From positions 1 through 64,000 of IMG/VR virus record IMGVR_UViG_3300027365_000009: a stretch of 64,000 bases of DNA, one strand, 5' to 3'. The position numbers and the translations under genes were made by a program. The stretch comes from a virus. The notes beneath the pieces are model-generated. The model had not been told where the DNA came from. It made no database searches and worked only from the letters and a program-made list of their open reading frames with translations. Position 1 is the first letter of the stretch, and the number at the start of each line of letters is the position of its first letter. Below, in pieces: positions 1 to 64,000 of this stretch.

Positions 1-83
1 TTTTTTTTTTTTTAGGGCCTCTTTTTTTTTTTTTTACTTATCCTATGGCCACATTGGTGAGCCTTTAGCTAAAGGAGTCCACT

Positions 84-956
84 ATGAAAGTGCGTTTCTT
101 ACGCGGGACGACAGAGGAGAATAATAGCCTTACGTTACCCGCAGGTGAGATTTCGATCAATCTCGATGACATGAGTTTGCGTCTCCATGATGGGGTGACG
201 CAAGGGGGCTTTGAATGCCCCAGTAACATGGCCTTTAACTTAGGCCCGGGTCCCAAGACGTTAGTGGCTGGTGATTACCAGCTCGGATACTTTGGTGAGA
301 TCAGTGCCGCGGAGTTTATTACTGGTGATCAGTTAACCGATGAGATGGGGGTGTCAGAAGGGGTGGGGATGAATTCCACCACTGCATGGTTGAAGTTTGC
401 CTATCAGGGGAAAATCCTCTACGTGGCAAAACAACCGATTCGCCATAGCGTGAGTTGGGAAACCCTCTACCAGTCCGGTCTGGTTTATGGGGTGGACGAT
501 GTGGGGATTCACCCAGCGGGAGCAAACGCTAACCAGTTCTCCCCAACGTTAATCGGTACTGATGGATTTAAAACCCGACTGTTAACTGGTGGTAATACCG
601 ATCCCGCTACGGGAGCGGGCGGCGAATGGGACCAGTTGATGGTGGCAGTCACCAACGGGACGTTTGCTTCATTAACGACCACCGAGTTGGGAGTCGGATC
701 AGGCAATGGCGCCACCAGCTGGGTCCAGGAAGCCATCTCTGGGACGCTGGCCAACCGGGTGGGGCGCGGTCAAACCTCGATCGCCGACTATGATAGTGTC
801 GCGGCGACTACCGTTACGGCCACGATGGGGTGGCGGCCGGTATTGGAGTTGACCACAGTGACCAAGATCCTCTTCCCGCCGGAAGACATCTATTATGAAA
901 CCGACTATGTGAAACCGTCGTACGTGTACGACTGGTCTTACAGTGACGCCCCGTAA
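84..956 (+). CDS. Mtd_N-domain virion/receptor-binding protein with C-terminal CLec-like domain (paralogue of the DGR target)
   Basis: N-terminus RFLRGTTEENNSLTLPAGEISINLDDMSLRLHDGVTQGGF resembles the Bordetella phage BPP-1 Mtd N-terminus. Shares GPGP-TL-AGD, WLKF, R-SVSW and GWRP-LEL blocks with 968..1819. RBS AAGGAG upstream. Confidence 0.8.
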   Translation: MKVRFLRGTTEENNSLTLPAGEISINLDDMSLRLHDGVTQGGFECPSNMAFNLGPGPKTLVAGDYQLGYFGEISAAEFITGDQLTDEMGVSEGVGMNSTTAWLKFAYQGKILYVAKQPIRHSVSWETLYQSGLVYGVDDVGIHPAGANANQFSPTLIGTDGFKTRLLTGGNTDPATGAGGEWDQLMVAVTNGTFASLTTTELGVGSGNGATSWVQEAISGTLANRVGRGQTSIADYDSVAATTVTATMGWRPVLELTTVTKILFPPEDIYYETDYVKPSYVYDWSYSDAP

Positions 957-967
957 AGGAGAGAGAC

Positions 968-1819
968 ATGAGCATTACGTTTAAGTTTACTAACCGTAAC
1001 CTCAATGAGGACGGCATCCGGGTGTGGCGTAGCGCTACCCCCTTCGATAAAGATACCCTGCCGGGTGCCACCCACGATGAACTCGTGGCGGGTACCAAGG
1101 TGTACGAGGATACCTTTGTGGCGCGGGGCGATGAGTATTACTACCTCTTCGAGACCTACCGGGGGAATGACAGCGCCTTCAGTAACCTGATTCACGGTAA
1201 GGCGCTACCGATCCTGACCGGTCCTGGCCCTCAGACGCTCTCAGCGGGCGATCACAGGCTTGGGTTCTATGGGGAGACCCTAGTGACCGACCTGGTGGAT
1301 GGCGACGCTCTGGCGACCTCTCTGGGCCTTACAGCGGGTACGTCACAATTCAGTAGTGAACCCTGGTTGAAATTCAATCATCACGGTAAGACGCTGTTCG
1401 TCGCGAAGAAACCGTATCGTCACAGCGTAAGTTGGGATCATATCGCGGCGGTGAATGCGGTGTATGGGGGTGAGACCGACGCCCAGTTTACCTCGGACTT
1501 TAATGACACCTTCCGTGTCCGTCTGTTGACCGGTGGTGACGCGGACCCAGCCTCCAGTGCCGGTGGGGAGTGGAATGACTTAATTTACCGGGTACATGTC
1601 GATGACCCCACCGGCACAAACTGGGCCTCTTACACCGATACCGACATCGTCGTGGGGACCGGTAACGGACGCGCCAGCTGGACCCAAGAGACGGCAGCAT
1701 CGAATTCGGGGTACCGCGTCTACCGAGGGCTTTCGTCCTTGGCGGGCTTCCACACGAATACTTCGTCGAATACGATTTCGACTTATGGTTGGCGGCCTTG
1801 CCTGGAACTGGTCGTGTAA
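968..1819 (+). CDS. DGR target protein: FN3/Ig-like N-terminus plus C-terminal CLec-like variable domain, likely virion adhesin
   Basis: Contains the VR at its 3' end and ends GWRPCLELVV, similar to the G(F/W)R motif of CLec-fold DGR targets. RBS AAGGAG. Confidence 0.9.
   Translation: MSITFKFTNRNLNEDGIRVWRSATPFDKDTLPGATHDELVAGTKVYEDTFVARGDEYYYLFETYRGNDSAFSNLIHGKALPILTGPGPQTLSAGDHRLGFYGETLVTDLVDGDALATSLGLTAGTSQFSSEPWLKFNHHGKTLFVAKKPYRHSVSWDHIAAVNAVYGGETDAQFTSDFNDTFRVRLLTGGDADPASSAGGEWNDLIYRVHVDDPTGTNWASYTDTDIVVGTGNGRASWTQETAASNSGYRVYRGLSSLAGFHTNTSSNTISTYGWRPCLELVV
1715..1802 (+). repeat. DGR variable repeat (VR)
   Basis: 88-nt ungapped match to 2298-2385 with 11 mismatches, all opposite TR adenines (e.g. 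aac>tac, aat>ctt, aac>ggc, aat>tat). Confidence 0.97.
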
Positions 1820-1877
1820 GAATGACTGGGTAGGGTAATAATACGCAGAGACGAACCATGTATTCGTCACGACCACA

Positions 1878-1916
1878 GCGGGGTCCTTCGAGGAGCCTGT
1901 CGACGAGGGACCCCGC
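1878..1916 (+). promoter_or_regulatory. GC-rich inverted repeat downstream of VR (candidate DGR homing hairpin/cruciform)
   Basis: gcggggtccttcg / cgagggaccccgc, 13-bp stem with one G-T pair, about 75 nt after VR, no U-tract. Confidence 0.55.
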
Positions 1917-1936
1917 CCCTAAATTTATATAGAAAA

Positions 1937-2272
1937 ATGTCGAAAATAACCGAACTTTCATCACGTATGGAAACCCTGCTAGGGACGATGTTGCCTACAT
2001 TTCGTAACTACCCGCGTCACGAACATACAGGGATGTGTCAGATTATCAAACAGAAAGCCTTTGAGGGGTTATTTCAATTACACCTTGCTGAATTCACCCA
2101 CGGTGCAGCACGAAAAGACGCGTTAAAGAAAACTCAAGCCACCTTGGTGTCGTTAATGACGGTTCACCAACTGGCATATAAGGAAGGATATATAACAGAG
2201 GGTTTTCTGGAGAATGTGTGTCGCGACACAGAAATTATCCTGAGTGGTGTGGTAAGCCAATTAACCCAATAG
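1937..2272 (+). CDS. avd: DGR accessory variability determinant (Avd-like four-helix bundle)
   Basis: 111-aa helical protein with NYPRHE (cf. FPK-E) and LAY-EGYI motifs, located between target gene and TR. Confidence 0.85.
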   Translation: MSKITELSSRMETLLGTMLPTFRNYPRHEHTGMCQIIKQKAFEGLFQLHLAEFTHGAARKDALKKTQATLVSLMTVHQLAYKEGYITEGFLENVCRDTEIILSGVVSQLTQ

Positions 2273-2297
2273 TATGTAAACGGTTTGGTCTATAATG

Positions 2298-2385
2298 CAC
2301 GTCAACCGAGGGAATTCGTCCTTGACGAACTTCAACACGAATACTTCGTCGAATACGAATTCGAATAATGGTTGGCGGCCTTGCC
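2298..2385 (+). ncRNA. DGR template repeat (TR)
   Basis: Non-coding copy of VR with 24 adenines and 9 AAY triplets in the target reading frame. Sequence after the GC-rich ggttggcggccttgcc diverges from VR (IMH*/IMH-like). Confidence 0.95.
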
Positions 2386-2553
2386 CTGACGGCTGTTTAT
2401 CTGATGGTTTGGTCGCTAAGGCCGCCTTCCGCATGTTATAGTTCGTCAAGGGGGCGAAATCGTTCGTTACCTAGATAACGAGAACACACTATGACTACCC
2501 CTCCCATCACGCTGTGGGGGTAGTCGCCCAATTATGCCGTAATGGGGTAACCG

Positions 2554-3588
2554 ATGTTTAACGATATCATGCACGAGGCTAACATCTCAGAAGCGTTCAA
2601 CGCGACACAACGTGGTGCGCCTAAACACAAACCCGCCGCCGTTAAGTTTAAACGACAGCAGTTTCATGAACTGGACAAGTTGGTCAGTGAACTTCATAAT
2701 GGGACCTACCGCCCGGGACCTTATGCGTCGTTTCTAGTACATGAACCAAAACAACGGGTTATCTTCTCACCGTCATATCGCGATAAAATCGTTCAACATA
2801 TGCTCAATAATGTGTTGTCACGACGGTATTATCCCTTGTTTATACGTGATTCTTACGCCTGTATCGAAGGTCGGGGTAATATCAGAGCAGTGCTCACCAT
2901 CCAACGGCAATTAAGGGCAATTCAGATAGAATACAATATCCAAGGCCACCTCGCAAAAAGTGACATCTCGAAGTTCTTTTACTCGATACCCCATGACATA
3001 CTCAAGCACATCTTGACCAAAGTAGTCACATGCCCGTTAACTCTGACATTGTTATATGAGATCATTGATTCTAGTCCGATCAACCCAGGGCTACCGTTAG
3101 GTAATTTAACCAGCCAACTATTTGCTAATATCTTTCTTAATGAACTTGACCAGTTCTGTAAGCGCCAACTGCGTATAAAACACTACGTCCGTTACGCCGA
3201 TGATATTGTAGTGACAACGACGGATAAAACTAATGCCGATATAATAAACGAGTTGATTGATGGGTTCCTTAAAGATAATTTACGTCTTACGTTACATCCC
3301 CGCAAAACCCAATCGTTGCCGGTTAAACATGGTGTTTCGACCTTAGGGTTTTTCATTACTCAAGAACGGCTTTATTTACTGGGACGACAGAAGTCACGAA
3401 TACGAAAGCTTTTGCATAAAACACCCGCACTACTGGAACAAGGACTGTCTTACCGTGTTATTGAACAACGTCTTAATAGTTGGTTGGCCTTCGCTCAACA
3501 TGCTAACCCGCAGTATTTTATTAGGGCCTTGCTCAATGATTACGATTTCCTTACCCTCGATAATTTAGGGCGGTTCCGATTAAGGTAA
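2554..3588 (+). CDS. DGR reverse transcriptase
   Basis: Motifs EPKQRVI, RDKIVQH, SYAC-GRG, DISKFFYSI, GLPLGNLTSQLFAN (DGR-type SQ) and catalytic YVRYADD. 344 aa, no maturase or endonuclease domain. Confidence 0.97.
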   Translation: MFNDIMHEANISEAFNATQRGAPKHKPAAVKFKRQQFHELDKLVSELHNGTYRPGPYASFLVHEPKQRVIFSPSYRDKIVQHMLNNVLSRRYYPLFIRDSYACIEGRGNIRAVLTIQRQLRAIQIEYNIQGHLAKSDISKFFYSIPHDILKHILTKVVTCPLTLTLLYEIIDSSPINPGLPLGNLTSQLFANIFLNELDQFCKRQLRIKHYVRYADDIVVTTTDKTNADIINELIDGFLKDNLRLTLHPRKTQSLPVKHGVSTLGFFITQERLYLLGRQKSRIRKLLHKTPALLEQGLSYRVIEQRLNSWLAFAQHANPQYFIRALLNDYDFLTLDNLGRFRLR

Positions 3589-3595
3589 AAAAAAA

Positions 3596-3615
3596 GCCTT
3601 CCCCGTAGGGAAGGC
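3596..3615. terminator. Terminator hairpin between convergent genes
   Basis: gccttccc-cgta-gggaaggc preceded by an A-run (U-tract on the minus strand). Confidence 0.75.
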
Positions 3616-3625
3616 AGTTATGACG

Positions 3626-4084
3626 TCATTCGTCATCGAAATCCATATTCAGTTGGCGCTGTACGTCACGGTGAGTGTGGTCCTGCTGTGTGGCATCCGC
3701 AATCGCAATGTCATACAACAGCTCCACCATATACAAGGGCAACTCCAGGAACTCATTCAGCGATAGACCAAACAATTTATGGAGTCGATACTGGTAGAAC
3801 CGACGAATGTGACTGAATAAAGGACCGCCTTCCATCACGTCTTCTTTATCGTGCAAGGCCACCGACGCCAGGGGACGTTGTTCGGTAGGACCACGCACAC
3901 GACTGTGGTTGAAAATCCCATATTCCGTTTGGTAACAGGACAGCCCGATCATCTCCGCTGCGGTAGGTCGTACCGCAGGGAGCTCACGTAAGAGGGCGTC
4001 GAACTGTCCTTCTTGACCGAGTTGATCCAACCCGAAGCGAGAAAAGCCCACGTGCCCGTTAGGGTCGTCCAGTGTGAGACTCAA
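3626..4084 (-). CDS. Tail/baseplate assembly chaperone-like protein, probably the -1 frameshift extension of 4120..5646
   Basis: Weak TTG start. Frame is open upstream to the T7 run at 4147-4153. LFGLSLNEFLELP resembles gpT-type chaperone segments. Confidence 0.6.
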   Translation of the reverse strand: MSLTLDDPNGHVGFSRFGLDQLGQEGQFDALLRELPAVRPTAAEMIGLSCYQTEYGIFNHSRVRGPTEQRPLASVALHDKEDVMEGGPLFSHIRRFYQYRLHKLFGLSLNEFLELPLYMVELLYDIAIADATQQDHTHRDVQRQLNMDFDDE

Positions 4085-4119
4085 ACGACTAAAACGGGCA
4101 TCCTCGTTCTGACTGGGAC

Positions 4120-5646
4120 TTAATTGAGCTTCCGGTTGACCAGCGTAAAAAAAGTGGTAAGGACATCCAGCGGTACCAGATGCGGGAAGCGTTCATGTTT
4201 CCCTTCACTTATCGTTTTCTTACAACTCGGACAATCAAACGAGGGAATGGCGACCATGCTTAACATGGCGTCATCCACAAACTCGGTGATCTTACCCAGG
4301 AAGCTCTCCGCGTACTCCTCGGTGGAGAACACATGGTTGAGTGCTTCGTTAATCACGTCGTCACTGTCGGCAATGACATCTTCCCCGTCATCGTCGCGTT
4401 CCCGAATGTCGGCCACCCAGTGTGAGTATTGACGGGCTGTGGTAGCTTCCCCCAGACTCAGGATATAGCGATCCCGATTGGCTCCATGTGGTGGTTCATT
4501 GAACGCCCCTTGCGTCATCTCAATGATGCCGTTGATCCAGTCTCGCCCCGCGTCTTCATACTCCTGGACGGTGGGGACTTTCAGGGTTACCCCAAGATCC
4601 TCGAACCACACCACTCGGTTATTGCCCCGCACTTTCTCAGCATGATAGAGGGTATACTCCTCTTCGGTGAGCTTGTGCTGGAAACGGCGTGCCATGAGTT
4701 TCTTCTGGGTCTTGGTCAGAGAGACACTGTCCGTCCAGAACAGACGGTTCAGGTTGAGGGTCTCTTTCACCACATGTTGACAATTTTCTGGGTCGGCCAC
4801 ACAGGGGTGAACATACGGGAACCCGTTGGGGTAGAGCGTGACTGCCAGACCCCACAGCAACGTCGGGATATCCAACACCCGTATACGTTCTTTTAGGTCA
4901 CTGGGTGTGCTGGTGTGGATGTTGGTGTCAATCACGTACTGTAGCGCAAAGTCCACCGCCACCGAGGTTAACACTTGACCGGTGTTGGAAAAAGCCATGC
5001 CTTTGGAATCAGACCCCAGCGTCACCTTTAGCTGACTCAGTTGGTACTGAAGACTTGTCAGGGCCGACAGCGGCGGGGTCTTCATGCGCACCCAAATCCC
5101 GCTGTGGTAGAGGGGTACGTCAAACACGGTACCCACGCCCGCACGACGGGACATATACGTGAGCTTTTCTTCGACAGTGTGATGCCCATCGCCCAGGCGT
5201 TGCTTGGGTTGACCGGGACGCAGCGACTGTCCTTCATACTCCAGGACCTGACGCCATTCACTCCCCTCACGAGTGGAAGCCTCTTCTCCCGCCTGATTGA
5301 TGTTAGCGTGGGTCAGGGCATTCATGACCGTACGGTACCAGGCATTGCCTTCATCGTCACCCAGCGTCCGGCCTTGGTCATTGGCCTTCTTAAAGATTGC
5401 CTCCTCTTGCTTGTCAATCTTTTTCAGCAGGTTATCGGCCTTGTCCAGGGTACCACTTACCGTACTGAACACTTCCCGGAACATCGCCAGGGCATCGCCC
5501 AGCATGATCGGTTTGTCCAGGTCCTTGGTGGAGGCAAAGTCTTCAACGAAATTCGCTGAGGATTCGGTCGGGGTCTCAGTACCATATTGCCCGGTGGAGG
5601 TGGTGTCCTCAACCGGTTTATCATCGGGCTTTTGTGAATCGTCCAT
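4120..5646 (-). CDS. Conserved phiKZ-like protein, putative baseplate hub/tail assembly chaperone
   Basis: 508-aa ORF with Cys pairs (CVADPENC, CPSC), syntenic position upstream of the vRNAP beta' gene. Confidence 0.55.
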   Translation of the reverse strand: MDDSQKPDDKPVEDTTSTGQYGTETPTESSANFVEDFASTKDLDKPIMLGDALAMFREVFSTVSGTLDKADNLLKKIDKQEEAIFKKANDQGRTLGDDEGNAWYRTVMNALTHANINQAGEEASTREGSEWRQVLEYEGQSLRPGQPKQRLGDGHHTVEEKLTYMSRRAGVGTVFDVPLYHSGIWVRMKTPPLSALTSLQYQLSQLKVTLGSDSKGMAFSNTGQVLTSVAVDFALQYVIDTNIHTSTPSDLKERIRVLDIPTLLWGLAVTLYPNGFPYVHPCVADPENCQHVVKETLNLNRLFWTDSVSLTKTQKKLMARRFQHKLTEEEYTLYHAEKVRGNNRVVWFEDLGVTLKVPTVQEYEDAGRDWINGIIEMTQGAFNEPPHGANRDRYILSLGEATTARQYSHWVADIRERDDDGEDVIADSDDVINEALNHVFSTEEYAESFLGKITEFVDDAMLSMVAIPSFDCPSCKKTISEGKHERFPHLVPLDVLTTFFTLVNRKLN

Positions 5647-5655
5647 GGGGAGTCC

Positions 5656-6135
5656 TTACTGCTGTGTCGGCATTTCAAGAAGATCACCGTGCTCAGCACG
5701 GATTACATCGACCAATGAGAACACCAGCGGGGAAATCACGGTGTCGAAGTGGTGCATCAGGTTGGTGTAGTCTTGACTGAGTGCAAACAGGATCGGCCAC
5801 TCGGCCTCAGTGGGTTTACCGGACTTGTCCTTGTGCTTGGCGTAGATGGCATCGATCTGCTGCTTGTAATCCTGCAAATCCCCAATCAGGGTCTGCATGG
5901 ACTTTTGAAACCCTTCTGGATCGGAGAGTTTCTCTTTCAAGGTGTCCATGTTGGCAAGAACCGGATAAGTAAAGCCCTGAGTGGAAAGCAGCTTCTTGGC
6001 GCTTTCGTGATACATCTGACGCAGGACTTCCCATCCTTTATCGGACTTCAATACCGTGGAGGCAACGACTTCCTCCGTGGCGCGAATGTCTTCATCAGTA
6101 ATATCGACATCGGGGGTTTGGGATTGATTGGTCAT
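5656..6135 (-). CDS. Hypothetical helical protein
   Basis: ATG at 6135 with AGGAAG upstream. Operonic with 4120..5646. Confidence 0.7.
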   Translation of the reverse strand: MTNQSQTPDVDITDEDIRATEEVVASTVLKSDKGWEVLRQMYHESAKKLLSTQGFTYPVLANMDTLKEKLSDPEGFQKSMQTLIGDLQDYKQQIDAIYAKHKDKSGKPTEAEWPILFALSQDYTNLMHHFDTVISPLVFSLVDVIRAEHGDLLEMPTQQ

Positions 6136-6303
6136 GAGACACTTCCTTTTTACAGAGAGACACAATGGGAGAACCAACGACTCAGTTTGGAGAAACGGCG
6201 TTGACTATAATAATAGCGTAAATCCGTACTTATGTACGATGGGACTTCACGCGTCGACGTAAAGGTATGTTATGACCCCCTTCTACGGTAGGAGAATATA
6301 CCC

Positions 6304-7137
6304 ATGATGGATGAACTGCGGATTGCACTACACGACATCATTCCGGAGGAGCGTATTCGGGTTTTCTTGGAAGCCCAACAGCTGCTTTCATCGATTGGCC
6401 TGTCGTCATTTGAAGACGAGTTACAGAATATCATCGGTATGCAAGATGGCATCTCCGATAACTATCTGTTCGTCGGCCGTATCCAGGACGTATTGATTTA
6501 TGCACTGGGCGACTCATTAACACAGTATGGCATTACCCTGGAAGAGAACACCACCCTTCCTGTCATGACGGGGATTCTCCAGGCCGTCGCTAACGTGGAA
6601 CACTACGTTATCCCCCAAGCCCTGTACGACATGACTCTCGCGGATTGGACGCCAGAGGAGCTGGTGGCGGAAATGACCCCGATGTTCAGTGACATCACCG
6701 GGGCGGAAGCGTTCGAGGCTATTGTCCACGTCGACGACGCGGTGGTGGTACGACTACGTGAAATTGCCCGCCAGGCAGTGGAACAAGACACCGAGCATCT
6801 GCCCCACCGTGAAGCGAAAACCGGAGCGATCAAGCGGGTGAATGCCCTGCTCAACCTCACCCAACGTGAGCATCCCCACCTCGTGGTGGAACTGGCGAAA
6901 TCCGGTGTCCCTTCAGGACAACCTCTCGACACTCTGTTGGAGACGTCAGTTGAGGCCCTCGATGGCATGCCGACGGAGAAGGCCGCCCTGGAACTCCTGG
7001 GTCTGGTGTTCTTCAGTGGCGTGGAGCCGGAAGCGCTCGGCGGCGCCTTAAAAGATGCGATTCAGGAATTTACCGATGATTACCAAGAACAGGTCCGTAT
7101 CGAGAAAGCGATTGAAGCGACCTGGGGAGAGGTATAA
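6304..7137 (+). CDS. Conserved hypothetical protein (phiKZ gp79-like position)
   Basis: 277-aa acidic ORF with AGGAG RBS, abuts the RNAP gene. Confidence 0.65.
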   Translation: MMDELRIALHDIIPEERIRVFLEAQQLLSSIGLSSFEDELQNIIGMQDGISDNYLFVGRIQDVLIYALGDSLTQYGITLEENTTLPVMTGILQAVANVEHYVIPQALYDMTLADWTPEELVAEMTPMFSDITGAEAFEAIVHVDDAVVVRLREIARQAVEQDTEHLPHREAKTGAIKRVNALLNLTQREHPHLVVELAKSGVPSGQPLDTLLETSVEALDGMPTEKAALELLGLVFFSGVEPEALGGALKDAIQEFTDDYQEQVRIEKAIEATWGEV

Positions 7138-7139
7138 CC

Positions 7140-8459
7140 ATGGACAAGCGGGACTATTTCTTATGGGCGCTAAAACAAGGCGCGGGTAAGAAGCGGGCGT
7201 GGGTGAACAGCATATTCGCCGTCACCGAACCCCCGAATGACGAAAGGATTTTAGGGCGTTGGTACTGGAATGAGAAGGGACAACGCGTGGCCCGTGATGC
7301 CGATACGGGAGACGAGTTTGTTATCAATACCAAACGCAAGGCGGATCAGCCGCTGTGTGACTTCCGTGAAGCCTTTGTGCTTCAGTCAGGAGACCTTCCC
7401 AACTACCAGGGGGATGGGCCGCTCACGACCACGTATGGGAATGTCTTCGTCAATTACCTACTTCTGGTGCTTCCGTTTGGCGACCTTTTCCCTTTCCAAA
7501 CCGGACACTTTTCCATCAAGAAGATTGAGGAGGAAATCCTCGGGCGTCTCATTGATAACCCGGAAGACGACGATGGAGTCTCTCACGCCCCAGACGGAAA
7601 ACTCTACGTCAGGCAGTACCTGCAGTTTTCTGAGTATGCCCTCTCCCTGGTTGCCTACGCGTCCATGTCGGTGGTCTCTGTCACACCGAAGGCACTCCAG
7701 TCCAATCCCAAGGCCCGTAAGCGCCGACAGGAGCTGTTAGAGGAGAATAAGGACAAACTCACTGATCCGATTGTGGCAGCCAAGATTGGTAAGGAGATGG
7801 AAGCCCTTGATCGTGAATGGTTGGAAGGTGATGCCGCGTATGACTTCTACGAAGCCAAGGGCAAGAAAGGCTTCGGGGCGGTTCGTAACAAGCTCTTTTA
7901 TCTGTTCGGTAGTGAGTCCGCCTTTACGGATGGCTCTGCGGTAACTCTGATTACCAAGTCATTGGAGGAGGGCATTGACCCCGAGAAACTCCCAGAGATG
8001 ATCAACGGTCTTCGTTACGGGTCTTACAGTCGCGGGTCTCAAACTCAGTTAGGTGGGGAATCCACCAAGACCATCTACCGGATGGTGGGGACGATTCGCA
8101 TTGAGGAAGACGACTGCGGTACCTCGTTGGGCATCCCAGTACGGATTAAAGAAGACAACGCCAAAGGGATGGTGGACTTTTGGGTGATTGATGGGAAACA
8201 ATCCGTGTTGCTCACCAAAGACAACGTCCAGTCGTATATTGGTAAGGATCTCTTACTGAGAAGTCCGGTCACCTGTAAGACCGAAGGACGCAACGTGTGT
8301 CGGCGTTGTGTGGGTGAGGCCCTAGCGGAGTTACCCGATGGTATTCCAGCAGCGGCTGCTGCAGTAGGAGGAATTTTCTTGAACAGTATGCTCAAAAAGA
8401 TGCACTCAGCTGGCGCTGTTAATACAAATAAATGGGATAGGACCAAAAGGTTAACCTAA
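7140..8459 (+). CDS. Virion RNA polymerase beta' subunit, C-terminal part (phiKZ gp80-like)
   Basis: Beta' C-terminal motifs IEEDDCGT, LRSPVTCK and VCRRCVG (Zn site), followed by LKKMH. 439 aa. Confidence 0.9.
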   Translation: MDKRDYFLWALKQGAGKKRAWVNSIFAVTEPPNDERILGRWYWNEKGQRVARDADTGDEFVINTKRKADQPLCDFREAFVLQSGDLPNYQGDGPLTTTYGNVFVNYLLLVLPFGDLFPFQTGHFSIKKIEEEILGRLIDNPEDDDGVSHAPDGKLYVRQYLQFSEYALSLVAYASMSVVSVTPKALQSNPKARKRRQELLEENKDKLTDPIVAAKIGKEMEALDREWLEGDAAYDFYEAKGKKGFGAVRNKLFYLFGSESAFTDGSAVTLITKSLEEGIDPEKLPEMINGLRYGSYSRGSQTQLGGESTKTIYRMVGTIRIEEDDCGTSLGIPVRIKEDNAKGMVDFWVIDGKQSVLLTKDNVQSYIGKDLLLRSPVTCKTEGRNVCRRCVGEALAELPDGIPAAAAAVGGIFLNSMLKKMHSAGAVNTNKWDRTKRLT

Positions 8460-8520
8460 TGCCTTAGGAGGTTTATTTCTTAATGCTTGCATCCATGAGC
8501 GATGTATAAAAATACTGAGC

Positions 8521-8554
8521 GTCTCCTTAATATGTACCCATCTGTTAAGGAGAC
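8521..8554 (+). promoter_or_regulatory. RBS-sequestering hairpin of the GIY-YIG gene with TATG in its loop
   Basis: Perfect 10-bp stem gtctccttaa/ttaaggagac containing AAGGAG. ATG at 8562. Confidence 0.75.
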
Positions 8555-8561
8555 CTCGTAG

Positions 8562-9914
8562 ATGAATTTCGATCATTTCCCGAAAGGTTGCGGCATCCTG
8601 GAAGTAACCCATACCCCCACCGGTAACTTCTTTTACGCCGTGGCGGATTCACTCCAATATACGGCGCGTCATACATACAACGTACTGCAAATCGGCTCTC
8701 ACCACAATCCCTCATTGCAGGAACTGGTGTCTAAGACAGGTATCGACGCCGTTGAGTTTGATTTCATCAAATGCGAAGACCGTCAGGAGGCGCGGGCAAA
8801 GCGCCATGAGTTACTGATCGAACATTACACTAACCCGAAACTACTCAATGGGAGCGACTTCCCTAAAGTCCCTGGTGCGTACCGCATCATCCATCGCCCC
8901 TCAGGGAAATTCTTTGTGGGTCACTCGGTAGATGTCGTCAAACTCCACAAGCACAACATGATCATGCTTCGCGCGGGAAACCATCGCAACGAGGCATTTC
9001 AACAAGTGTTTAATGAGAGTAACGGCTCGGACGACTTTACGTTTGAGTTTATCCGAACCCAAGACGGAAAGGAAGCCCGCGAGTACGCCCAAAAGTGGTT
9101 TGACGAATACTGGGACACGGGACTGATCCTCAATAACATGAAGGTTAATAGGGTGAAACGCGAGATACCCGGTGCGTACAAACTGATCCATAAACCCACA
9201 GGCCGTTTCTACGTGGGCAGCACTAAGGATATTCCTTGGCGCATTACGTCACATTTCAACCAAATGGAAACGGGGAAACACCAAAACCGGTTTCTCCAGG
9301 AGGTATGGAATGGGGACCGCGATGAGTTTGTTGTTGAGGAGTTTCCAACTAGGGACCGGGAAGAAGCCTTCTTGCTCGAACAAAAAATGATTGATGAAAT
9401 GGGCGGTGACGAGAACTGCGTGAATATCGCCAAGAATGCTAAGTCGCCTATTAGTAGTATTTTGCTTTCTGAAGAGGTTATTGCGAAGCGTAAAGCGTCA
9501 CTAAAGAAACGCCAAGAATCTCCAGAATACCGTAAGCAGATGGGTGAGAGGATGCGGGAGATGTGGAGTGACCCCGAACGTAGAGCCAACCGTCGCGGTG
9601 CGGGGAATCCCTTTGCCAAGCAAATCTGCATTGGCCCACGTTATTTCGGTTCCGTTAAGGATGCAAGTCGGACACTCGGGGTGTCGGAGTTATTACTCCG
9701 TAATCGAGCAAATGATCAAAATAGTCCGGGCGTGTTCTTCCCTGAGAATCCATTACCGTTGGATGTACTGAAAGCCAATAACCGCGAAGTCGAAAACAAA
9801 CCAAAACTTTACCACCTATATTGCCACTTTCTAAAAGAATATTACGGCATCGAACCAGAAGGAAATGTACATCATGGCGCAGGGGATTATCGGTCGGGTG
9901 AGGGGGTATCTTAA
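8562..9914 (+). CDS. Free-standing homing endonuclease with three tandem GIY-YIG-like domains and NUMOD-like tail
   Basis: GILEVTHTPTGNFFY, GAYRIIHRPSGKFFVG and GAYKLIHKPTGRFYVGST, each followed by H-N--LQ/FQ. C-terminal GAGNPFAK and YFGSVKDASRTLG. Confidence 0.88.
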   Translation: MNFDHFPKGCGILEVTHTPTGNFFYAVADSLQYTARHTYNVLQIGSHHNPSLQELVSKTGIDAVEFDFIKCEDRQEARAKRHELLIEHYTNPKLLNGSDFPKVPGAYRIIHRPSGKFFVGHSVDVVKLHKHNMIMLRAGNHRNEAFQQVFNESNGSDDFTFEFIRTQDGKEAREYAQKWFDEYWDTGLILNNMKVNRVKREIPGAYKLIHKPTGRFYVGSTKDIPWRITSHFNQMETGKHQNRFLQEVWNGDRDEFVVEEFPTRDREEAFLLEQKMIDEMGGDENCVNIAKNAKSPISSILLSEEVIAKRKASLKKRQESPEYRKQMGERMREMWSDPERRANRRGAGNPFAKQICIGPRYFGSVKDASRTLGVSELLLRNRANDQNSPGVFFPENPLPLDVLKANNREVENKPKLYHLYCHFLKEYYGIEPEGNVHHGAGDYRSGEGVS

Positions 9915-10140
9915 CCGACGTCAGTGGGCAAAATATCACTTCAACAGTTACATGAACCGTACCTGGGATCGGATGTGTCCCTTGTGTCACAATTGGTATC
10001 GGCGTGATCGTATGACGGCAAGCTTCTGTTTAGTCGGAACGCGCTTAGAAATTCGCTGTCGGTGTGGGTGTACGGCGAAATGGAACGTGGAACAGTTTCA
10101 CGCCACCTTAGACAGTGCTCATGCCGCGAAGGCGGCTTAA
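9865..10140 (+). CDS. Small zinc-ribbon protein
   Basis: CPLC and CRCGC motifs. Overlaps the end of the endonuclease gene. Confidence 0.5.
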   Translation: MYIMAQGIIGRVRGYLNRRQWAKYHFNSYMNRTWDRMCPLCHNWYRRDRMTASFCLVGTRLEIRCRCGCTAKWNVEQFHATLDSAHAAKAA

Positions 10141-10159
10141 TCCATAAAGGAGTGTTACC

Positions 10160-11272
10160 ATGAGTAATGAAACCCAAGATCCGCAAGGTGAAACTCTAGA
10201 AGAACTCTCTCCGGTCGAGGCAGCACGTGACGCATTCTCCCTCCCGGAAGCGTGGACCGATCCGCAGGTCGAACAGTGGATCAAGACCATGGAGAACGAA
10301 GAGGAAGAGACCACCGAAGACGGCGTGTTCCGCTTTGATCCGACTCGCGCACAGCGTAAACCCGCCGACTGGGAAAGCAAGGAACTCCTCGCATACCTGA
10401 AAGGCGCACTGATTGGTGTCTCCAATAAACGCCGCAGTGAACTAATCAATGAATACCGCCGCCGGGAGGATCTGGAAGAGGCTTGGAGTGACCAGCAGGT
10501 CCTGGATTACTTCCAGAAGGGTATCACGCCGGAGCAGACCTCTTATGGCGCGTGGGTCTATGACCGGACGCGTCCCCAGCGTCAAGCACAGGACTGGAGC
10601 ACTGAAGAGCTCATGTCCTGGGCCGAAGGGGAGCTCAAAGCGGTGGGTAAGACCACCGACATCAAGCTGGCGATTGAACTCAAGAAGCGCCACACCCTGA
10701 ACGCAGAGGCGGATACCGTAGGCGCGATTCTCGCGGCCTATAACCGCCAATTCGGCGACGATCAACCCGAAGAGGAGGCTACCCCCGTGTCGGAACAGGA
10801 AGGCCTCCTGGAGCGGGCTGAGACGACCTCGACCTATAATGGAGCATTAACCGAAATGAACCTGAGTTTTATTGAAGGCGTGTTGGACCGTTACGTGGCG
10901 GCCGTGGCGCCCGGTAAGCAGATCACCGAAGCCGAAGGGGGTAAAGCCCAACGCGATCTGGACAACCTGTTCAACTACGTCATGCGCATGGAAGGCCCTG
11001 CTCTCCCCGAAGCCCTGGACATGATCAAGCGCCGGGTAGTGAAGGAGCGTGAGGGGGTGTTCTCACCCAGCTATGCCTACCGCTTTACCCACCTCCTCAA
11101 AGGGGACCGTAAGGCTCAGCAGCGTCATGTGAACCTGATTGAGCTGTTCCTGATCATCACTGACCGCAATGCCGGCGCTAAGCGTAAGCAGATTGACATC
11201 CGCCACATGCTTTCCGGTTACTCTCCTGCGGTGAGTGATCGCCTGACCGACTATTTCAAGAACTACGCTTGA
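10160..11272 (+). CDS. Hypothetical protein with internal tandem duplication
   Basis: AAGGAG RBS. Repeats EAWTDPQV..DPTR..DWESKEL and EAWSDQQV..DRTR..DWSTEEL. Confidence 0.75.
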   Translation: MSNETQDPQGETLEELSPVEAARDAFSLPEAWTDPQVEQWIKTMENEEEETTEDGVFRFDPTRAQRKPADWESKELLAYLKGALIGVSNKRRSELINEYRRREDLEEAWSDQQVLDYFQKGITPEQTSYGAWVYDRTRPQRQAQDWSTEELMSWAEGELKAVGKTTDIKLAIELKKRHTLNAEADTVGAILAAYNRQFGDDQPEEEATPVSEQEGLLERAETTSTYNGALTEMNLSFIEGVLDRYVAAVAPGKQITEAEGGKAQRDLDNLFNYVMRMEGPALPEALDMIKRRVVKEREGVFSPSYAYRFTHLLKGDRKAQQRHVNLIELFLIITDRNAGAKRKQIDIRHMLSGYSPAVSDRLTDYFKNYA

Positions 11273-11340
11273 TAGTATAGAGAGCGTTTATGGACCGTTA
11301 TCTGAGTGATTCGCTACCGCTCAGGGATTACGGCATACAC

Positions 11341-11367
11341 GCCCTTCCTCCGGGAAGGGCTTTTTTT
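11341..11367 (+). terminator. Rho-independent terminator
   Basis: GC stem gcccttcc/ggaagggc followed by T7. Confidence 0.85.
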
Positions 11368-11385
11368 GTTAATAGGGGTCAACGA

Positions 11386-11694
11386 ATGGGAACTCGTTTA
11401 TCAGCTGTGCTTCACCAGCCCATTCCGGGCATCCTCTGGCACTGGTGTCCCGGCTGTCGAGAACGCCATCCGATTCATGTTCGTCACCCCGACAGCAATA
11501 CCAAGGTGACCGCGTTATGGTGCTGGGACGGTAATGTTGACCAACCCACGTTTAACCCGTCGATTCGGGTTTATAATCGAGATGGCAGTACCCAGTGTCA
11601 CTACTTTATCCGTCAGGGAAACATTCAGTTCTGTGGGGATAGTGACCACCACTTAGCGGGTAAGACGGTAACGCTTCCCCGTTTACCTGAGTAA
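11386..11694 (+). CDS. DUF6527-like Cys/His metal-binding protein
   Basis: CPGC..H, W-WDGN...PTF-PSI and CHYFI..G-I-FCGDS-H pattern. Start moved to the ATG after the terminator. Confidence 0.7.
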   Translation: MGTRLSAVLHQPIPGILWHWCPGCRERHPIHVRHPDSNTKVTALWCWDGNVDQPTFNPSIRVYNRDGSTQCHYFIRQGNIQFCGDSDHHLAGKTVTLPRLPE

Positions 11695-11721
11695 AACGAA
11701 AGTCATATTAGGAGATAGATA

Positions 11722-12531
11722 ATGCGTACACGGTTTTTACGCGGGACGACCGCGGAGAATAATGGGTTGACGCTCCCGGAAGGGGAATTGTCGATTGACT
11801 TAGAGAAAAAGGCAGTCCGCTTACATGATGGCCAAACCCTGGGTGGGTTTGAAGTGGTGGGGACTCAATCGGTAATGAGTGGAAGTCAGATAATCGCTAC
11901 TGATGGAGTTGTCGATTTTTATGGGGAGGTCCCCGACACTGAGCTTTTTACAAGGACTGAGTTATCGACTATTACAGGAATGTCTTCGGGAGTTGAGCTT
12001 AGCGATGCCGGTTTCTCTTGGCTTAAGTTTGGATTTAACGGAAAAATTTTATTTGTTGCCAGCAAAAATGTCCGCAGTAATGTGACCGTAAACGAGCTTT
12101 ACAATTTAGGTTTAGTATACGGGACTGACACAGTAGGGGCATTCCCACCGACAACCGGTGTTAACCAGAACACCTTGTTAACTAAAAATAACCTTACCTT
12201 CAAGGTTCGCCTCCTCAATGGTTCAGTCAACGACCCTAGCGGAGCTGAGCGTAACGTTAACGTGTTTACCGATGGCCCAGGTTCCGAATGGGACGAATTG
12301 TTGAAACGTGTACATTCCGATTACTCTCCTGGCGGTGACTGGCCTACATACACCAACGAATTTCTAGACATAAAACTAAACCGATACAGTTTTGTGAAAG
12401 AGACCCATACACACACCACCTATTCCCGCATAATGAGGGGCTATCACGGTTTACTCGGTATGTCGTCAAACATACCGCAATGGAGATCATCAAGCGGATG
12501 CTGGCGCCCTGTCCTCGAACTCGTTCAATAA
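11722..12531 (+). CDS. Second Mtd_N plus CLec-like virion protein (paralogue of 84..956 and of the DGR target)
   Basis: RFLRGTTAENNGLTLPEGELSIDLE..RLHDG..GGF, WLKF and C-terminal CWRPVLELVQ. Confidence 0.8.
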   Translation: MRTRFLRGTTAENNGLTLPEGELSIDLEKKAVRLHDGQTLGGFEVVGTQSVMSGSQIIATDGVVDFYGEVPDTELFTRTELSTITGMSSGVELSDAGFSWLKFGFNGKILFVASKNVRSNVTVNELYNLGLVYGTDTVGAFPPTTGVNQNTLLTKNNLTFKVRLLNGSVNDPSGAERNVNVFTDGPGSEWDELLKRVHSDYSPGGDWPTYTNEFLDIKLNRYSFVKETHTHTTYSRIMRGYHGLLGMSSNIPQWRSSSGCWRPVLELVQ

Positions 12532-12644
12532 CCCACCCAGAGTGTCCCTAATACTATAGTCAAGGCTGTCCTTCTTGGTACGGTATTGGCGATGGCGAAA
12601 GAGCGGCGTGTCCTTCTTTTGTTTTGCTCGTTTACGGTAGATTG

Positions 12645-12665
12645 GCCCTCCCCAATGGGGAGGGC
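12645..12665. terminator. Terminator hairpin between convergent genes
   Basis: gccctcccc-aat-ggggagggc followed by attttatg. Confidence 0.7.
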
Positions 12666-12679
12666 ATTTTATGCGTTGA

Positions 12680-12892
12680 TCAAGTATAGTGGAAGATGTA
12701 ACGCCATGTCGCCCAACCGAGAACGAAGAGGGTCACCACGGCCCACACCACGAGTAGGGCAGCACCCGCATGATTGACGTAGCCATACAGGGTGATGAAG
12801 GGGGTATAGGAAAGAATCAGGTCCAGTACCGCTAAGGCGAACAACGCAAACATCAACAATACGTACCCTTTGAATAGATAACGAATGTTCAT
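12680..12892 (-). CDS. Small two-TM membrane protein
   Basis: Two hydrophobic stretches. ATGA overlap with the upstream gene. Confidence 0.6.
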   Translation of the reverse strand: MNIRYLFKGYVLLMFALFALAVLDLILSYTPFITLYGYVNHAGAALLVVWAVVTLFVLGWATWRYIFHYT

Positions 12893-13095
12893 GAGACACG
12901 TTTCTCCCATTGGTGAATAAGGCGTTTAAGTACTTTGTCCCGATCTCCCTTGGTGTAATTCCCAATAAAGTACTCGTCCTCTAACCGTAGTCCACATTCG
13001 GTTACAATCCCCAATACCCCAACATCAGTAAGGGTATTGGGTGTATCCGTAACGTTGGCTGTACAACCGCATAACGGACATGCCGTAATATCCAT
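12889..13095 (-). CDS. Small protein with N-terminal CPxCG (Lar-like zinc ribbon)
   Basis: ACPLCG near the N-terminus and W-KR at the C-terminus. Confidence 0.5.
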   Translation of the reverse strand: MDITACPLCGCTANVTDTPNTLTDVGVLGIVTECGLRLEDEYFIGNYTKGDRDKVLKRLIHQWEKRVS

Positions 13096-13099
13096 GACA

Positions 13100-13444
13100 T
13101 TAAAACCCTAAGTTCAGTAGATCACTCAACGCCCTTGCTTGGTTAACCGGTGAGGACGCAAAGCGGTCCGAGAGCACGCCCTGGTGAGCCAATGCACGCT
13201 CGCGTAGCTCCATCATGAGGGTAGGGTGGGTTTGAGCCCACGCCTCCCACAGACGCCGATAGGCCAGGTAGAGTTCATCCCCGGTGAATTTTCCCAGAGG
13301 TGGTTTCCCCTTGCCTTCCCGCCAGGTATCTCGTCCTAATACGCCCCGACCCTTTACCGTAAGCTGGTAATGGTCTTCTATACTAAAACCATCGTCCAAA
13401 TAGGCATTGAAGGCTGAGAAACGCCGATCCCCTTTCGTGCTCAC
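13100..13444 (-). CDS. Conserved phage hypothetical protein
   Basis: STKGDRRFSA..IEDHYQ..KG and DRFA..VNQARAL motifs. True start uncertain. Confidence 0.65.
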   Translation of the reverse strand: MSTKGDRRFSAFNAYLDDGFSIEDHYQLTVKGRGVLGRDTWREGKGKPPLGKFTGDELYLAYRRLWEAWAQTHPTLMMELRERALAHQGVLSDRFASSPVNQARALSDLLNLGF

Positions 13445-13480
13445 CTCATAGCCACCAAAGCGCTCCCACTGAAAGGTTAG

Positions 13481-13804
13481 CTAATCCTCCATCACGGAAT
13501 CGTCCCGTAACTCTTCTTCGACCTCAACTCGTTTACGTTCTGTTGTGTACACCTCCACATGACGGGAAGGAGGATCGACAGGCAAGCCCTTCTCTTTCTG
13601 GAATTCCGCTAACATGTCATCCAGCGATGGAGCCGAGAGAATCTTTTCGCAGATCTCCACCGCATTGGTTTTCCCTCCGGTGAGATTGACCCCGACTTCC
13701 CGACGATGGTGCTCCGAGATGCCTTCCATCATCGAGAATTCCATCTGACAGGTTTCTCGTGAAATGTTCAGGTACTGAGAACAATTTGGATACGCGCTGA
13801 CAAG
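13481..13804 (-). CDS. Family-B DNA polymerase subunit (phiKZ gp82-like), exon 2
   Basis: Begins LVSAYPN, completing motif A (D-L-V-S-A-Y-P) when joined to exon 1. Confidence 0.85.
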   Translation of the reverse strand, partial: LVSAYPNCSQYLNISRETCQMEFSMMEGISEHHRREVGVNLTGGKTNAVEICEKILSAPSLDDMLAEFQKEKGLPVDPPSRHVEVYTTERKRVEVEEELRDDSVMED

Positions 13805-14254
13805 CACTATCTTCAGTAAGAAACGCTACCTTCTTACTCGCCCCAGACTGTCTCACGACAGGGCAGGCTGCTGCAGGTTTCCCATGCAGGTGAGACTATA
13901 TCTTCGTCCCCGTGGGACGCCCTCCATTTCGGGACCACTTGGTCCCTACTCTACTCGGTTCACCATAAGGTGCCTTTCGATAGCCGTTGAACGTTCCCCG
14001 TAGGCCTCCTAAGAGGCCCTGTAGGGGCTTCGCTGCTACAGGGGGTCTTAGACCCCACGGTTGCCCATTTTGTCCCGTAGGACGCATCCACCTCGTTGTT
14101 AAACCATCGATACCTCCTTTCGGGGTACCTGTGGTGAGGTAGCTTTAGGGGTTCCCAGCAATTAGAAGGGTTTGCATTCAGACCTTCCAGTCTGAAGGGA
14201 CATCGATATTGTCACGAATGTAATGAAATGAGTATTACATTACAAATATCATTT
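13805..14254 (-). ncRNA. Group I self-splicing intron (450 nt, no ORF)
   Basis: Minus strand has P AAUUGCUGGGAA, Q AGCAGCGAAG, R GUUCAACGGCUA and S AAGAUAUAGUC. Exon end GGAU pairs with GUCC (U-G at the splice site), P2 uucagac/gucugaa, terminal G. Confidence 0.92.
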
Positions 14255-15730
14255 ATCCATATCAGCGATATGCGAGTACAACAGGGTCCGGTAGCCGGGG
14301 AATTCTTTTACACAGCTTAGTCCATTGGGACCTGCCATAAAACTGGGTAGTGTGATTATCCACGATTCGTGGCCCACCACATACTCGTCGAGTTCATCCA
14401 CCGGATCGTCAGAGGAGGTGCCAATCACACAGGGCTCTGGTCGATCAAGATACCAGAAGTGCATGCTATCGCAAAGTCGTTTTGGTGACGAGTTAAAGTT
14501 CTTGTAGTCGGAGTTTCCCGAGAACATGGAAATGTTAGATGCAAGGTCATTGGTTTTCTCGTCCAGTAACTCCAGTGAGATACTATCGAAGATGTTATAC
14601 ACCCCATATTCGATCTTATAGCGTTCCTGCATGACTTCGTGCCAACGCAGTCCCGATAGGTGTTCGGTCTCTTTGAACTTTAGCTTGGTGAGTCCCAGTT
14701 CTTTATTGAGGATATAATCCAGGGCATACGAGCTATCCTTCCCATTGGCTATCCTCAAGATCCGATAGACCGGGAGAGAGTCAATAAACTGAAAGGAGGC
14801 CGGATGGGTGACCCAGTTCCAACGATCCTCGATATTGATCGACATGGTCTTCCCGGATGCTGTCACTTTTTGCGCAGGGCCCCGACGGTAGTCGAAGTAC
14901 CGATACAGTTCAGGGATTCCTGGGTCAGAGAACACGTCTTTCGGATCAATGTTCTCCCGCTCCAGGTTCTTCACCATGTTGGTGACGTCGAAGTCCATGT
15001 TCCAAAAGGTGTAGAAATCAGGTTTCCATTCATGGAGCCGTTTAGCGGACTCGACGACGATCTGTCCGGGTGTATCACAAATCACGACTTCGAGGTTAAT
15101 GTTACGGGACCGTAAGGTCTCACCAATGTACTTGTGGGCTAACTCATGGGTCTTGCCGACGGGATCATCAATGTCACTGACCCACTCCCTGAGGTAGAAC
15201 AGACTGGCGTTCTTCTTACAGGTGACGGACATACAAATGATCTCACCGTCCTTGGAGTGGACGTTAGTCTCGATATCCCCCGCCGCCACACTGTTGAAGC
15301 TAATCAGTCCGGGCCAGCGTTCTTTGTACTCCGCTTTGAGCAGGCAGGCGGAGCTCACGTCAGCACCATACAGGTAGGGGCTACGGGCCAAACGCTTCAG
15401 GGGTGGGTTAGGCCCCGACGAGTAGTCGTTTAGCGCTCTCGCAGCCGCTCTCGGGAGCTCTAGCTGGGTGGTGGTGTACTTGGTACAGTTCTTGGTGTAT
15501 TCGTAGTCCTTCTTGTCGCGATGGGTCTGACGACCCTTCTGAGTCACCCAGAAGGGACGCTGGTAATCCACGTGCGGGCGGAGTTGGGGTATACGCCGCC
15601 CATCTTTGAGATGGACGTAGACTTTGGCGAGTAACAGATCGTGATTTGACCCATCTTGGGCTTTTACGTAGGTGATGTGCTTAGGTTCAAAGCCTACCAC
15701 ATCTTCTTTAGTATATTCGGGTTGACTCAC
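14255..15730 (-). CDS. Family-B DNA polymerase subunit with 3'-5' exonuclease domain (phiKZ gp82-like), exon 1
   Basis: ExoI DIET, ExoII FWNMDFD, SYALDYI and ExoIII YNIFDS. Ends HIADMD. Spliced product about 599 aa. Confidence 0.88.
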
Positions 15731-15872
15731 AGGGCAAACTCCTTAGTGGTCTCTGCACAGGATAGGTAAGGTAAGTAAAAGAGGCCTCAGGCCTCCCTTT
15801 ATGCCTGTATTCTGGGAAGCCGTCTTATTTGTATGATCTAGAATTGATTTCCCCACCTATAAGGACTACCAC

Positions 15873-17147
15873 ATGTCTGAAGTGTTACAGATTTCTCAGG
15901 AATTCATTAACATCGGCGGAAGCAAAATCCTTGGTGTCGAATTATTGACCAAGGTAGAAGAACTCTGTATCAGGGTACGCGATAAAGGAGTTACGTTAAG
16001 CCAATCGGACTATAATGCCATCACCGAGATCATTATAAAAAGAACCAACCTCAATTTTAAACCGTTGGTTACCGATACCCTGACGATGGGGGTACTGATA
16101 AACGAGCCTGTCGGACATAGCGGTATCTCAAATTTCCATGGGGATAGAAGTACCTCAGGAAAAAATACCGAGTTCTATGATAAGTGGATGTCGTCGACCA
16201 TTGATCTCGACAAGGTCAAAGTCACTGGACAGTTCGAAAAGGTATCGTTCTATCTGGTGCTACCTGAAGCAGATTTTTCCGGCAAGACGGGCCTCACCCC
16301 CGAAGAAATCACCGCCTTTATCCTTCATGAGGTAGGTCACGCATTTTTCAGCCTGGCCACGCTCGGGGAGTATGTCTACCTTAACTACTATCTGACCGAT
16401 GGGGCCGACGTACTTCTTGGGAAGAAGCCGAACAAATATAAAATCGACGTTTTCGATGCAGCGTATCTCAAAAAAGAACTCCCAAAAGAAGAAGTTGAGC
16501 GACTGGTAAAAGATCCCACGGAAGCAAACTATCGCCGCGCGTTACTGATTGCTCACCGTCGTTCGCCGCGAACTCACCTGGTGTCAAAGGCGGGCAGCGA
16601 AAAACGCGACGAACAGCTCGCGGACATGTTCGCCTCCCGCATGGGATTTTCCCGACATCTGGCAACGGGTTTTTATAAGCTGAAGAAGTCGCCGTCCGGT
16701 AGGTTTTATCGGGGGACGGCATACCACACCGCGATAGAGATTGTGAAGTTATTGTTTGGTGGGTTTGCTGTAGCTGGATCACTCACTGTACCGCTTGCGT
16801 CACCAATCCTCCTGTATGCCTACGTGGCAATGGAGTTCGGCGATAGCAGCAACGGCGGCGTGTACGACAACGACTACCAGCGACTTGTTAAGATCCGCCA
16901 GGACCTCATTGCTCAACTCAAACATGCGTCGTCAAATCCAACAAGTCGTGCCATTATCGACGATGATATTAAAGTCGTCGATAATCTTTTGAAAACCATG
17001 AAAGATCGCACCACCTTGGTGATGGCAATGATGTATTTGTTAATCCCCGGCTATCGACGTAGTCGTCAGCAGCTCAAACATGAAGAGCTCCTGGAGTCGT
17101 TACTTAATAACGACCTCTTCCTACAGGCGGACCGATTCCGTCGTTAA
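15873..17147 (+). CDS. Virion structural protein with HExxH motif (phiKZ gp83/84-like)
   Basis: FILHEVGH and EQLADMFA. N-terminal SQE candidate head-protease site. Confidence 0.7.
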   Translation: MSEVLQISQEFINIGGSKILGVELLTKVEELCIRVRDKGVTLSQSDYNAITEIIIKRTNLNFKPLVTDTLTMGVLINEPVGHSGISNFHGDRSTSGKNTEFYDKWMSSTIDLDKVKVTGQFEKVSFYLVLPEADFSGKTGLTPEEITAFILHEVGHAFFSLATLGEYVYLNYYLTDGADVLLGKKPNKYKIDVFDAAYLKKELPKEEVERLVKDPTEANYRRALLIAHRRSPRTHLVSKAGSEKRDEQLADMFASRMGFSRHLATGFYKLKKSPSGRFYRGTAYHTAIEIVKLLFGGFAVAGSLTVPLASPILLYAYVAMEFGDSSNGGVYDNDYQRLVKIRQDLIAQLKHASSNPTSRAIIDDDIKVVDNLLKTMKDRTTLVMAMMYLLIPGYRRSRQQLKHEELLESLLNNDLFLQADRFRR

Positions 17148-17173
17148 TCCACCGTTCACAGAGAGAACACCCC

Positions 17174-17608
17174 ATGAAACTCGGTATTGCCTTAGCCAAA
17201 CAGATCAAGACTCTGGACTTTCCCGAAACCCATCAGCGGGAAATGCGTGCCATGTATGTGGCCCAGGCGCTGGCCTACCAAGGCCACCTCCCCACCGGTT
17301 TAACCGCGGAAGAATATATCCAAGAGAAGATGTCCGATTGGAAAGTCGTTATCAATGACGTCAATGAGATGTTGGTGCTTGATACTAAATTGACGTTCGC
17401 CTTCTTGGAGAAGTTGGTTAAGTCCCGCAAGGAGGTAGTGGAATCAGTGGCTGACACCACCCTTCTGAAAGCCTGTCTTTCCAGTGATAGCATTACTACT
17501 CGTCTGACCGATGATCAACAGGCCGCACTGAACGCAGTGGCGAGTCGTCCGAATTTCGGTCAGTCTCTACTCTCAGTGCGCGATGCCTTTGAGGCTGACA
17601 GTGAGTGA
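17174..17608 (+). CDS. Putative virion protein
   Basis: 144-aa ORF within the structural operon. Confidence 0.6.
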   Translation: MKLGIALAKQIKTLDFPETHQREMRAMYVAQALAYQGHLPTGLTAEEYIQEKMSDWKVVINDVNEMLVLDTKLTFAFLEKLVKSRKEVVESVADTTLLKACLSSDSITTRLTDDQQAALNAVASRPNFGQSLLSVRDAFEADSE

Positions 17609-17924
17609 TGACGCACAAACGCCGGGACGGGAACTCCCCGTCCCGCGGTTAACCGATGATTACTTGGAGTCGATGATCGTTCACGAGGATTACCACCAGT
17701 TTCCCCAAACCCGCTTGACTGTTTGTTGTCTGGTGCTTCGGAATGGATGGGAATTGTCCGGGGAGGCAGCATGTGCTAACCCACAGCAATTTGATCCTCA
17801 GATTGGTCGTCGACAGGCCCGGAAGAATGCATTAAAGCGGGTAAAGTCACGCGAACAGTACCTGTTACGTCAACGGCTCTTTGAGGCCGGTATTTTACAT
17901 GGAGGCACCAACAATGACGTTTGA
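17601..17924 (+). CDS. N4 gp49/Sf6 gp66-family protein (candidate Acb4-type nucleotide sponge)
   Basis: TVCCLVLRNGWELSGEAACANPQQFDPQIGRRQARKNA matches the family pattern T-C-L-L-NGF-V-G-SAC--P-NFD--IG---A--NA. Confidence 0.75.
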   Translation: MSDDAQTPGRELPVPRLTDDYLESMIVHEDYHQFPQTRLTVCCLVLRNGWELSGEAACANPQQFDPQIGRRQARKNALKRVKSREQYLLRQRLFEAGILHGGTNNDV

Positions 17925-19200
17925 CACTGTCGTTTCACAAGAAGACGCACATGAGAAGCTTGAGGATCTCCCTGAGGAACAGCAAGGACAGGAACTCGAA
18001 CACCCTGAGGTGGAAATGGATGAGGAAGAGGAAGCCGATTACCCCCTGTCTCAACAACAAGTCATCTCTCAGATTAGCATGTCCATGGAGTGGCTAACCG
18101 ATCTCAGGGATACGGTAGCGCGCCGTGGGGTGTCCTCCCACGATATGAAGGCCCTGCGGGAGATCCGAGGCACGCTAGCAGATGTTGGCATCGAACTGGC
18201 CCCGACCCCCGCCCTGGAACATTACCCGATTGGTAGTTATACCAGCGACCGCAGCAGCGTCAATTTAGATGTAGGTCTAGAGAGTATTTCACGCACTATC
18301 GTTGAGACCGTTAAGCTGTGGATTCGTAAGTTGGTAGAATACATCAAGAAGATGTACCGTTGGGTGAAACAACACCTTAAGTCGGAAGATAAGTTCACGC
18401 CCTTTCTTGAACGCTACCAAGAACTGTTCATGGTACTTCGTGATGCCCAGAAGCGCCTCAAAGACGCCAGTGCGGCTGGACGGGGTCGGGAGTATGACAA
18501 GGCTATCGAGAGGGCATTAAATGAATTGATCAAGGATTCTCAACTCAAACGGAGTCCTTTGCAGCTCGCACTGCTGGGAGAGCCCGACCAAGCTGCTCGT
18601 TTACGCACGCTCGAGAAGGATGCGTTTTCCTTTACGCAGACCGTAGAGCGCCAAGTCGATGAGATTGATTTTCTTCTCGGCAACAGTCCCCAACGTAGCA
18701 CCCAAGTCAATGCAGAAGGAACGAGCATTGCGGGCAAGATCCTCCAAGAAGAAATCGATATTTTCACGGCAGAGATGCCCCAGGGAAATTATCTCCAGAA
18801 GCACGTCGCCGTCGATGTATTGGGGACGAAGCCAATTCCCAGTGTATCAGTTACGCTGTCTCCTTACGATTACCTTATGGTCATGCATGAGGAACTCACC
18901 AAGCAACTCAACAATATCCGTAATATCGATATTGATGATAGTCAAGTTGACAAGGTGTCGGGAGTTCTTGGGGATCTGAGTAAGAATGTCGATTATCTCG
19001 TTAAGTTAGCGTCGTTCTTCCACAACACAAACCGCCAGAAGGTGGTGACGTTAAAGAAGCTCGTGACCTTCGAGATGAAAGCACTAAATGCGCTTTATAA
19101 GGATGTCACCACCAATGCCGTAGATACGCGTCAAGCGGAAACCTTCGAGCGGATCTATCGCGACGTGGAGGCGAAACTTAAGAAAGAGGGAATTCGATAG
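17914..19200 (+). CDS. Putative virion head protein
   Basis: Acidic N-terminal propeptide with SME/ALE/GLE (S/A/G-x-E) sites typical of phiKZ head proteins. GGAGG RBS. Confidence 0.7.
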   Translation: MTFDTVVSQEDAHEKLEDLPEEQQGQELEHPEVEMDEEEEADYPLSQQQVISQISMSMEWLTDLRDTVARRGVSSHDMKALREIRGTLADVGIELAPTPALEHYPIGSYTSDRSSVNLDVGLESISRTIVETVKLWIRKLVEYIKKMYRWVKQHLKSEDKFTPFLERYQELFMVLRDAQKRLKDASAAGRGREYDKAIERALNELIKDSQLKRSPLQLALLGEPDQAARLRTLEKDAFSFTQTVERQVDEIDFLLGNSPQRSTQVNAEGTSIAGKILQEEIDIFTAEMPQGNYLQKHVAVDVLGTKPIPSVSVTLSPYDYLMVMHEELTKQLNNIRNIDIDDSQVDKVSGVLGDLSKNVDYLVKLASFFHNTNRQKVVTLKKLVTFEMKALNALYKDVTTNAVDTRQAETFERIYRDVEAKLKKEGIR

Positions 19201-19218
19201 TTCCCAGCGACGACATAA

Positions 19219-19242
19219 GGGTAGGGCCGAATGGCCCTACCC
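19219..19242. terminator. Terminator hairpin between convergent genes
   Basis: gggtagggcc-gaat-ggccctaccc flanked by gacata and tatgc, with a T-run downstream. Confidence 0.8.
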
Positions 19243-19254
19243 TATGCTATTTTT

Positions 19255-22155
19255 TTACCTCACCGTATGACGTAAGAAGCTGATGTCGATATCGTCTTGT
19301 GCGGCCAGGAACTGGTTAGCCAACACAATCAGCCGGCGACGCAAGGCCAGCCTCACGGCATCATCTTCGATACTCACGGTACTGAAGTCGTTATCGCCCC
19401 CGAGTCCTCCAGCCTCGATACTGATGACGTCTTCCCCAGCATTTGCCTTCAAGCGGGCAATAATGTCCGATACGGCTACCGTCCGGCGCCCCAACATCTC
19501 ATTGACAATCTCACGGGTACTTTCGGTCAATGCTTCACGTAACCCCACATTGCCGTAAGCGGTATCCGTCAGATAGTAGTTCACGTAGAAATGCTGATCC
19601 AGTGACAGGGTTGATTTAAGGCCCTCCCTGACCGTGGCTGTGGTGTCCCCTAGCGTCACGGTGGGGTAGAGGTATAACTCACTCTGCTCAAGCAGCCGCT
19701 GCTCAATCAAACCGACGTCATTGTTGATCCACCCCACAATGGTTTGGGGTACGGCTTGACGGTAGTCGGTCGATTCCCGGTCATTGACAAAGTAATACAC
19801 CCCATCGAGTAGCATCAAGACAAACTCACGAACAATCTTCCGGGGACCAATTAATTCAGGTTCGCCGTTGGCATTGAGAACCACGTCGCCCTTCAGGTAC
19901 CGATAGACGGGATTACCGTCCTCATCGACCTTCACATCCCCTTTAGCGTGCAGGATATTGTACGTGATGTTACCGTCCACATCGGTTCCCAGAATGATTT
20001 GTCCGTTTTCATCCCGCTCATACACCGGGGCATCGTAGGTGTAGGGGATGTTCTCCTCATGACGCTTGTATGCATAAGAGGAGATCAGACTACGGTTTCT
20101 CCGCCACAACTGAGTTAACTCTTGACCAAAATGGACCCTCAGTCGTTCACGGGAAATCGCCATGAACCCTTCAGGCAGGAGATGGGTTTGAACGATCAAG
20201 TCCAGATCCCCTTCTCGATAATTCCGAAGGTCTTGGTTCAGGGCAATGAACGTGAAGTCAAAGTCATGCTCCAACGGTGTGGCGAAGTCAGTTTGAACCT
20301 CATCAAACATGGAGAGGTTAGTGGTGTGCAGACCGTGGTCTTTATCCAGATCCATTCGGGTGTAGATATCGAACTGGTACAGACGTTCTTTGTCCTCAGT
20401 GCCGATGAACGTCCCATTGATGGAGGCGTAGCTGTTTTCCCCATTAGGCTGATAGCCCATCTGCACCACGATGTCATCGTCACTGATGGATTTAAACCGA
20501 TCGCCGGACTTGAGCTTCACGGTGATCCGATAGCCCTCGTCAATACGGACGATGTCATATGTGTCGATTCCCACCTGAATCTGGGCAGTGTCGTTCTCCT
20601 CAACGAATACCTTACGCATGATGGTGGGGGCATCCAGATAGTAGGGCCTGACATCGAATTGGTTGTCGGTCACATCCAGGACGTAATGGAAGGGCGTGAA
20701 CAAATAGCGTTCGTTATTGACATGCCGTGTGAGGGCATCAGGAGACATGGCCATCACGTCCCGTATAACGCTATCACGCACCACTTCGATCTTCCCGTCG
20801 ACATAACGGTACAACATCGACGGTTTGATCGTCAGACGCTCTCCATTGTCGTAGGTGTGATCGGACAGTGCAATGTCTTCAATCTTCAGTTGAAGTTGAC
20901 CCATGGTACAGCCCATTCCCCCTGAGACACTGCTGCTCTCGGGAGCGGGCAACCGTCGGGTGGCTAAGAACTGACGATTGGTGATGTTGTCAATATTGGT
21001 GACAACGGAGTAGCCCCGACTCTCCAGTTCGGTTGACAGTTGCGCATGGGTTATGGGTACACGACTGACACCCAAGGTGTTATTAATCACTTGCTGGCGC
21101 AGCGTGGTAAAATCCACCGCTCGACTGCCCCCGGTCACCCGGTTGCCATTAAGGCATTGGATCTGATTGAACGTGTTTAACGGAGAGACAAAACTGCTGT
21201 TATCATCGATGGCATTCAACGTCATCTCAAACTGGCTGGCCTGGTATCCCCCCAGATCGAGATCAATGGGACCCTTGGTAGAATAAACGTCAACTCGCAC
21301 TTCGCCATTCACCAGACCTTGGGTGAAATAGATCAGAGGGATCTTCACGTTCAGAATGCCGTCATGAACTTGAAGGACCGCCGTGACGTCGGTGGGGTCA
21401 TAAACCTGATCAGTATGGGTGGTACGAATTTCCCGCCAGTTCTGACCGCCGTCGGAAAGGTACACCCGCGCCACATAGAACTGATCGGAAAACCCAAAGT
21501 CGGCGTCGAAAGCGGAGGCGGCGTTAACTGACTCCGTGAAGGTGGTAACGGCGAACTGTCCTGCGGGGACGTGCAACACCAACAGACGGTCCCGGTTCAA
21601 GCGGAGTACATCCCAGTCCACCATGTTGGATTCCAAGGTCTGTACTGGTGAGGTGTCAGTTCCGTCATACATTACCTGGAGACCGCCGTGCGACATAATG
21701 CGGATCTCAATTGGATACTGCATGGTGAAGGTGGTGTCGGCAACTCGAAAACGGGTCAGGCGAGGAATCACCAATTTACGGACATCGCTGTCCGGTACGG
21801 GAAGGGCCTTGGACAGGACCTCATCAAATGACAGGTAGATGTCGAATGTGGTCCATGCAGGCGTGGCAAACCGCCCAATGTAGTCCCGGTCGGCCATGTG
21901 GAGATACAGCTCTTCGGTGTCAATGGCCATGCTGGGGTATAATCGACGAAGGAGGGCTTCCCCTTCCACCACGTTCATGTTGGCATTTAGTACCGCCCCT
22001 TCCATCAGGAACACAAACGGATGGCTGGCGTCAGGAATGTCGTAATCGCCTTCACCACTCACCTGCGATTGGAGTTCATCCAACATCAGGTTCTGCATCA
22101 GCATGGGATTAAAACGCACGTCACTTAGACGGTCTTTAAAATTACTCACAGTCAT
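19255..22155 (-). CDS. Virion structural protein, baseplate-wedge-like (phiKZ gp87-like)
   Basis: 966 aa. P-SHPFVFLME, LYLHM-D-DY and VTGGS motifs, plus synteny. Confidence 0.7.
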   Translation of the reverse strand: MTVSNFKDRLSDVRFNPMLMQNLMLDELQSQVSGEGDYDIPDASHPFVFLMEGAVLNANMNVVEGEALLRRLYPSMAIDTEELYLHMADRDYIGRFATPAWTTFDIYLSFDEVLSKALPVPDSDVRKLVIPRLTRFRVADTTFTMQYPIEIRIMSHGGLQVMYDGTDTSPVQTLESNMVDWDVLRLNRDRLLVLHVPAGQFAVTTFTESVNAASAFDADFGFSDQFYVARVYLSDGGQNWREIRTTHTDQVYDPTDVTAVLQVHDGILNVKIPLIYFTQGLVNGEVRVDVYSTKGPIDLDLGGYQASQFEMTLNAIDDNSSFVSPLNTFNQIQCLNGNRVTGGSRAVDFTTLRQQVINNTLGVSRVPITHAQLSTELESRGYSVVTNIDNITNRQFLATRRLPAPESSSVSGGMGCTMGQLQLKIEDIALSDHTYDNGERLTIKPSMLYRYVDGKIEVVRDSVIRDVMAMSPDALTRHVNNERYLFTPFHYVLDVTDNQFDVRPYYLDAPTIMRKVFVEENDTAQIQVGIDTYDIVRIDEGYRITVKLKSGDRFKSISDDDIVVQMGYQPNGENSYASINGTFIGTEDKERLYQFDIYTRMDLDKDHGLHTTNLSMFDEVQTDFATPLEHDFDFTFIALNQDLRNYREGDLDLIVQTHLLPEGFMAISRERLRVHFGQELTQLWRRNRSLISSYAYKRHEENIPYTYDAPVYERDENGQIILGTDVDGNITYNILHAKGDVKVDEDGNPVYRYLKGDVVLNANGEPELIGPRKIVREFVLMLLDGVYYFVNDRESTDYRQAVPQTIVGWINNDVGLIEQRLLEQSELYLYPTVTLGDTTATVREGLKSTLSLDQHFYVNYYLTDTAYGNVGLREALTESTREIVNEMLGRRTVAVSDIIARLKANAGEDVISIEAGGLGGDNDFSTVSIEDDAVRLALRRRLIVLANQFLAAQDDIDISFLRHTVR

Positions 22156-22164
22156 CTCCTGGTG

Positions 22165-23187
22165 TTAGCGAACGATAATATTGGCTCGTTCGGCGTCGTA
22201 TTGTTCTCTAAATACCCACCACTCTAACTCAAGGGTGAGTTCGTTGATATGAGGGTAAGCGCTGTAGTTAAAATATTCCCGCTCCCAGGGTTTTAACTTG
22301 ACCAGGTAGCGTTCCCGGTTTTCGTCTTTCATTGCCACGTTGAAATGCTCGACCACCCGATTGAATTCATAGATCAGGATATGGTCGTAGTAGGTGAAAC
22401 CCATACAACGAAAGTTGACAGCGATCTGATCATTCGCCGTGGGAAAAGGTGTCTCGGAACCATCCCCTTCAAAATTGAAAATGTTACCAATCGGTGCGGT
22501 CATCGGAAAGCTCGCCCCAGTGGCCCCAATGCGAGTCACATACCGACGGGACTTATCCATGATCAGGCGATAAATGCGGGTGTTATAATCAATCTCGTTG
22601 TATAACACCATGTCGGGGTAGGGCATCAGCCTTCCTTCATAGACAAGGCCCATGTACCAACCCCAGATCAACATCATGAATGATATAGGATCACCCGGCA
22701 GATTGCGAAAGCTTGCCTGTAGGTCATACGTCTCGTAATGGTAAGGTATGTCGTCAACATACGAGTAGGCTTCACGATATAGACCTGGTTGAGACGTGTG
22801 GGTGTTCAACGTAAAATCAGGCCATCCTGATAACGAGATCAAGTTGTTGGAAAGCAGGGGAATAAATGCACTTAAATTGTCGATACCTGGTGAAGTAATC
22901 CCTTGTGCCAACAGACTCGGATCAAGCGATGCCCGAACCATTCGCTGGACACTGTAGGGTTCTTCAACCAACAAGTTACTCATCACACGATCGATGATTA
23001 AGTTATCGTATGACATGTTCATTAACGGTCGCGTGAAAAAGGTAAACCCGTGGTTCTCGGTATTGACCGGAATCGGTCCATTGCGTCCGACAATGTTCAG
23101 CCCATAGAAGGCATCCGAAATGGCTTGGTCGCGTGGTGAGCGCCCCAGGTTTCGCGCAATCTGATTAAGATAATCATCCAGTGCCAT
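22165..23187 (-). CDS. Virion structural protein (phiKZ gp88-like)
   Basis: G-TFFTRP-MN-SYDN and IDYNTRIYRL motifs, plus synteny. Confidence 0.7.
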   Translation of the reverse strand: MALDDYLNQIARNLGRSPRDQAISDAFYGLNIVGRNGPIPVNTENHGFTFFTRPLMNMSYDNLIIDRVMSNLLVEEPYSVQRMVRASLDPSLLAQGITSPGIDNLSAFIPLLSNNLISLSGWPDFTLNTHTSQPGLYREAYSYVDDIPYHYETYDLQASFRNLPGDPISFMMLIWGWYMGLVYEGRLMPYPDMVLYNEIDYNTRIYRLIMDKSRRYVTRIGATGASFPMTAPIGNIFNFEGDGSETPFPTANDQIAVNFRCMGFTYYDHILIYEFNRVVEHFNVAMKDENRERYLVKLKPWEREYFNYSAYPHINELTLELEWWVFREQYDAERANIIVR

Positions 23188-23223
23188 TGTGCACTCCACT
23201 ACATGTAAAGGAAGGAAATCGCT

Positions 23224-24354
23224 ATGACGATGCTCGCGGCCGCCGCTTCAGGTGCGGCACTTCGTATTGGGGATGTGATGACTAGCAAGGTAGCGCAAGC
23301 CCTTGCCAACGGTCAGTCACTGAAATCTTTGGCGGACATTGCCCGCCCAGCACGGGTCGAGCCGTTGGTGGTGGTGGACAAACCACTGGAAGGTCAGGAC
23401 TACATGGACGATGTCATGAAGTTTACTCTGACGACCTTCACCGGCTACTACCTTCAGGCGGTGTCCCTGGTTCTGAACGTGGGGCGTATTGATACCCTCA
23501 AGACCTTAGATGCCCTCAACCCCAATCGCAGCATGGGGGGTGCTGGGAAACGCTTTAAGGAAGCCGTGTTCTCTTCAGAGTCATATGAAAATGGTCTTCC
23601 GTCATTAGAGGCGTTTGATCAACCGATGGAACGCGAAGATCTGCTGGTCTCGGTAGAAGGCGATGACGGCGGTCAAACCATGGGGGTCGACGATGAAACG
23701 TACAAGAAGTTTTATGAGGTCGAAAACCTGGCCGTCGGCAAACTGATCAATGTCGAACTCAAGGACGGCGACCACAGCGCGAAGCTGCCGGTACTGATTC
23801 GACTGACGCCCACCACCGTTCCGTCACAGGTCCTGACTCATATCTTTACGGCCACCTCCCGTAATGCCTCTTGGAAAGAGCGGTATCACCTGTGGCGTGC
23901 GGGCCAGATTCGTCTGGTGCGTGATCTGATGTTTTCGGTGGATCTGATTGATGAACACCGCAAGGCATTGATCAACGACACCTCCAATGTCTACATGACA
24001 ATGACGGATCGACGTCGCAAGAACAGCCAAAAGGCGATGTTCTCTGGCACCCCCTCAATGGCGGATGCTTCCAACATCGCGATCATCACCAAGGACACGG
24101 CTCGGGAGATCGGGCGTGCCATGTACGGTAAGATCGACAGTTTAAAGATCCGTAAACAGATCTTTGATGCGACGTACCTGATGCTGCTGGTGGTGGTGGA
24201 CGAACAGTGGGAGCGGGTGACCATTTATCACCGCGGGGTGGATCAGCCCACTGAAGCCAGCTTCCGTGAAATCAAGGGCGCTGAGAAAGGTAAAGGACCG
24301 GACATCACCGAGATCCTCAAAGCCTACTCCCTCGGGGCATCTCCCTCCATTTAA
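23224..24354 (+). CDS. Head/inner-body protein (phiKZ gp89-like)
   Basis: ARVEPL, GYYLQA and NLAVGKL motifs, SLE/SVE sites, synteny. Confidence 0.7.
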   Translation: MTMLAAAASGAALRIGDVMTSKVAQALANGQSLKSLADIARPARVEPLVVVDKPLEGQDYMDDVMKFTLTTFTGYYLQAVSLVLNVGRIDTLKTLDALNPNRSMGGAGKRFKEAVFSSESYENGLPSLEAFDQPMEREDLLVSVEGDDGGQTMGVDDETYKKFYEVENLAVGKLINVELKDGDHSAKLPVLIRLTPTTVPSQVLTHIFTATSRNASWKERYHLWRAGQIRLVRDLMFSVDLIDEHRKALINDTSNVYMTMTDRRRKNSQKAMFSGTPSMADASNIAIITKDTAREIGRAMYGKIDSLKIRKQIFDATYLMLLVVVDEQWERVTIYHRGVDQPTEASFREIKGAEKGKGPDITEILKAYSLGASPSI

Positions 24355-24373
24355 TCATCGACGAGGTCTTTGA

Positions 24374-25267
24374 ATGAACGTTATTGATTATGTCCGTCGC
24401 CTTTCCCCGACGTACGAGCGCAAAGAAGTCATGGGTGTGCTCAAGCAACTGCGGGAAGAGCTTCGCGACTATACCCTGCCGGTTGCCAAAGACGCCCAAG
24501 AGGCGTTCATGGACCACACCTTCAAATCCGCCTATTCGCGTGAGCTGACTCAGGCACTGCGTAAGCGCGTGATGTTTCAAGGCAGTCCCATTGATCTGCT
24601 GACGATCTCATTGGAGCGCCTGGACGGTAATCTGGATATCCTGGAAAAGGAAGTCAAGCGACTGTTCTCTTTCCAGTTCTCCACGGCGAACATCACCTAC
24701 AACCGTGTGGCGCTGCTGCGCTACATTGAGTCAGCGTTGTTCTACACCAAATACTTCCGTAAGCTGCTGCTGCGTCTGGTGGCAGAAGAAGCCATCGCGC
24801 TGGGGAGTGCGGCCCCGCTGCGCTGGGCCAAAGCCGAGCGGATGTGGTTGGACGATAACCTGAAAGTCTTTGTGGAGCTCTACCCGGCGATCGGTAAGGA
24901 CTCCAAAGACCTTCTGAAGACGTTCCAGCAGACCTCTTCAGCTGAAGTGGATGAGGAAACCTTCGAGACTGCGCAGAAGGCGCTGGGGACCAAACTTGAC
25001 CCCATGAAACTGCATGGGCTGTCCGCCACCCGGTTTAACCCGATCTTCTCCATCGGGAAAGCCCTTGCCGAACTTAAGGTGAAGCGTTACCAGGCGGCCA
25101 AAGAAGAGCACCAAGCCCTTCAGCTTCGTCTCCAGGAACTGCGTGAAATCCAGGACGGGGGTAATACCAGTCCGAAACTGCAAAACCTGATTCACCACAC
25201 GGAGAATCGGATCGAGCAGCTGGATTACAACATCAGCAAGATCGAAGAAGAGAATCAACTCGACTGA
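24374..25267 (+). CDS. Head/inner-body protein (phiKZ gp90-like)
   Basis: NPIF motif and C-terminal coiled coil, synteny. Confidence 0.65.
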   Translation: MNVIDYVRRLSPTYERKEVMGVLKQLREELRDYTLPVAKDAQEAFMDHTFKSAYSRELTQALRKRVMFQGSPIDLLTISLERLDGNLDILEKEVKRLFSFQFSTANITYNRVALLRYIESALFYTKYFRKLLLRLVAEEAIALGSAAPLRWAKAERMWLDDNLKVFVELYPAIGKDSKDLLKTFQQTSSAEVDEETFETAQKALGTKLDPMKLHGLSATRFNPIFSIGKALAELKVKRYQAAKEEHQALQLRLQELREIQDGGNTSPKLQNLIHHTENRIEQLDYNISKIEEENQLD

Positions 25268-25277
25268 GGAGGCACCC

Positions 25278-25817
25278 ATGGGCATGCCCAATAAAACGAA
25301 GGTGTTTCCTCGCGGTTACAGTGGCGGTCAGCAACAAAATGACCCGACCCACAGAAACCGTGGGGGTGACCCCCGCGTCACCGACTTGTGGCGTCAGTAC
25401 ACCTCACCGAATAACCAATCTTCCGCGTGGTCGTTCCGTCGGAAAGCGATCACGGTCGCTAAGCAAATGCTGGCGGGGCGTCCCAATTGGTTTATTCAGC
25501 AGGACACCAATGAGCTGGTAAGAGAATATAACTACCAGTTTCTGATTGACACCCTGCGATTCATTGGTACTGGGAAACGGCGGATTAGCATTCACGCGTG
25601 GCCGGATCTTCTCAGTAACCATCCGGTGGCAGGTCTGAACGACGTGTCAGAACGCCATGAAATCGCCGATGTGTTTGAACAACTGAAACTGACCACGTCG
25701 ATCGAAGCCATGCTCCAGCTCTGGTGCAGTCACCCCCATGGGTTCGATGATATGGTATGTACTTTGAACCTACTGTTTGGGGATCTTCCCCTGAAAGTGG
25801 AACAAAACGCCAGCTAA
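25278..25817 (+). CDS. Virion protein (phiKZ gp91-like position)
   Basis: GAGGAGG RBS, synteny. Confidence 0.6.
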   Translation: MGMPNKTKVFPRGYSGGQQQNDPTHRNRGGDPRVTDLWRQYTSPNNQSSAWSFRRKAITVAKQMLAGRPNWFIQQDTNELVREYNYQFLIDTLRFIGTGKRRISIHAWPDLLSNHPVAGLNDVSERHEIADVFEQLKLTTSIEAMLQLWCSHPHGFDDMVCTLNLLFGDLPLKVEQNAS

Positions 25818-25850
25818 GCGTTTTTCCTTTACCTATCGATGGAGAATGAC

Positions 25851-27245
25851 ATGTCAACCCTTCTGAAGAACTGGCTGGAACAGTCCCAAGTGAGCCTGGA
25901 AGACTACGAGATGACTGATGGCGAGCAGAAGCTCGACGTCCACGTGGCCTCTGAGCCGAGCGTCGATCAAGAACTTGCCAAAATGGAAGAGTCCAAGCTC
26001 ACCCAGGACGAAATCCAGAAAGACTGTGAGGCCATGGTTGAAGCCCAGTCTGCCATGGAAGACTACGCCGACCTGCTGAGCCACGCTCTGGAGAACGGGG
26101 GTCTGAACGATCAGGCCGCGGCCTTCATGCGCCTGGGCATGGAGCGCTATGAAGCGATGTTCGGCCTGGAAGAGCCGCTGACTCCGTCCGTAGAAGCCTT
26201 TGGTGGTAGCGCCTCTCGTCAGCACTCCACTCAGGTCTCCCTGGAGTCCATCTCCGAGACCCTGAAGAAGTCCTGGGAAGCCATCAAGCGCGCCCTGACG
26301 GCCCTGATCAACGCCGTCAAGGACGTCTATGCCAAGGCAACCAACGCCGCCGGCCGTCTGGAGAAGCGAGCTAACGCGCTGCGGGCGAAAGCTCAGCAGG
26401 CCAAAGGCAAGACCCCGAAGGAAGACAAGATCAGCATCTCCGGTGCCGGTAAGCTGTACGCCGATGGCGTGTGGAAGGGCGACGATGTATCCATGGTTGC
26501 CGGCTTCATGACCTACGGCCTGGGTAAGTTCCCGGAGATCGCCATCAAGTACGCCCAATCGGTGGCAAACACTGTGGGTCAGATCAAGCCCGAGTCGGTT
26601 TCCAAGCAGACCGCGGCGACCGTACTGAAGATGTCCGACACCATGCTCAGTGACTTCAAGGGCACCGCCTCTCCGTCTGACGATAAGCGCTTCCCTGGCG
26701 ATACCGAAGTCAAGCATTCCGAAATCCTGCCGGGTAACATGGCACTGTATCTGTCTCAGCCGGCGGTGAAGGGCGACGAGATCGCCGCCCTCAAGAAGCT
26801 GGCATCCAACCTGCGCGCCGATATGCTGGCCGTGCCGGGTGCGAAGGCCGGTGAGAAGAGCCATGAAATCACTGTGGCGACTCCTGACGTACTGGCCAAC
26901 CGTGCTGGTCAAATCGCAAACGCTGCCGGCATGATCAAGAAAGCCAGCACCAACGGCGACAAGATCAAGAAGGTTGTCGATGACCTGATGAAGGCAGGTG
27001 ATGCGCTCAAGGAGAAGGCCGATAAGGCTGAGCTCAACGACGAGCAGAAGAAGACCATCGATGCTATCCTGCGTGGTATGGTTGCCATTCAGCGCCTGCT
27101 CGGTGGTACCATCAACGGTATCATCGCGTACGGTGTGCGTACCCTGAACGCCCAGCTTGGTGTTGTAGAGCGCCAGCTTGCGACTTACAAGGTCGAGGCC
27201 ACCGCGGGCGACGAAAACCTGCCGGCGAAGAAAGACGACGAGTAA
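25851..27245 (+). CDS. Abundant internal head protein (phiKZ gp93-family-like)
   Basis: Acidic propeptide with SLE/AME/SVE sites, LPGN motif, strong codon bias. Confidence 0.75.
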   Translation: MSTLLKNWLEQSQVSLEDYEMTDGEQKLDVHVASEPSVDQELAKMEESKLTQDEIQKDCEAMVEAQSAMEDYADLLSHALENGGLNDQAAAFMRLGMERYEAMFGLEEPLTPSVEAFGGSASRQHSTQVSLESISETLKKSWEAIKRALTALINAVKDVYAKATNAAGRLEKRANALRAKAQQAKGKTPKEDKISISGAGKLYADGVWKGDDVSMVAGFMTYGLGKFPEIAIKYAQSVANTVGQIKPESVSKQTAATVLKMSDTMLSDFKGTASPSDDKRFPGDTEVKHSEILPGNMALYLSQPAVKGDEIAALKKLASNLRADMLAVPGAKAGEKSHEITVATPDVLANRAGQIANAAGMIKKASTNGDKIKKVVDDLMKAGDALKEKADKAELNDEQKKTIDAILRGMVAIQRLLGGTINGIIAYGVRTLNAQLGVVERQLATYKVEATAGDENLPAKKDDE

Positions 27246-27262
27246 GTCGTTATCGGTGTCAC

Positions 27263-27283
27263 GGGAGGCCCTTGGGGCCTCCC
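27263..27283 (+). terminator. Terminator hairpin
   Basis: gggaggccc-ttg-gggcctccc followed by ttt. Confidence 0.65.
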
Positions 27284-27300
27284 TTTGTTGGGAGTTGCCT

Positions 27301-28485
27301 ATGCCCCCCGTCGCTGATTATTACGACGACGTCCGTGACGAACCCAAACCCATCACGGAAGAATACGATTCCGTCGCCGATGACCCCACCGTCGATCCGG
27401 AACGATTAGCAAAGCTCCTTGAACAGCCCACCGACACAGCACGTCATGTCCTACGTCTGATGGACGGAGTTGAGAGTTACCACCCTCCGCTGTTTGAGGA
27501 CATTGAAGACGGACTACTGTTACCGGGCTTTGAAGGGTTTAAAGACACGCTTCATGATCTGTGGGAACGTATCAAGCAATGGCTTGCTGCGGTACGGCGT
27601 TGGATCATGGATGACGGTCGTCAAGCGGACATTGCATTAAATGCACTGTCACTGCAGTGTGAAAACCTGAAAGTTGATACCCGAGCTAAGTTGTCAAGCC
27701 AACAGAGCGGTCAGTTTAAGATCAAGGGACGCATTACGTCACTTTCGGTGTTCTACGCACCGCCACGCGATATCGGTCAATTGATCTCGAACCTGCGGAT
27801 GATGAACCGTTTTATGGGCGATTATCTGAATCTGGTTGATCGCCAGATGTTGGGTAACGTAGGACGTGTGGCTGTACGGGTGAGCCAACTTGATCCAGCA
27901 AGGTTGTTTGCCCCGGATCTTGAAGACTTGGCGGTGGAGTTACGACGAATGGCTCCTGAGAACGCCATCACGTCACTTAATCTCCAGCCCGTGAAAGGCT
28001 CATCTCGGCGGTATAGTTCGCTGCACCTCATGGGCAATTTGAGACTGATCTACCAGCCCGGTGGAGACGCTCGGGGGATGTCCCGTGTACTGTCTCAGAC
28101 ACTGCGTTTGATGCACTCGGATATCAACCCACGTCCCATGCCACCAGAGATCACCTTCTCGAAGTTCGGACGCATCCAGAGCGATCAACTGCTTCAGTGG
28201 GTAGGGACATCGATTGACCAGTTGAAACACCATACTCAGCCTGCCATGCGGAAACGGCGGATGCGTAGCCTTGAAGAAATGGAAATGGCAGTGGATAGGT
28301 TTATCCAAAAGACAGATCAGCTGACCGATACTGACACTCAAGGTCATCGTGAACTTATCCGACAGGTCGTACAGACGGGAAGAAGCGTTAACGATTGGTT
28401 GAACAATCCGTACCATGGTATGATTGCCAATCACATACGGAGTCTTCGTGCTGCGTTGATGGTTTGTCGAATGAACGTATCCTGA
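27301..28485 (+). CDS. Internal head protein paralogue
   Basis: GFE site then TL-DLWERIK-W, and LMGN motif. Confidence 0.65.
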   Translation: MPPVADYYDDVRDEPKPITEEYDSVADDPTVDPERLAKLLEQPTDTARHVLRLMDGVESYHPPLFEDIEDGLLLPGFEGFKDTLHDLWERIKQWLAAVRRWIMDDGRQADIALNALSLQCENLKVDTRAKLSSQQSGQFKIKGRITSLSVFYAPPRDIGQLISNLRMMNRFMGDYLNLVDRQMLGNVGRVAVRVSQLDPARLFAPDLEDLAVELRRMAPENAITSLNLQPVKGSSRRYSSLHLMGNLRLIYQPGGDARGMSRVLSQTLRLMHSDINPRPMPPEITFSKFGRIQSDQLLQWVGTSIDQLKHHTQPAMRKRRMRSLEEMEMAVDRFIQKTDQLTDTDTQGHRELIRQVVQTGRSVNDWLNNPYHGMIANHIRSLRAALMVCRMNVS

Positions 28486-28547
28486 TCTTATAGCGGGTTT
28501 AACCGACCATAAGGTCTTGTTGTAACACACACCAGGAGAATTCTCCC

Positions 28548-29951
28548 ATGAGTCTGATTCGTGATTACCTGTCCATGGAAAGCCATGGCGATGACGATGC
28601 CCCGAACGTCAACGTGGAAGTCGAAGTTGAGGTGGAAGTCCCGGAAGTTCAAGAGGTTTCCGAGGAGGAAGAATACGAAGCTGATGATCACCTGGACGAA
28701 TCTGAAGGTGAACGTCGCGAAATTGAATCGGCCATGGAGTCATTTGATCTCATGGTGGCCGAAGCCGAAAGCGGAATAGCTTCTCTCGAACACTACCAGG
28801 AAGTACTGGAGTTCGGTCTGGAGAATGGGCAGTTTTCTCCCCAATTCGCTGCGGCGGTGAATCATCAGCTGAGTCAGTATCGCGACATCTTTGGTGACCA
28901 GTGCTTGGGCGCTTCGCTTGAAGACTATGGTCACGATAATCTTCAGGCCTATTACGAGGTCTCGCTGGAAGGGGTGAAGGAAACCATCTCCAAGATGGGC
29001 AACGCCATTTCTTCTGCCGCCAGTGGTCTCACCAAAACCATCACGTCGCTGGGTACGAACGAACGTGCGGCAGATGCCATCAACAAGAAAGCAGATGCAT
29101 TGCTCAACAAGCGGGCATTTGAGGATTCTACCAAAATTTCTCTCTCCGGAGGAATGGCTAAAGCATTTAATTTTGACGGCGTTATTCCCGACGACATCGC
29201 AAAAGCCATGATTACCGATCAACGGTCTATCGACCTTCTGATCAGCAAATTCCTTCCGGCCACCAGTAAGTACGCCGAAAAAGCACTGGAGGAGTTAGTA
29301 AAAGCAATCAATGCCGACGCCCCCGATGGTCCCGCAAAAGCCATCATTGGTACGAAACTCCCCCGCGTGGAACTGTCCGAAAATGTGACTTCGGGCAAGG
29401 CCCTTTTAGGTTACCGCGTCAATGTGGTGGTGCCCGAGCGCGATGCGATCAACTCCAAGCAGATTAAGGAGATTACATCCGCAGTCGCTAAAGGAAAGAA
29501 AGTGTTCGTCCCGGTTAAGGCCAAGGAAAAGAAAGAGATCACCGTTACCCGCGCCCAAGCCGAATCGATTGCACGTTCCGCCAAAGTGTACGCGGAGCTT
29601 CTTCGTAAGTTGTCTAAAGACGCTAAGAAGAACCTGAAGCAGCAAGCAGAGGCGTTTAAGAAACAGGCAGTTAAAGATGACCATGGTACCATGGCCACTC
29701 AAAATCGTGGTAATGCGCTTTTCGGCAACTACCTCGATAAACAGAAGGGTAAAGTGGTTGACACTTCTGAAAAGAATGTTGCGCTCAACGCCATGGTTCA
29801 GTTAGTAAATGCTGCCGCGAAAGAATCGCCCCGGGCGTACATGCAACTCTCTTCCATGATTGAGGGCAAGGCAAAGGCGGCTCTCAAACTGGCCAGCCGT
29901 GCCACCGGAAGTAAGAAAGGCGAAGACGACGAAAAGAAAGACGACGAGTGA
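28548..29951 (+). CDS. Internal head protein paralogue
   Basis: Multiple SME/SLE/GLE sites in an acidic N-terminus. Ends KKDDE like 25851..27245. Confidence 0.7.
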   Translation: MSLIRDYLSMESHGDDDAPNVNVEVEVEVEVPEVQEVSEEEEYEADDHLDESEGERREIESAMESFDLMVAEAESGIASLEHYQEVLEFGLENGQFSPQFAAAVNHQLSQYRDIFGDQCLGASLEDYGHDNLQAYYEVSLEGVKETISKMGNAISSAASGLTKTITSLGTNERAADAINKKADALLNKRAFEDSTKISLSGGMAKAFNFDGVIPDDIAKAMITDQRSIDLLISKFLPATSKYAEKALEELVKAINADAPDGPAKAIIGTKLPRVELSENVTSGKALLGYRVNVVVPERDAINSKQIKEITSAVAKGKKVFVPVKAKEKKEITVTRAQAESIARSAKVYAELLRKLSKDAKKNLKQQAEAFKKQAVKDDHGTMATQNRGNALFGNYLDKQKGKVVDTSEKNVALNAMVQLVNAAAKESPRAYMQLSSMIEGKAKAALKLASRATGSKKGEDDEKKDDE

Positions 29952-29981
29952 TCACACTCTGAGACTTTCGTATGTATAGAC

Positions 29982-30006
29982 GAGGCCGCCTTCCGGGGCG
30001 GCCTCT
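29982..30006 (+). terminator. Hairpin identical to the one after the major capsid gene
   Basis: gaggccgccttccggggcggcctct, also at 45241-45265. Confidence 0.7.
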
Positions 30007-30053
30007 CTGTCGTGATCTTATGATTCCGACCCTTTTGACAATGGAGGTTGACC

Positions 30054-31907
30054 ATGCCCCACGCCCTGGTGACGTTACCCGACGTCTACGAATCCGTGAC
30101 CCGACGGGTGGCGGTCACAGCCACCGAACAACTGGCTAAGGTAATGCGACTGCCTGGCGACACCCAGGTCTATCTGCCCGGCAACACAGAAAGTGTGCCG
30201 ATGAACGGTGGTTCGTTCGGTGAATGCTGGGACCCGAAAGTTCGCTACCCGGCCGAAGCCCGTCTGGTGGTACGCTATAACGAATCTATCAATGAGGACA
30301 ACGTCCTCGCCGTCGCGGTAAACAAACCACAGCACATGCCGTTATTCCACGATGAGCATCGCGATATTGTCATTCGTCCGGTGTACCGCTATGTCGCGCT
30401 GGCCATTACCCTGGAATACACCGCGCCCAACATCACGATCGCCCAACGTTGGGTGGATGAGATGCGTTCCCGCATTTCCATGTATCGGGCAGAGCTTTAC
30501 CAGGATCTAGAGTATCACTACGCGATCCCCGAGCCAGTATGGACCCTACTTCACCATCTCCATGACACCATGGAGTCATCGACCACCCCCACAGGGAAGG
30601 CATTTGATGAGTGGTTTGAAGCCAGTCGTATGACCCCGGTGAAAACGGCGACGACGCTGGCGGGTACGTCCCCCACCAAGGTGATCCCGGAACACCAGTA
30701 TGAGGTATTAGGGTGGTTTGACTTCACAGCGACCCCACCGACCCCGGAAAAGGACAGTCATGATTCAGGGTCATATACGTCGTCCATCACATATACACTC
30801 CATTACAACCGTCCGGTGCAAATGTACTGTCAGTATCCAATACTGATTCACAATAATCCGGTAGATGCCCAATTTCGCCCAGAGAAGGCGTATGAAACGT
30901 TTAAGACCATTGACCGGAAGGTGAGTACCCGTAAGGGGTCTTTCGACGCCATGCTGGCTCAGATGGACGCTGAGGGGGTACCCTACATCCATTACCCCGA
31001 TTTTGATGACTGGGTACCGAAATTTGTCCCCAGTGAGCGGCTGACGTTCTTTACTGGCCTGTTAATGATCACCCCGGACGATCCTTATACCTTGATCGAC
31101 TTGTCCAACCTGGGTGATATGATGTTCTCACCCTTCTTCCTGGAATACTTCTATACTCAGGGAGATAAAATTTTCGATCGTAGCGACAGTATCTTCGAGT
31201 TCCGACTCTATGAGAATAACACGCTAAGGACCATTGAGAAGTTAACATTAGATGGTGTTACGGTCAAATCCAAAGAGGCCCTTGACCCGACCAAGTACTA
31301 CCATTTACAAATCTCGCTGAAACGTAACTGGACGGTGGTCTCTCAGAACGCAATTCAATGCCTACGTCGGTATCCCACAGTGACCTACTGGGCATTGCGT
31401 GCCGTGGGAGTTAAGCTAGCCGATCGACCGCTGACCATGATGAAAACCCTGGGGAACCTACGGCCCCGTCCCGTGTCTGACGAGTGTCCCGGTGAGGGTA
31501 GCATCATCGGACCACCTCAGTGGACTTACAGTCCCCCCAATGGGGTTATGGACCCACCCAAGGGATGGGAAGACTGGCCCGGCGGGACATGGCCTTGGCC
31601 GTGGTTGGGCGAGGAGTGGGTTGGTATTACGTGGCCAGGGAGCGTCCCCGATGGATGGTTAGAAACACCATGGCCTGAGTTTAGCTACTCTGACACCGAC
31701 GGCGGTAACAACGACACCGTCATTTGGCCAGGGATTCATTACCCCGGACATGGTAGTTTCCCCACGGGGGTGATCACCGACAAGGACATTCAAGACGCCG
31801 TTCAAGAAACCGGAAATAACCCCAACGGACCAATCGACCGTTGGCGGGTAGGTCCAATGACCGTTATGTATAGTGAGATTTTAACACGCAAAGTGTTTGG
31901 CAAATAG
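30054..31907 (+). CDS. Virion structural protein (phiKZ gp98-like) with Trp/Pro-rich C-terminal insert
   Basis: GGAGG RBS, synteny. Confidence 0.65.
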   Translation: MPHALVTLPDVYESVTRRVAVTATEQLAKVMRLPGDTQVYLPGNTESVPMNGGSFGECWDPKVRYPAEARLVVRYNESINEDNVLAVAVNKPQHMPLFHDEHRDIVIRPVYRYVALAITLEYTAPNITIAQRWVDEMRSRISMYRAELYQDLEYHYAIPEPVWTLLHHLHDTMESSTTPTGKAFDEWFEASRMTPVKTATTLAGTSPTKVIPEHQYEVLGWFDFTATPPTPEKDSHDSGSYTSSITYTLHYNRPVQMYCQYPILIHNNPVDAQFRPEKAYETFKTIDRKVSTRKGSFDAMLAQMDAEGVPYIHYPDFDDWVPKFVPSERLTFFTGLLMITPDDPYTLIDLSNLGDMMFSPFFLEYFYTQGDKIFDRSDSIFEFRLYENNTLRTIEKLTLDGVTVKSKEALDPTKYYHLQISLKRNWTVVSQNAIQCLRRYPTVTYWALRAVGVKLADRPLTMMKTLGNLRPRPVSDECPGEGSIIGPPQWTYSPPNGVMDPPKGWEDWPGGTWPWPWLGEEWVGITWPGSVPDGWLETPWPEFSYSDTDGGNNDTVIWPGIHYPGHGSFPTGVITDKDIQDAVQETGNNPNGPIDRWRVGPMTVMYSEILTRKVFGK

Positions 31908-31917
31908 GACATGACTC

Positions 31918-33318
31918 ATGGCACTTTTTAACGACAAACCTGAGGAAACGCAGGATACACCCCCTGCCGTAAAACCTCGAATTGATCCCGAAGCCTTTGA
32001 TGGGATTACGGTTGATACCGAATACACCCCTTCATCGGCATTGTTGACTTGGGTGGAAGGGTCCAATTGGACCGTGGATTACTTCTCCCAAGTGTTGGGA
32101 AGTGATAGTGAGCCAACCCCCCAGGACATCAACCGCGACCCCATCTACCAGCAGTACAAACGGATTAAGGGGATGGACCTTAAGGTCACCTCCCCGCTGA
32201 CATTCACCCAAGACCCTCAGCTCCGTCATATGGAGGTGCGGGGGTCGGGCATTACCTACCCCTTCCTGGTCCCTAACAAAGGCGACATGTTTGTGGCCGA
32301 TGTCGGTGACGGTCGGGTAGGGGTATTCACAGTGACCGAGGCGGTGCGCTCCACGATTCTACGTGATAGCGTCTACACTGTCGAATACATCATGGTCGCA
32401 GAGCTTGACCAGGCCCGTCTTAAAGACCTGGAACGCAAGACCATTGAGACGTATCACTACTCTCAGGATTCTTTAATCCGGGGATGTGGTCCGTTTGTTA
32501 CTGAGCAGGAGAAAACCCGTTCGAGTCGGTACCTGGAACTTCGACAGGAGCTGATTTCTCGGTACCTGACGGATTTCTTGAGTCAGGAACACTCAACACT
32601 GCTGGTACCTGACCAACTACGAAAAACGTATGACCATTTCGTCACGAAGGCGGTATTGGCGTTGGTGGGTACTCAGGACGATATGCGTGTACGGCGTATC
32701 CGTGAACTCAATGTCACTGCCGAGCCCGTAATGTCACAACCCACTTTTTGGGATGCGCTTTTACGGCTTGACGATTCACGTCTGTACGGGGTATCGCAGA
32801 AGGCGACGTGTCTTTCGACGAACTACTTCAAAGGACGACCGACGCTTCAAGCCATCGGGTATACCGGCATTCCTCGTCTGGTGTATCCCATGGATGCCCC
32901 AACAGATGTTGACTCCCAATACGACAGTGAAGACGTTTCCGTTCCAGAAGGCATCCCATTCCGTGAAGGGCGTCCACGCCGTCCTTTATCTGGCACCCAC
33001 AGAAGTCAATCCGAAAGAAACTTGATCTTCTTTCAGACCACCCCAATGAGCTATGGTTTAGAGCCATGGAAGATCCCAGCCGACATTCATCCGGTGGTCA
33101 AGGACGAATATTACGCACTGTCCGGTGCCTTTTATAGCGACAAAAAGGACTACCAGTCGAAGCTCGAACAGCTGATCTGGCAAGCCCTTCGTAATGAGGC
33201 ATTGAACCTCGACCAGTTAGATGCGGTGGTCGAACGTTGTCGGGATTGGGATAACCTCGAGCGCTTCTACTATCATCCGATATTGTTTGCTCTACTTCAG
33301 TTAGGTCGTCAACAATAA
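31918..33318 (+). CDS. Virion structural protein (phiKZ gp99-like)
   Basis: EGSNWTVDYFSQ, PNKGDMFVADVGDG and LERFYY-P motifs. Confidence 0.7.
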   Translation: MALFNDKPEETQDTPPAVKPRIDPEAFDGITVDTEYTPSSALLTWVEGSNWTVDYFSQVLGSDSEPTPQDINRDPIYQQYKRIKGMDLKVTSPLTFTQDPQLRHMEVRGSGITYPFLVPNKGDMFVADVGDGRVGVFTVTEAVRSTILRDSVYTVEYIMVAELDQARLKDLERKTIETYHYSQDSLIRGCGPFVTEQEKTRSSRYLELRQELISRYLTDFLSQEHSTLLVPDQLRKTYDHFVTKAVLALVGTQDDMRVRRIRELNVTAEPVMSQPTFWDALLRLDDSRLYGVSQKATCLSTNYFKGRPTLQAIGYTGIPRLVYPMDAPTDVDSQYDSEDVSVPEGIPFREGRPRRPLSGTHRSQSERNLIFFQTTPMSYGLEPWKIPADIHPVVKDEYYALSGAFYSDKKDYQSKLEQLIWQALRNEALNLDQLDAVVERCRDWDNLERFYYHPILFALLQLGRQQ

Positions 33319-33327
33319 GGAGGTACC

Positions 33328-33909
33328 ATGTCAGAGAAGAAACATACGGCCGCATGGCGACTTTTCCATATCAAGTACGCCGTTAGGGTTCCTCAACTGT
33401 TCATGTACGGGAAGCCGTATCTCGAAAAACATGGCTACCACGTATCGGGCGATCATGGTCTTGATAATGACCGGTTGATGGAATCGACGGTGGTGCGTCA
33501 AACGGCAGCCGGTCTTGCGATCCTTCATGAGGAAGGGGCACCGATTGACATTGTCGATATTCGGGACAGTGTGACGATCTATGACGACATCCAAGAACAC
33601 CTGAGGGACTGGGAGCGTCTTTCTCGTAACGGCGCGCACCCAGGCGACTTCCCCCCATTAGAAGATTTCCGAATGCTGGAGGCGGTTGCCATGGCGCTAC
33701 ACGAAACCGCTAAACATTACGAACCCAACGAAGTGACAGACAACGGACTTCGGGATCGGTTGATGAACATGAACCGTCGCCGTAATCCGGTTCGTACCGA
33801 GCGTTACTTACGCAACCGTATCGTCAATGATCAGGGTGAGCTCAAGCCTTATGTGTCCATCGTGGATCGAATTGAGGAGCGGTTAGTGGGAGGCCAGACA
33901 TGGCTGTAG
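33328..33909 (+). CDS. Conserved hypothetical protein (phiKZ gp100-like)
   Basis: IYDDIQEHL-DW and PP-EDFR motifs, AAGGAGG RBS. Confidence 0.65.
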   Translation: MSEKKHTAAWRLFHIKYAVRVPQLFMYGKPYLEKHGYHVSGDHGLDNDRLMESTVVRQTAAGLAILHEEGAPIDIVDIRDSVTIYDDIQEHLRDWERLSRNGAHPGDFPPLEDFRMLEAVAMALHETAKHYEPNEVTDNGLRDRLMNMNRRRNPVRTERYLRNRIVNDQGELKPYVSIVDRIEERLVGGQTWL

Positions 33910-35249
33910 ACAGCACACTGCTCATGCGGGAAGTGGAGGCAATCACTCAGAGCGGTCAGGGTGTCAGTCACTACCGTGTCGAATGTCGGATTAAAGCCGG
34001 GGATGAATGGATCTCCCCCACCCGTTTGGACTTGTATTCTCTGGAACGGGATTATGAGGACAGTTATGGTGACGTACTGGTGCTGGAGTTCATCACCGGT
34101 CTTGGGACGTACGCTTACCGTTTAGTCCCCAACCGGGATCAACTGCGTGTCGAGGTGACATCGACACCACTGCATGAGACATCCGGTGCCCAGCGCAGCG
34201 ACTTACCACGACGTACCCGTTCTTACCGGGGAATATTAATGGACCAGGATAACCCGGGTCTGGTGGGTCGTTCGCCGCAGTCGTCCTCAGAAGAGGACCT
34301 TAACCTAACCGCTCCCAAACGGGTGGAGCTCCAATTGGTGGATGAGGGGCTCTACCAATCACGCATGATCACCATTGGTCGATTGTACCGTAGTCTTCGT
34401 CCAATGGATGCCTTGAAATCACTGTTTACAGAAACCACTCAGCTGGTGGATGGAAATAACCAACAGCAGATCCAAGGGGTGGAGATCGCCGAGGGGTATA
34501 ACCAGACTCAGCGTCAACATGTTATCCTTCCCCACGGCACGCCCCTCTTCCAGGTACCTGATATCCTTCAGACTGACCAGGGCGGGCTGTACAGCGCCGG
34601 GATTTCTTGCTACTTACAAAATAAAATCTGGCATGTGTTTCCACCATACAACACACAACGCTTCAGTCAGGCCAAACGTACATTAACTATTCTCAACATT
34701 CCCCCTAATCGGTACTACGGGGCGGAGAGAACGTATCGTAAAACCGAGAAGCAAATAGTGATTGTCACTGCTGGAGAAATGGACACCCGAGATACCGCAC
34801 GTTATGAGCAACTCAATGACGGTAACGCGGTACGATTTACCGACGCTCGGAAGTTGTTGACCTTTGGCGAGACACAGCAGAATAAAACCCAGCTGCGACG
34901 CCAGGATAATGTGTTTGAGTTCGAAGGACCGAAAATGGACGGTGGGATGAGTAACGCCCGCTGGTCAAAACAACGTGCCACGGCCAACCCATTTCCACAA
35001 TATACCCAGATGGCACATCGCAACGGACGGTATCTGATGGTAGAATGGATGCATGGGGATGCCAGTCTGTTAACCCCAGGCATGCCGGTTAAATTCATGG
35101 GGGCAGTAAACGATAAGTTGTCCGTGTTTTACGGTGTACTATTAGGTGTCCACGAACAGCGCATTCCTAAAGAGGGGGGTAGTGTGGCTTCTCAATACCC
35201 CGCAAGTATCCGACTTAAAGTGTTTTTAAGTCGGGAACAGGGAGTGTGA
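33900..35249 (+). CDS. Tail/baseplate structural protein (phiKZ gp101-like)
   Basis: RDYE, GGLYSAG and L-PGMPVK motifs, synteny. Confidence 0.65.
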   Translation: MAVDSTLLMREVEAITQSGQGVSHYRVECRIKAGDEWISPTRLDLYSLERDYEDSYGDVLVLEFITGLGTYAYRLVPNRDQLRVEVTSTPLHETSGAQRSDLPRRTRSYRGILMDQDNPGLVGRSPQSSSEEDLNLTAPKRVELQLVDEGLYQSRMITIGRLYRSLRPMDALKSLFTETTQLVDGNNQQQIQGVEIAEGYNQTQRQHVILPHGTPLFQVPDILQTDQGGLYSAGISCYLQNKIWHVFPPYNTQRFSQAKRTLTILNIPPNRYYGAERTYRKTEKQIVIVTAGEMDTRDTARYEQLNDGNAVRFTDARKLLTFGETQQNKTQLRRQDNVFEFEGPKMDGGMSNARWSKQRATANPFPQYTQMAHRNGRYLMVEWMHGDASLLTPGMPVKFMGAVNDKLSVFYGVLLGVHEQRIPKEGGSVASQYPASIRLKVFLSREQGV

Positions 35250-35258
35250 ATGGTAGTT

Positions 35259-35277
35259 TTTTGACATCTACATTATC
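35259..35277 (+). promoter_or_regulatory. Candidate early (virion RNAP) promoter
   Basis: ttttgacatctacattatc, identical at 47328-47346. TACATTAT resembles the phiKZ early motif TATATTAC. Confidence 0.65.
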
Positions 35278-35334
35278 CTCTTGATACAGGCTGCGATGAG
35301 GCAGCCTTCTTTTTCTACGTGGGAGGATAATAAC

Positions 35335-35721
35335 ATGACACTGTATTTTGCTATTGACCGAGAATGGTCCATGTTGTGGTTTAGCCTAATCCACGAGGAA
35401 GTGGATTTAGGTGACCCGGATTGTATCGAGACTCTGTATGAGATGACAACGCATTTTATTCATTTGGCGTTACGTCATCCTAACCGGTGGGGACCAGATA
35501 CACTCCCACAGGTCGCGACAGATGTGATGGAAATTTACGGAAGTTTGGATTTTCCTATCGGAATTTTCCTATCGGAATGGAAATCGCTTTTAGGACTCAT
35601 TGAGTGGGTTCTACTGCCGTACTATACCGCGCAGGATTTATGGGTAGATGATCTAACCCCAGTGATTGACACAATGGGGCGTTTATCGGGAGTCTGTCTA
35701 CACATTAACAACTTGAGCTGA
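35335..35721 (+). CDS. Hypothetical protein
   Basis: GGAGG RBS before ATG 35335. Confidence 0.65.
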   Translation: MTLYFAIDREWSMLWFSLIHEEVDLGDPDCIETLYEMTTHFIHLALRHPNRWGPDTLPQVATDVMEIYGSLDFPIGIFLSEWKSLLGLIEWVLLPYYTAQDLWVDDLTPVIDTMGRLSGVCLHINNLS

Positions 35722-35728
35722 AGGAACT

Positions 35729-36478
35729 ATGTTTCATCCACATGTTTATTTAAATACACTATGCCAGTGGGCCGGGCATAAAGCCAAAGATACTGCATTG
35801 TTTCCGGATGGGCCATCGGCCAAAGAATCGCTCCATCACCATCGCAGTCTTCGGCTAATTAAGGCATTACTGATCAAACGTCCCATTCACCACCCGGTCG
35901 ATATTGGAGGACATTATCACAGCAAAATGTTACCGATTCTCCAAGAGTTACGGAATGGACGTGTGGTTTCTTTGCCTAAGCTTTGGACGTACCGGGAAGC
36001 CGAAGCGTGGTTAATGACCGAAGACCGATCTTATTTAGACACACCTGATCTGGTTACGGACATTCAGCTTGGTGGTGCTGGTGTTTCTCGTCACGCTATC
36101 CCTACCTTTGGGGTCAATGGTGCCAATACCTCACCGCGACACACTCGGGTACTGCAATACTTCTTTGATTACTTTGGGGTTCGACGTACTCTAGCGTTTT
36201 CTCAGCGCGGGATTCTAAAACGCCTAGTTCAAGAAGTGGCCGCTACACGCGAGACGGACCTTGATGGAATGTTTCAAACGGAGAATTTCCAACTGTCCAT
36301 CAATGTAATGGTGGTCAACTATCTACTGGCCTCCACACCGATGCTATATTCACCTGACATTTTGGTCGATATTGTGTTGGATGAATATTTTACCCCCCTA
36401 CCGCTAACACAGCGCGAAGTATTATTACAAGCCCTACACTCCACGACGCTAAGGAACTGTCATGACGTCGATGCTTGA
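35729..36478 (+). CDS. Hypothetical protein
   Basis: 249-aa ORF with AAGGA RBS. Confidence 0.65.
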   Translation: MFHPHVYLNTLCQWAGHKAKDTALFPDGPSAKESLHHHRSLRLIKALLIKRPIHHPVDIGGHYHSKMLPILQELRNGRVVSLPKLWTYREAEAWLMTEDRSYLDTPDLVTDIQLGGAGVSRHAIPTFGVNGANTSPRHTRVLQYFFDYFGVRRTLAFSQRGILKRLVQEVAATRETDLDGMFQTENFQLSINVMVVNYLLASTPMLYSPDILVDIVLDEYFTPLPLTQREVLLQALHSTTLRNCHDVDA

Positions 36479-37319
36479 CCCGACCGTGTTCACTGCTGAT
36501 GTTCAAGCGTATGATACCAATGAGAACCCAACCCTTACGGTGATGTCGCAACCGGTATCCCGTCAGAAGCTGCTAAAGCGTATTAAGATGGCTTGGGGAG
36601 ACTCCGCCCACACTACTTTCCGCCAGTTAATTGATGACGTGTTCAAGGGGTTTGTGTACGATCGGGACTACCCGCGTCAGTTGTGTCTGGATTACGACAA
36701 TAATGTGGTCTGGGCATTTTGTTATAAGCGCCCGAAGCGTCAAGACCCCTCTGGCAACTCCCTGGTCAAGACCGTCATTCAGCTGCCACCAACTTTAACC
36801 TTGGATACGTTGGGGATAGAGGGTGATGTCCCTTGGCTGGCCCTCACCGAGATCCACCAGACGGTTTCAGATCAGAGTGATGTCCTCGGTAGTCGTACCC
36901 CGCTATTGGGGGTGGGGGACTTCAGCCAGGACTTTGTACGCTCTGGTACTGTCCATCAGCATGTGGTGTCTGTTGGGGAAGCCAACAACGAGGCGACCTA
37001 CATCAACTTAGACCTTCGTTGGCTGTTGGCCTCAGGGGAGGCAGAGGTCAATGATGGGGAAATTGCTCAACAAGTAAGTCGTCGCGACTTCTATTATACC
37101 CTCAAAGGCCAGTATCGGGTCTCGACGGACTACCTTACCTTGATCGAACGATATTTAAAAGCACTTGGCGTGACGCCCTACTATCAAATGCTTAGGACGG
37201 ATACCCAACATAACTTTGCATTGCGCTACACCCTGGACGTCAAGCTCGACGATGAGCATTGCTGGCCAGTGCATGGCGGGTTGTTCCTGGCGTGTCGTCG
37301 CCGCAAAGATTTACAGTAA
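36462..37319 (+). CDS. Hypothetical protein
   Basis: 285-aa ORF with TAAGGA RBS. Confidence 0.65.
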   Translation: MTSMLDPTVFTADVQAYDTNENPTLTVMSQPVSRQKLLKRIKMAWGDSAHTTFRQLIDDVFKGFVYDRDYPRQLCLDYDNNVVWAFCYKRPKRQDPSGNSLVKTVIQLPPTLTLDTLGIEGDVPWLALTEIHQTVSDQSDVLGSRTPLLGVGDFSQDFVRSGTVHQHVVSVGEANNEATYINLDLRWLLASGEAEVNDGEIAQQVSRRDFYYTLKGQYRVSTDYLTLIERYLKALGVTPYYQMLRTDTQHNFALRYTLDVKLDDEHCWPVHGGLFLACRRRKDLQ

Positions 37320-37331
37320 GGCATAATGTTA

Positions 37332-37352
37332 CAGGGTCCGCTTCGGACCCTG
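37332..37352 (+). terminator. Terminator-like hairpin
   Basis: cagggtccg-ctt-cggaccctg flanked by gcata and tatgt. Confidence 0.65.
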
Positions 37353-37375
37353 GTTATGTCGCGATCCCATTTTCC

Positions 37376-37391
37376 TTAAGACCTATATCAC
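37376..37391 (+). promoter_or_regulatory. Candidate early promoter
   Basis: ttaagacctatatcac, identical at 38918-38933. Confidence 0.65.
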
Positions 37392-37419
37392 TCTCATGCA
37401 AACCCAAAGGAGCACAACA

Positions 37420-37533
37420 ATGCGGTTTATCAAGAAGCTGTACAAGCACCGTCCTCGTGGCCGCCAATGGCGTCGTCTGTGGGCGTACCGTGTGATGCTT
37501 GTGGCAACAAAACGAGAAATGAAAGAAGAATAG
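37420..37533 (+). CDS. 37-aa basic peptide (not in ORF track)
   Basis: AAAGGAG RBS. MRFIKKLYKHRPRGRQWRRLWAYRVMLVATKREMKEE, first gene after the promoter. Confidence 0.6.
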   Translation: MRFIKKLYKHRPRGRQWRRLWAYRVMLVATKREMKEE

Positions 37534-37543
37534 GAGGTGATCC

Positions 37544-37948
37544 ATGGGTGGTGTCATTGCGTTACTTCTCCTCATCCTACTCTTTGCCGGTGCTATCGGC
37601 TTGTGGATGAAGATCCTTGATGCGTTACGGGGAAAACGTCCTACCCCTCGAAAACGCCCGCAGGGGCCGTCTGAGGGGCCGTCCTACCATCTCCGTACCT
37701 TCGTCCAGGCACTAGAGAACGAAGGCTATATGGGCCATGTGGCGCTCTCAGAGGGGGATATGGAGTATGTAGACGACCCGGTGTTGTCCAACATGCTTAC
37801 CATCATTGCCAGAGAACGTGATTTGCAGTGGGCGCTCCCGCCTCTGCGCCTCAGGTTGAAAGCAACTCCCCAGAGTGCCCCGGAAGCATTCAAAAGCAAG
37901 TACCGGTGGGTGGTCATGACCCCCACTCACGCCATTGGCTATAAATAA
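37544..37948 (+). CDS. Membrane-anchored hypothetical protein
   Basis: N-terminal TM helix, AGGAGGT RBS. Confidence 0.7.
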   Translation: MGGVIALLLLILLFAGAIGLWMKILDALRGKRPTPRKRPQGPSEGPSYHLRTFVQALENEGYMGHVALSEGDMEYVDDPVLSNMLTIIARERDLQWALPPLRLRLKATPQSAPEAFKSKYRWVVMTPTHAIGYK

Positions 37949-37975
37949 CCGAAAGAACCATAACGGAGAACGACC

Positions 37976-38599
37976 ATGACCCTTATCGTTGTTGATCAAT
38001 TCCGCACCACTGCCGATTCCTACGCCGTGGAACATAAAGGCGGTACCCAAACCATTCACAAGGATTTTCCTAAGGTCCTGAGGATGGTGATGCCTATCCA
38101 CTATACCCAAGTGGGATACGAATCTCACCGCACAGTGGCGTACTGTGGAAACGCCCAAACGTTCGTGCACTTCTGGCGGGAAGTTGTCGATGCCCAAACC
38201 CGCGATGGTATCATTGACGAGCACGACCTCGAACTGATTGCCAGCCAAATTCAGGGCGATCCCTGCCAGGTGATCATTCCGTTCAGCAACGCCGTCTTGA
38301 CACTACTCGTGGGACGAGAACGTCCCCAAGTGGAGTGGCGGGAAGGTCCCATCCATGCATTTGGGAGTGGTTACGTAGAACCTGCTCATGTAGTAAACGA
38401 GTACCGTAGCTGGTACTCGATCTTCTTTGACGCATTGGACGCTGGGAAGATTGCCGGTACGGATATCCACTTTCTTTCACACCAGGGCGAAGAGAAGGAA
38501 GCCATTCAGGACAGCCTGAAACCGGAATCCACGGTGAAACGCGTTCGACGCCGGATGCCGTGGCGTCAGCGGGTGAGTAAGAAAGCCAAACATTCGTAG
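37976..38599 (+). CDS. Hypothetical protein, possibly Ntn-hydrolase-like
   Basis: Starts MTLIVV..AD and contains AFGSG, a loose match to the proteasome-beta-like pattern. Confidence 0.5.
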   Translation: MTLIVVDQFRTTADSYAVEHKGGTQTIHKDFPKVLRMVMPIHYTQVGYESHRTVAYCGNAQTFVHFWREVVDAQTRDGIIDEHDLELIASQIQGDPCQVIIPFSNAVLTLLVGRERPQVEWREGPIHAFGSGYVEPAHVVNEYRSWYSIFFDALDAGKIAGTDIHFLSHQGEEKEAIQDSLKPESTVKRVRRRMPWRQRVSKKAKHS

Positions 38600-38614
38600 A
38601 TGTAGGAGAATCTC

Positions 38615-38890
38615 ATGAAAAAGAAAACCGTTAAGGACCCTGTATTGAGTTCAATCCTCTCCGGAAACGGGCGTGATGAACTTACACCACAGTCCGACAA
38701 TGAACTGGATCGGGCCACGTGTGGCGAAGAAAAGTGCGAGTGTTGTAGTTATAATGAAGCATTACTCTCCTCACTTATTTCAGCAGTTCAACACAACGTC
38801 GAGTTAATCAACAAAATGAGTTCTCAGTTGGAGGATATCAATATCCAGCAACAGAGGCTAATGAACATGATCGACGACATTACGCGTTAA
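38615..38890 (+). CDS. Hypothetical coiled-coil protein
   Basis: AGGAG RBS. Confidence 0.6.
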   Translation: MKKKTVKDPVLSSILSGNGRDELTPQSDNELDRATCGEEKCECCSYNEALLSSLISAVQHNVELINKMSSQLEDINIQQQRLMNMIDDITR

Positions 38891-38917
38891 TAGCGGAATG
38901 CCTAGAATCAAACCAAA

Positions 38918-38933
38918 TTAAGACCTATATCAC
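38918..38933 (+). promoter_or_regulatory. Candidate early promoter
   Basis: Second copy of ttaagacctatatcac. Confidence 0.65.
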
Positions 38934-38993
38934 AGACATGAAGCCAACCACATAAACGGCTTCTTATACAAACGAAAGAATGGAGCTTTTATA

Positions 38994-39203
38994 ATGAGCA
39001 ACGAAAACACCAGCCAGCAGAACACCAATGACCCGAGCAAGAAAACCGGCTTCTGGAAGAAGCATGGCAAGAAAGTTATGATCGGTGCTGGCGCCGTTGC
39101 TGTTGGCGTTGCTGGAGGTGCTATTTATTATGCCTGCCGCAGTGTAGGTGTTGATGCCGCTGAAGCGATCAGCGACATCAAAGACGCCGCTACTGGCGAA
39201 TAG
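38994..39203 (+). CDS. Small Gly-rich single-TM protein
   Basis: Basic patch followed by IGAGAVAVGVAGGAIYY. Confidence 0.7.
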   Translation: MSNENTSQQNTNDPSKKTGFWKKHGKKVMIGAGAVAVGVAGGAIYYACRSVGVDAAEAISDIKDAATGE

Positions 39204-39338
39204 TAATGACCTGGAGGGCTAAAATGAGCGCCCTCTAACCTACCCTGGACAGGCCAGGGAGCAGAAGCAAGACCCGGGAGTGGGTAACTACTCCCTCTAT
39301 TGTAGTAAACCAAAAAATCGAAAGAACGGAGAACTACC

Positions 39339-39506
39339 ATGGCCAAGACCAACATGAAGTCCAAGTTCAAGCGTGCCTACAACACCACCAAACGTTTCGG
39401 ACATGAAACGCTGGACGCCACCGCCATCGGTGGAATGGCAGGTACCGCATTGGGTGTCCTGGGTGGGTTGACTTATGTTGCCGTCAACCTGTACACCAAA
39501 AAGTAA
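39339..39506 (+). CDS. 55-aa glycine-zipper membrane protein (not in ORF track)
   Basis: GGAG RBS. MAKTNMKSKFKR...IGGMAGTALGVLGGLTYVAVNLYTKK. Confidence 0.7.
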   Translation: MAKTNMKSKFKRAYNTTKRFGHETLDATAIGGMAGTALGVLGGLTYVAVNLYTKK

Positions 39507-39546
39507 TCGTCATCACTAAAACGAAAGAACCATAAGGAGTTACACC

Positions 39547-39714
39547 ATGTTCACCAAGACCACCGATTTTCAGCAAGACGACAGCAAGAAAAAGAAGGCT
39601 GTCAAAGTAGCTGGTAAAGTATTCAAGGGTGCCGTGGGTGTCGGTACCTGTGTGGGCATGACCCTGCTCGGGGTCGCCACTGCTAAGATGATCGTTGACG
39701 TCAACAACAGTTAA
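39547..39714 (+). CDS. 55-aa Gly-rich membrane protein (not in ORF track)
   Basis: TAAGGAG RBS. MFTKTTD..KKKKAVK..GAVGVGTCVGMTLLGVATA. Confidence 0.7.
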   Translation: MFTKTTDFQQDDSKKKKAVKVAGKVFKGAVGVGTCVGMTLLGVATAKMIVDVNNS

Positions 39715-39722
39715 CGGTCATC

Positions 39723-39756
39723 AAAGGGACGTCGCATTGACGTCCCTTTATTTTTT
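39723..39756 (+). terminator. Rho-independent terminator
   Basis: aaagggacgtc-gcatt-gacgtcccttt followed by a T-run. Confidence 0.8.
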
Positions 39757-39779
39757 GTCTTCACTGAGGTTTCTTCTCA

Positions 39780-40226
39780 ATGATCATTGGATCAGTATAT
39801 GCCGGAGATATCTTTGCTACTGGAATGCAAACGATCACATGTCCTACCAACTGCGTCGGTGTCATGGGGAAAGGATTAGCAAAGACAACAAAAGAACGCT
39901 ATCCTAACGTATGGCGGGTTTATCGGCGCGCTTTTGAAGAAGGAGGATTACATCCTCACCGCCCACTTATCGCTACGGCATACCCTGGTCGCCAGGTTTT
40001 ATGTTTTCACACGAAACGACATTGGCGCGATGCGTCAAAGGTAGACGATATTGAGATGGGACTCCGTTACCTCGTCGATAATTATCGGGTAATGTACATT
40101 GATTCGATCGCCATCCCAGCCATTGGGTGTGGGTTGGGCGGCCTTGATTGGGTGACTCAAGTTAAGCCACTTATCTGTCATTACCTTGACCCGATAGACC
40201 TTCCGGTTATGTTATATGAACCATAA
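39780..40226 (+). CDS. Macrodomain protein (DarG/TARG1-like)
   Basis: GDIF, NCVGVMGKGLA, F-TK-HWR--S and SIAIPAIGCGLGGLDW motifs. Confidence 0.9.
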   Translation: MIIGSVYAGDIFATGMQTITCPTNCVGVMGKGLAKTTKERYPNVWRVYRRAFEEGGLHPHRPLIATAYPGRQVLCFHTKRHWRDASKVDDIEMGLRYLVDNYRVMYIDSIAIPAIGCGLGGLDWVTQVKPLICHYLDPIDLPVMLYEP

Positions 40227-40236
40227 GGAGACTCAC

Positions 40237-40512
40237 ATGTATACGACCAAGCGCGATACGGCGAAATATTGGAAAGAACTCCTGATAGGAACAAGCCTCT
40301 TGATATTCCTTTGGTTGGGAAGTGTTGCGTATGGTAAATCCGACACGGTAACAGTGACTGATGTAGTAAATCGTGTCAGTCACGAACGGAACCTAACGGT
40401 AGAAGAACGTTCGCGATTAGCTGAACGGGTATCTGGATGGGTGACCAATAACCCAAACCTCATTAAAACACCGATGGTTGTTTATCATTATTTAGGGGGA
40501 GGTAACCAATAG
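40237..40512 (+). CDS. Membrane/secreted hypothetical protein
   Basis: TAAGGAG RBS and an N-terminal hydrophobic segment. Confidence 0.6.
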   Translation: MYTTKRDTAKYWKELLIGTSLLIFLWLGSVAYGKSDTVTVTDVVNRVSHERNLTVEERSRLAERVSGWVTNNPNLIKTPMVVYHYLGGGNQ

Positions 40513-40560
40513 TATGTCGTAGTGCATCGGTTACCGTGTTACGTCATCACGCTACGGCAT

Positions 40561-40586
40561 ACGCCCTCCCCGTTTGGGGAGGGCGT
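40561..40586. terminator. Terminator hairpin between convergent genes
   Basis: acgccctcccc-gttt-ggggagggcgt flanked by ggcat and tatgcc, with a T-run. Confidence 0.8.
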
Positions 40587-40650
40587 TCTATGCCGTTTTT
40601 TTTTTATTTGTTATCTAAACAAAAACTAGCAAAGGGGACCGCGGTGGTGG

Positions 40651-42186
40651 TTAAGCCCACCAGGCAACTTCATCGTCAGTACCCAGGGCGCCACCACCGG
40701 GCATGGCGAGGGTCACCTCATAGTCTTTATCAATGTCCCATGGAATCGTCCCAACGGGTTTAAAGGGAAGAACGAAATATTGGTCTTTTGGATCAGTTAC
40801 GGCGTTACGATGCTTGCCCCGTTGTACCGTTAAGAACGACTCGCCATTAATCACGACCTTATGAATGAAAAACTCAAGGTCGGGTTCTTGGCCCAAACGA
40901 CGACATCCATCGTAGTAGCCTTTGTTGGCGACGACCTTAACAAAGTCCTCAACATTTTCACGGGTAAGCTGTAATGCGTCCGAACTGAGCTGATGTGGTG
41001 TGATGCAAGTAATGCCTCGCGTGGCAGTGTAATTTCGGAGTTGGCGGAACAATAGCCGGATATCATCACCCGCCACTTTAGCGTCAATCCCGGCCTTCGA
41101 TACCATGTTTAGGTAATCGATGAAAAGACCAATGATTTCGTACCCGTCTGCATAAAGACCATCCAGGAACCCCTTCAGAGATGCCGCACTGAAATCGGTC
41201 GGATCAAAGCGATCCATACGGATTTCAAACCCGGTTTCTCTTAACCGCTCCGAAACATAAGCCGATGCTTCATTGACGTCAACTTCAGAGTCAACTACCG
41301 CTTCTCCGGTGTCATTTTCCTTGAGGTATTTATAAATCCACAGAAGGTTATCTGGGATCTCGTTTTCGAAAGTGATGAACTGCAATAGCGGTTTACGGGT
41401 GCTATCACGGAGATAGGGTTTATTAAACAGCGCTGCATGTGTGAAGAGTGAGAGCATAAAACCGGATTTGAAGTGATGTTGTAGACCACCAACAACAGCA
41501 AACTCCCCGCGTTTAATCGCACCAACCTTACCCAGTGCCCGGTTAAGACCCTTCCAACCAAACTGCAGAGCACCTTCAGTCGACATTGTCACTTTCACGT
41601 CCTCAAAGAGCTTTTCGAGTTCCTCGGGTTCGGCAAAGTCCATGCTACCCATCAACGCCGGATGCTTCTGCCGGCTACGGGCTTTGATAAACGGTTCCAG
41701 TCGTTCTCCCAGCATGGTAACCTCTTCCACGATATCATTCACCTTACCGCGCTGGAAGACCATACGGTGGTGGGTCTCTTTTAAGAGGGAGACAATCTTT
41801 TCATCGTTTAAGAACTGGGACAAGTTGTTACGGTATGACTGAATTATCTTTACGGTCTCTTTCGGAGACTCGTGTTTTTCCATCAATGCCGTCATCACCG
41901 CTTCATACAGGAAGTTCTCTTCCCGACAAGCGACTTGAACCTGCTGAAGCACTTCAGTCTCACTGGGGAAGTTATCGTCTCCGCGACTGTTGAGCCACAT
42001 AACCAGATTGCGTAGTTCAAGGAAGGTTTGACGACTATGGTCGTGATCCACGCTAGCTTCGGGGATCGGCAAGGTCTCAAGAATATTATTGATCAACTCA
42101 TTAGAGGGGGAGGTGGCGACCCCATCGCGGTGTTCGAGACACAGTAGGCTCGTACACGTAATTAATAATTGCTTAGGTGAAAACAT
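40651..42186 (-). CDS. dnaB: DnaB-like replicative helicase (phiKZ gp118-like)
   Basis: Variant Walker A GGLQHHFKSG, ITFEN, FIDYL, TPHQLS and RGKHR. Divergent from the capsid genes as in phiKZ. Confidence 0.88.
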   Translation of the reverse strand: MFSPKQLLITCTSLLCLEHRDGVATSPSNELINNILETLPIPEASVDHDHSRQTFLELRNLVMWLNSRGDDNFPSETEVLQQVQVACREENFLYEAVMTALMEKHESPKETVKIIQSYRNNLSQFLNDEKIVSLLKETHHRMVFQRGKVNDIVEEVTMLGERLEPFIKARSRQKHPALMGSMDFAEPEELEKLFEDVKVTMSTEGALQFGWKGLNRALGKVGAIKRGEFAVVGGLQHHFKSGFMLSLFTHAALFNKPYLRDSTRKPLLQFITFENEIPDNLLWIYKYLKENDTGEAVVDSEVDVNEASAYVSERLRETGFEIRMDRFDPTDFSAASLKGFLDGLYADGYEIIGLFIDYLNMVSKAGIDAKVAGDDIRLLFRQLRNYTATRGITCITPHQLSSDALQLTRENVEDFVKVVANKGYYDGCRRLGQEPDLEFFIHKVVINGESFLTVQRGKHRNAVTDPKDQYFVLPFKPVGTIPWDIDKDYEVTLAMPGGGALGTDDEVAWWA

Positions 42187-42345
42187 GTAAGTCGTGTCCT
42201 TACCGGTTACACGAAACGGAAAGAAAGAATTCGTTACCTCGCTCAGGCACATCATAAGAAACTCAGGTAGTTTTCCCCATATGTGTATGAAACGTCTCTT
42301 TTCTGTCCCCATGCTATGTTAGCTGTATAAATCGTGGAGTTACCT

Positions 42346-42873
42346 ATGGTCCGCTTACTGGTGGTACCTGAGGCCATCATGACCATGCTCATTCGAGAGG
42401 GGATACCCTACTCGATCCTCAAAGATGTTGAGTCGATGAGTGGGGCATTGTCCGTACATGATATGGCCGAAATCCATATGGCTCAAAAGCAGTTCCCTTT
42501 TGAGTTTGATCAATCCCTTGAAATTCAATTCGCCCGATCGCCGCTGGTGGAGTTAGCGGAATCGTCGGAGAGTCGTACACTCTATGAACGACTTAATGAG
42601 CGTATTGAGACATTAACACTCCGCGAAAGCGCCGAGCGTGAGTCGTTTACCCCTGTCTATACGCTATATCCTGTAGACGAGACACTTTGGGTCGCAGTGC
42701 TGCAGAGGCAGGACTCACGGGAAGGCGATCCACATCGCGAATTACTCTCGTCCAATCACGCGTTCTTTGACGCGTTAATGGCGCAAACCTTACACCTTCA
42801 TTCGTTCGAACGAGTGTGTAGCACTAACCTCTTCACCTATTATCTGAAAGCTCTTCCCGCACAAGCTGCGTGA
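42346..42873 (+). CDS. Conserved protein preceding the major capsid gene (phiKZ gp119-like position)
   Basis: GGAG RBS, synteny. Confidence 0.6.
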   Translation: MVRLLVVPEAIMTMLIREGIPYSILKDVESMSGALSVHDMAEIHMAQKQFPFEFDQSLEIQFARSPLVELAESSESRTLYERLNERIETLTLRESAERESFTPVYTLYPVDETLWVAVLQRQDSREGDPHRELLSSNHAFFDALMAQTLHLHSFERVCSTNLFTYYLKALPAQAA

Positions 42874-42939
42874 GAGTGTCGTGATGATATGTCGAAGTGT
42901 GTCTCCCTGTAACTTCCTACGCGTAAGGAAATCAACACC

Positions 42940-45210
42940 ATGAGTAACCTCAAGAAGCTGTTTGCTGCTCGTCACGACGCGATGAGCAAAGACTTCCAGA
43001 TCGGCGAGTTCGTCGCCTCCCTGGAGTCTCACTCCGATACCGTGGGCAGCCCCCTGGCTGGCGGTAAGGAACTGGTCGGTCGTATCTCCACCGAAGCGTT
43101 CGGTGATATCGGCACCGAAGAAGCGGCCTCCTGTCAGGAGCTGTACGCTTCCATGCACGAGATGCTCGAGCGTGAAGGCTTCGAGTCTTTCAATGCCAAG
43201 CGTGGCGCCGACGCCCAGCGTGTGGGTGAGAACCAGGTCCTGTCCGCGACCCTGGCTGCCATCGCCGGTAACGACGAAGTTCGCTACAAGCGCTCCCTGC
43301 AGGGCATGCGTAGCGTCCCGCAGTCCAACAACCCGAACGTCATCGCCATCTCCCCGATGATCGACGGCCCGCACGGTCAGATGCCCGTTCTCTCCGAGAA
43401 CACCGGTCTGGAGAACTACAACGAGAAGTCCCAGCGTGACTTCCGTGTGATCTCTGTGGCCTACAACCTGGCCGCTGCTCGTCAGGACGCCTTTGGCGAA
43501 GCCCTGTATCCCACCGTGGTGGTCAACCCCACCGAAGGCGGTGTGACCCAGAACCTGACCTACGCTGCTGTCCTGAAAGACGTGTTCCACGAAGTCACCG
43601 GTGCGCTGTTCGACACCCGTGAAGTGAACATGGTCGAAGCCTTCCGTGACCCGTCCGTCCTGGAAGATGCCAGCACCAAGCTGGTGCCCGTGGTTGACGA
43701 CGCCGACAAGAACGCTCGTGTGTTCGTTGATCCCGCCGTTATCGCACCGCAGGACATCGAGCTCGAGAAAGGCGGTACCGTCAAGACCGCTCCGCTGAAG
43801 ATCGGTGAGAAGTTCGACCTTATCGGTGTGTCCAACCGTCAGCAACTGATCGCTGGCAACCTGCTGGACGTATCCGACACCATCGATCCGGCCATGCGCC
43901 TGAAGCACCTGTACGTGCGTCTGGGTGGCACCACTCCGAAAGTGGTTCGCTTCACCGTTGAGCGTATGCCCACCGCGGTGTTCCAGCCCAGCCTGACCAA
44001 CGACACCCGTCTGGCGCAGCTGAACTTCACCACCGAAGACCTGGTCGTGTCCGCCTCCACCAAGGCCATCGATGGTTCCACCAACGCGGCTATCGACGAG
44101 ATCGTCAACCGCAGCTGGACCATGCGGCTGTCCGTGGGCGTTTCCGGTTCCGTCTCCCTGTCCAAGGGTGATGCCTGGATCAACGCTACCCCGGTCGTGA
44201 TCGAAGACATCTTCGACGACGCCGGTCAGAAGCTGGACAAGTCCGCTGGCGATGCCAAGACCGTGGCCGATGCCTTCGGTGACATGACCGTTCTCGGTTA
44301 CGACCTGGATGCACGCTTCACCAACTCCAACCGTCGTGAGCGTGGCCAGCTGGTGCAGACTCGTACTCTGCAGTTCCGCTACCCGATCCCGATGCACAGC
44401 CCGATCACCCTGCCGATGTCCACCATGGACGAGTCCGGCCCGGGCGACGTGGTCAAGACCCTGACCGTGGCCACCAACATCCGCAACAGCAACAACGCGG
44501 TGACCCGTCTGCTGAACTACCTGGCTCAGCTGCGCGAAGTGGTGCGTTCTGGTTACGACCGTCCGAAATTCGGTGCTGTGGAAGGTGCCCTGTCCGCCAT
44601 GATCCGTCCGACCTACCGGTCTGGCACCCTGGATCTCGAGCAGGCCATCGACACCGTGCGCTCCAAGGATCGTTGGGAAGACGTCTGCGAGACCATCCTC
44701 AACACCATCAAGAGCCTGCTGTTCCCGGCCTACCGTGACTCCAACATCGAGGCGGCCTTCCAGACCGTCACCGGTAATGCTGATGAGCGTCCCAAGTTCA
44801 TCATCGCCACCGATAAGGAGATCGCTCACTACCTGATGCGTGTCGGCGACGACCGTACTCTGGGTTCCTACCTGAAGTACGACATCGTCAGCACCAACAA
44901 CGAGCGCTTCGACGGTAAGATCGTGATCGTGCCGACCCGTGAGAACCCGGTTGAGAACGACATCCTCAACTTCGGTCAGTTCTACTACGTGCCGACCATC
45001 ATCGCGGACCTGCCGATCAGCCGTAACGGTCAGATCTCTCGTGAGATTGCTGCCGTGCCGTTCAACCTGCACGTCAACAACATCCCGTTCGCTATCGAGA
45101 TCGACGTTGTGGGTCTGGACAAGGTGATGGGTTCTTCTCAGTACAACAGCCTCCCGGGCTTCCAGACTGAGCAAGTAGAAATCACCGACACCACCACTAC
45201 TTCTCCCTAA
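42940..45210 (+). CDS. Major capsid protein (phiKZ gp120-like)
   Basis: 756 aa with very strong codon bias. GLE-NYNEK cleavage site, YNL-AARQD-FGE--YPT, NSNRRERG and H--NIP motifs. Confidence 0.92.
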   Translation: MSNLKKLFAARHDAMSKDFQIGEFVASLESHSDTVGSPLAGGKELVGRISTEAFGDIGTEEAASCQELYASMHEMLEREGFESFNAKRGADAQRVGENQVLSATLAAIAGNDEVRYKRSLQGMRSVPQSNNPNVIAISPMIDGPHGQMPVLSENTGLENYNEKSQRDFRVISVAYNLAAARQDAFGEALYPTVVVNPTEGGVTQNLTYAAVLKDVFHEVTGALFDTREVNMVEAFRDPSVLEDASTKLVPVVDDADKNARVFVDPAVIAPQDIELEKGGTVKTAPLKIGEKFDLIGVSNRQQLIAGNLLDVSDTIDPAMRLKHLYVRLGGTTPKVVRFTVERMPTAVFQPSLTNDTRLAQLNFTTEDLVVSASTKAIDGSTNAAIDEIVNRSWTMRLSVGVSGSVSLSKGDAWINATPVVIEDIFDDAGQKLDKSAGDAKTVADAFGDMTVLGYDLDARFTNSNRRERGQLVQTRTLQFRYPIPMHSPITLPMSTMDESGPGDVVKTLTVATNIRNSNNAVTRLLNYLAQLREVVRSGYDRPKFGAVEGALSAMIRPTYRSGTLDLEQAIDTVRSKDRWEDVCETILNTIKSLLFPAYRDSNIEAAFQTVTGNADERPKFIIATDKEIAHYLMRVGDDRTLGSYLKYDIVSTNNERFDGKIVIVPTRENPVENDILNFGQFYYVPTIIADLPISRNGQISREIAAVPFNLHVNNIPFAIEIDVVGLDKVMGSSQYNSLPGFQTEQVEITDTTTTSP

Positions 45211-45240
45211 CCCTTAGGTTAGTGTGAAACAGTGATAATG

Positions 45241-45265
45241 GAGGCCGCCTTCCGGGGCGGCCTCT
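45241..45265 (+). terminator. Terminator hairpin after the capsid gene
   Basis: gaggccgcc-ttccgg-ggcggcctc followed by tatgcc. Confidence 0.75.
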
Positions 45266-45327
45266 ATGCCATATTTTACTATTGGTTATGTTCTTATGAG
45301 AAACAATCACTTATACGAGGTGTGGTT

Positions 45328-45639
45328 ATGTTTATCTTTCCAGTCAGGTTATGCGGCGTTCGGTATTTGTCACTCCCCAATGGACGTTATTTAAAATACG
45401 ATGATAATGAAAGTACATTCCTGAACATTGATGCTCCACCGAGCGGTGCCTATATTGTGGACGTCGAAAGACACCTTCAGGGCACCGATGGATTCTTACT
45501 GGAATGTCCTAAACAAAACATCTGGTGTGTTAATACCAAGGGAGAATGTTTCAACATCGGAAAATCTTTATGCGTTTGTGGTCCGGTAGGTGGTCGGGAG
45601 CCCACCATTGTTAAAACAAAACCAAACGACGGCTACTGA
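45328..45639 (+). CDS. Hypothetical protein
   Basis: GAGGT RBS before ATG 45328. Confidence 0.55.
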   Translation: MFIFPVRLCGVRYLSLPNGRYLKYDDNESTFLNIDAPPSGAYIVDVERHLQGTDGFLLECPKQNIWCVNTKGECFNIGKSLCVCGPVGGREPTIVKTKPNDGY

Positions 45640-45688
45640 ACGATCGTTTTATCAAACATGATATGACACCCATTTAAGGATTCGTATC

Positions 45689-46102
45689 ATGTTACGTTTA
45701 ATGAAACAACTCTTTGCCCACCCTTCGGTTGTTGATCCTCTGTATGAACGACTCACAGGGAAAGAAGCCGACTATTTAACCGACGACGATAGGACCCAGG
45801 GACTCATTGGGGTGATGCGCACCTATGAGCCCTTTAAGCTCATTCAGCGCTTCTTAGCACTCGTAGTGATCCTTACCTACGTGGGAGTTTGGATACTGAG
45901 CGTTGGCTTGTTCGCCTGGGCAGGCATTGCGTCACTGGCAGGTCACGACACCACCATTTTGGTTAGTATCGCAGATCGGATCACCACCCTCAATCGAGAA
46001 CTGTTAGAGTGGCCCGCCCTGTTGGTCCTCTCTCTGTACTTTGGTGGGGGTGTGGCTGAGGGTATCTTGGAACGCTGGAAAACACGCCGTCCCAGTAAGT
46101 GA
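45689..46102 (+). CDS. Two-TM membrane protein (holin-like candidate)
   Basis: PFKLIQR-LA, two TM segments, YFGG motif and a basic C-terminus. Confidence 0.55.
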   Translation: MLRLMKQLFAHPSVVDPLYERLTGKEADYLTDDDRTQGLIGVMRTYEPFKLIQRFLALVVILTYVGVWILSVGLFAWAGIASLAGHDTTILVSIADRITTLNRELLEWPALLVLSLYFGGGVAEGILERWKTRRPSK

Positions 46103-46142
46103 AACTAAAAATACTCGGAGCCTCTATGTAATGAGGGAAACT

Positions 46143-46442
46143 GCCCCGGTGGTGGAATGGTAGACACAGGAGACTTTGGTAACTGAGCCTCCATGGGGAA
46201 ACCTGTGGTTGCACACACTCTCAAATTCAGGGAAACCTTCCAGTTCGGCTGATGGCAATCCTGAGCGAAGCCTCGACAGAGGAACGTGCAGAGACTAGAC
46301 GGGAGTGGGCTACGTCCAGTAATGGATATGCTTGAGGGATAGTCCAGACCCCAAACGCATTCAGGTGCGGTAGTGAAAGCTATAGTGGGTAAGAAAATCT
46401 CCCGACCGTATGGTCGTGCCGATTCGAGTTCGGCTCGGGGCA
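46143..46442 (+). tRNA. trnL: tRNA-Leu(UAA), intron-containing (exons 46143-46176 and 46394-46442)
   Basis: Acceptor gccccgg/tcggggc plus discriminator A. D-arm gtggaatggtagacac, spliced anticodon arm ggaga-CTTAAAA-tctcc, long variable arm cgacc-gtat-ggtcg, T-arm gccga-ttcgagt-tcggc. No encoded CCA. Confidence 0.93.
46177..46393 (+). ncRNA. Group I intron (trnL/IC3-like, 217 nt) in the tRNA anticodon
   Basis: P AAATTCAGGGAAACC, Q AATCCTGAGC, R GTGCAGAGACTAGA and S GATAGTCC. P1 ggagactt/gagcctcc, terminal G, inserted at U^AA. Confidence 0.93.
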
Positions 46443-46465
46443 CCCTCCCGATTTCAAAGAACCCA

Positions 46466-47218
46466 GGAAGCTTGAAGGTGGATCACTAGGGATAGTCCGT
46501 CCAACTAAGAACGAGCGGATGGCGTAGGTGTGGAACACGCTTCGGGGACAGCCCCACACAATGCGATCGAAACCTTCACTTTCCCATCCTCAAGATTGTC
46601 GGTTGTCTTGAGGATTACGCATAAACCGACTAGTTATCGGTAAGCCGCATGCCAGGTGCTGAAAAAAAAAAGCACCCTCAACAACGGTGTGGGGTAAAAG
46701 ATACACTCCCGCCATTCCGATAGCGAAAGGGAGAGGTCAGGTATGCTGGTCCGATACATACCGACCTAGGAAGCTGAGACTGGACAAGTCGCGGGGCGTC
46801 TTCCTTTAACGTGGGAAGTTATTGGGCGACATAGGGCGGTGAGTAGGCTGCTGTTGGGTGAATCACCCGATGTCAGTACGAAAGCATCCCATCTCGCGGC
46901 GGGCCTAATCAACTCCGGATGTTACTTAAGTAACGCGGAGTGATAGTGGTACCACGTCGTGTGGGCCACAGATCCTGTGTTCCAGCACAGTTGTTGATGA
47001 ACATGCGGTTGACTGGAGAACCGCATACAAGGCACTAGAACGGTGAGTTGGGAGCCTGACCTAATGCACCTGGGTAACTGGGTAGCGCGATAATGCACCG
47101 TTTAGGAGAGCGTTCTCCCTTAGAGGCAGGTACTGCATTGGGAGATTGTCCGGAAGAAGGATTGACCGGGAAACCGGAGATCGATGGGGTGAGGTAACTC
47201 ACGCCCTACAGCCGGACA
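46466..47218 (+). ncRNA. Candidate large structured non-coding RNA (or tandem RNAs)
   Basis: No ORF of 60 aa or more in any frame, many nested helices and GNRA loops, lies between the tRNA and a terminator hairpin. Confidence 0.7.
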
Positions 47219-47231
47219 TTATCCGCATAAT

Positions 47232-47252
47232 ACCCTCCCTACGGGGAGGGGT
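47232..47252 (+). terminator. Terminator-like hairpin closing the RNA locus
   Basis: accctccc-tacg-gggagggg flanked by gcataa and ttatgt. Confidence 0.65.
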
Positions 47253-47327
47253 TATGTTGCCACCATAACAAAAACACTACCCACATAACGGGTAGGGACT
47301 ATGCCGTCACTTAGGTAAGTCCATTCA

Positions 47328-47346
47328 TTTTGACATCTACATTATC
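47328..47346 (+). promoter_or_regulatory. Candidate early promoter of the nvRNAP-subunit operon
   Basis: Second copy of ttttgacatctacattatc. Confidence 0.65.
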
Positions 47347-47385
47347 TTCGTGACCGTACCGAATGTACTGACATGGAGATTGACG

Positions 47386-48048
47386 ATGTCTTACCGTAAA
47401 TTGGGGCTGGAGGCCTATTACCTCCCGACACTTAAGTCGTACCGCCCGACACCGACGCAGCACAGCATCACACTGCGTGAAGATGACCTGCTGGATGAGG
47501 TGTTTGAGTGCCTCGATGACCTCCCTATGTGGGTCGCTACCCAATGGCTGATGCAATTCCGCAATGGTGCCCGCACCTTGGTGGCAGAGAAGCCCCAAGA
47601 GACTCCCCAACCGGAGGAGGAAATTTCCGCCGACGAAGAGCCCATCCCCCGTCTCGACGATGAAACTGATGAGCCCACTCCCGATGTGGACCACTATACC
47701 TTTCGTATCCAATGTGCCATGTCGATGGAGTCAGCCACTCAGCTGCGCAATACCATCCACGACCTTCGTCCCACTGAGGACCCACCGAATGAAAGATCTT
47801 ACCAAAAGGGAGATCCCCTCCAAAAATTTACCGGGCGGGCAGGGGAAATCCACCACCTCTGTCCGCCCATCGACACCTATCGTCAAGTCGTCCATCGCGA
47901 AACGGCCCAAGCACGAGACCTTGTTGGGAAAACGTCGCCACGGTCGCAAGCGGTACGGAAGGACGTTCCGCCCCCTTCCGTAGTTCCTAAAGCGTTGGAC
48001 TTGACACTCCTGGATGTCCGTATCGAGGTTAACCCACCCAAGGATTAA
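47386..48048 (+). CDS. Hypothetical protein
   Basis: GGAG RBS before ATG 47386. Confidence 0.6.
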   Translation: MSYRKLGLEAYYLPTLKSYRPTPTQHSITLREDDLLDEVFECLDDLPMWVATQWLMQFRNGARTLVAEKPQETPQPEEEISADEEPIPRLDDETDEPTPDVDHYTFRIQCAMSMESATQLRNTIHDLRPTEDPPNERSYQKGDPLQKFTGRAGEIHHLCPPIDTYRQVVHRETAQARDLVGKTSPRSQAVRKDVPPPSVVPKALDLTLLDVRIEVNPPKD

Positions 48049-48051
48049 CAC

Positions 48052-49245
48052 ATGCGACAACTACAACACCTCTTTGCGTCGCTTACCTCGGAGGTGGTGC
48101 CGGGTCCAACGAAACAGCAAGGCCGTCATACCTGCAGTGCCTTCCGTATGGAGATCCGCAATACCATGCGGGTCCCCTTATTTTGGCGTAACGCTTTGGG
48201 CATGGTTGTACATGAACCACCCAGTGCATCGACCACGGCAGGTGAGTATTTTTACATTACGATTGAATACGAGTTCGATCCCGGTGTAAAGATTGACGCG
48301 CGTGAGTTATTAAATGAGTTGGATCTCCCGGAGAACCACACCGAGAGAAAGCAGATATATGAAGCGCTGCAGTCGCTTGAACGTGAGCCCCAATGGCACC
48401 ATCAGCGTAAATTTACCTACACCTTAGGCATTGACCGTGAACGGCTAGAAGCCGCTGGCGGTGTGGCGTATCTGAATGACGTCGATCTGGTCGTGGGTTT
48501 TGCCAAACATGCAAGCGATGCTACCCATCCCTATTCGCCTCCGGGTCAACGGGAGCGAATGAGCAATGCGGTTGATCCCGCAGAAGGGTTTCAGCAACGC
48601 ATGGTGTTGGTGGATAATGCCGGTGTTAATGGTCCTCGTTGGATCAACACGGGCTTTGGGGTATATGAGGTGACACCAGTTGAAGACCCGTCACTACAGG
48701 ATGGGTTTTATCTTACTGTGTTTCACCACCGTTCGGGAGAACCGTCTACCGAACACCACACGTATGAGGTCGCTGAAAAGACCTTTGGTTTATACCGCAG
48801 TCGTGCTGAAGCGGAGGCCTTTGGTAGTCCAGAGGAACGTTTCAAAGCGGAACTCAAAGAAACGGAGCAGCAGATAGCGCGCGACAAGGTGGCACTGGCG
48901 AGAGAGAAGCAACAGGTCGATCGTGAGCGCCATGAGATGGAACGTGAAAAACGCGCCGAGGAAGATCGCAGGGAACGAGAGAAGACGGAGCACGAGGCCC
49001 AACTGGCTCGAGAGCGAGATCAACTCGATCGCGAACGAGAACGCATGAAGTTCGAGAAAGAACGCATGGAGTACGAACGCCAGACGTTTAGTGAACGTCA
49101 AAAGTTTGAATATGACATGCGGTCTCGGGATCGTAAGGATCACTCCGAGCAAACCAAGGCATTGCTGGACATGGCCAAGATCATGTTGGGTCTTGTGACC
49201 ACGGGGCTATCACTCTATGCAGTGATCAAGAAAAACTCGAATTAG
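48052..49245 (+). CDS. Conserved protein with long E/R/K coiled coil and C-terminal hydrophobic tail (phiKZ gp122-like position)
   Basis: Charged heptad region and terminal hydrophobic segment, synteny. Confidence 0.65.
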   Translation: MRQLQHLFASLTSEVVPGPTKQQGRHTCSAFRMEIRNTMRVPLFWRNALGMVVHEPPSASTTAGEYFYITIEYEFDPGVKIDARELLNELDLPENHTERKQIYEALQSLEREPQWHHQRKFTYTLGIDRERLEAAGGVAYLNDVDLVVGFAKHASDATHPYSPPGQRERMSNAVDPAEGFQQRMVLVDNAGVNGPRWINTGFGVYEVTPVEDPSLQDGFYLTVFHHRSGEPSTEHHTYEVAEKTFGLYRSRAEAEAFGSPEERFKAELKETEQQIARDKVALAREKQQVDRERHEMEREKRAEEDRREREKTEHEAQLARERDQLDRERERMKFEKERMEYERQTFSERQKFEYDMRSRDRKDHSEQTKALLDMAKIMLGLVTTGLSLYAVIKKNSN

Positions 49246-49253
49246 GACGCAAC

Positions 49254-50879
49254 ATGGATAACGTGTTATTGGAGCGGGTTAAGGCGGTCACGCCGAAGTT
49301 TAACCCGTCCGTGGCGAACGGTCTGGCAGTCGAGCACCTCATGGCCCGTTCTCCCGAGACGGGCACGCTTTCTGTCGTGTCGTACATTGACCGTCTGATA
49401 CACATCACTCAGGAGCTGTTTCCGGAGGGTCTGGTCTATGAGGGCAGTCAGGTCTGCAGTCCGGTGCAGCAGTTCGAGGAGGTAACGCGTGAGTACAATT
49501 CCAAGCGGGTAGCCAACATCGCCAAACACGACACCTTCATGGTGAAGTACCAGTTTTCTTTTAAAGGAGAAATGCTGTTTCCACGCTATATTCTCCTTCC
49601 CTTTGTTCGGGACGGGAGTATTCTTCACCTTAACGGGGCGCTGTACAATATCTCCCCGGTATTAGCTGACGTGGGTTTCTCTGTCCTCAAGGGCAGTATC
49701 TTTATTCCTTTTCAGCGTACGAAACTGACGTTCAATCGGGTAGACCATGCATTTTATGCCGATGGGCGTCGTGAAATCGTGTATGTGATTTGGAGTACGA
49801 TTCATCATGAGAAAAACAAGCTCAACAAGCGGGATCTCGATAACCGACGGGAAATCGAGTCATGCCTTGCCCATTACTTCTTTGCGCGATATGGAGTGAC
49901 GGAAACCTTCCGTCAATGGGCGAATGCCAACGTCATGGTGGGGTGGAAGAAAGACTTTCCCCTCAAGGACTATCCTCGTGACCACTACACGATCTTTGAG
50001 TCCACTAACTTAAAGGATCGTCATCCCACAGGTGAGTTGGTGGTGGTCGTGCCGAAGAGCGACGACACCGACTTTGTGCGGATGTTGGTCGGGGGATTCT
50101 TCTACGTGGTGGATACCTTTCCGGATCGTTTCCGTGAACCGGAATGGGTGGACAATACGATTCACTGGCAGCTGCTGCTCGGGAATGTGATCTTTGGTGA
50201 CTTCCAAGGGTCGGGTACCCTTCAAGAAGACGTCGAGAAACACATGATCTCCATTGAGAACTATCTTGATGAGATCACCCGGGATGACCTACGGGGTCGG
50301 GATATTTACGTGGACAGTGTCTGGGAGTTGTTTCACGTGATCATGACTGACCTTTCCGGACATTTCTACCAAACCAGCAGTGATGAATCCTCCATGTACA
50401 ATAAACGCATGACAATCCTGCGCTACGTCATGGAGGAGTTCAATAACGTCATCTCCAAGTTTGGTTACAGCTTCCAGTCCAACCGTGAAAAGGTGTGGGA
50501 TGCCCAGAACATCAACGATAATCTCAAACACCATTTCAAACTCAACACCTGTGTGTCGCGCCTGACCAGTACCCACGGTGAGATCAACACTGTGAGTTAT
50601 CCGGGAGACAATAAAATGTTCCGGATTACCTGTATGGCGATACCGCAGGATAAAGCCAAGAAATCGAAAGGGTATGGGAAGGGGCTGATTGAAGACGCCT
50701 CACGTCTCCTCCACTCTTCGATTGCCGAAGTCGGTCAGTTCAACAACCAACCGAAGAACAATCCGGATGGGCGCAGTCGTCTGAATCCCAATGTACACAC
50801 CACGGTGGAGGGATTGATTCAACGTAACCCAGACCGGAAAGTATTGATCGACTCCGTCCAAAAGCGCATGATGCGTTAA
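49254..50879 (+). CDS. Non-virion RNA polymerase beta subunit, N-terminal part (phiKZ gp123-like)
   Basis: 541 aa. PKFNP-VANG, LPFV, ISPVLAD, LHSS-AEVG and P----DGRSRLNP (beta region D-like), synteny after the capsid gene. Confidence 0.85.
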   Translation: MDNVLLERVKAVTPKFNPSVANGLAVEHLMARSPETGTLSVVSYIDRLIHITQELFPEGLVYEGSQVCSPVQQFEEVTREYNSKRVANIAKHDTFMVKYQFSFKGEMLFPRYILLPFVRDGSILHLNGALYNISPVLADVGFSVLKGSIFIPFQRTKLTFNRVDHAFYADGRREIVYVIWSTIHHEKNKLNKRDLDNRREIESCLAHYFFARYGVTETFRQWANANVMVGWKKDFPLKDYPRDHYTIFESTNLKDRHPTGELVVVVPKSDDTDFVRMLVGGFFYVVDTFPDRFREPEWVDNTIHWQLLLGNVIFGDFQGSGTLQEDVEKHMISIENYLDEITRDDLRGRDIYVDSVWELFHVIMTDLSGHFYQTSSDESSMYNKRMTILRYVMEEFNNVISKFGYSFQSNREKVWDAQNINDNLKHHFKLNTCVSRLTSTHGEINTVSYPGDNKMFRITCMAIPQDKAKKSKGYGKGLIEDASRLLHSSIAEVGQFNNQPKNNPDGRSRLNPNVHTTVEGLIQRNPDRKVLIDSVQKRMMR

Positions 50880-50916
50880 TCTTAATCGTCAACGAGCCAA
50901 CGAGAAGGAACGTCCT

Positions 50917-53112
50917 ATGTCCTACCAGGCCAACACTCAGTACGGTCAGCCCCAGCAGCCGACCAATCTGCCGGTCCCCGCCGACCGTTATGACCAGAAC
51001 ACGTTCAACCCCAACCTCCCCAATCAGAACGACGTCACGCCCCCGGTAAACCAACCGCCTAACCTGGACGGTCGGATCATGGATCGGATTGCGGCGGAGT
51101 TCCGTTTCGCCGCCCAACAACGGGTGAACCGCACCCCGCTTCACATGTTCACCTACAACATGTGGAGTCAGAACTACTTTCAGAACCAGGAGTATGTCGC
51201 CTGGCTCCAACGGGCCATGGACTTCACTGAGTTTCTGATCGTCGCACGGAGCTACCAACCGGAGCAGGCTGTTCAGAAAGCCGTTCAGCTGATCTATGCT
51301 GGCGCGATGGCTATGTACACTGCCCAGTATCCGACGCTCCAGGGTCTGCTTACCCACCAACAACGCAATGAAATTCCCCAGTTCGGTCAAGAGCTGGAGA
51401 GCATCATTCGCGATATCCAACAGTTCCACGCTAATGGACGTCGTCCCACACAAATGCAATGGGGTCAGCAGGGACAACAGGCGCAGTATGGTGGTACTTA
51501 TCAACAGCCCATTCAGCAGGGAGGTGGGGTTCAACAGCTACCGCCCACTCATCTGAACCCCCATTTCCCGAATCAGTCGGTGGGTTACGGCCAACCCCAA
51601 GGACAGCCGATGCCCCAGCAGGCTCCACTCCAGGGGCCGGCAGGTTACGGAAGTGGTCCTCAAGGTCAACCTAACCCGGTCACATCGACCAATTCGCCCA
51701 GCGCCGGTCGCTACATTGATTTGGACAACCGGCCGAATCAAGCTCAGCCTACTCCCCAAGGAGGTCCGAGCCAACAGACCTGGATGGCGAGCCAAACACC
51801 GGCGTCCCCCGTGGGTGGGATCACACCACCGAGCTTCAATAACGGGAATGGGACACCACAGCCCAGTGCGTCGTTGTTGTCAGCATACGACGAACAGACA
51901 CAGGGAACCTCTCAATCGGTCCCCAATTGTGTGGAAGACATCAACCTGAGCGACTATGTCGACGAGAACGCCTCAGAACGCCCCTGGGACGTGATTCACA
52001 TCCCGGGGGGTATCGAGGTACGCCCTGCCCATCTAACGGACTGGAAACGCACTCGTAGGGACGAGAAACCCTATGCGGTGGCGTACGACCCCCAGCGGTT
52101 TATCCTGTTCTATGTAAAATGGCCGGATGGGATCGTCGATGAGCTCATTGTGGAGAAAAGCACAATGAAGACCATGAACTACCTGCAACATGAGATCGAC
52201 GCTAAGCTGCGTGGTGAGAAGATTAAGCCTGAGGGGAAAGTGGTGGCCAGTCATCATAAGGTGCTGGACATGGACGTGGAAGCCCAGGTGAAGCCGGTAG
52301 AAGAAGTCCGTAAGGCCCTGGACGAAGGACTGGCGTCTAAAGATGCGCTAAACCCAGTCCAGCTTGACGGTTACTTCACCGCTACCAGCGAACTGGAAAA
52401 CGAGGAGGAAGCACGTCTCCAGGTGATGGAGCAGCTGGGGCTTGAGGAGAACGCGAAAGTGCCGGCACATGAATACACCAGTGCCCAGGTATTCCCCATC
52501 AACGTCCCGCAGGAAGGGAAAGATCGCCTTCAGGCCATGGCCACCAGCGATTCTCTGAAACGTCTGGCCACGGCATTGGTGGAAGCGGTGAATGACGGCG
52601 CGATTTCCCAGCGTTACTTCCTGTTCTTTAACCGCCGTATGACGGATGCGGTGAACGCCACCCTGAAGGATAACCTCTCGTTGGATATCGACATCGACAG
52701 CTTCGTTGAAGACATCGATGATCTGTTCGACTATCTGCGGGAGAATCATGGGGATAATCTCTCTACCATCCTTCACGCCCAAACCCAGAACATCCTGACC
52801 CGTTGGTTGAACTTTAAGGAGGAAGTGGATGGGGAAGAGAAGACGTTGTACCTGCTCGATGAAGCGATGAACTTCCAGCTGCCTTGGGAGTACAAGGACC
52901 TGGCCTCACTGACACTGAGTGATGAGCCAGTGGTGGTGAGTGGTGTAACGCACCCCACCATTGCCAACGTCCTTCGTCAGACCTTCAAGCGCCATGCCAA
53001 AACCGGTAACCTGAAAGGTCGTCGTCTGCGCCTGATCACCGTAGATGGCCATTACCTGGAAGCGTTCCGTGGATGGTTGATGGAGGATTCGATTCTAATC
53101 AAGCGTCTGTAA
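50917..53112 (+). CDS. Conserved hypothetical protein with Q/P/G-rich disordered region
   Basis: 731-aa ORF following the nvRNAP subunit gene. Confidence 0.7.
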   Translation: MSYQANTQYGQPQQPTNLPVPADRYDQNTFNPNLPNQNDVTPPVNQPPNLDGRIMDRIAAEFRFAAQQRVNRTPLHMFTYNMWSQNYFQNQEYVAWLQRAMDFTEFLIVARSYQPEQAVQKAVQLIYAGAMAMYTAQYPTLQGLLTHQQRNEIPQFGQELESIIRDIQQFHANGRRPTQMQWGQQGQQAQYGGTYQQPIQQGGGVQQLPPTHLNPHFPNQSVGYGQPQGQPMPQQAPLQGPAGYGSGPQGQPNPVTSTNSPSAGRYIDLDNRPNQAQPTPQGGPSQQTWMASQTPASPVGGITPPSFNNGNGTPQPSASLLSAYDEQTQGTSQSVPNCVEDINLSDYVDENASERPWDVIHIPGGIEVRPAHLTDWKRTRRDEKPYAVAYDPQRFILFYVKWPDGIVDELIVEKSTMKTMNYLQHEIDAKLRGEKIKPEGKVVASHHKVLDMDVEAQVKPVEEVRKALDEGLASKDALNPVQLDGYFTATSELENEEEARLQVMEQLGLEENAKVPAHEYTSAQVFPINVPQEGKDRLQAMATSDSLKRLATALVEAVNDGAISQRYFLFFNRRMTDAVNATLKDNLSLDIDIDSFVEDIDDLFDYLRENHGDNLSTILHAQTQNILTRWLNFKEEVDGEEKTLYLLDEAMNFQLPWEYKDLASLTLSDEPVVVSGVTHPTIANVLRQTFKRHAKTGNLKGRRLRLITVDGHYLEAFRGWLMEDSILIKRL

Positions 53113-53191
53113 GTCCACATCACTACCTGATTACCAGGGGTGTGGCTGGCCTGGCGCACCCTTGGTGTTTGCCGAAGGTCTACGGCATAGT

Positions 53192-53224
53192 CCCTCCCCG
53201 TGTTGGGGAGGGCTCTTTTTTTTT
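53192..53224. terminator. Terminator hairpin between convergent genes
   Basis: ccctcccc-gtgtt-ggggaggg followed by a T-run. Confidence 0.8.
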
Positions 53225-53225
53225 G

Positions 53226-53672
53226 TTACGGTAAGGTAATTTCCAGCTCCCCTACCCAACGCAGGGAACGAGGATGGGCCTTCAAAGTGTACGTGTTGAG
53301 TCCCACTGGAATGGTTTCATGGAACACGTCATCCCGATCAAACACGATTCCATAGTCGTTCCCTAATTGCCGGGTAATCTTTAAGGTAGTGTCGGGGTAT
53401 TCACTCCCCGTCAGAGAATATGTTCCCCCAAAGTAGGTTCCCAGGTTTAACCGTTGGTAGACCACCGTGAGTTGTTCTGTTGGTGGGAGGAGATTACGCA
53501 GCGAGGTGCTGGGTTTCAACGCCAGTGTGACTTCCAATCGGTTGTCACTTAGTGTCTCCTGTTCCACCAACTCCGCCATTCGGGGATCAATCGTCATCCG
53601 GTAGTGATGATTCACCATTCGAATTAACGCCTCCCATGGTGGGTATTGTAACAATGTTTCGGTCGTGTTCAT
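53226..53672 (-). CDS. Virion structural protein (phiKZ gp127-like)
   Basis: YQRLNL and LKAHP-SL-WVG motifs, GAGG RBS. Confidence 0.65.
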   Translation of the reverse strand: MNTTETLLQYPPWEALIRMVNHHYRMTIDPRMAELVEQETLSDNRLEVTLALKPSTSLRNLLPPTEQLTVVYQRLNLGTYFGGTYSLTGSEYPDTTLKITRQLGNDYGIVFDRDDVFHETIPVGLNTYTLKAHPRSLRWVGELEITLP

Positions 53673-53688
53673 TGCATAGGGTCCTCGC

Positions 53689-55836
53689 TTAACTTTCCGG
53701 GTACTGATAATGGCCCAGGTCATTGGTATCTGGATCGTCGTGATCCACCACAAAAGACATGGCACGCACCCCCACGTTAGCCACGTTTAACTTCACACGG
53801 CCAAGTTCGGTTTGTTTCAACCACATCCCCACTGTGGGGTCGACATGATAATGGGGTTCAATATGTGCGTCCCAACTCAAGGGCGGTTCATTGATTATTT
53901 GATCGGTATCCAGATGGGTTTGTGTTTTCAGTCCCACACGCTTTGCCGTGATGCGCGACACGGGTGTCCGGAAACGACTGGCTTCTTCTCCCCAGATGTC
54001 CCCCAGGCGAATCACCGGCATACCAATGTACCAGAAATCCTCCTCATTGATGTTGCGTAAATACTGTACGCTGTACGAGGAGAGCTGGCGCATTAGACCC
54101 AATAGGGCTTTCTGGAGTTCAGAGAGGGTCATGCGATTAACAAGGTCGGCGCCGGTAGCCGTTTTCACACAATCCACATATAGCTGCTCTAAGTCCAAGG
54201 GGGAGAGATCAGCAACACCATACCCTTTCTCCTTGAACCACTGTTCAAAGGAAATCACCTCATCGACCAAACTACATTTAATGTGCATGAAGTGACGACG
54301 GACCAGTTGTTCAGCCATCCCACGATTCATGTACTGTTCTTGGAAAGAGTACAGCTCCCACAGTTTCAGGTACTCACGGTGGAGATTGGCACAGTCGTTA
54401 AAAAACTTCTCCGTGGTAATGTACGAGCCCAGCGGTGTGATTCGATCCCGAATCGCTTGGATCATACCTTCCGGGACATACTTTCGATCGACGATGGACA
54501 CAAGCTCGCTGTGGCTCGGTAGAGGGTCTCTCAGGACGTCGTAAGCGATGACCCTAGGGATGGTATCAAATTCGATACCGCGTGCCTTGTTGAAGGCCCA
54601 CAGGCCCACGATGAAGGCATCACGTACTGACATCGACATGTATTGGCCGGTTCCCGGGTTGGGAACGTTCACAAAGGCGTTGTACCGATTGTGTGTGGCC
54701 AAATACAACCATTCATAGAGCAGGATACTCCCAAGGGAACGAACCGATGAGTTAGAACGGTCCACCACCTCGGATTCCAACACTTTGGTGGGGAGACTAC
54801 TGAACTGAGAACTTTCGACCGCTTCGGTGATCTCTAACTCAGCATCATATTGCACAATGGCGTTCTCACGCGCAATATCCCGCTCTCGATTGAGAATGGT
54901 ATGGACAGAAGTCGTATCCCGTCCACTTTGGTTATAACCGAAGTTCAGCGGATATTTAGCCAACTCGACTTCAGGGTAGATGCTATCCGGCATCTCTTCC
55001 GTGTTATGTTGGAATTTATACGCCGCTAAGGGGAGTCCCCGTTTGGTGAGGATGTTCTCGACCAAGTTGTCGAAGATCTCTTGTTTCCCGACATTCCGGT
55101 TGATGTAGCGCAGATTACGGTACAGGTAAAGCTGTTGGAGCTTGTTCAAGAATGGCAGGTACTGATCCAACCGACCATTGGAAGCTAGGTATTCCCGTAC
55201 ATGGAAGCTGTGTGCCTGGGGGGTTTTGGCATTACGCAGACGGATTAACTGAACCACATAGGGGAGGTTGACGTACATGACCCCAAGAAAAGAGGGGATG
55301 TACAGATCGTCCGTCAGGGCGTATTGGATATTGTACCACCGCGCAAAATAGGCATACAACCACTGTTGGAGACGGGGAATAACATTTGTCTCATTGGGCT
55401 CCAAAAAGGTGGGATCATAATACAAAAGTTCCCCATCATCTGCATCAATAGCTTTCGCTATATCCACCGGGGACAGGATGCCGTTGATCAAAGCCACCTG
55501 ATTGGGATAACGTCGCGTCAACTCCATGTAATACCGGGTACCAAACTGGTATTCCCGAAACGTGGCGCGATGGATTCGCAAGTTGTCTTTGGTGAACGCA
55601 ATCTCTTCTAGCGTGTCAATGGAGCGCACGGTCATGGGGATATCGGTACTGTGATACTCACCCGCCAGGTTCAGGTAATATTTCCAAGTCTCTGGCTGGG
55701 ATTCTTTCACCTCGACCCCAATGGCTGACAGTTCCCGATTGAGGGTTTCGGCACTCCCGGTACATTTCACGACCAAAGTGCGGGCGAAATCAATGATCTC
55801 GTCGCGGTATAAACGAAAGTAAGTGTTATTGCTCAT
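53689..55836 (-). CDS. Virion structural protein (phiKZ gp128-like)
   Basis: WKYYLNLAGEYH, AHSFHV, LYRN-RY and LSSYSVQ motifs. Divergent from the portal gene. Confidence 0.75.
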   Translation of the reverse strand: MSNNTYFRLYRDEIIDFARTLVVKCTGSAETLNRELSAIGVEVKESQPETWKYYLNLAGEYHSTDIPMTVRSIDTLEEIAFTKDNLRIHRATFREYQFGTRYYMELTRRYPNQVALINGILSPVDIAKAIDADDGELLYYDPTFLEPNETNVIPRLQQWLYAYFARWYNIQYALTDDLYIPSFLGVMYVNLPYVVQLIRLRNAKTPQAHSFHVREYLASNGRLDQYLPFLNKLQQLYLYRNLRYINRNVGKQEIFDNLVENILTKRGLPLAAYKFQHNTEEMPDSIYPEVELAKYPLNFGYNQSGRDTTSVHTILNRERDIARENAIVQYDAELEITEAVESSQFSSLPTKVLESEVVDRSNSSVRSLGSILLYEWLYLATHNRYNAFVNVPNPGTGQYMSMSVRDAFIVGLWAFNKARGIEFDTIPRVIAYDVLRDPLPSHSELVSIVDRKYVPEGMIQAIRDRITPLGSYITTEKFFNDCANLHREYLKLWELYSFQEQYMNRGMAEQLVRRHFMHIKCSLVDEVISFEQWFKEKGYGVADLSPLDLEQLYVDCVKTATGADLVNRMTLSELQKALLGLMRQLSSYSVQYLRNINEEDFWYIGMPVIRLGDIWGEEASRFRTPVSRITAKRVGLKTQTHLDTDQIINEPPLSWDAHIEPHYHVDPTVGMWLKQTELGRVKLNVANVGVRAMSFVVDHDDPDTNDLGHYQYPES

Positions 55837-55875
55837 TTGTCATCCATTACGGGTAAATTCATTTAAGGAGTGATC

Positions 55876-58545
55876 ATGGCTATCGGACGCCAACGCAATC
55901 AACCGATCTATCCCAAGCTTGCGTACAATCGCAATGCACCTGACCAGGTCAAGGCCATCATGGGGAAACTCACCCGTGATCCTGACCAGCCAAGGGGGAA
56001 GACAGCGGAGAATCCACATCTGAATGTGTCGAGGGATCTGTTTACCAAACTCTCGAAATCGACAGCACAAGATACAGCGGATGCCGATAACGTATTTCAG
56101 CTGCTTCCGGATGTCGAATTAGCCGAACAGATCCTGGTGGGAAGTATTCTGTCTCCCAAGGACATGACCCATGTGGAACTCGGGTTTAAAGTCGAAGAAG
56201 GACTGTTTGACAGCGAAGTGGCGCGGTCGATGCTCGAAGTGATCGAAACCCATTTCAAACAGGACTATAAGATTGACGAGCAGCTCGATCGGATGCTCGA
56301 GGAGATTCTGTTTACCAAAGGCGCGTACATTCAAGCAGTCCTGCCGGAAAATAACTTGGATCGTATCATCAACGGTCAGAGTCGTCTTTCCGTCGAACAC
56401 TATAAGCAGGCAGTGACACGTATCCAGAAAAGCCTACCCTTGGGTTTCTTGGGTCATCCTCGTGAAGCACGCGTTTCCATGGAGTCGTTCCGTGGTCGCG
56501 ATCGTGGGGTAGAATCCATCCAAGGCAGTGTCGCTACCCGGCGTGGCGAGAAATCCGTGACGCTACCGCATGTGGCAGTCAGTGACAACTTCGATCTTTT
56601 GAAAACCCCTGAAATCCAAAAGCGTGGTCGCGCCAATGCCATCGGTAGTCTACTGGGACGTCATACGGCCTCCATGGAGTCGGCCAGCAAGGGCATGACT
56701 CCCGAACAGATCGATGCACTTTATGATCGCCCGAGAGGTCAGGCACAGCAGCTCCATACGGTGATCCCTCAGGAGTACATGGATCGACCCTCAGTAGGAC
56801 ACCCGCTGGTGATGAAACTACCTGTGGAGTCGGTGATCCCGGTATTCCCACCCGGACAGCCTGAGGAACATGTGGGTTACTTTGTAATGATCGATCAGAA
56901 TGGTCGTCCTGTAGTGCGTGATGACCAGAAGGATTATTACGGGGAACTGCGCACGAGCTTCCGGGGTAATCAGCAGGACAATACCTCGGAGCTGGTTCGT
57001 CAAACGCGGGAGGCCATGGGGGGCATAGGCGCCAGCGAAGACCTGGATGTGGATGGCGTCCAGCAAGCGTATAGCACCATCGTTGAGAACGATCTGATCA
57101 ATCGCCTGCGTAATGGGATTTACCAAGAAGAGTTCTCTTTGGGGTCTACCGAAGAACTCTACCGGATCATGCTTCATCGTTCGTTGAAAGGCCAGCGGAC
57201 TCAGCTTCTGTATATCCCCGCCGAGTTGATGACCTACATGGCGTTTGACTTCAACAAGTTCGGCATTGGTCAAACCCTACTGACGAAGTCCAAGATTCTC
57301 TCCAGCATGCGTAGCGTCCTGCTGTTCGCTGAGACCATGTCGGGAGTGCGTAATGCAGTGGGTCGTAAGAAAGCCAACATCAACGTTGACCCAGACGACC
57401 CCGATCCCCAAAAGACGATCAGTGACATCCAGAATGCGATCCTGGAAGGGTCGAAGCGAGGCTTCCCGTTAGCGTCACCCGATCCCGCACAGACGTTGGA
57501 TTTCCTTAACCGTGCTGGGTTTGATTTCTCGATCAATGTGGAGTCGGATAATTACCCCACTACCAAAGTAGATTTTGATGACTACAACACAAATGTCAAC
57601 GGCGGTAACCCGGAACTTCAAGACCGTCTGCGTCGGATGCAAATCTCGTCATGGGGCATGAACCCGGAGTTGGTAGACCCCACCCAGTCGCCGGACTTTG
57701 CGACCAGTGTGGTGAACAACAACCTGATCATGACCCGTCGCGTATTGCGCTACCAGAAGCGTTTCACAGCGTTTCTCACGCAGTTCATCCAGACCTACGT
57801 CCTGCACAGTTCAACGCTCTTAGACAAACTCAGAGAAGAGCTGAAAGGCAATAAACAAAAGCTGATCACTGAACATAAGAAACTGTCGGATGACGAAGTG
57901 ATCGAAGCCTTTGTGGCGGCGGTAACCGCTACCCTACCGGCACCGGATACCACCCGTACCGATCAACAACTCCAGGCCTTCGAGCAATACAGTAATCTGC
58001 TGGATCGTAGTCTGGAAGCCTACATCACACCTGATCTGTTCCCTGCCGAGATGCTGGAACGAGAACCGGATACGGTGAACCACGTCATCAGCGTTGTGCG
58101 GGCTTATTACCAGCGTCTGTGGCTTGAGCAGAATAACGTCATGCCGCAACTGGGTCAGCTCACGGAGATGGATGGACGTAAACCCGGCTTCAGCCTACTG
58201 GATATTCAGCAGGCACAGTTCAAGTCCGTAGGGAATGCCATTCAGAAGTACATGGAGGGCATTGAGAAGTCCAAAGAGAAATGGGCGGAGAAGTACGGTG
58301 AGAAGGTAGAGGAAGAGGAAGCCGCTTCCGGATTCGGCGACGATGCCACCACCGATGAGTTTGGAGACGGTGATGAAGGAGGGGATGACTTCGGTGAAGA
58401 GGCGTCTGATGCGGATGATGACTTCGGTGAGGAAACCGACGACTTCGGTGAAGAGTCTGAAGAGGAAGGCGAACTAGAAGAGGAATCCGAAGAAACAGAA
58501 GAGGAGGAAGAGTCTGACGATGACAGTGAAGACGAAACAAAATAA
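55876..58545 (+). CDS. Portal protein (phiKZ gp129-like)
   Basis: About 889 aa. SILSPKD, GHPLVMKLP-ESVIPV and DPDP motifs, synteny, acidic C-tail. Confidence 0.75.
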   Translation: MAIGRQRNQPIYPKLAYNRNAPDQVKAIMGKLTRDPDQPRGKTAENPHLNVSRDLFTKLSKSTAQDTADADNVFQLLPDVELAEQILVGSILSPKDMTHVELGFKVEEGLFDSEVARSMLEVIETHFKQDYKIDEQLDRMLEEILFTKGAYIQAVLPENNLDRIINGQSRLSVEHYKQAVTRIQKSLPLGFLGHPREARVSMESFRGRDRGVESIQGSVATRRGEKSVTLPHVAVSDNFDLLKTPEIQKRGRANAIGSLLGRHTASMESASKGMTPEQIDALYDRPRGQAQQLHTVIPQEYMDRPSVGHPLVMKLPVESVIPVFPPGQPEEHVGYFVMIDQNGRPVVRDDQKDYYGELRTSFRGNQQDNTSELVRQTREAMGGIGASEDLDVDGVQQAYSTIVENDLINRLRNGIYQEEFSLGSTEELYRIMLHRSLKGQRTQLLYIPAELMTYMAFDFNKFGIGQTLLTKSKILSSMRSVLLFAETMSGVRNAVGRKKANINVDPDDPDPQKTISDIQNAILEGSKRGFPLASPDPAQTLDFLNRAGFDFSINVESDNYPTTKVDFDDYNTNVNGGNPELQDRLRRMQISSWGMNPELVDPTQSPDFATSVVNNNLIMTRRVLRYQKRFTAFLTQFIQTYVLHSSTLLDKLREELKGNKQKLITEHKKLSDDEVIEAFVAAVTATLPAPDTTRTDQQLQAFEQYSNLLDRSLEAYITPDLFPAEMLEREPDTVNHVISVVRAYYQRLWLEQNNVMPQLGQLTEMDGRKPGFSLLDIQQAQFKSVGNAIQKYMEGIEKSKEKWAEKYGEKVEEEEAASGFGDDATTDEFGDGDEGGDDFGEEASDADDDFGEETDDFGEESEEEGELEEESEETEEEEESDDDSEDETK

Positions 58546-58559
58546 ACCACGACATAGTC

Positions 58560-58588
58560 GCCTCCCCGGTTGGGGAGGCTTTTTTTTT
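58560..58588. terminator. Terminator hairpin between convergent genes
   Basis: gcctcccc-ggtt-ggggaggc followed by a T-run. Confidence 0.8.
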
Positions 58589-59022
58589 TACTCGTAACTG
58601 TCGTGCTTCACAAAACCTTGATCAATCATGATCACGGAATAATTACGGCCATCCGGTAATAAGACATCGGCTTCGACGCGATTATACACCGCCCACCCAT
58701 ACGACCGGATGGTAAAACGGTCAGGAAGTAATTGAATAGCAAAATCGGTAGCGGCTTCTCCATGTGCCGCTTCGGCTTCAGTCTTCGGACGCCAGGTTTC
58801 TGGGGCATCGTAGTCCTTGATACGTAACCGCACATCCATTAACATTCCAAGTCCCATATCGAGCCTGACATCCATGGTATCAGCGTCGACGACGTTTAAT
58901 AACGTGGCATTGTAATACTGAACTTGCTCGAGTTCATCAAAACTCGGCGCATCTGACATGAAAGCGGCTTGGGCAGTGAAAGACAATACCCAAAGGAATA
59001 CCCCGACAAAAAAATGTTTCAT
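58588..59022 (-). CDS. Thermonuclease (SNase-like) with signal peptide
   Basis: Signal peptide ending AQA. VVDADT, VRL--YDAPE and YNR motifs. Confidence 0.8.
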   Translation of the reverse strand: MKHFFVGVFLWVLSFTAQAAFMSDAPSFDELEQVQYYNATLLNVVDADTMDVRLDMGLGMLMDVRLRIKDYDAPETWRPKTEAEAAHGEAATDFAIQLLPDRFTIRSYGWAVYNRVEADVLLPDGRNYSVIMIDQGFVKHDSYE

Positions 59023-59243
59023 TGTGGTTCTCGCGTATAGTGGTTGTTAACTGGCATTAATTTCCGCTAATACCAAGTCGGTGATACTCACCGGAATAAC
59101 CGGGAGTTCCGATAACTGGGTGGCCTGTTCTACCTGATAGTCCAGGTCCCATGCTTCTCGATAAATCCCTTTATAAACCTCAATGGAATAATGCCCATTG
59201 TTCCTCGTTCCCTTTAAGCGATTGAGTCATATTATCGACATAG

Positions 59244-59267
59244 CAGGGAGGGCGTTTGCCCTCCCTG
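59244..59267 (-). terminator. Terminator-like hairpin
   Basis: cagggagggc-gttt-gccctccctg flanked by gacata and tatgc. Confidence 0.65.
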
Positions 59268-59271
59268 TGTT

Positions 59272-59694
59272 TTATGCGGCCTGAATAGTGCCGTGATCCA
59301 TCACCCACTCGCCGGTACCGACGTCTTGGGTAAAGCCCATGGATTCCATGAACTGACGCATGGCCAGCGGGGTCATGAAGTGGGCAGCACTGTCGGCAGC
59401 TTCCGCTTCGACCTGGGTCGCGGTGGGGTAGTTGTCGACACTACCCAGACCCACATCGGTGGCGCCCAGGACCACCACACCAGTCTGGCCGTTAACGGAA
59501 TCCACCGCACCACCGCCGCCAGAACCGACATCGGTCATGTTGGGGACGACGTGACCACCGGCAGTCAGTCCATCATGCAAACGCACACGCCAGTTGGTGG
59601 TATCGATGGTAATCTCACCGGCAGGACCGGTGTAGTTGTTGTTGGAGGCTTCAGAGCCCCGCAGGAATTTGACACGAAAAGCAGGACCGGCCAT
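59272..59694 (-). CDS. Short Mtd_N-domain tail-fibre-associated protein
   Basis: KFLRGS...YTGPAGEITIDT...RLHDG-TAGG, VDSVNGQTGVV and DVGLGSVDNY repeats. Confidence 0.75.
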   Translation of the reverse strand: MAGPAFRVKFLRGSEASNNNYTGPAGEITIDTTNWRVRLHDGLTAGGHVVPNMTDVGSGGGGAVDSVNGQTGVVVLGATDVGLGSVDNYPTATQVEAEAADSAAHFMTPLAMRQFMESMGFTQDVGTGEWVMDHGTIQAA

Positions 59695-59765
59695 AACCGT
59701 TCTCCTTACGTTGGTATTGATTAGACCGGTGGGGTTTCCCCCACCGGCTTATGCCCCGTTACCCG

Positions 59766-60779
59766 TTAGGCGATCGGAGCAACGTACAGGTACTGAACCT
59801 GGACCGTGTTGCCATCCCACTGACCGGAGGTATCCAGGTCAATGGTGAACTCGTTGCTGTTGACGGTGGCCACCAGCGGGGCATCATACGCGGCACCAGT
59901 CGCGCCATCGATGTAGCGTACGGTGGCGAAGTTCAGGATGCCGTCGATGCCGCCCTTCGGTGCGTGAGTCAGCACGATGGTGTCAGTCGCGGTGGTGCTC
60001 TGGTTGACCACCACGGACTCCAACATGACCTCCGGACCGCCGGTACGGGCTTCCTCGTCAGCGTATGCCTTGACGGCTGCAGAGGAGGGTGCCTGATCGG
60101 CCGGAGCGGAGACTTCCAGGTCCTGAATCAGCTCAGCCTTGAGGACGGCGTCATCTAGGTTGATAGCAGCGGTAACCGCCAGAAAGTCCACCTTGGCCTT
60201 GGCGGCGTCGGTGTAGGCGTTGGTATCCGGGTTGGACTCGTAGGTGGTCTTGATGCTGGCCGCGTTGATGGAGTTTTCCAGCGCGTCCTGATCAGAGAGC
60301 TTGATCCACGAGGTGGCCACGCCGTTGACATCGACAGCGCCCGGCTTGTACATGGCCCACTTGGTGTCGCCGTCATCGACGACGAACACGCGGTCAGCGG
60401 TGTCCAGGTTGGTGAGCGCATCACGCTCGGCGATAGTGGCGACGTTGTAGTTGGTGCCCAGCGACAGCTCGGCGGCGGTGATCGCGTCGTCCACTTCAGT
60501 GGTGGAGTACACGTTCAGGTTCGTACGGGCGGTCGGAACGTCCGCGACGTCGCTCAGGTTGTTGGCAATCTTGAGGGATTCACTGCTACCGGTAGAGGCG
60601 GCAGTGTTCACTTCGTTGATTGCCTGAACCAGGGAGGTCTTGTTGGTGGTGTTGAGCAGGCTCAGGTCACCGTCGGCGGTCTGACGGGCGGTGGTCTCAT
60701 CGGTGATGGCCTGATTGATCTGGTTCAGGTCATCGGTAAGGCCGATGATAATACTCTTATGGCGCTTCAAAATTGCCAT
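59766..60779 (-). CDS. Tail fibre/virion protein
   Basis: KTSLVQAINE and NNLSDV-D--TARTNL fibre repeats. Paralogue of 60833..61882. Confidence 0.7.
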   Translation of the reverse strand: MAILKRHKSIIIGLTDDLNQINQAITDETTARQTADGDLSLLNTTNKTSLVQAINEVNTAASTGSSESLKIANNLSDVADVPTARTNLNVYSTTEVDDAITAAELSLGTNYNVATIAERDALTNLDTADRVFVVDDGDTKWAMYKPGAVDVNGVATSWIKLSDQDALENSINAASIKTTYESNPDTNAYTDAAKAKVDFLAVTAAINLDDAVLKAELIQDLEVSAPADQAPSSAAVKAYADEEARTGGPEVMLESVVVNQSTTATDTIVLTHAPKGGIDGILNFATVRYIDGATGAAYDAPLVATVNSNEFTIDLDTSGQWDGNTVQVQYLYVAPIA

Positions 60780-60832
60780 GGGACTTTCCTCTTTTAGCGT
60801 GTGATAAAACGACTTGACTTAAGATTTAACCG

Positions 60833-61882
60833 TTAGTCAAGGGTGCCTTGATCGGCGTAGCCTTGTTCATCGACGACCGGACCGGACGGTGGGACATGAG
60901 CGTACTGAATGGTAACATCGAAACCATCCCACTCACCGGAGGTCTCCAGCACGAGGGTGAAAACGTTCGGGGTCGCTGTGGACTGCAGCGGAGCGTCATA
61001 TGACACGCCATTGATATCGGTATAACGTACCGTACCGAAGTTCATGATACCTGCCACACCGCCCTTGGGGGCGTAGGTGAGGGTGATGGTATCACTGACG
61101 GTAACAGTCAGGGTTTCTTTGAGGGTAGTGGTTCCCCCAAGACGCACCGACTCACGAATGTACGGCGTCACCGCATCAGCAGACGGTACCTGGGTGGCGT
61201 CTGCTCCGATGGACAGGAGGTCCTGGCCAAGTTCAGCTTTCAGTGCCACATCATCCAGGTCAATCGCCTGGGTCACGCTGAGCAGGTCCACCTTCGCTTT
61301 GGCGGCGTCGGTGTAAGCGTTGGTGTCGGCGTTGGACTCATACTCGGTCTTGAGGGCGGACGCACTGATGGTCGCCTCCAGACTATACTGAGTCATTAAC
61401 GGCGCCCAACCGGTAACCGCGCCAGTGCCTGCATCAAACGTGGTCGGCTTGTAGGTGGCCCAGGTGCCGTCACCGCTGTCTGCCACGAACACCCGATCAT
61501 TGGTGTTCAGGTCCATCAGCGCATCACGCTCAGCAATAGTGGCCACGACGACATTGGTGCCGAGATCCAGTTTTGCTGCCTCAATCGCATTGTTGATTTC
61601 ATCGATTGAGTAGATGGACAGGTTGGTACGGGCGGTAGCGACATCCTGAAGATCGGCCAGGTTCTGGTCAATTTTCAAAGACGCGTCACTACCACTTTCC
61701 GCGCCAGCCAGCAGTGAGTTAATGGCTGATACCAGGTCGGTGGTATTGGTGGTTTCCAGAAGCTGAAGGTCGCCATCGGCAGCCGCACGATCCAGGGCTG
61801 CTTGGTTGATGGCATCGATCAGTGTCTGGAGGTCATCTGACAAGCCGTAAATAATACTCTTGTCTCTCTTCAAGATCCCCAT
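60833..61882 (-). CDS. Tail fibre/virion protein (paralogue of 59766..60779)
   Basis: Collinear with its neighbour, e.g. shared DTNAYTDAAKAKVD. Confidence 0.7.
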   Translation of the reverse strand: MGILKRDKSIIYGLSDDLQTLIDAINQAALDRAAADGDLQLLETTNTTDLVSAINSLLAGAESGSDASLKIDQNLADLQDVATARTNLSIYSIDEINNAIEAAKLDLGTNVVVATIAERDALMDLNTNDRVFVADSGDGTWATYKPTTFDAGTGAVTGWAPLMTQYSLEATISASALKTEYESNADTNAYTDAAKAKVDLLSVTQAIDLDDVALKAELGQDLLSIGADATQVPSADAVTPYIRESVRLGGTTTLKETLTVTVSDTITLTYAPKGGVAGIMNFGTVRYTDINGVSYDAPLQSTATPNVFTLVLETSGEWDGFDVTIQYAHVPPSGPVVDEQGYADQGTLD

Positions 61883-61972
61883 AGGGAAGCCTCCTAAGTG
61901 AATGAAACTGGAATTCTCCCCCGTTCCATAGAAAAGAATTCCATAACATAAGGGAGTGATTACGTGCGGGTT

Positions 61973-62683
61973 TTAAATATTCAAATAGCCGAGAAAGGAC
62001 ACGGTGATACTGACGATTGGACTATGAAGCCACGCTACGTCATCTGGGTCTAGAATCAGCTGTGCTGACCCAGACGAGTTGTAGCCCCAATCCACCCCTA
62101 CCATCTCTGCAACACTCCCATCGGCGAGGTTGGCAATCGCCATTTTCCACACCAGATCCCCAAGAGGTATCTGCGGGAGAACGTAATATCCATCGCCATC
62201 GGGTAAGATATTCTCTGCGGTGACAATACCCACAGAGGTCTTCTTGAGTTCTTGATCGGTGACCCAGCTGTTGTAGTTCTGTAAATAGAACCCAAACCGA
62301 TCAGAGACCTTTTGTGTTTCTGCAGAAGATAGAGGTAAAAGTCCAACACTTGGAAACGGTCGGGTGATAATCCCCGGATAACCGATGACATACCCCAGAT
62401 TGGGGTTAGGGTACTGGTTATCGTTGTCGTCATCGTACTCTGCAATGACTTCGACATTACCGTCCCAAGTGGTGTTCACTACGTGGGTGATGGTGTAGCG
62501 CGTTAAGGTTCCTGTCTCGACGGCCCCGGTATCCAGGACTAAAACGTCTGTCTCCGTCACATCCCGCGCGCGGAACTTCCCTTCATTGTCGACTAACTTG
62601 AAGGTCAATTTCCACGACTGGGATTCTGTGCCTGGTTCGGCAGACGATAGGTCAATCCTGGACTGAAAATGTAGCCGTGACAT
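61973..62683 (-). CDS. Hypothetical virion-associated protein
   Basis: TAAGGA RBS, located in the tail fibre cluster. Confidence 0.6.
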   Translation of the reverse strand: MSRLHFQSRIDLSSAEPGTESQSWKLTFKLVDNEGKFRARDVTETDVLVLDTGAVETGTLTRYTITHVVNTTWDGNVEVIAEYDDDNDNQYPNPNLGYVIGYPGIITRPFPSVGLLPLSSAETQKVSDRFGFYLQNYNSWVTDQELKKTSVGIVTAENILPDGDGYYVLPQIPLGDLVWKMAIANLADGSVAEMVGVDWGYNSSGSAQLILDPDDVAWLHSPIVSITVSFLGYLNI

Positions 62684-62768
62684 GGTGTCGTCCTTAAACG
62701 ATGAAAAGACTCATGATGAGAACTTAAAAAGGGATCTACACCATGAGTCTAAACAGTGAAGTTAAGTG

Positions 62769-64000
62769 TTACACGACCACCACACGAAAGCGGGTGCCTT
62801 CCCCATCAATCAAACCAACCTTTTCAATCCGCACACGCCCATCTGGTTCCAATGTGTAGTTCTGAAGCGTAGTGGGCTGCTGTACAGACGGTACCGCATG
62901 GTTGTATTCCACAAAGAAAGGAATATTCATGGTCAGTACGTTCGTATTTCCAAACGGTTCCTTATAGAAAATGTTGAAATACGATGTGGTGTTAAAGCCA
63001 TCATGGTAGATCACCGAGATGTTCTTCAACATGCAGGTGGACGGGACATTGTCAATCTCTAACGTATTCCCGCCACTTTGGGTAATGGTGATCTGGGACG
63101 AGTCAGTTTCTGACCCAAAGATCACCAGGTTAACAAAACATTCAACGCCGTTATGGGTGAATGTGTACTCACGGGCATGAGGAACCCCACTGCCGGCAGT
63201 GCCGCCTGAAGTACCCCCTCCAGGAATATCGACAGTTACCTCACCTGCGCTTTGAGTGGTGGTGACACCCGCTCCGGTGAAATTAAGGTGTGTAGCCGCG
63301 GCGGTGAGCTCAGTTCCTTCATCACTAACCGCAACGGATTGACCAGGTTCGCCTTGCGGGCCCATGGGGCCTTCGGGACCCTGAGGGCCTTCGGGGCCGA
63401 TGGGACCAACCTCCCCCTGAGGACCTTGGGGACCCACAAGTGAAGTCAACCACTCCGTCTCCGTCCCCACGAAGCCGTTTGTTACCGCCACATCATAAGC
63501 ACTGTCGCCCTCTAATGAGACGAGCCATTCGCTTTCGGTACCCACATACCCGTTATTGACGGCGATTTCATAGGCAGATTCAGCACTGGTGACGCCTGCA
63601 TCCAACCAATTCATTCCATCGAAATAGTAGAGCTCGTCGGTACCTACCAGATAGACGGTTCCCTGTGTTGCGTCGGTTGGGAGCTCTCCGAACGTTGCTA
63701 CTTGACCGTCAATCTGTAACCCGTGGCCAGCGGGACCTTGTGGGCCCTCGGGACCCTGAGGGCCTTCAGGACCGGTAGGGCCTTGCGGGCCCATAGGACC
63801 TTCGTCCCCAGCAGGTCCGACAGGACCCTGTTCACCCTGGATGCCCTGCGGACCTACCAATGAGGATAACCATTCGGTTTGGGTGCCCATGAACCCATCA
63901 TTTAAGGCAACCTGATAGGCACTGTCGCCTTTCTCCCCCTTCAGGGTATCGAGCCACTCGGCTTCTGTCCCAGTAAAGCCCTGGGCAACCGCACTGTCGT
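62769..64000 (-). CDS. Collagen-like tail fibre protein (5' end outside the window)
   Basis: G-X-Y runs and repeated SAY--AV--GFVGT--EWL-SL-G units. Frame stays open to the window edge. Confidence 0.8.

Follow-up and report, generated by a model that had tools for sequence, protein, structure and literature searches.

What has been characterised of diversity-generating retroelements (DGRs) comes mainly from bacteria and from temperate and crAss-like phages. Nucleus-forming jumbo phages, which separate their DNA from the cytoplasm, are thought to exchange few genes. The window analysed here, the whole 64,000-nt stretch at the start of a contig from an uncultured phage with half its genome in hand, has a DGR directly beside phiKZ-like core genes, raising the question of whether such an element could be native and working in that setting, and what this would demand of a phage that encloses its DNA. 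The literature searched contained no paper linking DGRs with nucleus-forming phages. As an element it is a textbook case with a known mechanism; what is notable is the phage setting.

Parts of the retroelement

An earlier reading from the sequence alone had claimed a complete DGR with target gene, avd, template repeat (TR) and reverse transcriptase (RT) in that order. The order is borne out by the target gene (968-1819), avd (1937-2272), TR (2298-2385) and the RT gene (2554-3588), all on the plus strand, and with every DGR part present the interpretation itself is supported. Base-by-base comparison reproduced the claimed gapless 88-nt match between TR and the variable repeat (VR, 1715-1802, plus strand), lengthening the 86-nt pair returned by a repeat finder (1717-1802 and 2300-2385), and likewise placed all 11 mismatches on TR adenines, a pattern with a chance probability of about 6e-7; every one of these changes falls on codon position 1 or 2. 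The make-up of TR also stood as claimed, with 24 adenines in 88 nt and nine AAY codons in the VR frame, an AAY design that permits about 3.9e13 protein variants and zero stop codons. VR covers 29 codons of the target (residues 250-278) and is followed by five more; VR and TR have the same GC-rich 3′ end, and their homology ends abruptly at 1802 and 2385. A scan of both strands of the 149,876-nt contig, in which any change was allowed at A positions, gave no additional VR for this TR, so the other five target-family paralogs are not current targets.

Two hairpins follow the target stop (1850-1916, plus strand), 48 and 76 nt downstream of the VR end; the first (1850-1868) is small, and the second (1878-1916) is strong and rich in GC. 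Folded as DNA, this post-target stretch reaches -19.9 kcal/mol (z -4.4; none of 200 shuffles is as good), and the two are candidate terminator or cruciform elements; no IMH/IMH* pair or cruciform could be defined around the VR/TR 3′ ends and the downstream hairpins. The spacer between TR and RT (2386-2553, plus strand) contains two stretches found as inverted repeats of TR: 2418-2426 is complementary to the TR 3′ end at 2374-2382 in 9 of 9 positions, and 2434-2451 to TR 2320-2337 in 16 of 18. The RNA fold of 2273-2560 has a z of -3.5. We infer both a priming or scaffold role for the spacer within the DGR RNA and the details of the RNA priming. Rfam gave no relevant match in positions 1-4200, and a k-mer search for a promoter motif common to gene upstream regions yielded nothing usable.

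The RT is intact (344 aa), with matches to RVT_1 (4e-21) and phrog_1423 (4e-96). Among solved structures its closest match is the RT of the BPP-1 DGR (8ub7, E 6.5e-39, group II intron RTs standing at about 1e-12), and it is 31% identical to the BPP-1 bRT, with LGNLTSQ and YADD motifs (of the [I/L/V]GxxxSQ and YxDD types) and an Arg at the position equivalent to bRT R74 in the alignment. The LGxxxSQ motif, YADD and R74 residues matter for adenine mutagenesis by bRT. In a quick tree the RT groups with other DGR RTs in a clade that has support; the nearest RTs were found on non-jumbo contigs, and 179 GenBank phage records match it, none of the approximately 85 listed being larger than 137 kb.

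The avd product (111 aa) is a four-helix bundle according to profile and predicted structure. Its best NCBIfam match is NF033474 DivGenRetAVD (E 9e-4), at 19.5 bits versus a curated cut-off of 80, and a profile built from ten homologs matches the four-helix-bundle proteins 2gsc and 2rld. For the predicted model (four helices, pLDDT 81), Foldseek ranks 2gsc, 2rld, the BPP-1 Avd 4dwl (TM 0.7) and the 8ub7 Avd chains highest, and the matches fall off clearly after these. By profile and modelled fold, the product of 1937-2272 is thus an accessory variability determinant, though its sequence is very divergent.

The layout is that of the prototype DGR of BPP-1 (mtd-avd-TR-spacer-brt), which has the same order of target, avd, TR and RT. 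The likeness extends to a VR that encodes the C-terminal end of a lectin-fold protein, an AAY-rich TR and adenine-only mismatches, and further to an RT nearest to bRT (8ub7), an Avd that superposes on 4dwl and an upstream paralog that is weakly Mtd_N-like. Nevertheless, BPP-1 is a 42-kb temperate podovirus, whereas the element described here sits in a phiKZ-like phage of lytic type with a genome of about 290 kb; its target has an FN3 N-domain and is one of six paralogs, neither an IMH element nor a neighbouring cruciform is recognisable, and Avd is very divergent.

Activity and native context of the cassette

The variation expected of a working element exists between assemblies: contigs that are otherwise identical differ in VR, and at TR-adenine positions only. 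With other assemblies of this phage taken in, which otherwise match the window, the VR alleles number three. Contig L084 equals window 935-2196 apart from 19 differences, all of them in VR and 19 of 19 at TR-A positions, and L161 (3,330 nt, window 192-3521), L162 and L163 have a third allele in common, with 11 of 11 VR differences at TR-A, no TR difference and a single difference elsewhere outside VR. L161 runs through the whole TR and shows no change there. Such adenine-only allele differences would arise by chance at about 7e-38 (19/19) and 2e-24 (11/11), and the pooled VR differences (11 to TR, and 19 and 11 between alleles) fall at TR-adenine positions in 41 of 41 cases, with none at the 64 other VR positions. 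Judged by these alleles, the DGR is currently active, with a VR that varies and a TR that stays constant.

The contig is linear, with a CheckV completeness of 51% at 149,876 nt, which implies a genome of about 290 kb. The phiKZ-like core that the sequence-only reading had claimed around the DGR holds up, with a gp87 homolog, head proteins, split RNAP beta and DNA polymerase. The gp87 homolog matches 290 phiKZ-like records at 48-49% identity, phrog_3231 is the major head protein and phrog_2962 the RNAP beta subunit, which like the DNA polymerase is split, and internal head proteins complete the set. No GenBank phage was matched by window 1-25000 in megablast, and no integrase was found. The cassette is flanked on the right by the first core-side gene (3626-4084, minus strand, 152 aa, phrog_12109), and the junction (3589-3625) consists of an A-run and then a short hairpin, common to the two convergent genes.

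This junction was reproduced at 100% identity in a second assembly, and its flanks are kept in relatives. A 70.9-kb contig of that assembly (L165) agrees with window 15-10084 at 100% identity, through the junction and on to the RNAP beta gene; its read set may be the same one or a sister of it, and as a test it is therefore not wholly independent. The break in both assemblies falls at one T-rich spot, and no more than 84 nt separate the DGR from the contig end. Two contigs from other samples with about 80% DNA identity (L083 and L164) have a paralog in place of the avd-TR-RT cassette, in the order paralog, target, another paralog, then homologs of 3626-4084 and 4120-5646, and hence both cassette flanks are linked in nature. 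The homologs of 3626-4084 stand directly beside target-family genes in L083 and L164, and G001, a relative treated further below, has one at 47% identity. L146, a second relative, repeats the paralog-target-avd-TR-RT order, its VR and TR differing at 12 positions of which all 12 are TR adenines, and has it beside tail-module genes that are also present in this contig, and in both G001 and L146 the paralog-target pair adjoins tail-fibre, muramidase and large baseplate-type genes. Judging from these gene orders, the DGR cassette is native to the phiKZ-like genome. The sequence-only reading had named a chimeric junction and an invariant VR as refutations, and neither was borne out.

An assembly chimera, in which a DGR and its target from a smaller phage were joined to a phiKZ-like contig near 3600, would account for the DGR lying right at the 5′ edge of the contig, for the lower GC of the avd-TR-RT stretch (45.8%, versus about 52%) and for the non-jumbo origin of the closest RTs. 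Yet L165 runs across the junction, L083 and L164 hold both flanks together, L146 repeats the layout beside tail-module genes common to both contigs, and the contig has five further copies of a target family that is typical of phiKZ-like phages, so that we regard a chimera as highly improbable. No more credible is a relic DGR whose VR alleles came from recombination or gene conversion between paralogs, or from selected point mutation. The contig does have many paralogs, and decay does happen, since G001 retains avd and has lost both RT and the TR/VR repeat; but no paralog matches VR, the 1.2-3.3 kb around VR shows 0-1 change, the tally of 41 of 41 at TR adenines has no exception, and RT, Avd and TR are intact, with TR invariant. 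The preferred reading, to which we give a probability of about 0.88, is a canonical, currently active DGR of an uncultured phiKZ-like (Chimalliviridae-type) jumbo phage, including the following mechanism. The avd-TR-spacer-RT unit would be transcribed, the TR-spacer RNA would be bound by RT and Avd, and TR would be copied to cDNA with misincorporation opposite adenines. This cDNA would take the place of the 88-nt VR in the 3′-terminal part of gene 968-1819 and leave TR unchanged, so that 14 codons could be re-randomised on the lectin-like tip of a virion binding protein.

The diversified protein and its family

The target (283 aa, 968-1819) matches phrog_1062 at 4e-57 and neither FGE-sulfatase nor DUF1566 in Pfam. 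Its AlphaFold model (pLDDT 93.7) consists of an N-terminal FN3 domain (residues 1-81, by VIA) and a C-terminal lectin-like domain of TvpA/FGE type (residues 86-281), and the top PDB match in Foldseek is TvpA (2y3c, E 7e-3, probability 0.94). VIA aligned residues 86-281 with the FGE-fold protein PvdO (Z 8.5, 137 aa) and with TvpA (Z 7.8, 135 aa); as VIA often returns Z values of about 8, support for the lectin fold is moderate. The fold is like that of Treponema denticola TvpA and the FGE/C-type-lectin-fold DGR proteins, in which VR is on C-terminal strands, but sequence identity is only 12-15%, and its domain is of the phrog_1062 type of jumbo-phage virion proteins.

Target residues ~75-282 are homologous, at 31-51% identity, to a phiKZ-like virion structural family (phrog_1062/16120/21620/3589) exemplified by PhiPA3 gp082, an annotated phage EL protein and Salicola phage SCTP-2 gp82, which is likewise found in several copies per genome and has a C-terminal GWRP-type motif. 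No cultured member examined has an RT, phiKZ and SCTP-2 having been searched directly, whereas here one copy is the DGR target; a search of 14 other jumbo contigs with family members gave no RT either. An 88.9-kb contig with both an RT and a family member (G002) was rejected as phiKZ-like, having only 10 ORFs in common and no core genes. In the present contig the family has six copies, one of them diversified. The gene upstream of the target (84-956, plus strand, 290 aa, phrog_1062 at 1e-48) is 38% identical to it and ends in a GWRP-type motif; its N-terminus has a weak Pfam Mtd_N match (3.7e-4), and it is undiversified, with no TR match. A further undiversified paralog lies in the core region (11722-12531, plus strand, phrog_1062 at 3e-37), and the family search of the whole contig gave three more, at 70657-71544 and 127671-128450 on the minus strand and at 138592-139293 on the plus strand.

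The family is annotated as virion structural in cultured phiKZ-like phages, and this annotation and the gene neighbourhood suggest that the target could be a receptor-binding or adhesion protein, probably tail-associated on the virion. A survey of 224 jumbo phages in 2021 reported FGS lectin domains to be absent (PMC7824862). A widespread virion structural protein family of cultured phiKZ-like phages can now be identified as lectin-fold binding modules.

The question of a phage nucleus

Chimallin was searched for on the 149,876-nt, 51%-complete contig by tblastn with phiKZ gp54 and by profile phrog_4795, and PhuZ on the same contig by tblastn with phiKZ gp39 and by profile search, with no match for either. 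Profile phrog_4733 gave nothing as well, PicA and the phiKZ non-virion RNAP subunits were not found on this 150-kb fragment, and among 14 phiKZ proteins run against it by tblastn (including gp54, gp39, gp55/68/71/73/74 and gp69) only gp56 returned a match. The PhuZ tubulin occurs in most nucleus-forming members, not in all.

Relatives do have chimallin, namely G001, G005 and G009. G001, the closest complete relative, is a genome of 220.6 kb with terminal repeats, with 104 syntenic ORFs at a median identity of 47%, and its chimallin (E 1e-122) lies in a segment at 1-50 kb that has no counterpart on this contig. Since the contig is half a genome lacking chimallin and its complete syntenic relative has one, nucleus formation would be expected of this phage by analogy. 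G001/L085 was rejected as an example of chimallin with a working DGR: target and avd are kept, with no TR/VR repeat and no RT, and a decayed element is unusable as a case of both on one contig. The more distant G009 (35-40% identity), from the same sample as L161, was considered as the missing half of the present genome and rejected, as G009 and G006 both belong to another phiKZ-like phage; in tetranucleotide usage G009 correlates at 0.97 with G006 but at 0.76 with this contig, its gene content overlaps that of this contig, and the ends of the two do not overlap.

Were the DGR real and active in a lineage that builds no chimallin nucleus, there would be no compartment problem, and both the searches for chimallin and PhuZ on 150 kb and the divergence of the core proteins, which are only about 47-52% identical to any chimallin-encoding genome examined, would fit such a lineage. 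However, the contig is only 51% complete, the chimallin of G001 falls in a segment that lacks a counterpart here, chimallin is present even in G009, and phages with this core form one family that is defined by chimallin (PMC12908238), all of which makes a lineage lacking the nucleus improbable. Less readily set aside, and to be considered possible if rather unlikely, is that the diversified protein is an accessory adhesin or decoration, for example a binder of glycan or mucus-like polymer, instead of a host-receptor binder, in which case the DGR would leave host range unchanged. Its N-terminus is FN3 where those of paralogs are of Mtd_N/tail-fibre type, there are separate tail-fibre genes at 59766-61882 and 62769-63890, and only one of six paralogs is diversified; on the other side stand the virion structural annotation of the family in cultured phiKZ-like phages, the tail-fibre, muramidase and baseplate-type neighbours of the pair in G001 and L146, and a fold that is that of known DGR ligand-binding proteins.

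For the preferred reading of a native, active DGR, a chimallin nucleus would mean that RT-Avd-RNA or cDNA must reach shell-enclosed DNA during the lytic cycle. We lean towards both the nucleus being built and the DGR working within single lytic infections, though by no wide measure. As translation is cytoplasmic and the target DNA enclosed, RT-Avd-RNA might be a cargo selected by PicA/Imp, through which the shell imports proteins, or single-stranded cDNA made outside might cross the shell. If this is a nucleus-forming phage, targeted hypermutation of a virion lectin, tracking host-surface change, would be used there too, and the question would be how an RT-Avd complex translated in the cytoplasm, or cDNA made by it, gets to the enclosed VR; a DGR at work within single lytic infections would then represent an undescribed traffic of nucleic acid or RNP into the phage nucleus and a natural reporter thereof. 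The DGRs of crAss-like phages, which are lytic-type gut phages, and of temperate gut phages such as Hankyphage also diversify tail or adhesion proteins, and crAss-like RTs are 30-32% identical to the one described here, but these phages replicate in the cytoplasm, with their DNA outside any protein shell.

Components of the retroelement

A canonical diversity-generating retroelement (DGR), complete, with intact parts and active in the recent past, is native to the phiKZ-like jumbo phage and varies a single member of a virion-protein family with a lectin fold. The window covers the first 64 kb of one linear IMG/VR contig (virus; 149,876 nt, 51% complete by CheckV), whose extreme 5′ terminus carries the DGR genes, each on the + strand: a target paralog (84-956, 290 aa), the target gene (968-1819, 283 aa), avd (1937-2272, 111 aa) and the reverse transcriptase gene (RT; 2554-3588, 344 aa). 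A repeat finder paired 1717-1802 with 2300-2385 as direct repeats, a match that base-by-base comparison extended to 88 ungapped nucleotides (variable region, VR, 1715-1802; template repeat, TR, 2298-2385). All 11 mismatches fall at adenines of the downstream copy (~6e-7 by chance), and TR holds 24 adenines and nine AAY codons in the target frame, exactly the numbers given in the sequence-only reading. Every VR change affects codon position 1 or 2, and TR could encode ~3.9e13 protein variants over 14 codons, with a stop codon never possible.

RT, Avd, target and TR are all those of a DGR. The RT matched RVT_1 (4e-21) and phrog_1423 (4e-96), and its best solved relative is the RT of the Bordetella BPP-1 DGR (8ub7, E 6.5e-39), with group II intron RTs far behind (~1e-12); the alignment contains the DGR-type LGNLTSQ motif, YADD and an arginine at the position of R74 in the BPP-1 RT. 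By family search, Avd matched only the NCBIfam DGR Avd model, with a score (E 9e-4) that falls well short of the cut-off. A profile from ten Avd homologs, whose genes are flanked by target and RT at related loci, matched the four-helix-bundle proteins 2gsc and 2rld, and the AlphaFold model (four helices, pLDDT 81) had as its top Foldseek matches 2gsc, 2rld, BPP-1 Avd (4dwl, TM ~0.7) and the Avd chains of BPP-1 RNP structures, with a clear drop thereafter. Two segments of the spacer 3′ of TR are complementary to TR, 2418-2426 pairing with the TR 3′ end (9/9) and 2434-2451 with 2320-2337, and the TR-spacer RNA folded better than all 200 shuffled sequences (z -3.5). No IMH/IMH* pair could be defined at VR and TR; the target gene is followed by hairpins at distances of 48 and 76 nt from VR.

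The target model (pLDDT 93.7) comprises a predicted FN3 domain (residues 1-81) and a C-terminal part (residues 86-281) whose top Foldseek match across the whole PDB is TvpA (2y3c), a DGR variable protein; an independent search with VIA aligned 137 aa to PvdO, which has the FGE fold (Z 8.5), and 135 aa to TvpA (Z 7.8). Foldseek and VIA agree and the C-terminal position of VR fits, indicating with moderate confidence that this domain is lectin-like (TvpA/FGE fold). Because target relatives adjoin tail-fibre and baseplate genes in two comparison contigs (G001 and L146), the target is probably a tail-associated binding protein, although its FN3 N-terminus is unlike that of its paralogs. In two further relatives (L147 and L149), the paralog-target pair occupies another site, adjoining a prohead protease (Peptidase_S80) gene, and is accompanied by neither avd nor RT; the position of the target family thus shifts within these genomes.

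Allelic variation in the variable region

Protein searches turned up near-identical target copies in other assemblies. The VR variation on which the sequence-only reading had made activity depend was found among these otherwise identical assemblies, solely at TR-adenine positions. One contig (L084; ENA ERZ27247962, 1262 nt) equals window 935-2196 save for 19 positions, all of them in VR at sites templated by TR adenines (~7e-38 at random). A third allele, common to L161 (JGI 3300018411, 3330 nt, covering 192-3521), L162 (ENA ERZ27247961) and L163 (JGI 3300018405), has 11 VR differences, again all at TR-adenine positions (~2e-24), against a background of none in TR and one elsewhere in 3.3 kb. 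Three VR alleles on a frozen background with a constant TR are what recent mutagenic retrohoming would be expected to leave behind. Recombination with paralogs as the source of these alleles is ruled out, since the 64 VR positions not templated by adenine are the same throughout.

Origin and occurrence of the cassette

The position of the DGR at the contig end raised the concern, also voiced in the sequence-only reading, that the element had been joined to a phiKZ-like contig during assembly. However, a 70.9-kb contig from another assembly (L165, ENA ERZ27245760), which may stem from related reads and is thus not fully independent, is 100% identical to window 15-10084 and spans the RT/core junction as far as the RNAP beta gene. 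Two loci from other samples (L083 and L164, ~80% DNA identity) contain the paralog, the target and a 269-aa paralog, followed by homologs of 3626-4084 and 4120-5646, so that the flanks are kept on both sides while avd-TR-RT is cleanly replaced by another gene. The target family itself is typical of phiKZ-like phages (phrog_1062 and relatives, with members in PhiPA3 as gp082, in phage EL, in Erwinia and Ralstonia jumbo phages and, at 51% identity, in Salicola phage SCTP-2), with six copies in this contig. In L146 (24.7 kb, sharing 21 ORFs with the contig), paralog, target, avd, TR and RT are arranged as here, and all 12 sites at which its VR and TR differ are TR adenines. These findings remove most of the concern over a chimera.

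L083 (Logan SRR25906338) and L164 (NCBI GCA_030390125.1) are 99.9% identical to each other; of the four sites at which they differ, three are grouped 5-16 nt upstream of the stretch equivalent to VR, and none falls within that stretch. The contig starts (window 1-40) with T13-AGGGCCTC-T14, and the independently named L165 terminates at most 15 nt from the same spot; either the molecule truly ends there, or assembly breaks repeatedly in a low-complexity or hypervariable region of paralogs.

In a quick tree, all RTs adjoining the target family formed one supported clade, which also holds contigs without the tested phiKZ-like core genes, including G004 (42 kb, an estimated 76% complete). Thus avd, TR and RT seem to move as a unit with the tip of the target, and the phage probably gained the cassette by horizontal transfer. 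The low GC of window 2001-4000 (45.8% vs ~52% for the contig), a dip coinciding with avd-TR-RT, is consistent with this.

The closest complete relative found (G001, IMGVR_UViG_3300037502_002993; 220.6 kb with terminal repeats, 104 ORFs in synteny, median 47% identity) has kept the paralog, a homolog 52% identical to the target, and avd (matching NF033474 at E 3e-9), with no RT anywhere and no TR/VR repeat, and looks like the bearer of a decayed DGR. No RT was found in fourteen further jumbo contigs that encode family members (eight of them at least 90% complete), nor in phiKZ or SCTP-2, and the ~85 GenBank phage records listed as having a related RT all measure 137 kb or less. Full-text literature searches found no description of a DGR in phiKZ-like, Chimalliviridae or nucleus-forming phages; a comparison of 224 jumbo phages reported no FGS lectin domains (PMC7824862), and a large DGR survey uses none of the terms jumbo, phiKZ, virulent, temperate, huge phage and genome size (PMC8144416).

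Phage type and the probable nucleus

The phiKZ-like core that the sequence-only reading had recognized around the DGR was recovered from 3.6 kb onward, with a split RNAP beta subunit (7140-8459; phrog_2962, 1.6e-137), a split DNA polymerase, a gp87 homolog matching 290 phiKZ-like records at 48-49% identity, internal head proteins, a phiKZ-type major head protein, a DnaB-like helicase and tail fibres; no integrase was found. Chimallin, PhuZ, PicA and the phiKZ non-virion RNAP subunits were not found on the 149,876-nt, 51% complete contig. In G001 the chimallin gene (E 1e-122) lies in the initial 50 kb, precisely the part for which the contig here has no counterpart, and chimallin is also encoded by G009, a more distantly related phiKZ-like phage from the sample of L161 (3300018411). 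Given these two relatives, and that chimallin-encoding phages form one monophyletic family with a 68-gene core (PMC12908238), the DGR phage very probably forms a nucleus. If so, retrohoming would have to reach DNA within the chimallin shell during lytic growth. cDNA synthesis is presumably RNA-primed as in BPP-1. The DGR itself is of known type, and its interest lies in this setting and the import question it raises.

G009 was rejected as the missing half of this genome, being a different phage. Together, G006 and G009 (IMGVR_UViG_3300018411_000019 and _000029) represent a second chimallin-bearing phiKZ-like phage co-occurring with the DGR phage, whose core proteins are 35-40% identical to those of the latter. 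The block 3626-11272, from a 152-aa gene to the gene at 10160-11272, has the opposite orientation to the DNA-polymerase/gp87 block of G001 (214284-220000) and G009 (30-37 kb), and in this genome target-family genes lie on both its flanks (84-1819 and 11722-12531). Directly after the split RNAP beta gene lies a 450-aa homing-endonuclease-like gene (8562-9914; phrog_314, with a weak GIY-YIG match in L165). L146 contains a Tad1-type gene (18410-18805; Acb2_Tad1_hairpin) that is 60% identical to contig ORF 97509-97967.

Follow-up and report, generated by a model that had tools for sequence, protein, structure and literature searches.

Large, folded RNAs of bacteria and phages such as GOLLD, ROOL, OLE and raiA are rare and each of them has opened new biology, the latest example being RNA-only nanocages: GOLLD and ROOL form nanocages, and the pRNA of phage phi29 forms rings. 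The pRNA (RF00044) is organised around a three-way junction and exhibits two loops whose complementarity covaries between relatives; it is 120-174 nt in length, stems from small Bacillus podophages, docks on the portal and is essential for packaging. The phiKZ-like phages, which possess their own polymerases, a protein 'nucleus' and RNA export, are not known to require an RNA in packaging. The species 1 and 2 RNAs of phage T4 are non-coding RNAs that are made on the same precursor as the phage tRNAs and are freed by tRNA processing enzymes; they are ~140 nt in length, with no complex conserved architecture reported. GOLLD (RF01998) is a phage-encoded RNA of ~800 nt that is often linked to tRNAs or located just downstream of them, and its function is not known (10.1101/2024.12.08.627333).

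The stretch of DNA analysed here, which we refer to as the window, comprises the first 64 kb of a 150-kb virus record in IMG/VR. By gene content and gene order, the window derives from a phiKZ-like jumbo phage and covers part of its genome: it encodes a divergent DnaB-like helicase (40651-42312), a gp119-like vertex protein (42334-42873), the phiKZ-type major capsid protein (42940-45210; PF25620, E 4e-222) and a gp123-like RNA-polymerase subunit (49254-50879), the order in phiKZ being helicase, gp119, gp120, gp121, gp122 and gp123. Upstream of the helicase we also observed a 148-aa macro-domain protein (39780-40226; PF01661, 6e-10) that may act on ADP-ribose. Between the capsid gene and the gp121-like gene, directly after a tRNA-Leu(UAA), lies an ORF-free and strongly folded region of ~810 nt on the + strand (46446 to ~47258). 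A sequence-only reading of this DNA had described the region after the tRNA as ORF-free and densely paired, and both observations are borne out: ARAGORN confirmed the tRNA, no stop-free stretch in any of the six frames exceeds 59 aa, and the single-sequence minimum free energy of the + strand (-308.8 kcal/mol) lies beyond that of dinucleotide shuffles (-272 +/- 7.7; z = -4.8), with the - strand reaching -280.1 (z = -4.0). The 197 substitutions between the window and its closest homologue (L002, see below) are split 63/73/61 over the codon phases and the indels measure 1, 2, 13 and 55 nt, which together with the 59-aa maximum rules out a coding gene or pseudogene. As a candidate start for a small ORF, an SD-AUG look-alike (GGGAG-N8-AUG) within the most conserved hairpin of the region was rejected, since its 'codons' fall in a covarying hairpin and give unrelated peptides.

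The region does not correspond to a known RNA family. Using cmscan on 45600-47800 against all 4227 families of Rfam 15, we obtained no match at E <= 10 within 46446-47258, including the models for GOLLD, ROOL, pRNA, OLE, HEARO, RNase P, tmRNA, 6S, raiA and group I/II introns; at this threshold, the segment yielded a group I intron and two chance matches only. ARAGORN did not detect a tmRNA, and the earlier statement that hallmarks of tmRNA, RNase P and group II domain V are missing agrees with the model searches. The homologues L002, L047 and L048 were equally devoid of a family match to the RNA (tRNAs aside), both at gathering level and at E <= 10. Our literature search did not find a paper describing this RNA, the paper on the RP12 genome is silent on the region, and the GenBank records of the Ralstonia phages RP12, RP31, FLC4-3B and FLC1-1B carry no annotation there. 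The likeness to GOLLD is one of layout and not of homology: both are ornate, phage-borne and tRNA-adjacent RNAs of ~800 nt with a conserved 3' part, a variable 5' part and covarying kissing loops, whereas the sequence and helices of the new RNA are distinct, it is carried by phiKZ-like jumbo phages that infect Gram-negative hosts, it also exists in short forms of ~300 nt, and the GOLLD covariance model does not match the window, L002 or the RP12-type loci at E <= 10. ROOL (RF03087) is likewise a large, pseudoknotted RNA of phages and prophages near tRNA islands with no known protein partner, but again no model match was obtained, and the 5' and 3' parts of ROOL are intertwined whereas the 3' core is a separable module here. 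Lacking a match to the family covariance model, the one objective criterion of membership available, the RNA is not a member of GOLLD or ROOL, and the same holds for pRNA. Thus, of the two options offered from sequence alone, membership in these classes is not supported, whilst an undescribed structured RNA is, given homologues with compensatory changes; judged by sequence comparison, it represents a family of large ornate phage RNAs that has not been described before and that resembles GOLLD in layout. The T4 species 1 and 2 RNAs share with it that they are tRNA-linked, non-coding and phage-borne, but there is no homology.

In the search for homologues we started from relatives of the capsid protein in IMG/VR (29 loci), among which nhmmer identified the region in L002 only (88% capsid identity), where the tRNA-Leu(UAA) ahead of the RNA (11074-11806) has no intron and differs in sequence. 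L002 does not exhibit the segment 47103-47222 of the window and carries a 55-nt insertion elsewhere. BLAST searches of whole related records then revealed a 25-nt identity in L004 and L026, which led to a non-coding stretch of ~300 nt ending in the same type of terminator. Model R1, a covariance model built from the three-way junction that these sequences share, additionally detected L003 and L009, and a pattern scan with the invariant hairpin added L047, which is Ralstonia phage RP12, and L048. The known carriers therefore comprise type-1 long forms (window and L002), type-1 short forms of ~300 nt (L003, L004/L026 and L009) and type 2 (the Ralstonia phages and L048), with type 2 present as an unannotated region of ~800 nt in the culturable phages RP12 (L063:4000-4820, equal to AP017924.1 129684-130504), RP31, FLC4-3B and FLC1-1B. 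The window scores 81.6 bits with R1, 70.7 bits with the refined model R2 and 63.6 bits with the hairpin-pair model R3. R2 finds a single copy per positive genome; one loose second match to the hairpin at position 141457 of the record was judged to be due to chance.

Other routes to homologues were less productive. A blastn search with the whole region against 50,697 phage records returned matches to the group I intron only, and the junction alone gave no match against phage records; exact 18-mers from the 5' domain occurred in IMG/VR solely in the L002 contig, apart from four matches attributed to chance by nhmmer, and the downstream 223-aa protein matched only itself. Hairpin-pattern scans of metagenomes and GTDB genomes did not add new members, returning known or near-identical contigs (L052, L053, L054 and L056). 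The bacterial and most of the metagenome matches to the pattern were rejected as ankyrin-repeat coding sequence with weak model scores: the ankyrin-repeat motif ELGADPN is encoded by the DNA word GAGTTGGGNGCTGAYCCYAATG, which explains why this word keeps appearing in bacterial genomes. We note L074-L084, L050, L051, L055 and L057-L061 as false positives for the RNA hairpin.

Comparison of these homologues showed that other jumbo phages do carry compensatory base changes. The consensus fold of the window and L002 reaches -176.2 kcal/mol versus -105.8 +/- 6.5 (z = -10.8) and contains 31 compensatory pairs versus 14.1 +/- 3.2 (z = 5.3), with forty column shuffles that keep the conservation pattern serving as control. 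The reverse complement gave a shuffle-like result (-114.1 and 19 compensatory pairs), and with the + strand lying far beyond the shuffles this identifies + as the RNA strand. For type 2 RNAs the consensus fold (-212.5 versus -151.9 +/- 8.8; z = -6.9, + strand) and the compensatory pairs (26 versus 11.1 +/- 3.2) tell the same story; the RP12-type RNA is a conserved, structured + strand RNA in its own terminator-flanked unit that has its core in common with the RNA of the window. A natural strain variant present in freshwater metagenome DNA contigs differs from the window at 23 listed sites, 13 of them unpaired, and pairing is kept at nine of the ten paired ones. It exhibits two double compensatory changes (C46589U with G46612A; U46590C with A46611G), and several C>U or A>G changes generate G-U combinations that pair on the + strand only. 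Two low-depth 'joints' to 47226, with 28-nt sides at a terminator-like repeat, were dropped as chimeric. We conclude with high confidence that 46446-~47258 is a real, conserved structured RNA.

The part common to all forms is a 3' core in which a pair of hairpins, complementary in their covarying loops, precedes a three-way junction, closed off by the terminator. The junction (47039-47102, +; models R1 and R2) is made up of a closing helix (47039-45/47096-102), a near-invariant hairpin (47047-65) and a GNRA-capped hairpin (47066-86), and was found by covariance model in L002, L003, L004/L026, L009, RP12, FLC4-3B, FLC1-1B and L048. The near-invariant hairpin reads GUUGGGAGC(C)UGACCCAAU, or GUUGGGAGC(C)UGACC(C/U)AAU when stem and loop are written out, whilst sequence is free to vary, with pairing kept, in the closing helix and in the second hairpin, which bears a GNRA cap in type 1. 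Over eight distinct sequences, in an alignment fitted to the model, 97.5% of the cells are paired, 12 of the 21 pairs are altered on both sides, and the covariation score is 0.54 compared to 0.19 in shuffles; slid registers, used as control, pair just 26-46%. The helix aacggtg/caccgtt at 47039-45/47096-102, one of those predicted from the single sequence, thereby gains strong covariation support. A tRNA-like reading of the junction was discarded: there are two arms only, and the loops are unlike T or anticodon loops.

Upstream of the junction, hairpin A (46975-46990, +; loop UUCCAG) is present in all five type-1 sequences with a covarying stem, and hairpin B (47003-47026, +; loop UGACUGGAGA) shows two compensatory pairs in its stem relative to L002. 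The two loops are complementary, with CUGGA of hairpin B (47013-17) facing UCCAG of hairpin A (46981-85), and the combination UCCAG/CUGGA of the window, L002 and L004 is replaced by UCCAA/UUGGA in L003 and L009. This pairing, in an alignment likewise fitted to the model, is 93% kept across relatives and includes a GC->AU switch and, at the neighbouring pair, UA<->CG switches; the loop-loop covariation thus comprises two positions in a set of five sequences. Complementary loops (CUCG or CUUG with CGAG) are also present on the hairpin pair just before the junction in type 2, with less variation.

Such loops raise the question of whether they pair within one molecule or between molecules. In the latter case the RNA could be a self-assembling, RNA-only multimer, with the A and B loops joined 'hand in hand' into rings or cages and the linked tRNA as possible cargo. 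This fits the covarying complementarity and the presence of several GNRA loops, as well as a set of traits shared with GOLLD: a length of ~800 nt, a conserved 3' core, a variable 5' half, tRNA linkage and a phage-borne gene (10.1101/2024.12.08.627333). Furthermore, the kissing loops of GOLLD and ROOL were first seen by covariation and then proved to be intermolecular (10.1101/2024.12.08.627333). However, hairpins A and B are merely 12-25 nt apart, so that the kiss could equally well be intramolecular, the short forms measure merely ~300 nt, and neither sequence nor model similarity to GOLLD, ROOL or pRNA was found; we regard assembly into a multimer as unlikely. The pRNA offers the same combination of a three-way junction and complementary, covarying loops in a phage RNA, but the RNA described here is longer (300-810 nt), gives no RF00044 match and, being absent from close relatives (see below), cannot be an essential motor part.

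The remainder of the long form is less conserved. Its 5' expansion domain (46446-46971, +), which is restricted to long forms and homologous to L002:11077-11575, comprises ~10 helices, among them 46586-96/46605-15, 46633-43/46715-24, 46798-810/46818-30, 46847-60/46866-77 and 46912-25/46930-41 (+), with one to six compensatory pairs each; as the long-form sequences number two, several 5' helices are provisional. The hairpin 46656-46677 is missing in L002, which points to a variable linker, and the length of its A-rich loop (46661-70) differs between strains, with 4-nt deletions in freshwater variants. The helix arms, the three local hairpins and the terminator that had been listed from the single sequence are all found where they had been placed, although the long-range pairings fared differently upon comparison with L002. 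The pairing tgaaggt/accttca (46473-79/46572-78) gained weak support, L002 providing one compensatory change and one mismatch, whilst tcaacaac/gttgttga (46678-85/46990-97) is impossible there owing to deletion of the 5' arm, and cccgcc/ggcggg (46708-13/46898-903) is not kept but gives way to an alternative that is (46785-95/46893-903). The pairing tgtccgg/ccggaca (47147-53/47212-18) does exist in the window, where it closes an insertion domain on the 3' side (47103-47222, +) with GAAA- and GUAA-capped hairpins in a single-sequence fold, but this segment is specific to the window: in L002, the junction leads directly into the terminator.

With regard to its expression, the RNA directly follows a tRNA-Leu(UAA) that occupies 46142-46445 and was detected by ARAGORN solely with introns allowed, not in default mode. 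Its 5' exon (46142-46176, +) and 3' exon (46394-46445, +) are separated by a 217-nt group I intron in the anticodon loop (46177-46393, +, bounds from ARAGORN); this intron (RF00028, 51 bits, E 1.7e-11) is the single gathering-level Rfam match of the window, with the model match spanning 46167-46366, inside the tRNA. In phiKZ, the late-promoter consensus is TATG with G as +1, and middle promoters contain an additional AAanTTACc near -24 (PMC4666361). By pattern scan, we located a putative promoter motif of the form AAATACTC-N8-TATG at 46109-46128 (+), 13 nt upstream of the tRNA. The same motif, as AAATACCC-N8-TATG, lies ahead of a tRNA fragment in L002, short forms start at AAnTTTACT-N12-TATG (a spacing of 12 nt versus 8 nt in the window), and type 2 starts at a TATG-containing stretch after its own upstream terminator. 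At the other end, an intrinsic terminator (47233-47258, +; hairpin 47233-47250) reads CCCUCCC-UACG-GGGAGGG followed by UUAUGUU, and an equivalent terminator is found at the end of every homologue. The next gene has a promoter-like element of its own, TTGACATCTACATTATC (47330-47346, +), which marks the downstream boundary of the RNA unit. This 17-mer occurs in two exact copies in the window (35261-35277 and 47330-47346) with a chance expectation of none, both upstream of + strand genes, and L025 has a near copy of it after the terminator of the capsid gene; the 17-mer probably represents a class of phage promoters. As a separate observation, the terminator hairpins of these phages regularly have UUAUG(U/C)C behind them (window 45238-45267 and 47233-47258; L004:8305-8340 and 9322-9350; L009:9303-9330), so that the terminators abut a TATG motif resembling the phiKZ late-promoter core and termination may be coupled to re-initiation.

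Neither a terminator nor a promoter-like site was found between the tRNA and the large RNA, and the order of tRNA then RNA is kept in L002 despite the tRNA there being a different, replaced one. In combination with the promoter-like element of the next gene, the simplest reading is a tRNA-RNA precursor cut by tRNA-processing enzymes, and we consider co-transcription with the tRNA and release from it likely, the promoter and processing assignments being motif-based. A search of sequencing runs for the sequence listed no RNA run, and our literature search found no transcriptome of an RP12-type phage. One could also regard the RNA as a cis-acting element, i.e. a long structured trailer or 3' UTR with a role in stabilising or processing the tRNA, the tad3 mRNA or the capsid operon transcript, or as an insulator: it always ends in the terminator of its own unit, the long forms are fused to a tRNA, and no terminator separates the tad3-like gene from the RNA in short forms. 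Against this, the core is found behind three unrelated contexts (tRNA, tad3, and its own terminator plus promoter in RP12), the short forms have a TATG motif at their start, and a stabiliser would require far less than 300-800 nt and a fold that includes an invariant hairpin, a three-way junction and loops that covary, which makes a role in cis quite improbable.

The RNA resides in a variable slot that is bounded by the terminator of the capsid gene and the gp121-like gene. This slot is empty in L025; in L003, L004 and L009 it holds a Tad3 homologue (anti-Thoeris; PF25185, 5e-31; L003:8999-9619, L004:8401-9051, L009:8386-9031) and then the short RNA; in L002 it contains a PL14 polysaccharide lyase with a CBM2 domain (8363-9565), Acb3 (anti-CBASS; PF25187, 7e-50; 9639-10412), an HNH-motif ORF, a tRNA and the long RNA; and in the window two small ORFs, the intron-bearing tRNA and the long RNA. 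The varied contents indicate that the RNA is accessory cargo, accompanying anti-defence genes in some relatives. A Tad3-like protein was considered as a co-conserved partner and rejected, as it is absent from the window, L002, RP12, L048 and L025.

In L002, we further observed that the segment 10405-11073 contains the promoter-like motif followed by a truncated 5' half of the window-type tRNA-Leu (~10449-10485), a 162-aa ORF (10492-10980) with an HNH-type motif (DHIDRN..N) that lacks a Pfam match, and an intact, intron-less tRNA-Leu(UAA) of different sequence. It looks like a free-standing homing endonuclease has swapped the intron-bearing tRNA for its own copy. The site thus behaves as a mobile-element hotspot, with a group I intron in the tRNA of the window and a free-standing HNH-motif ORF accompanying the replacement tRNA in L002, and the large RNA itself might be a ribozyme or the remnant of a mobile RNA, such as an intron-like or self-cleaving RNA tied to this activity. 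We view this as very improbable: no intron or ribozyme family was matched, the short forms and RP12-type copies have no adjoining tRNA, intron or endonuclease (the latter copies lie ~1.2-1.5 kb downstream of a tRNA gene or tRNA cluster in RP12, RP31, FLC4-3B, FLC1-1B and L048), and purifying selection on the structure runs contrary to a decaying remnant.

The distribution of the RNA across phages is also that of an accessory element. Applied to 25 related jumbo-phage records and phage fnug, R2 gave five matches, all in known carriers of the RNA; it did not match the close relative L025, 20 other phiKZ-like genomes (PhiPA3, 201phi2-1, PA7, Psa21, Phabio and others) or fnug itself (species Phikzvirus phiKZ), which indicates that the RNA is dispensable for the basic life cycle. 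The capsid proteins of the window and RP12 share 34% identity and both phages possess the RNA, whereas phages at 53-64% do not, and hence the distribution is patchy.

A location of this kind would fit a role in counter-defence, in which the RNA, present in large amounts, would act as a decoy or sponge and titrate an immune nuclease, a sensor or a signalling molecule of the host. Such a strategy would be apt for nucleus-forming phages, whose cytoplasm-exposed molecules are RNAs; Tad3 lies directly upstream of the RNA in three relatives and Acb3 in the same slot in L002, the slot is empty in L025, and a patchy distribution is typical of accessory anti-defence cargo. However, the argument is one of guilt by association alone: the genes upstream of the RNA in the window are not recognisably anti-defence, one of them encoding a 137-aa protein that resembles a small membrane or holin-like protein, the RP12 neighbourhood offers nothing informative on function, and the invariant hairpin is unlike any known defence target. 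We rate a decoy or sponge against host immunity as improbable when taken as the specific function.

Taking these results together, the explanation we favour overall, at slightly better than an even chance, is a stand-alone, trans-acting RNA with a partner-docking 3' core and a host-specific accessory role. The gene would produce a stable, highly structured non-coding RNA of ~810 nt from the + strand, as a stand-alone gene in a subset of phiKZ-like jumbo phages. A phage RNA polymerase probably transcribes it from the TATG-type promoter ahead of the intron-containing tRNA-Leu, giving a single tRNA-RNA precursor that would end at the terminator (47233-58) and from which 3'-end processing of the tRNA would free the large RNA. 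Its functional centre would be the conserved 3' core, in which the paired-loop hairpins precede a junction that displays the near-invariant hairpin, and this hairpin could be the docking site for a conserved protein or RNA partner, making the RNA a trans-acting scaffold or decoy; the 5' portion may be a lineage-specific expansion, as in GOLLD. That the RNA is a partner-docking scaffold or decoy in particular is a tentative proposal, somewhat short of an even chance. Since the locus is an accessory slot outside the core genome, the role is most likely host-specific, in takeover or counter-defence, and not essential for assembly. Rather doubtful, by our estimate, is a jumbo-phage RNA class with no dedicated protein, in which the RNA would be either a self-assembled, tRNA-carrying multimer or a decoy against cytoplasmic RNA-directed immunity, with the invariant hairpin as recognition element.

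The RNA described here would add a further class to the large RNAs and the first that is linked to phiKZ-like jumbo phages. With copies in the sequenced and culturable Ralstonia phages RP12, RP31, FLC1-1B and FLC4-3B, its expression, structure, partners and phenotype are directly testable, and as the same slot otherwise harbours genes directed against Thoeris and CBASS, a counter-defence role for the RNA is worth testing. Should the multimer or the decoy reading prove true, the RNA would represent a new mechanism in the conflict between phage and host.
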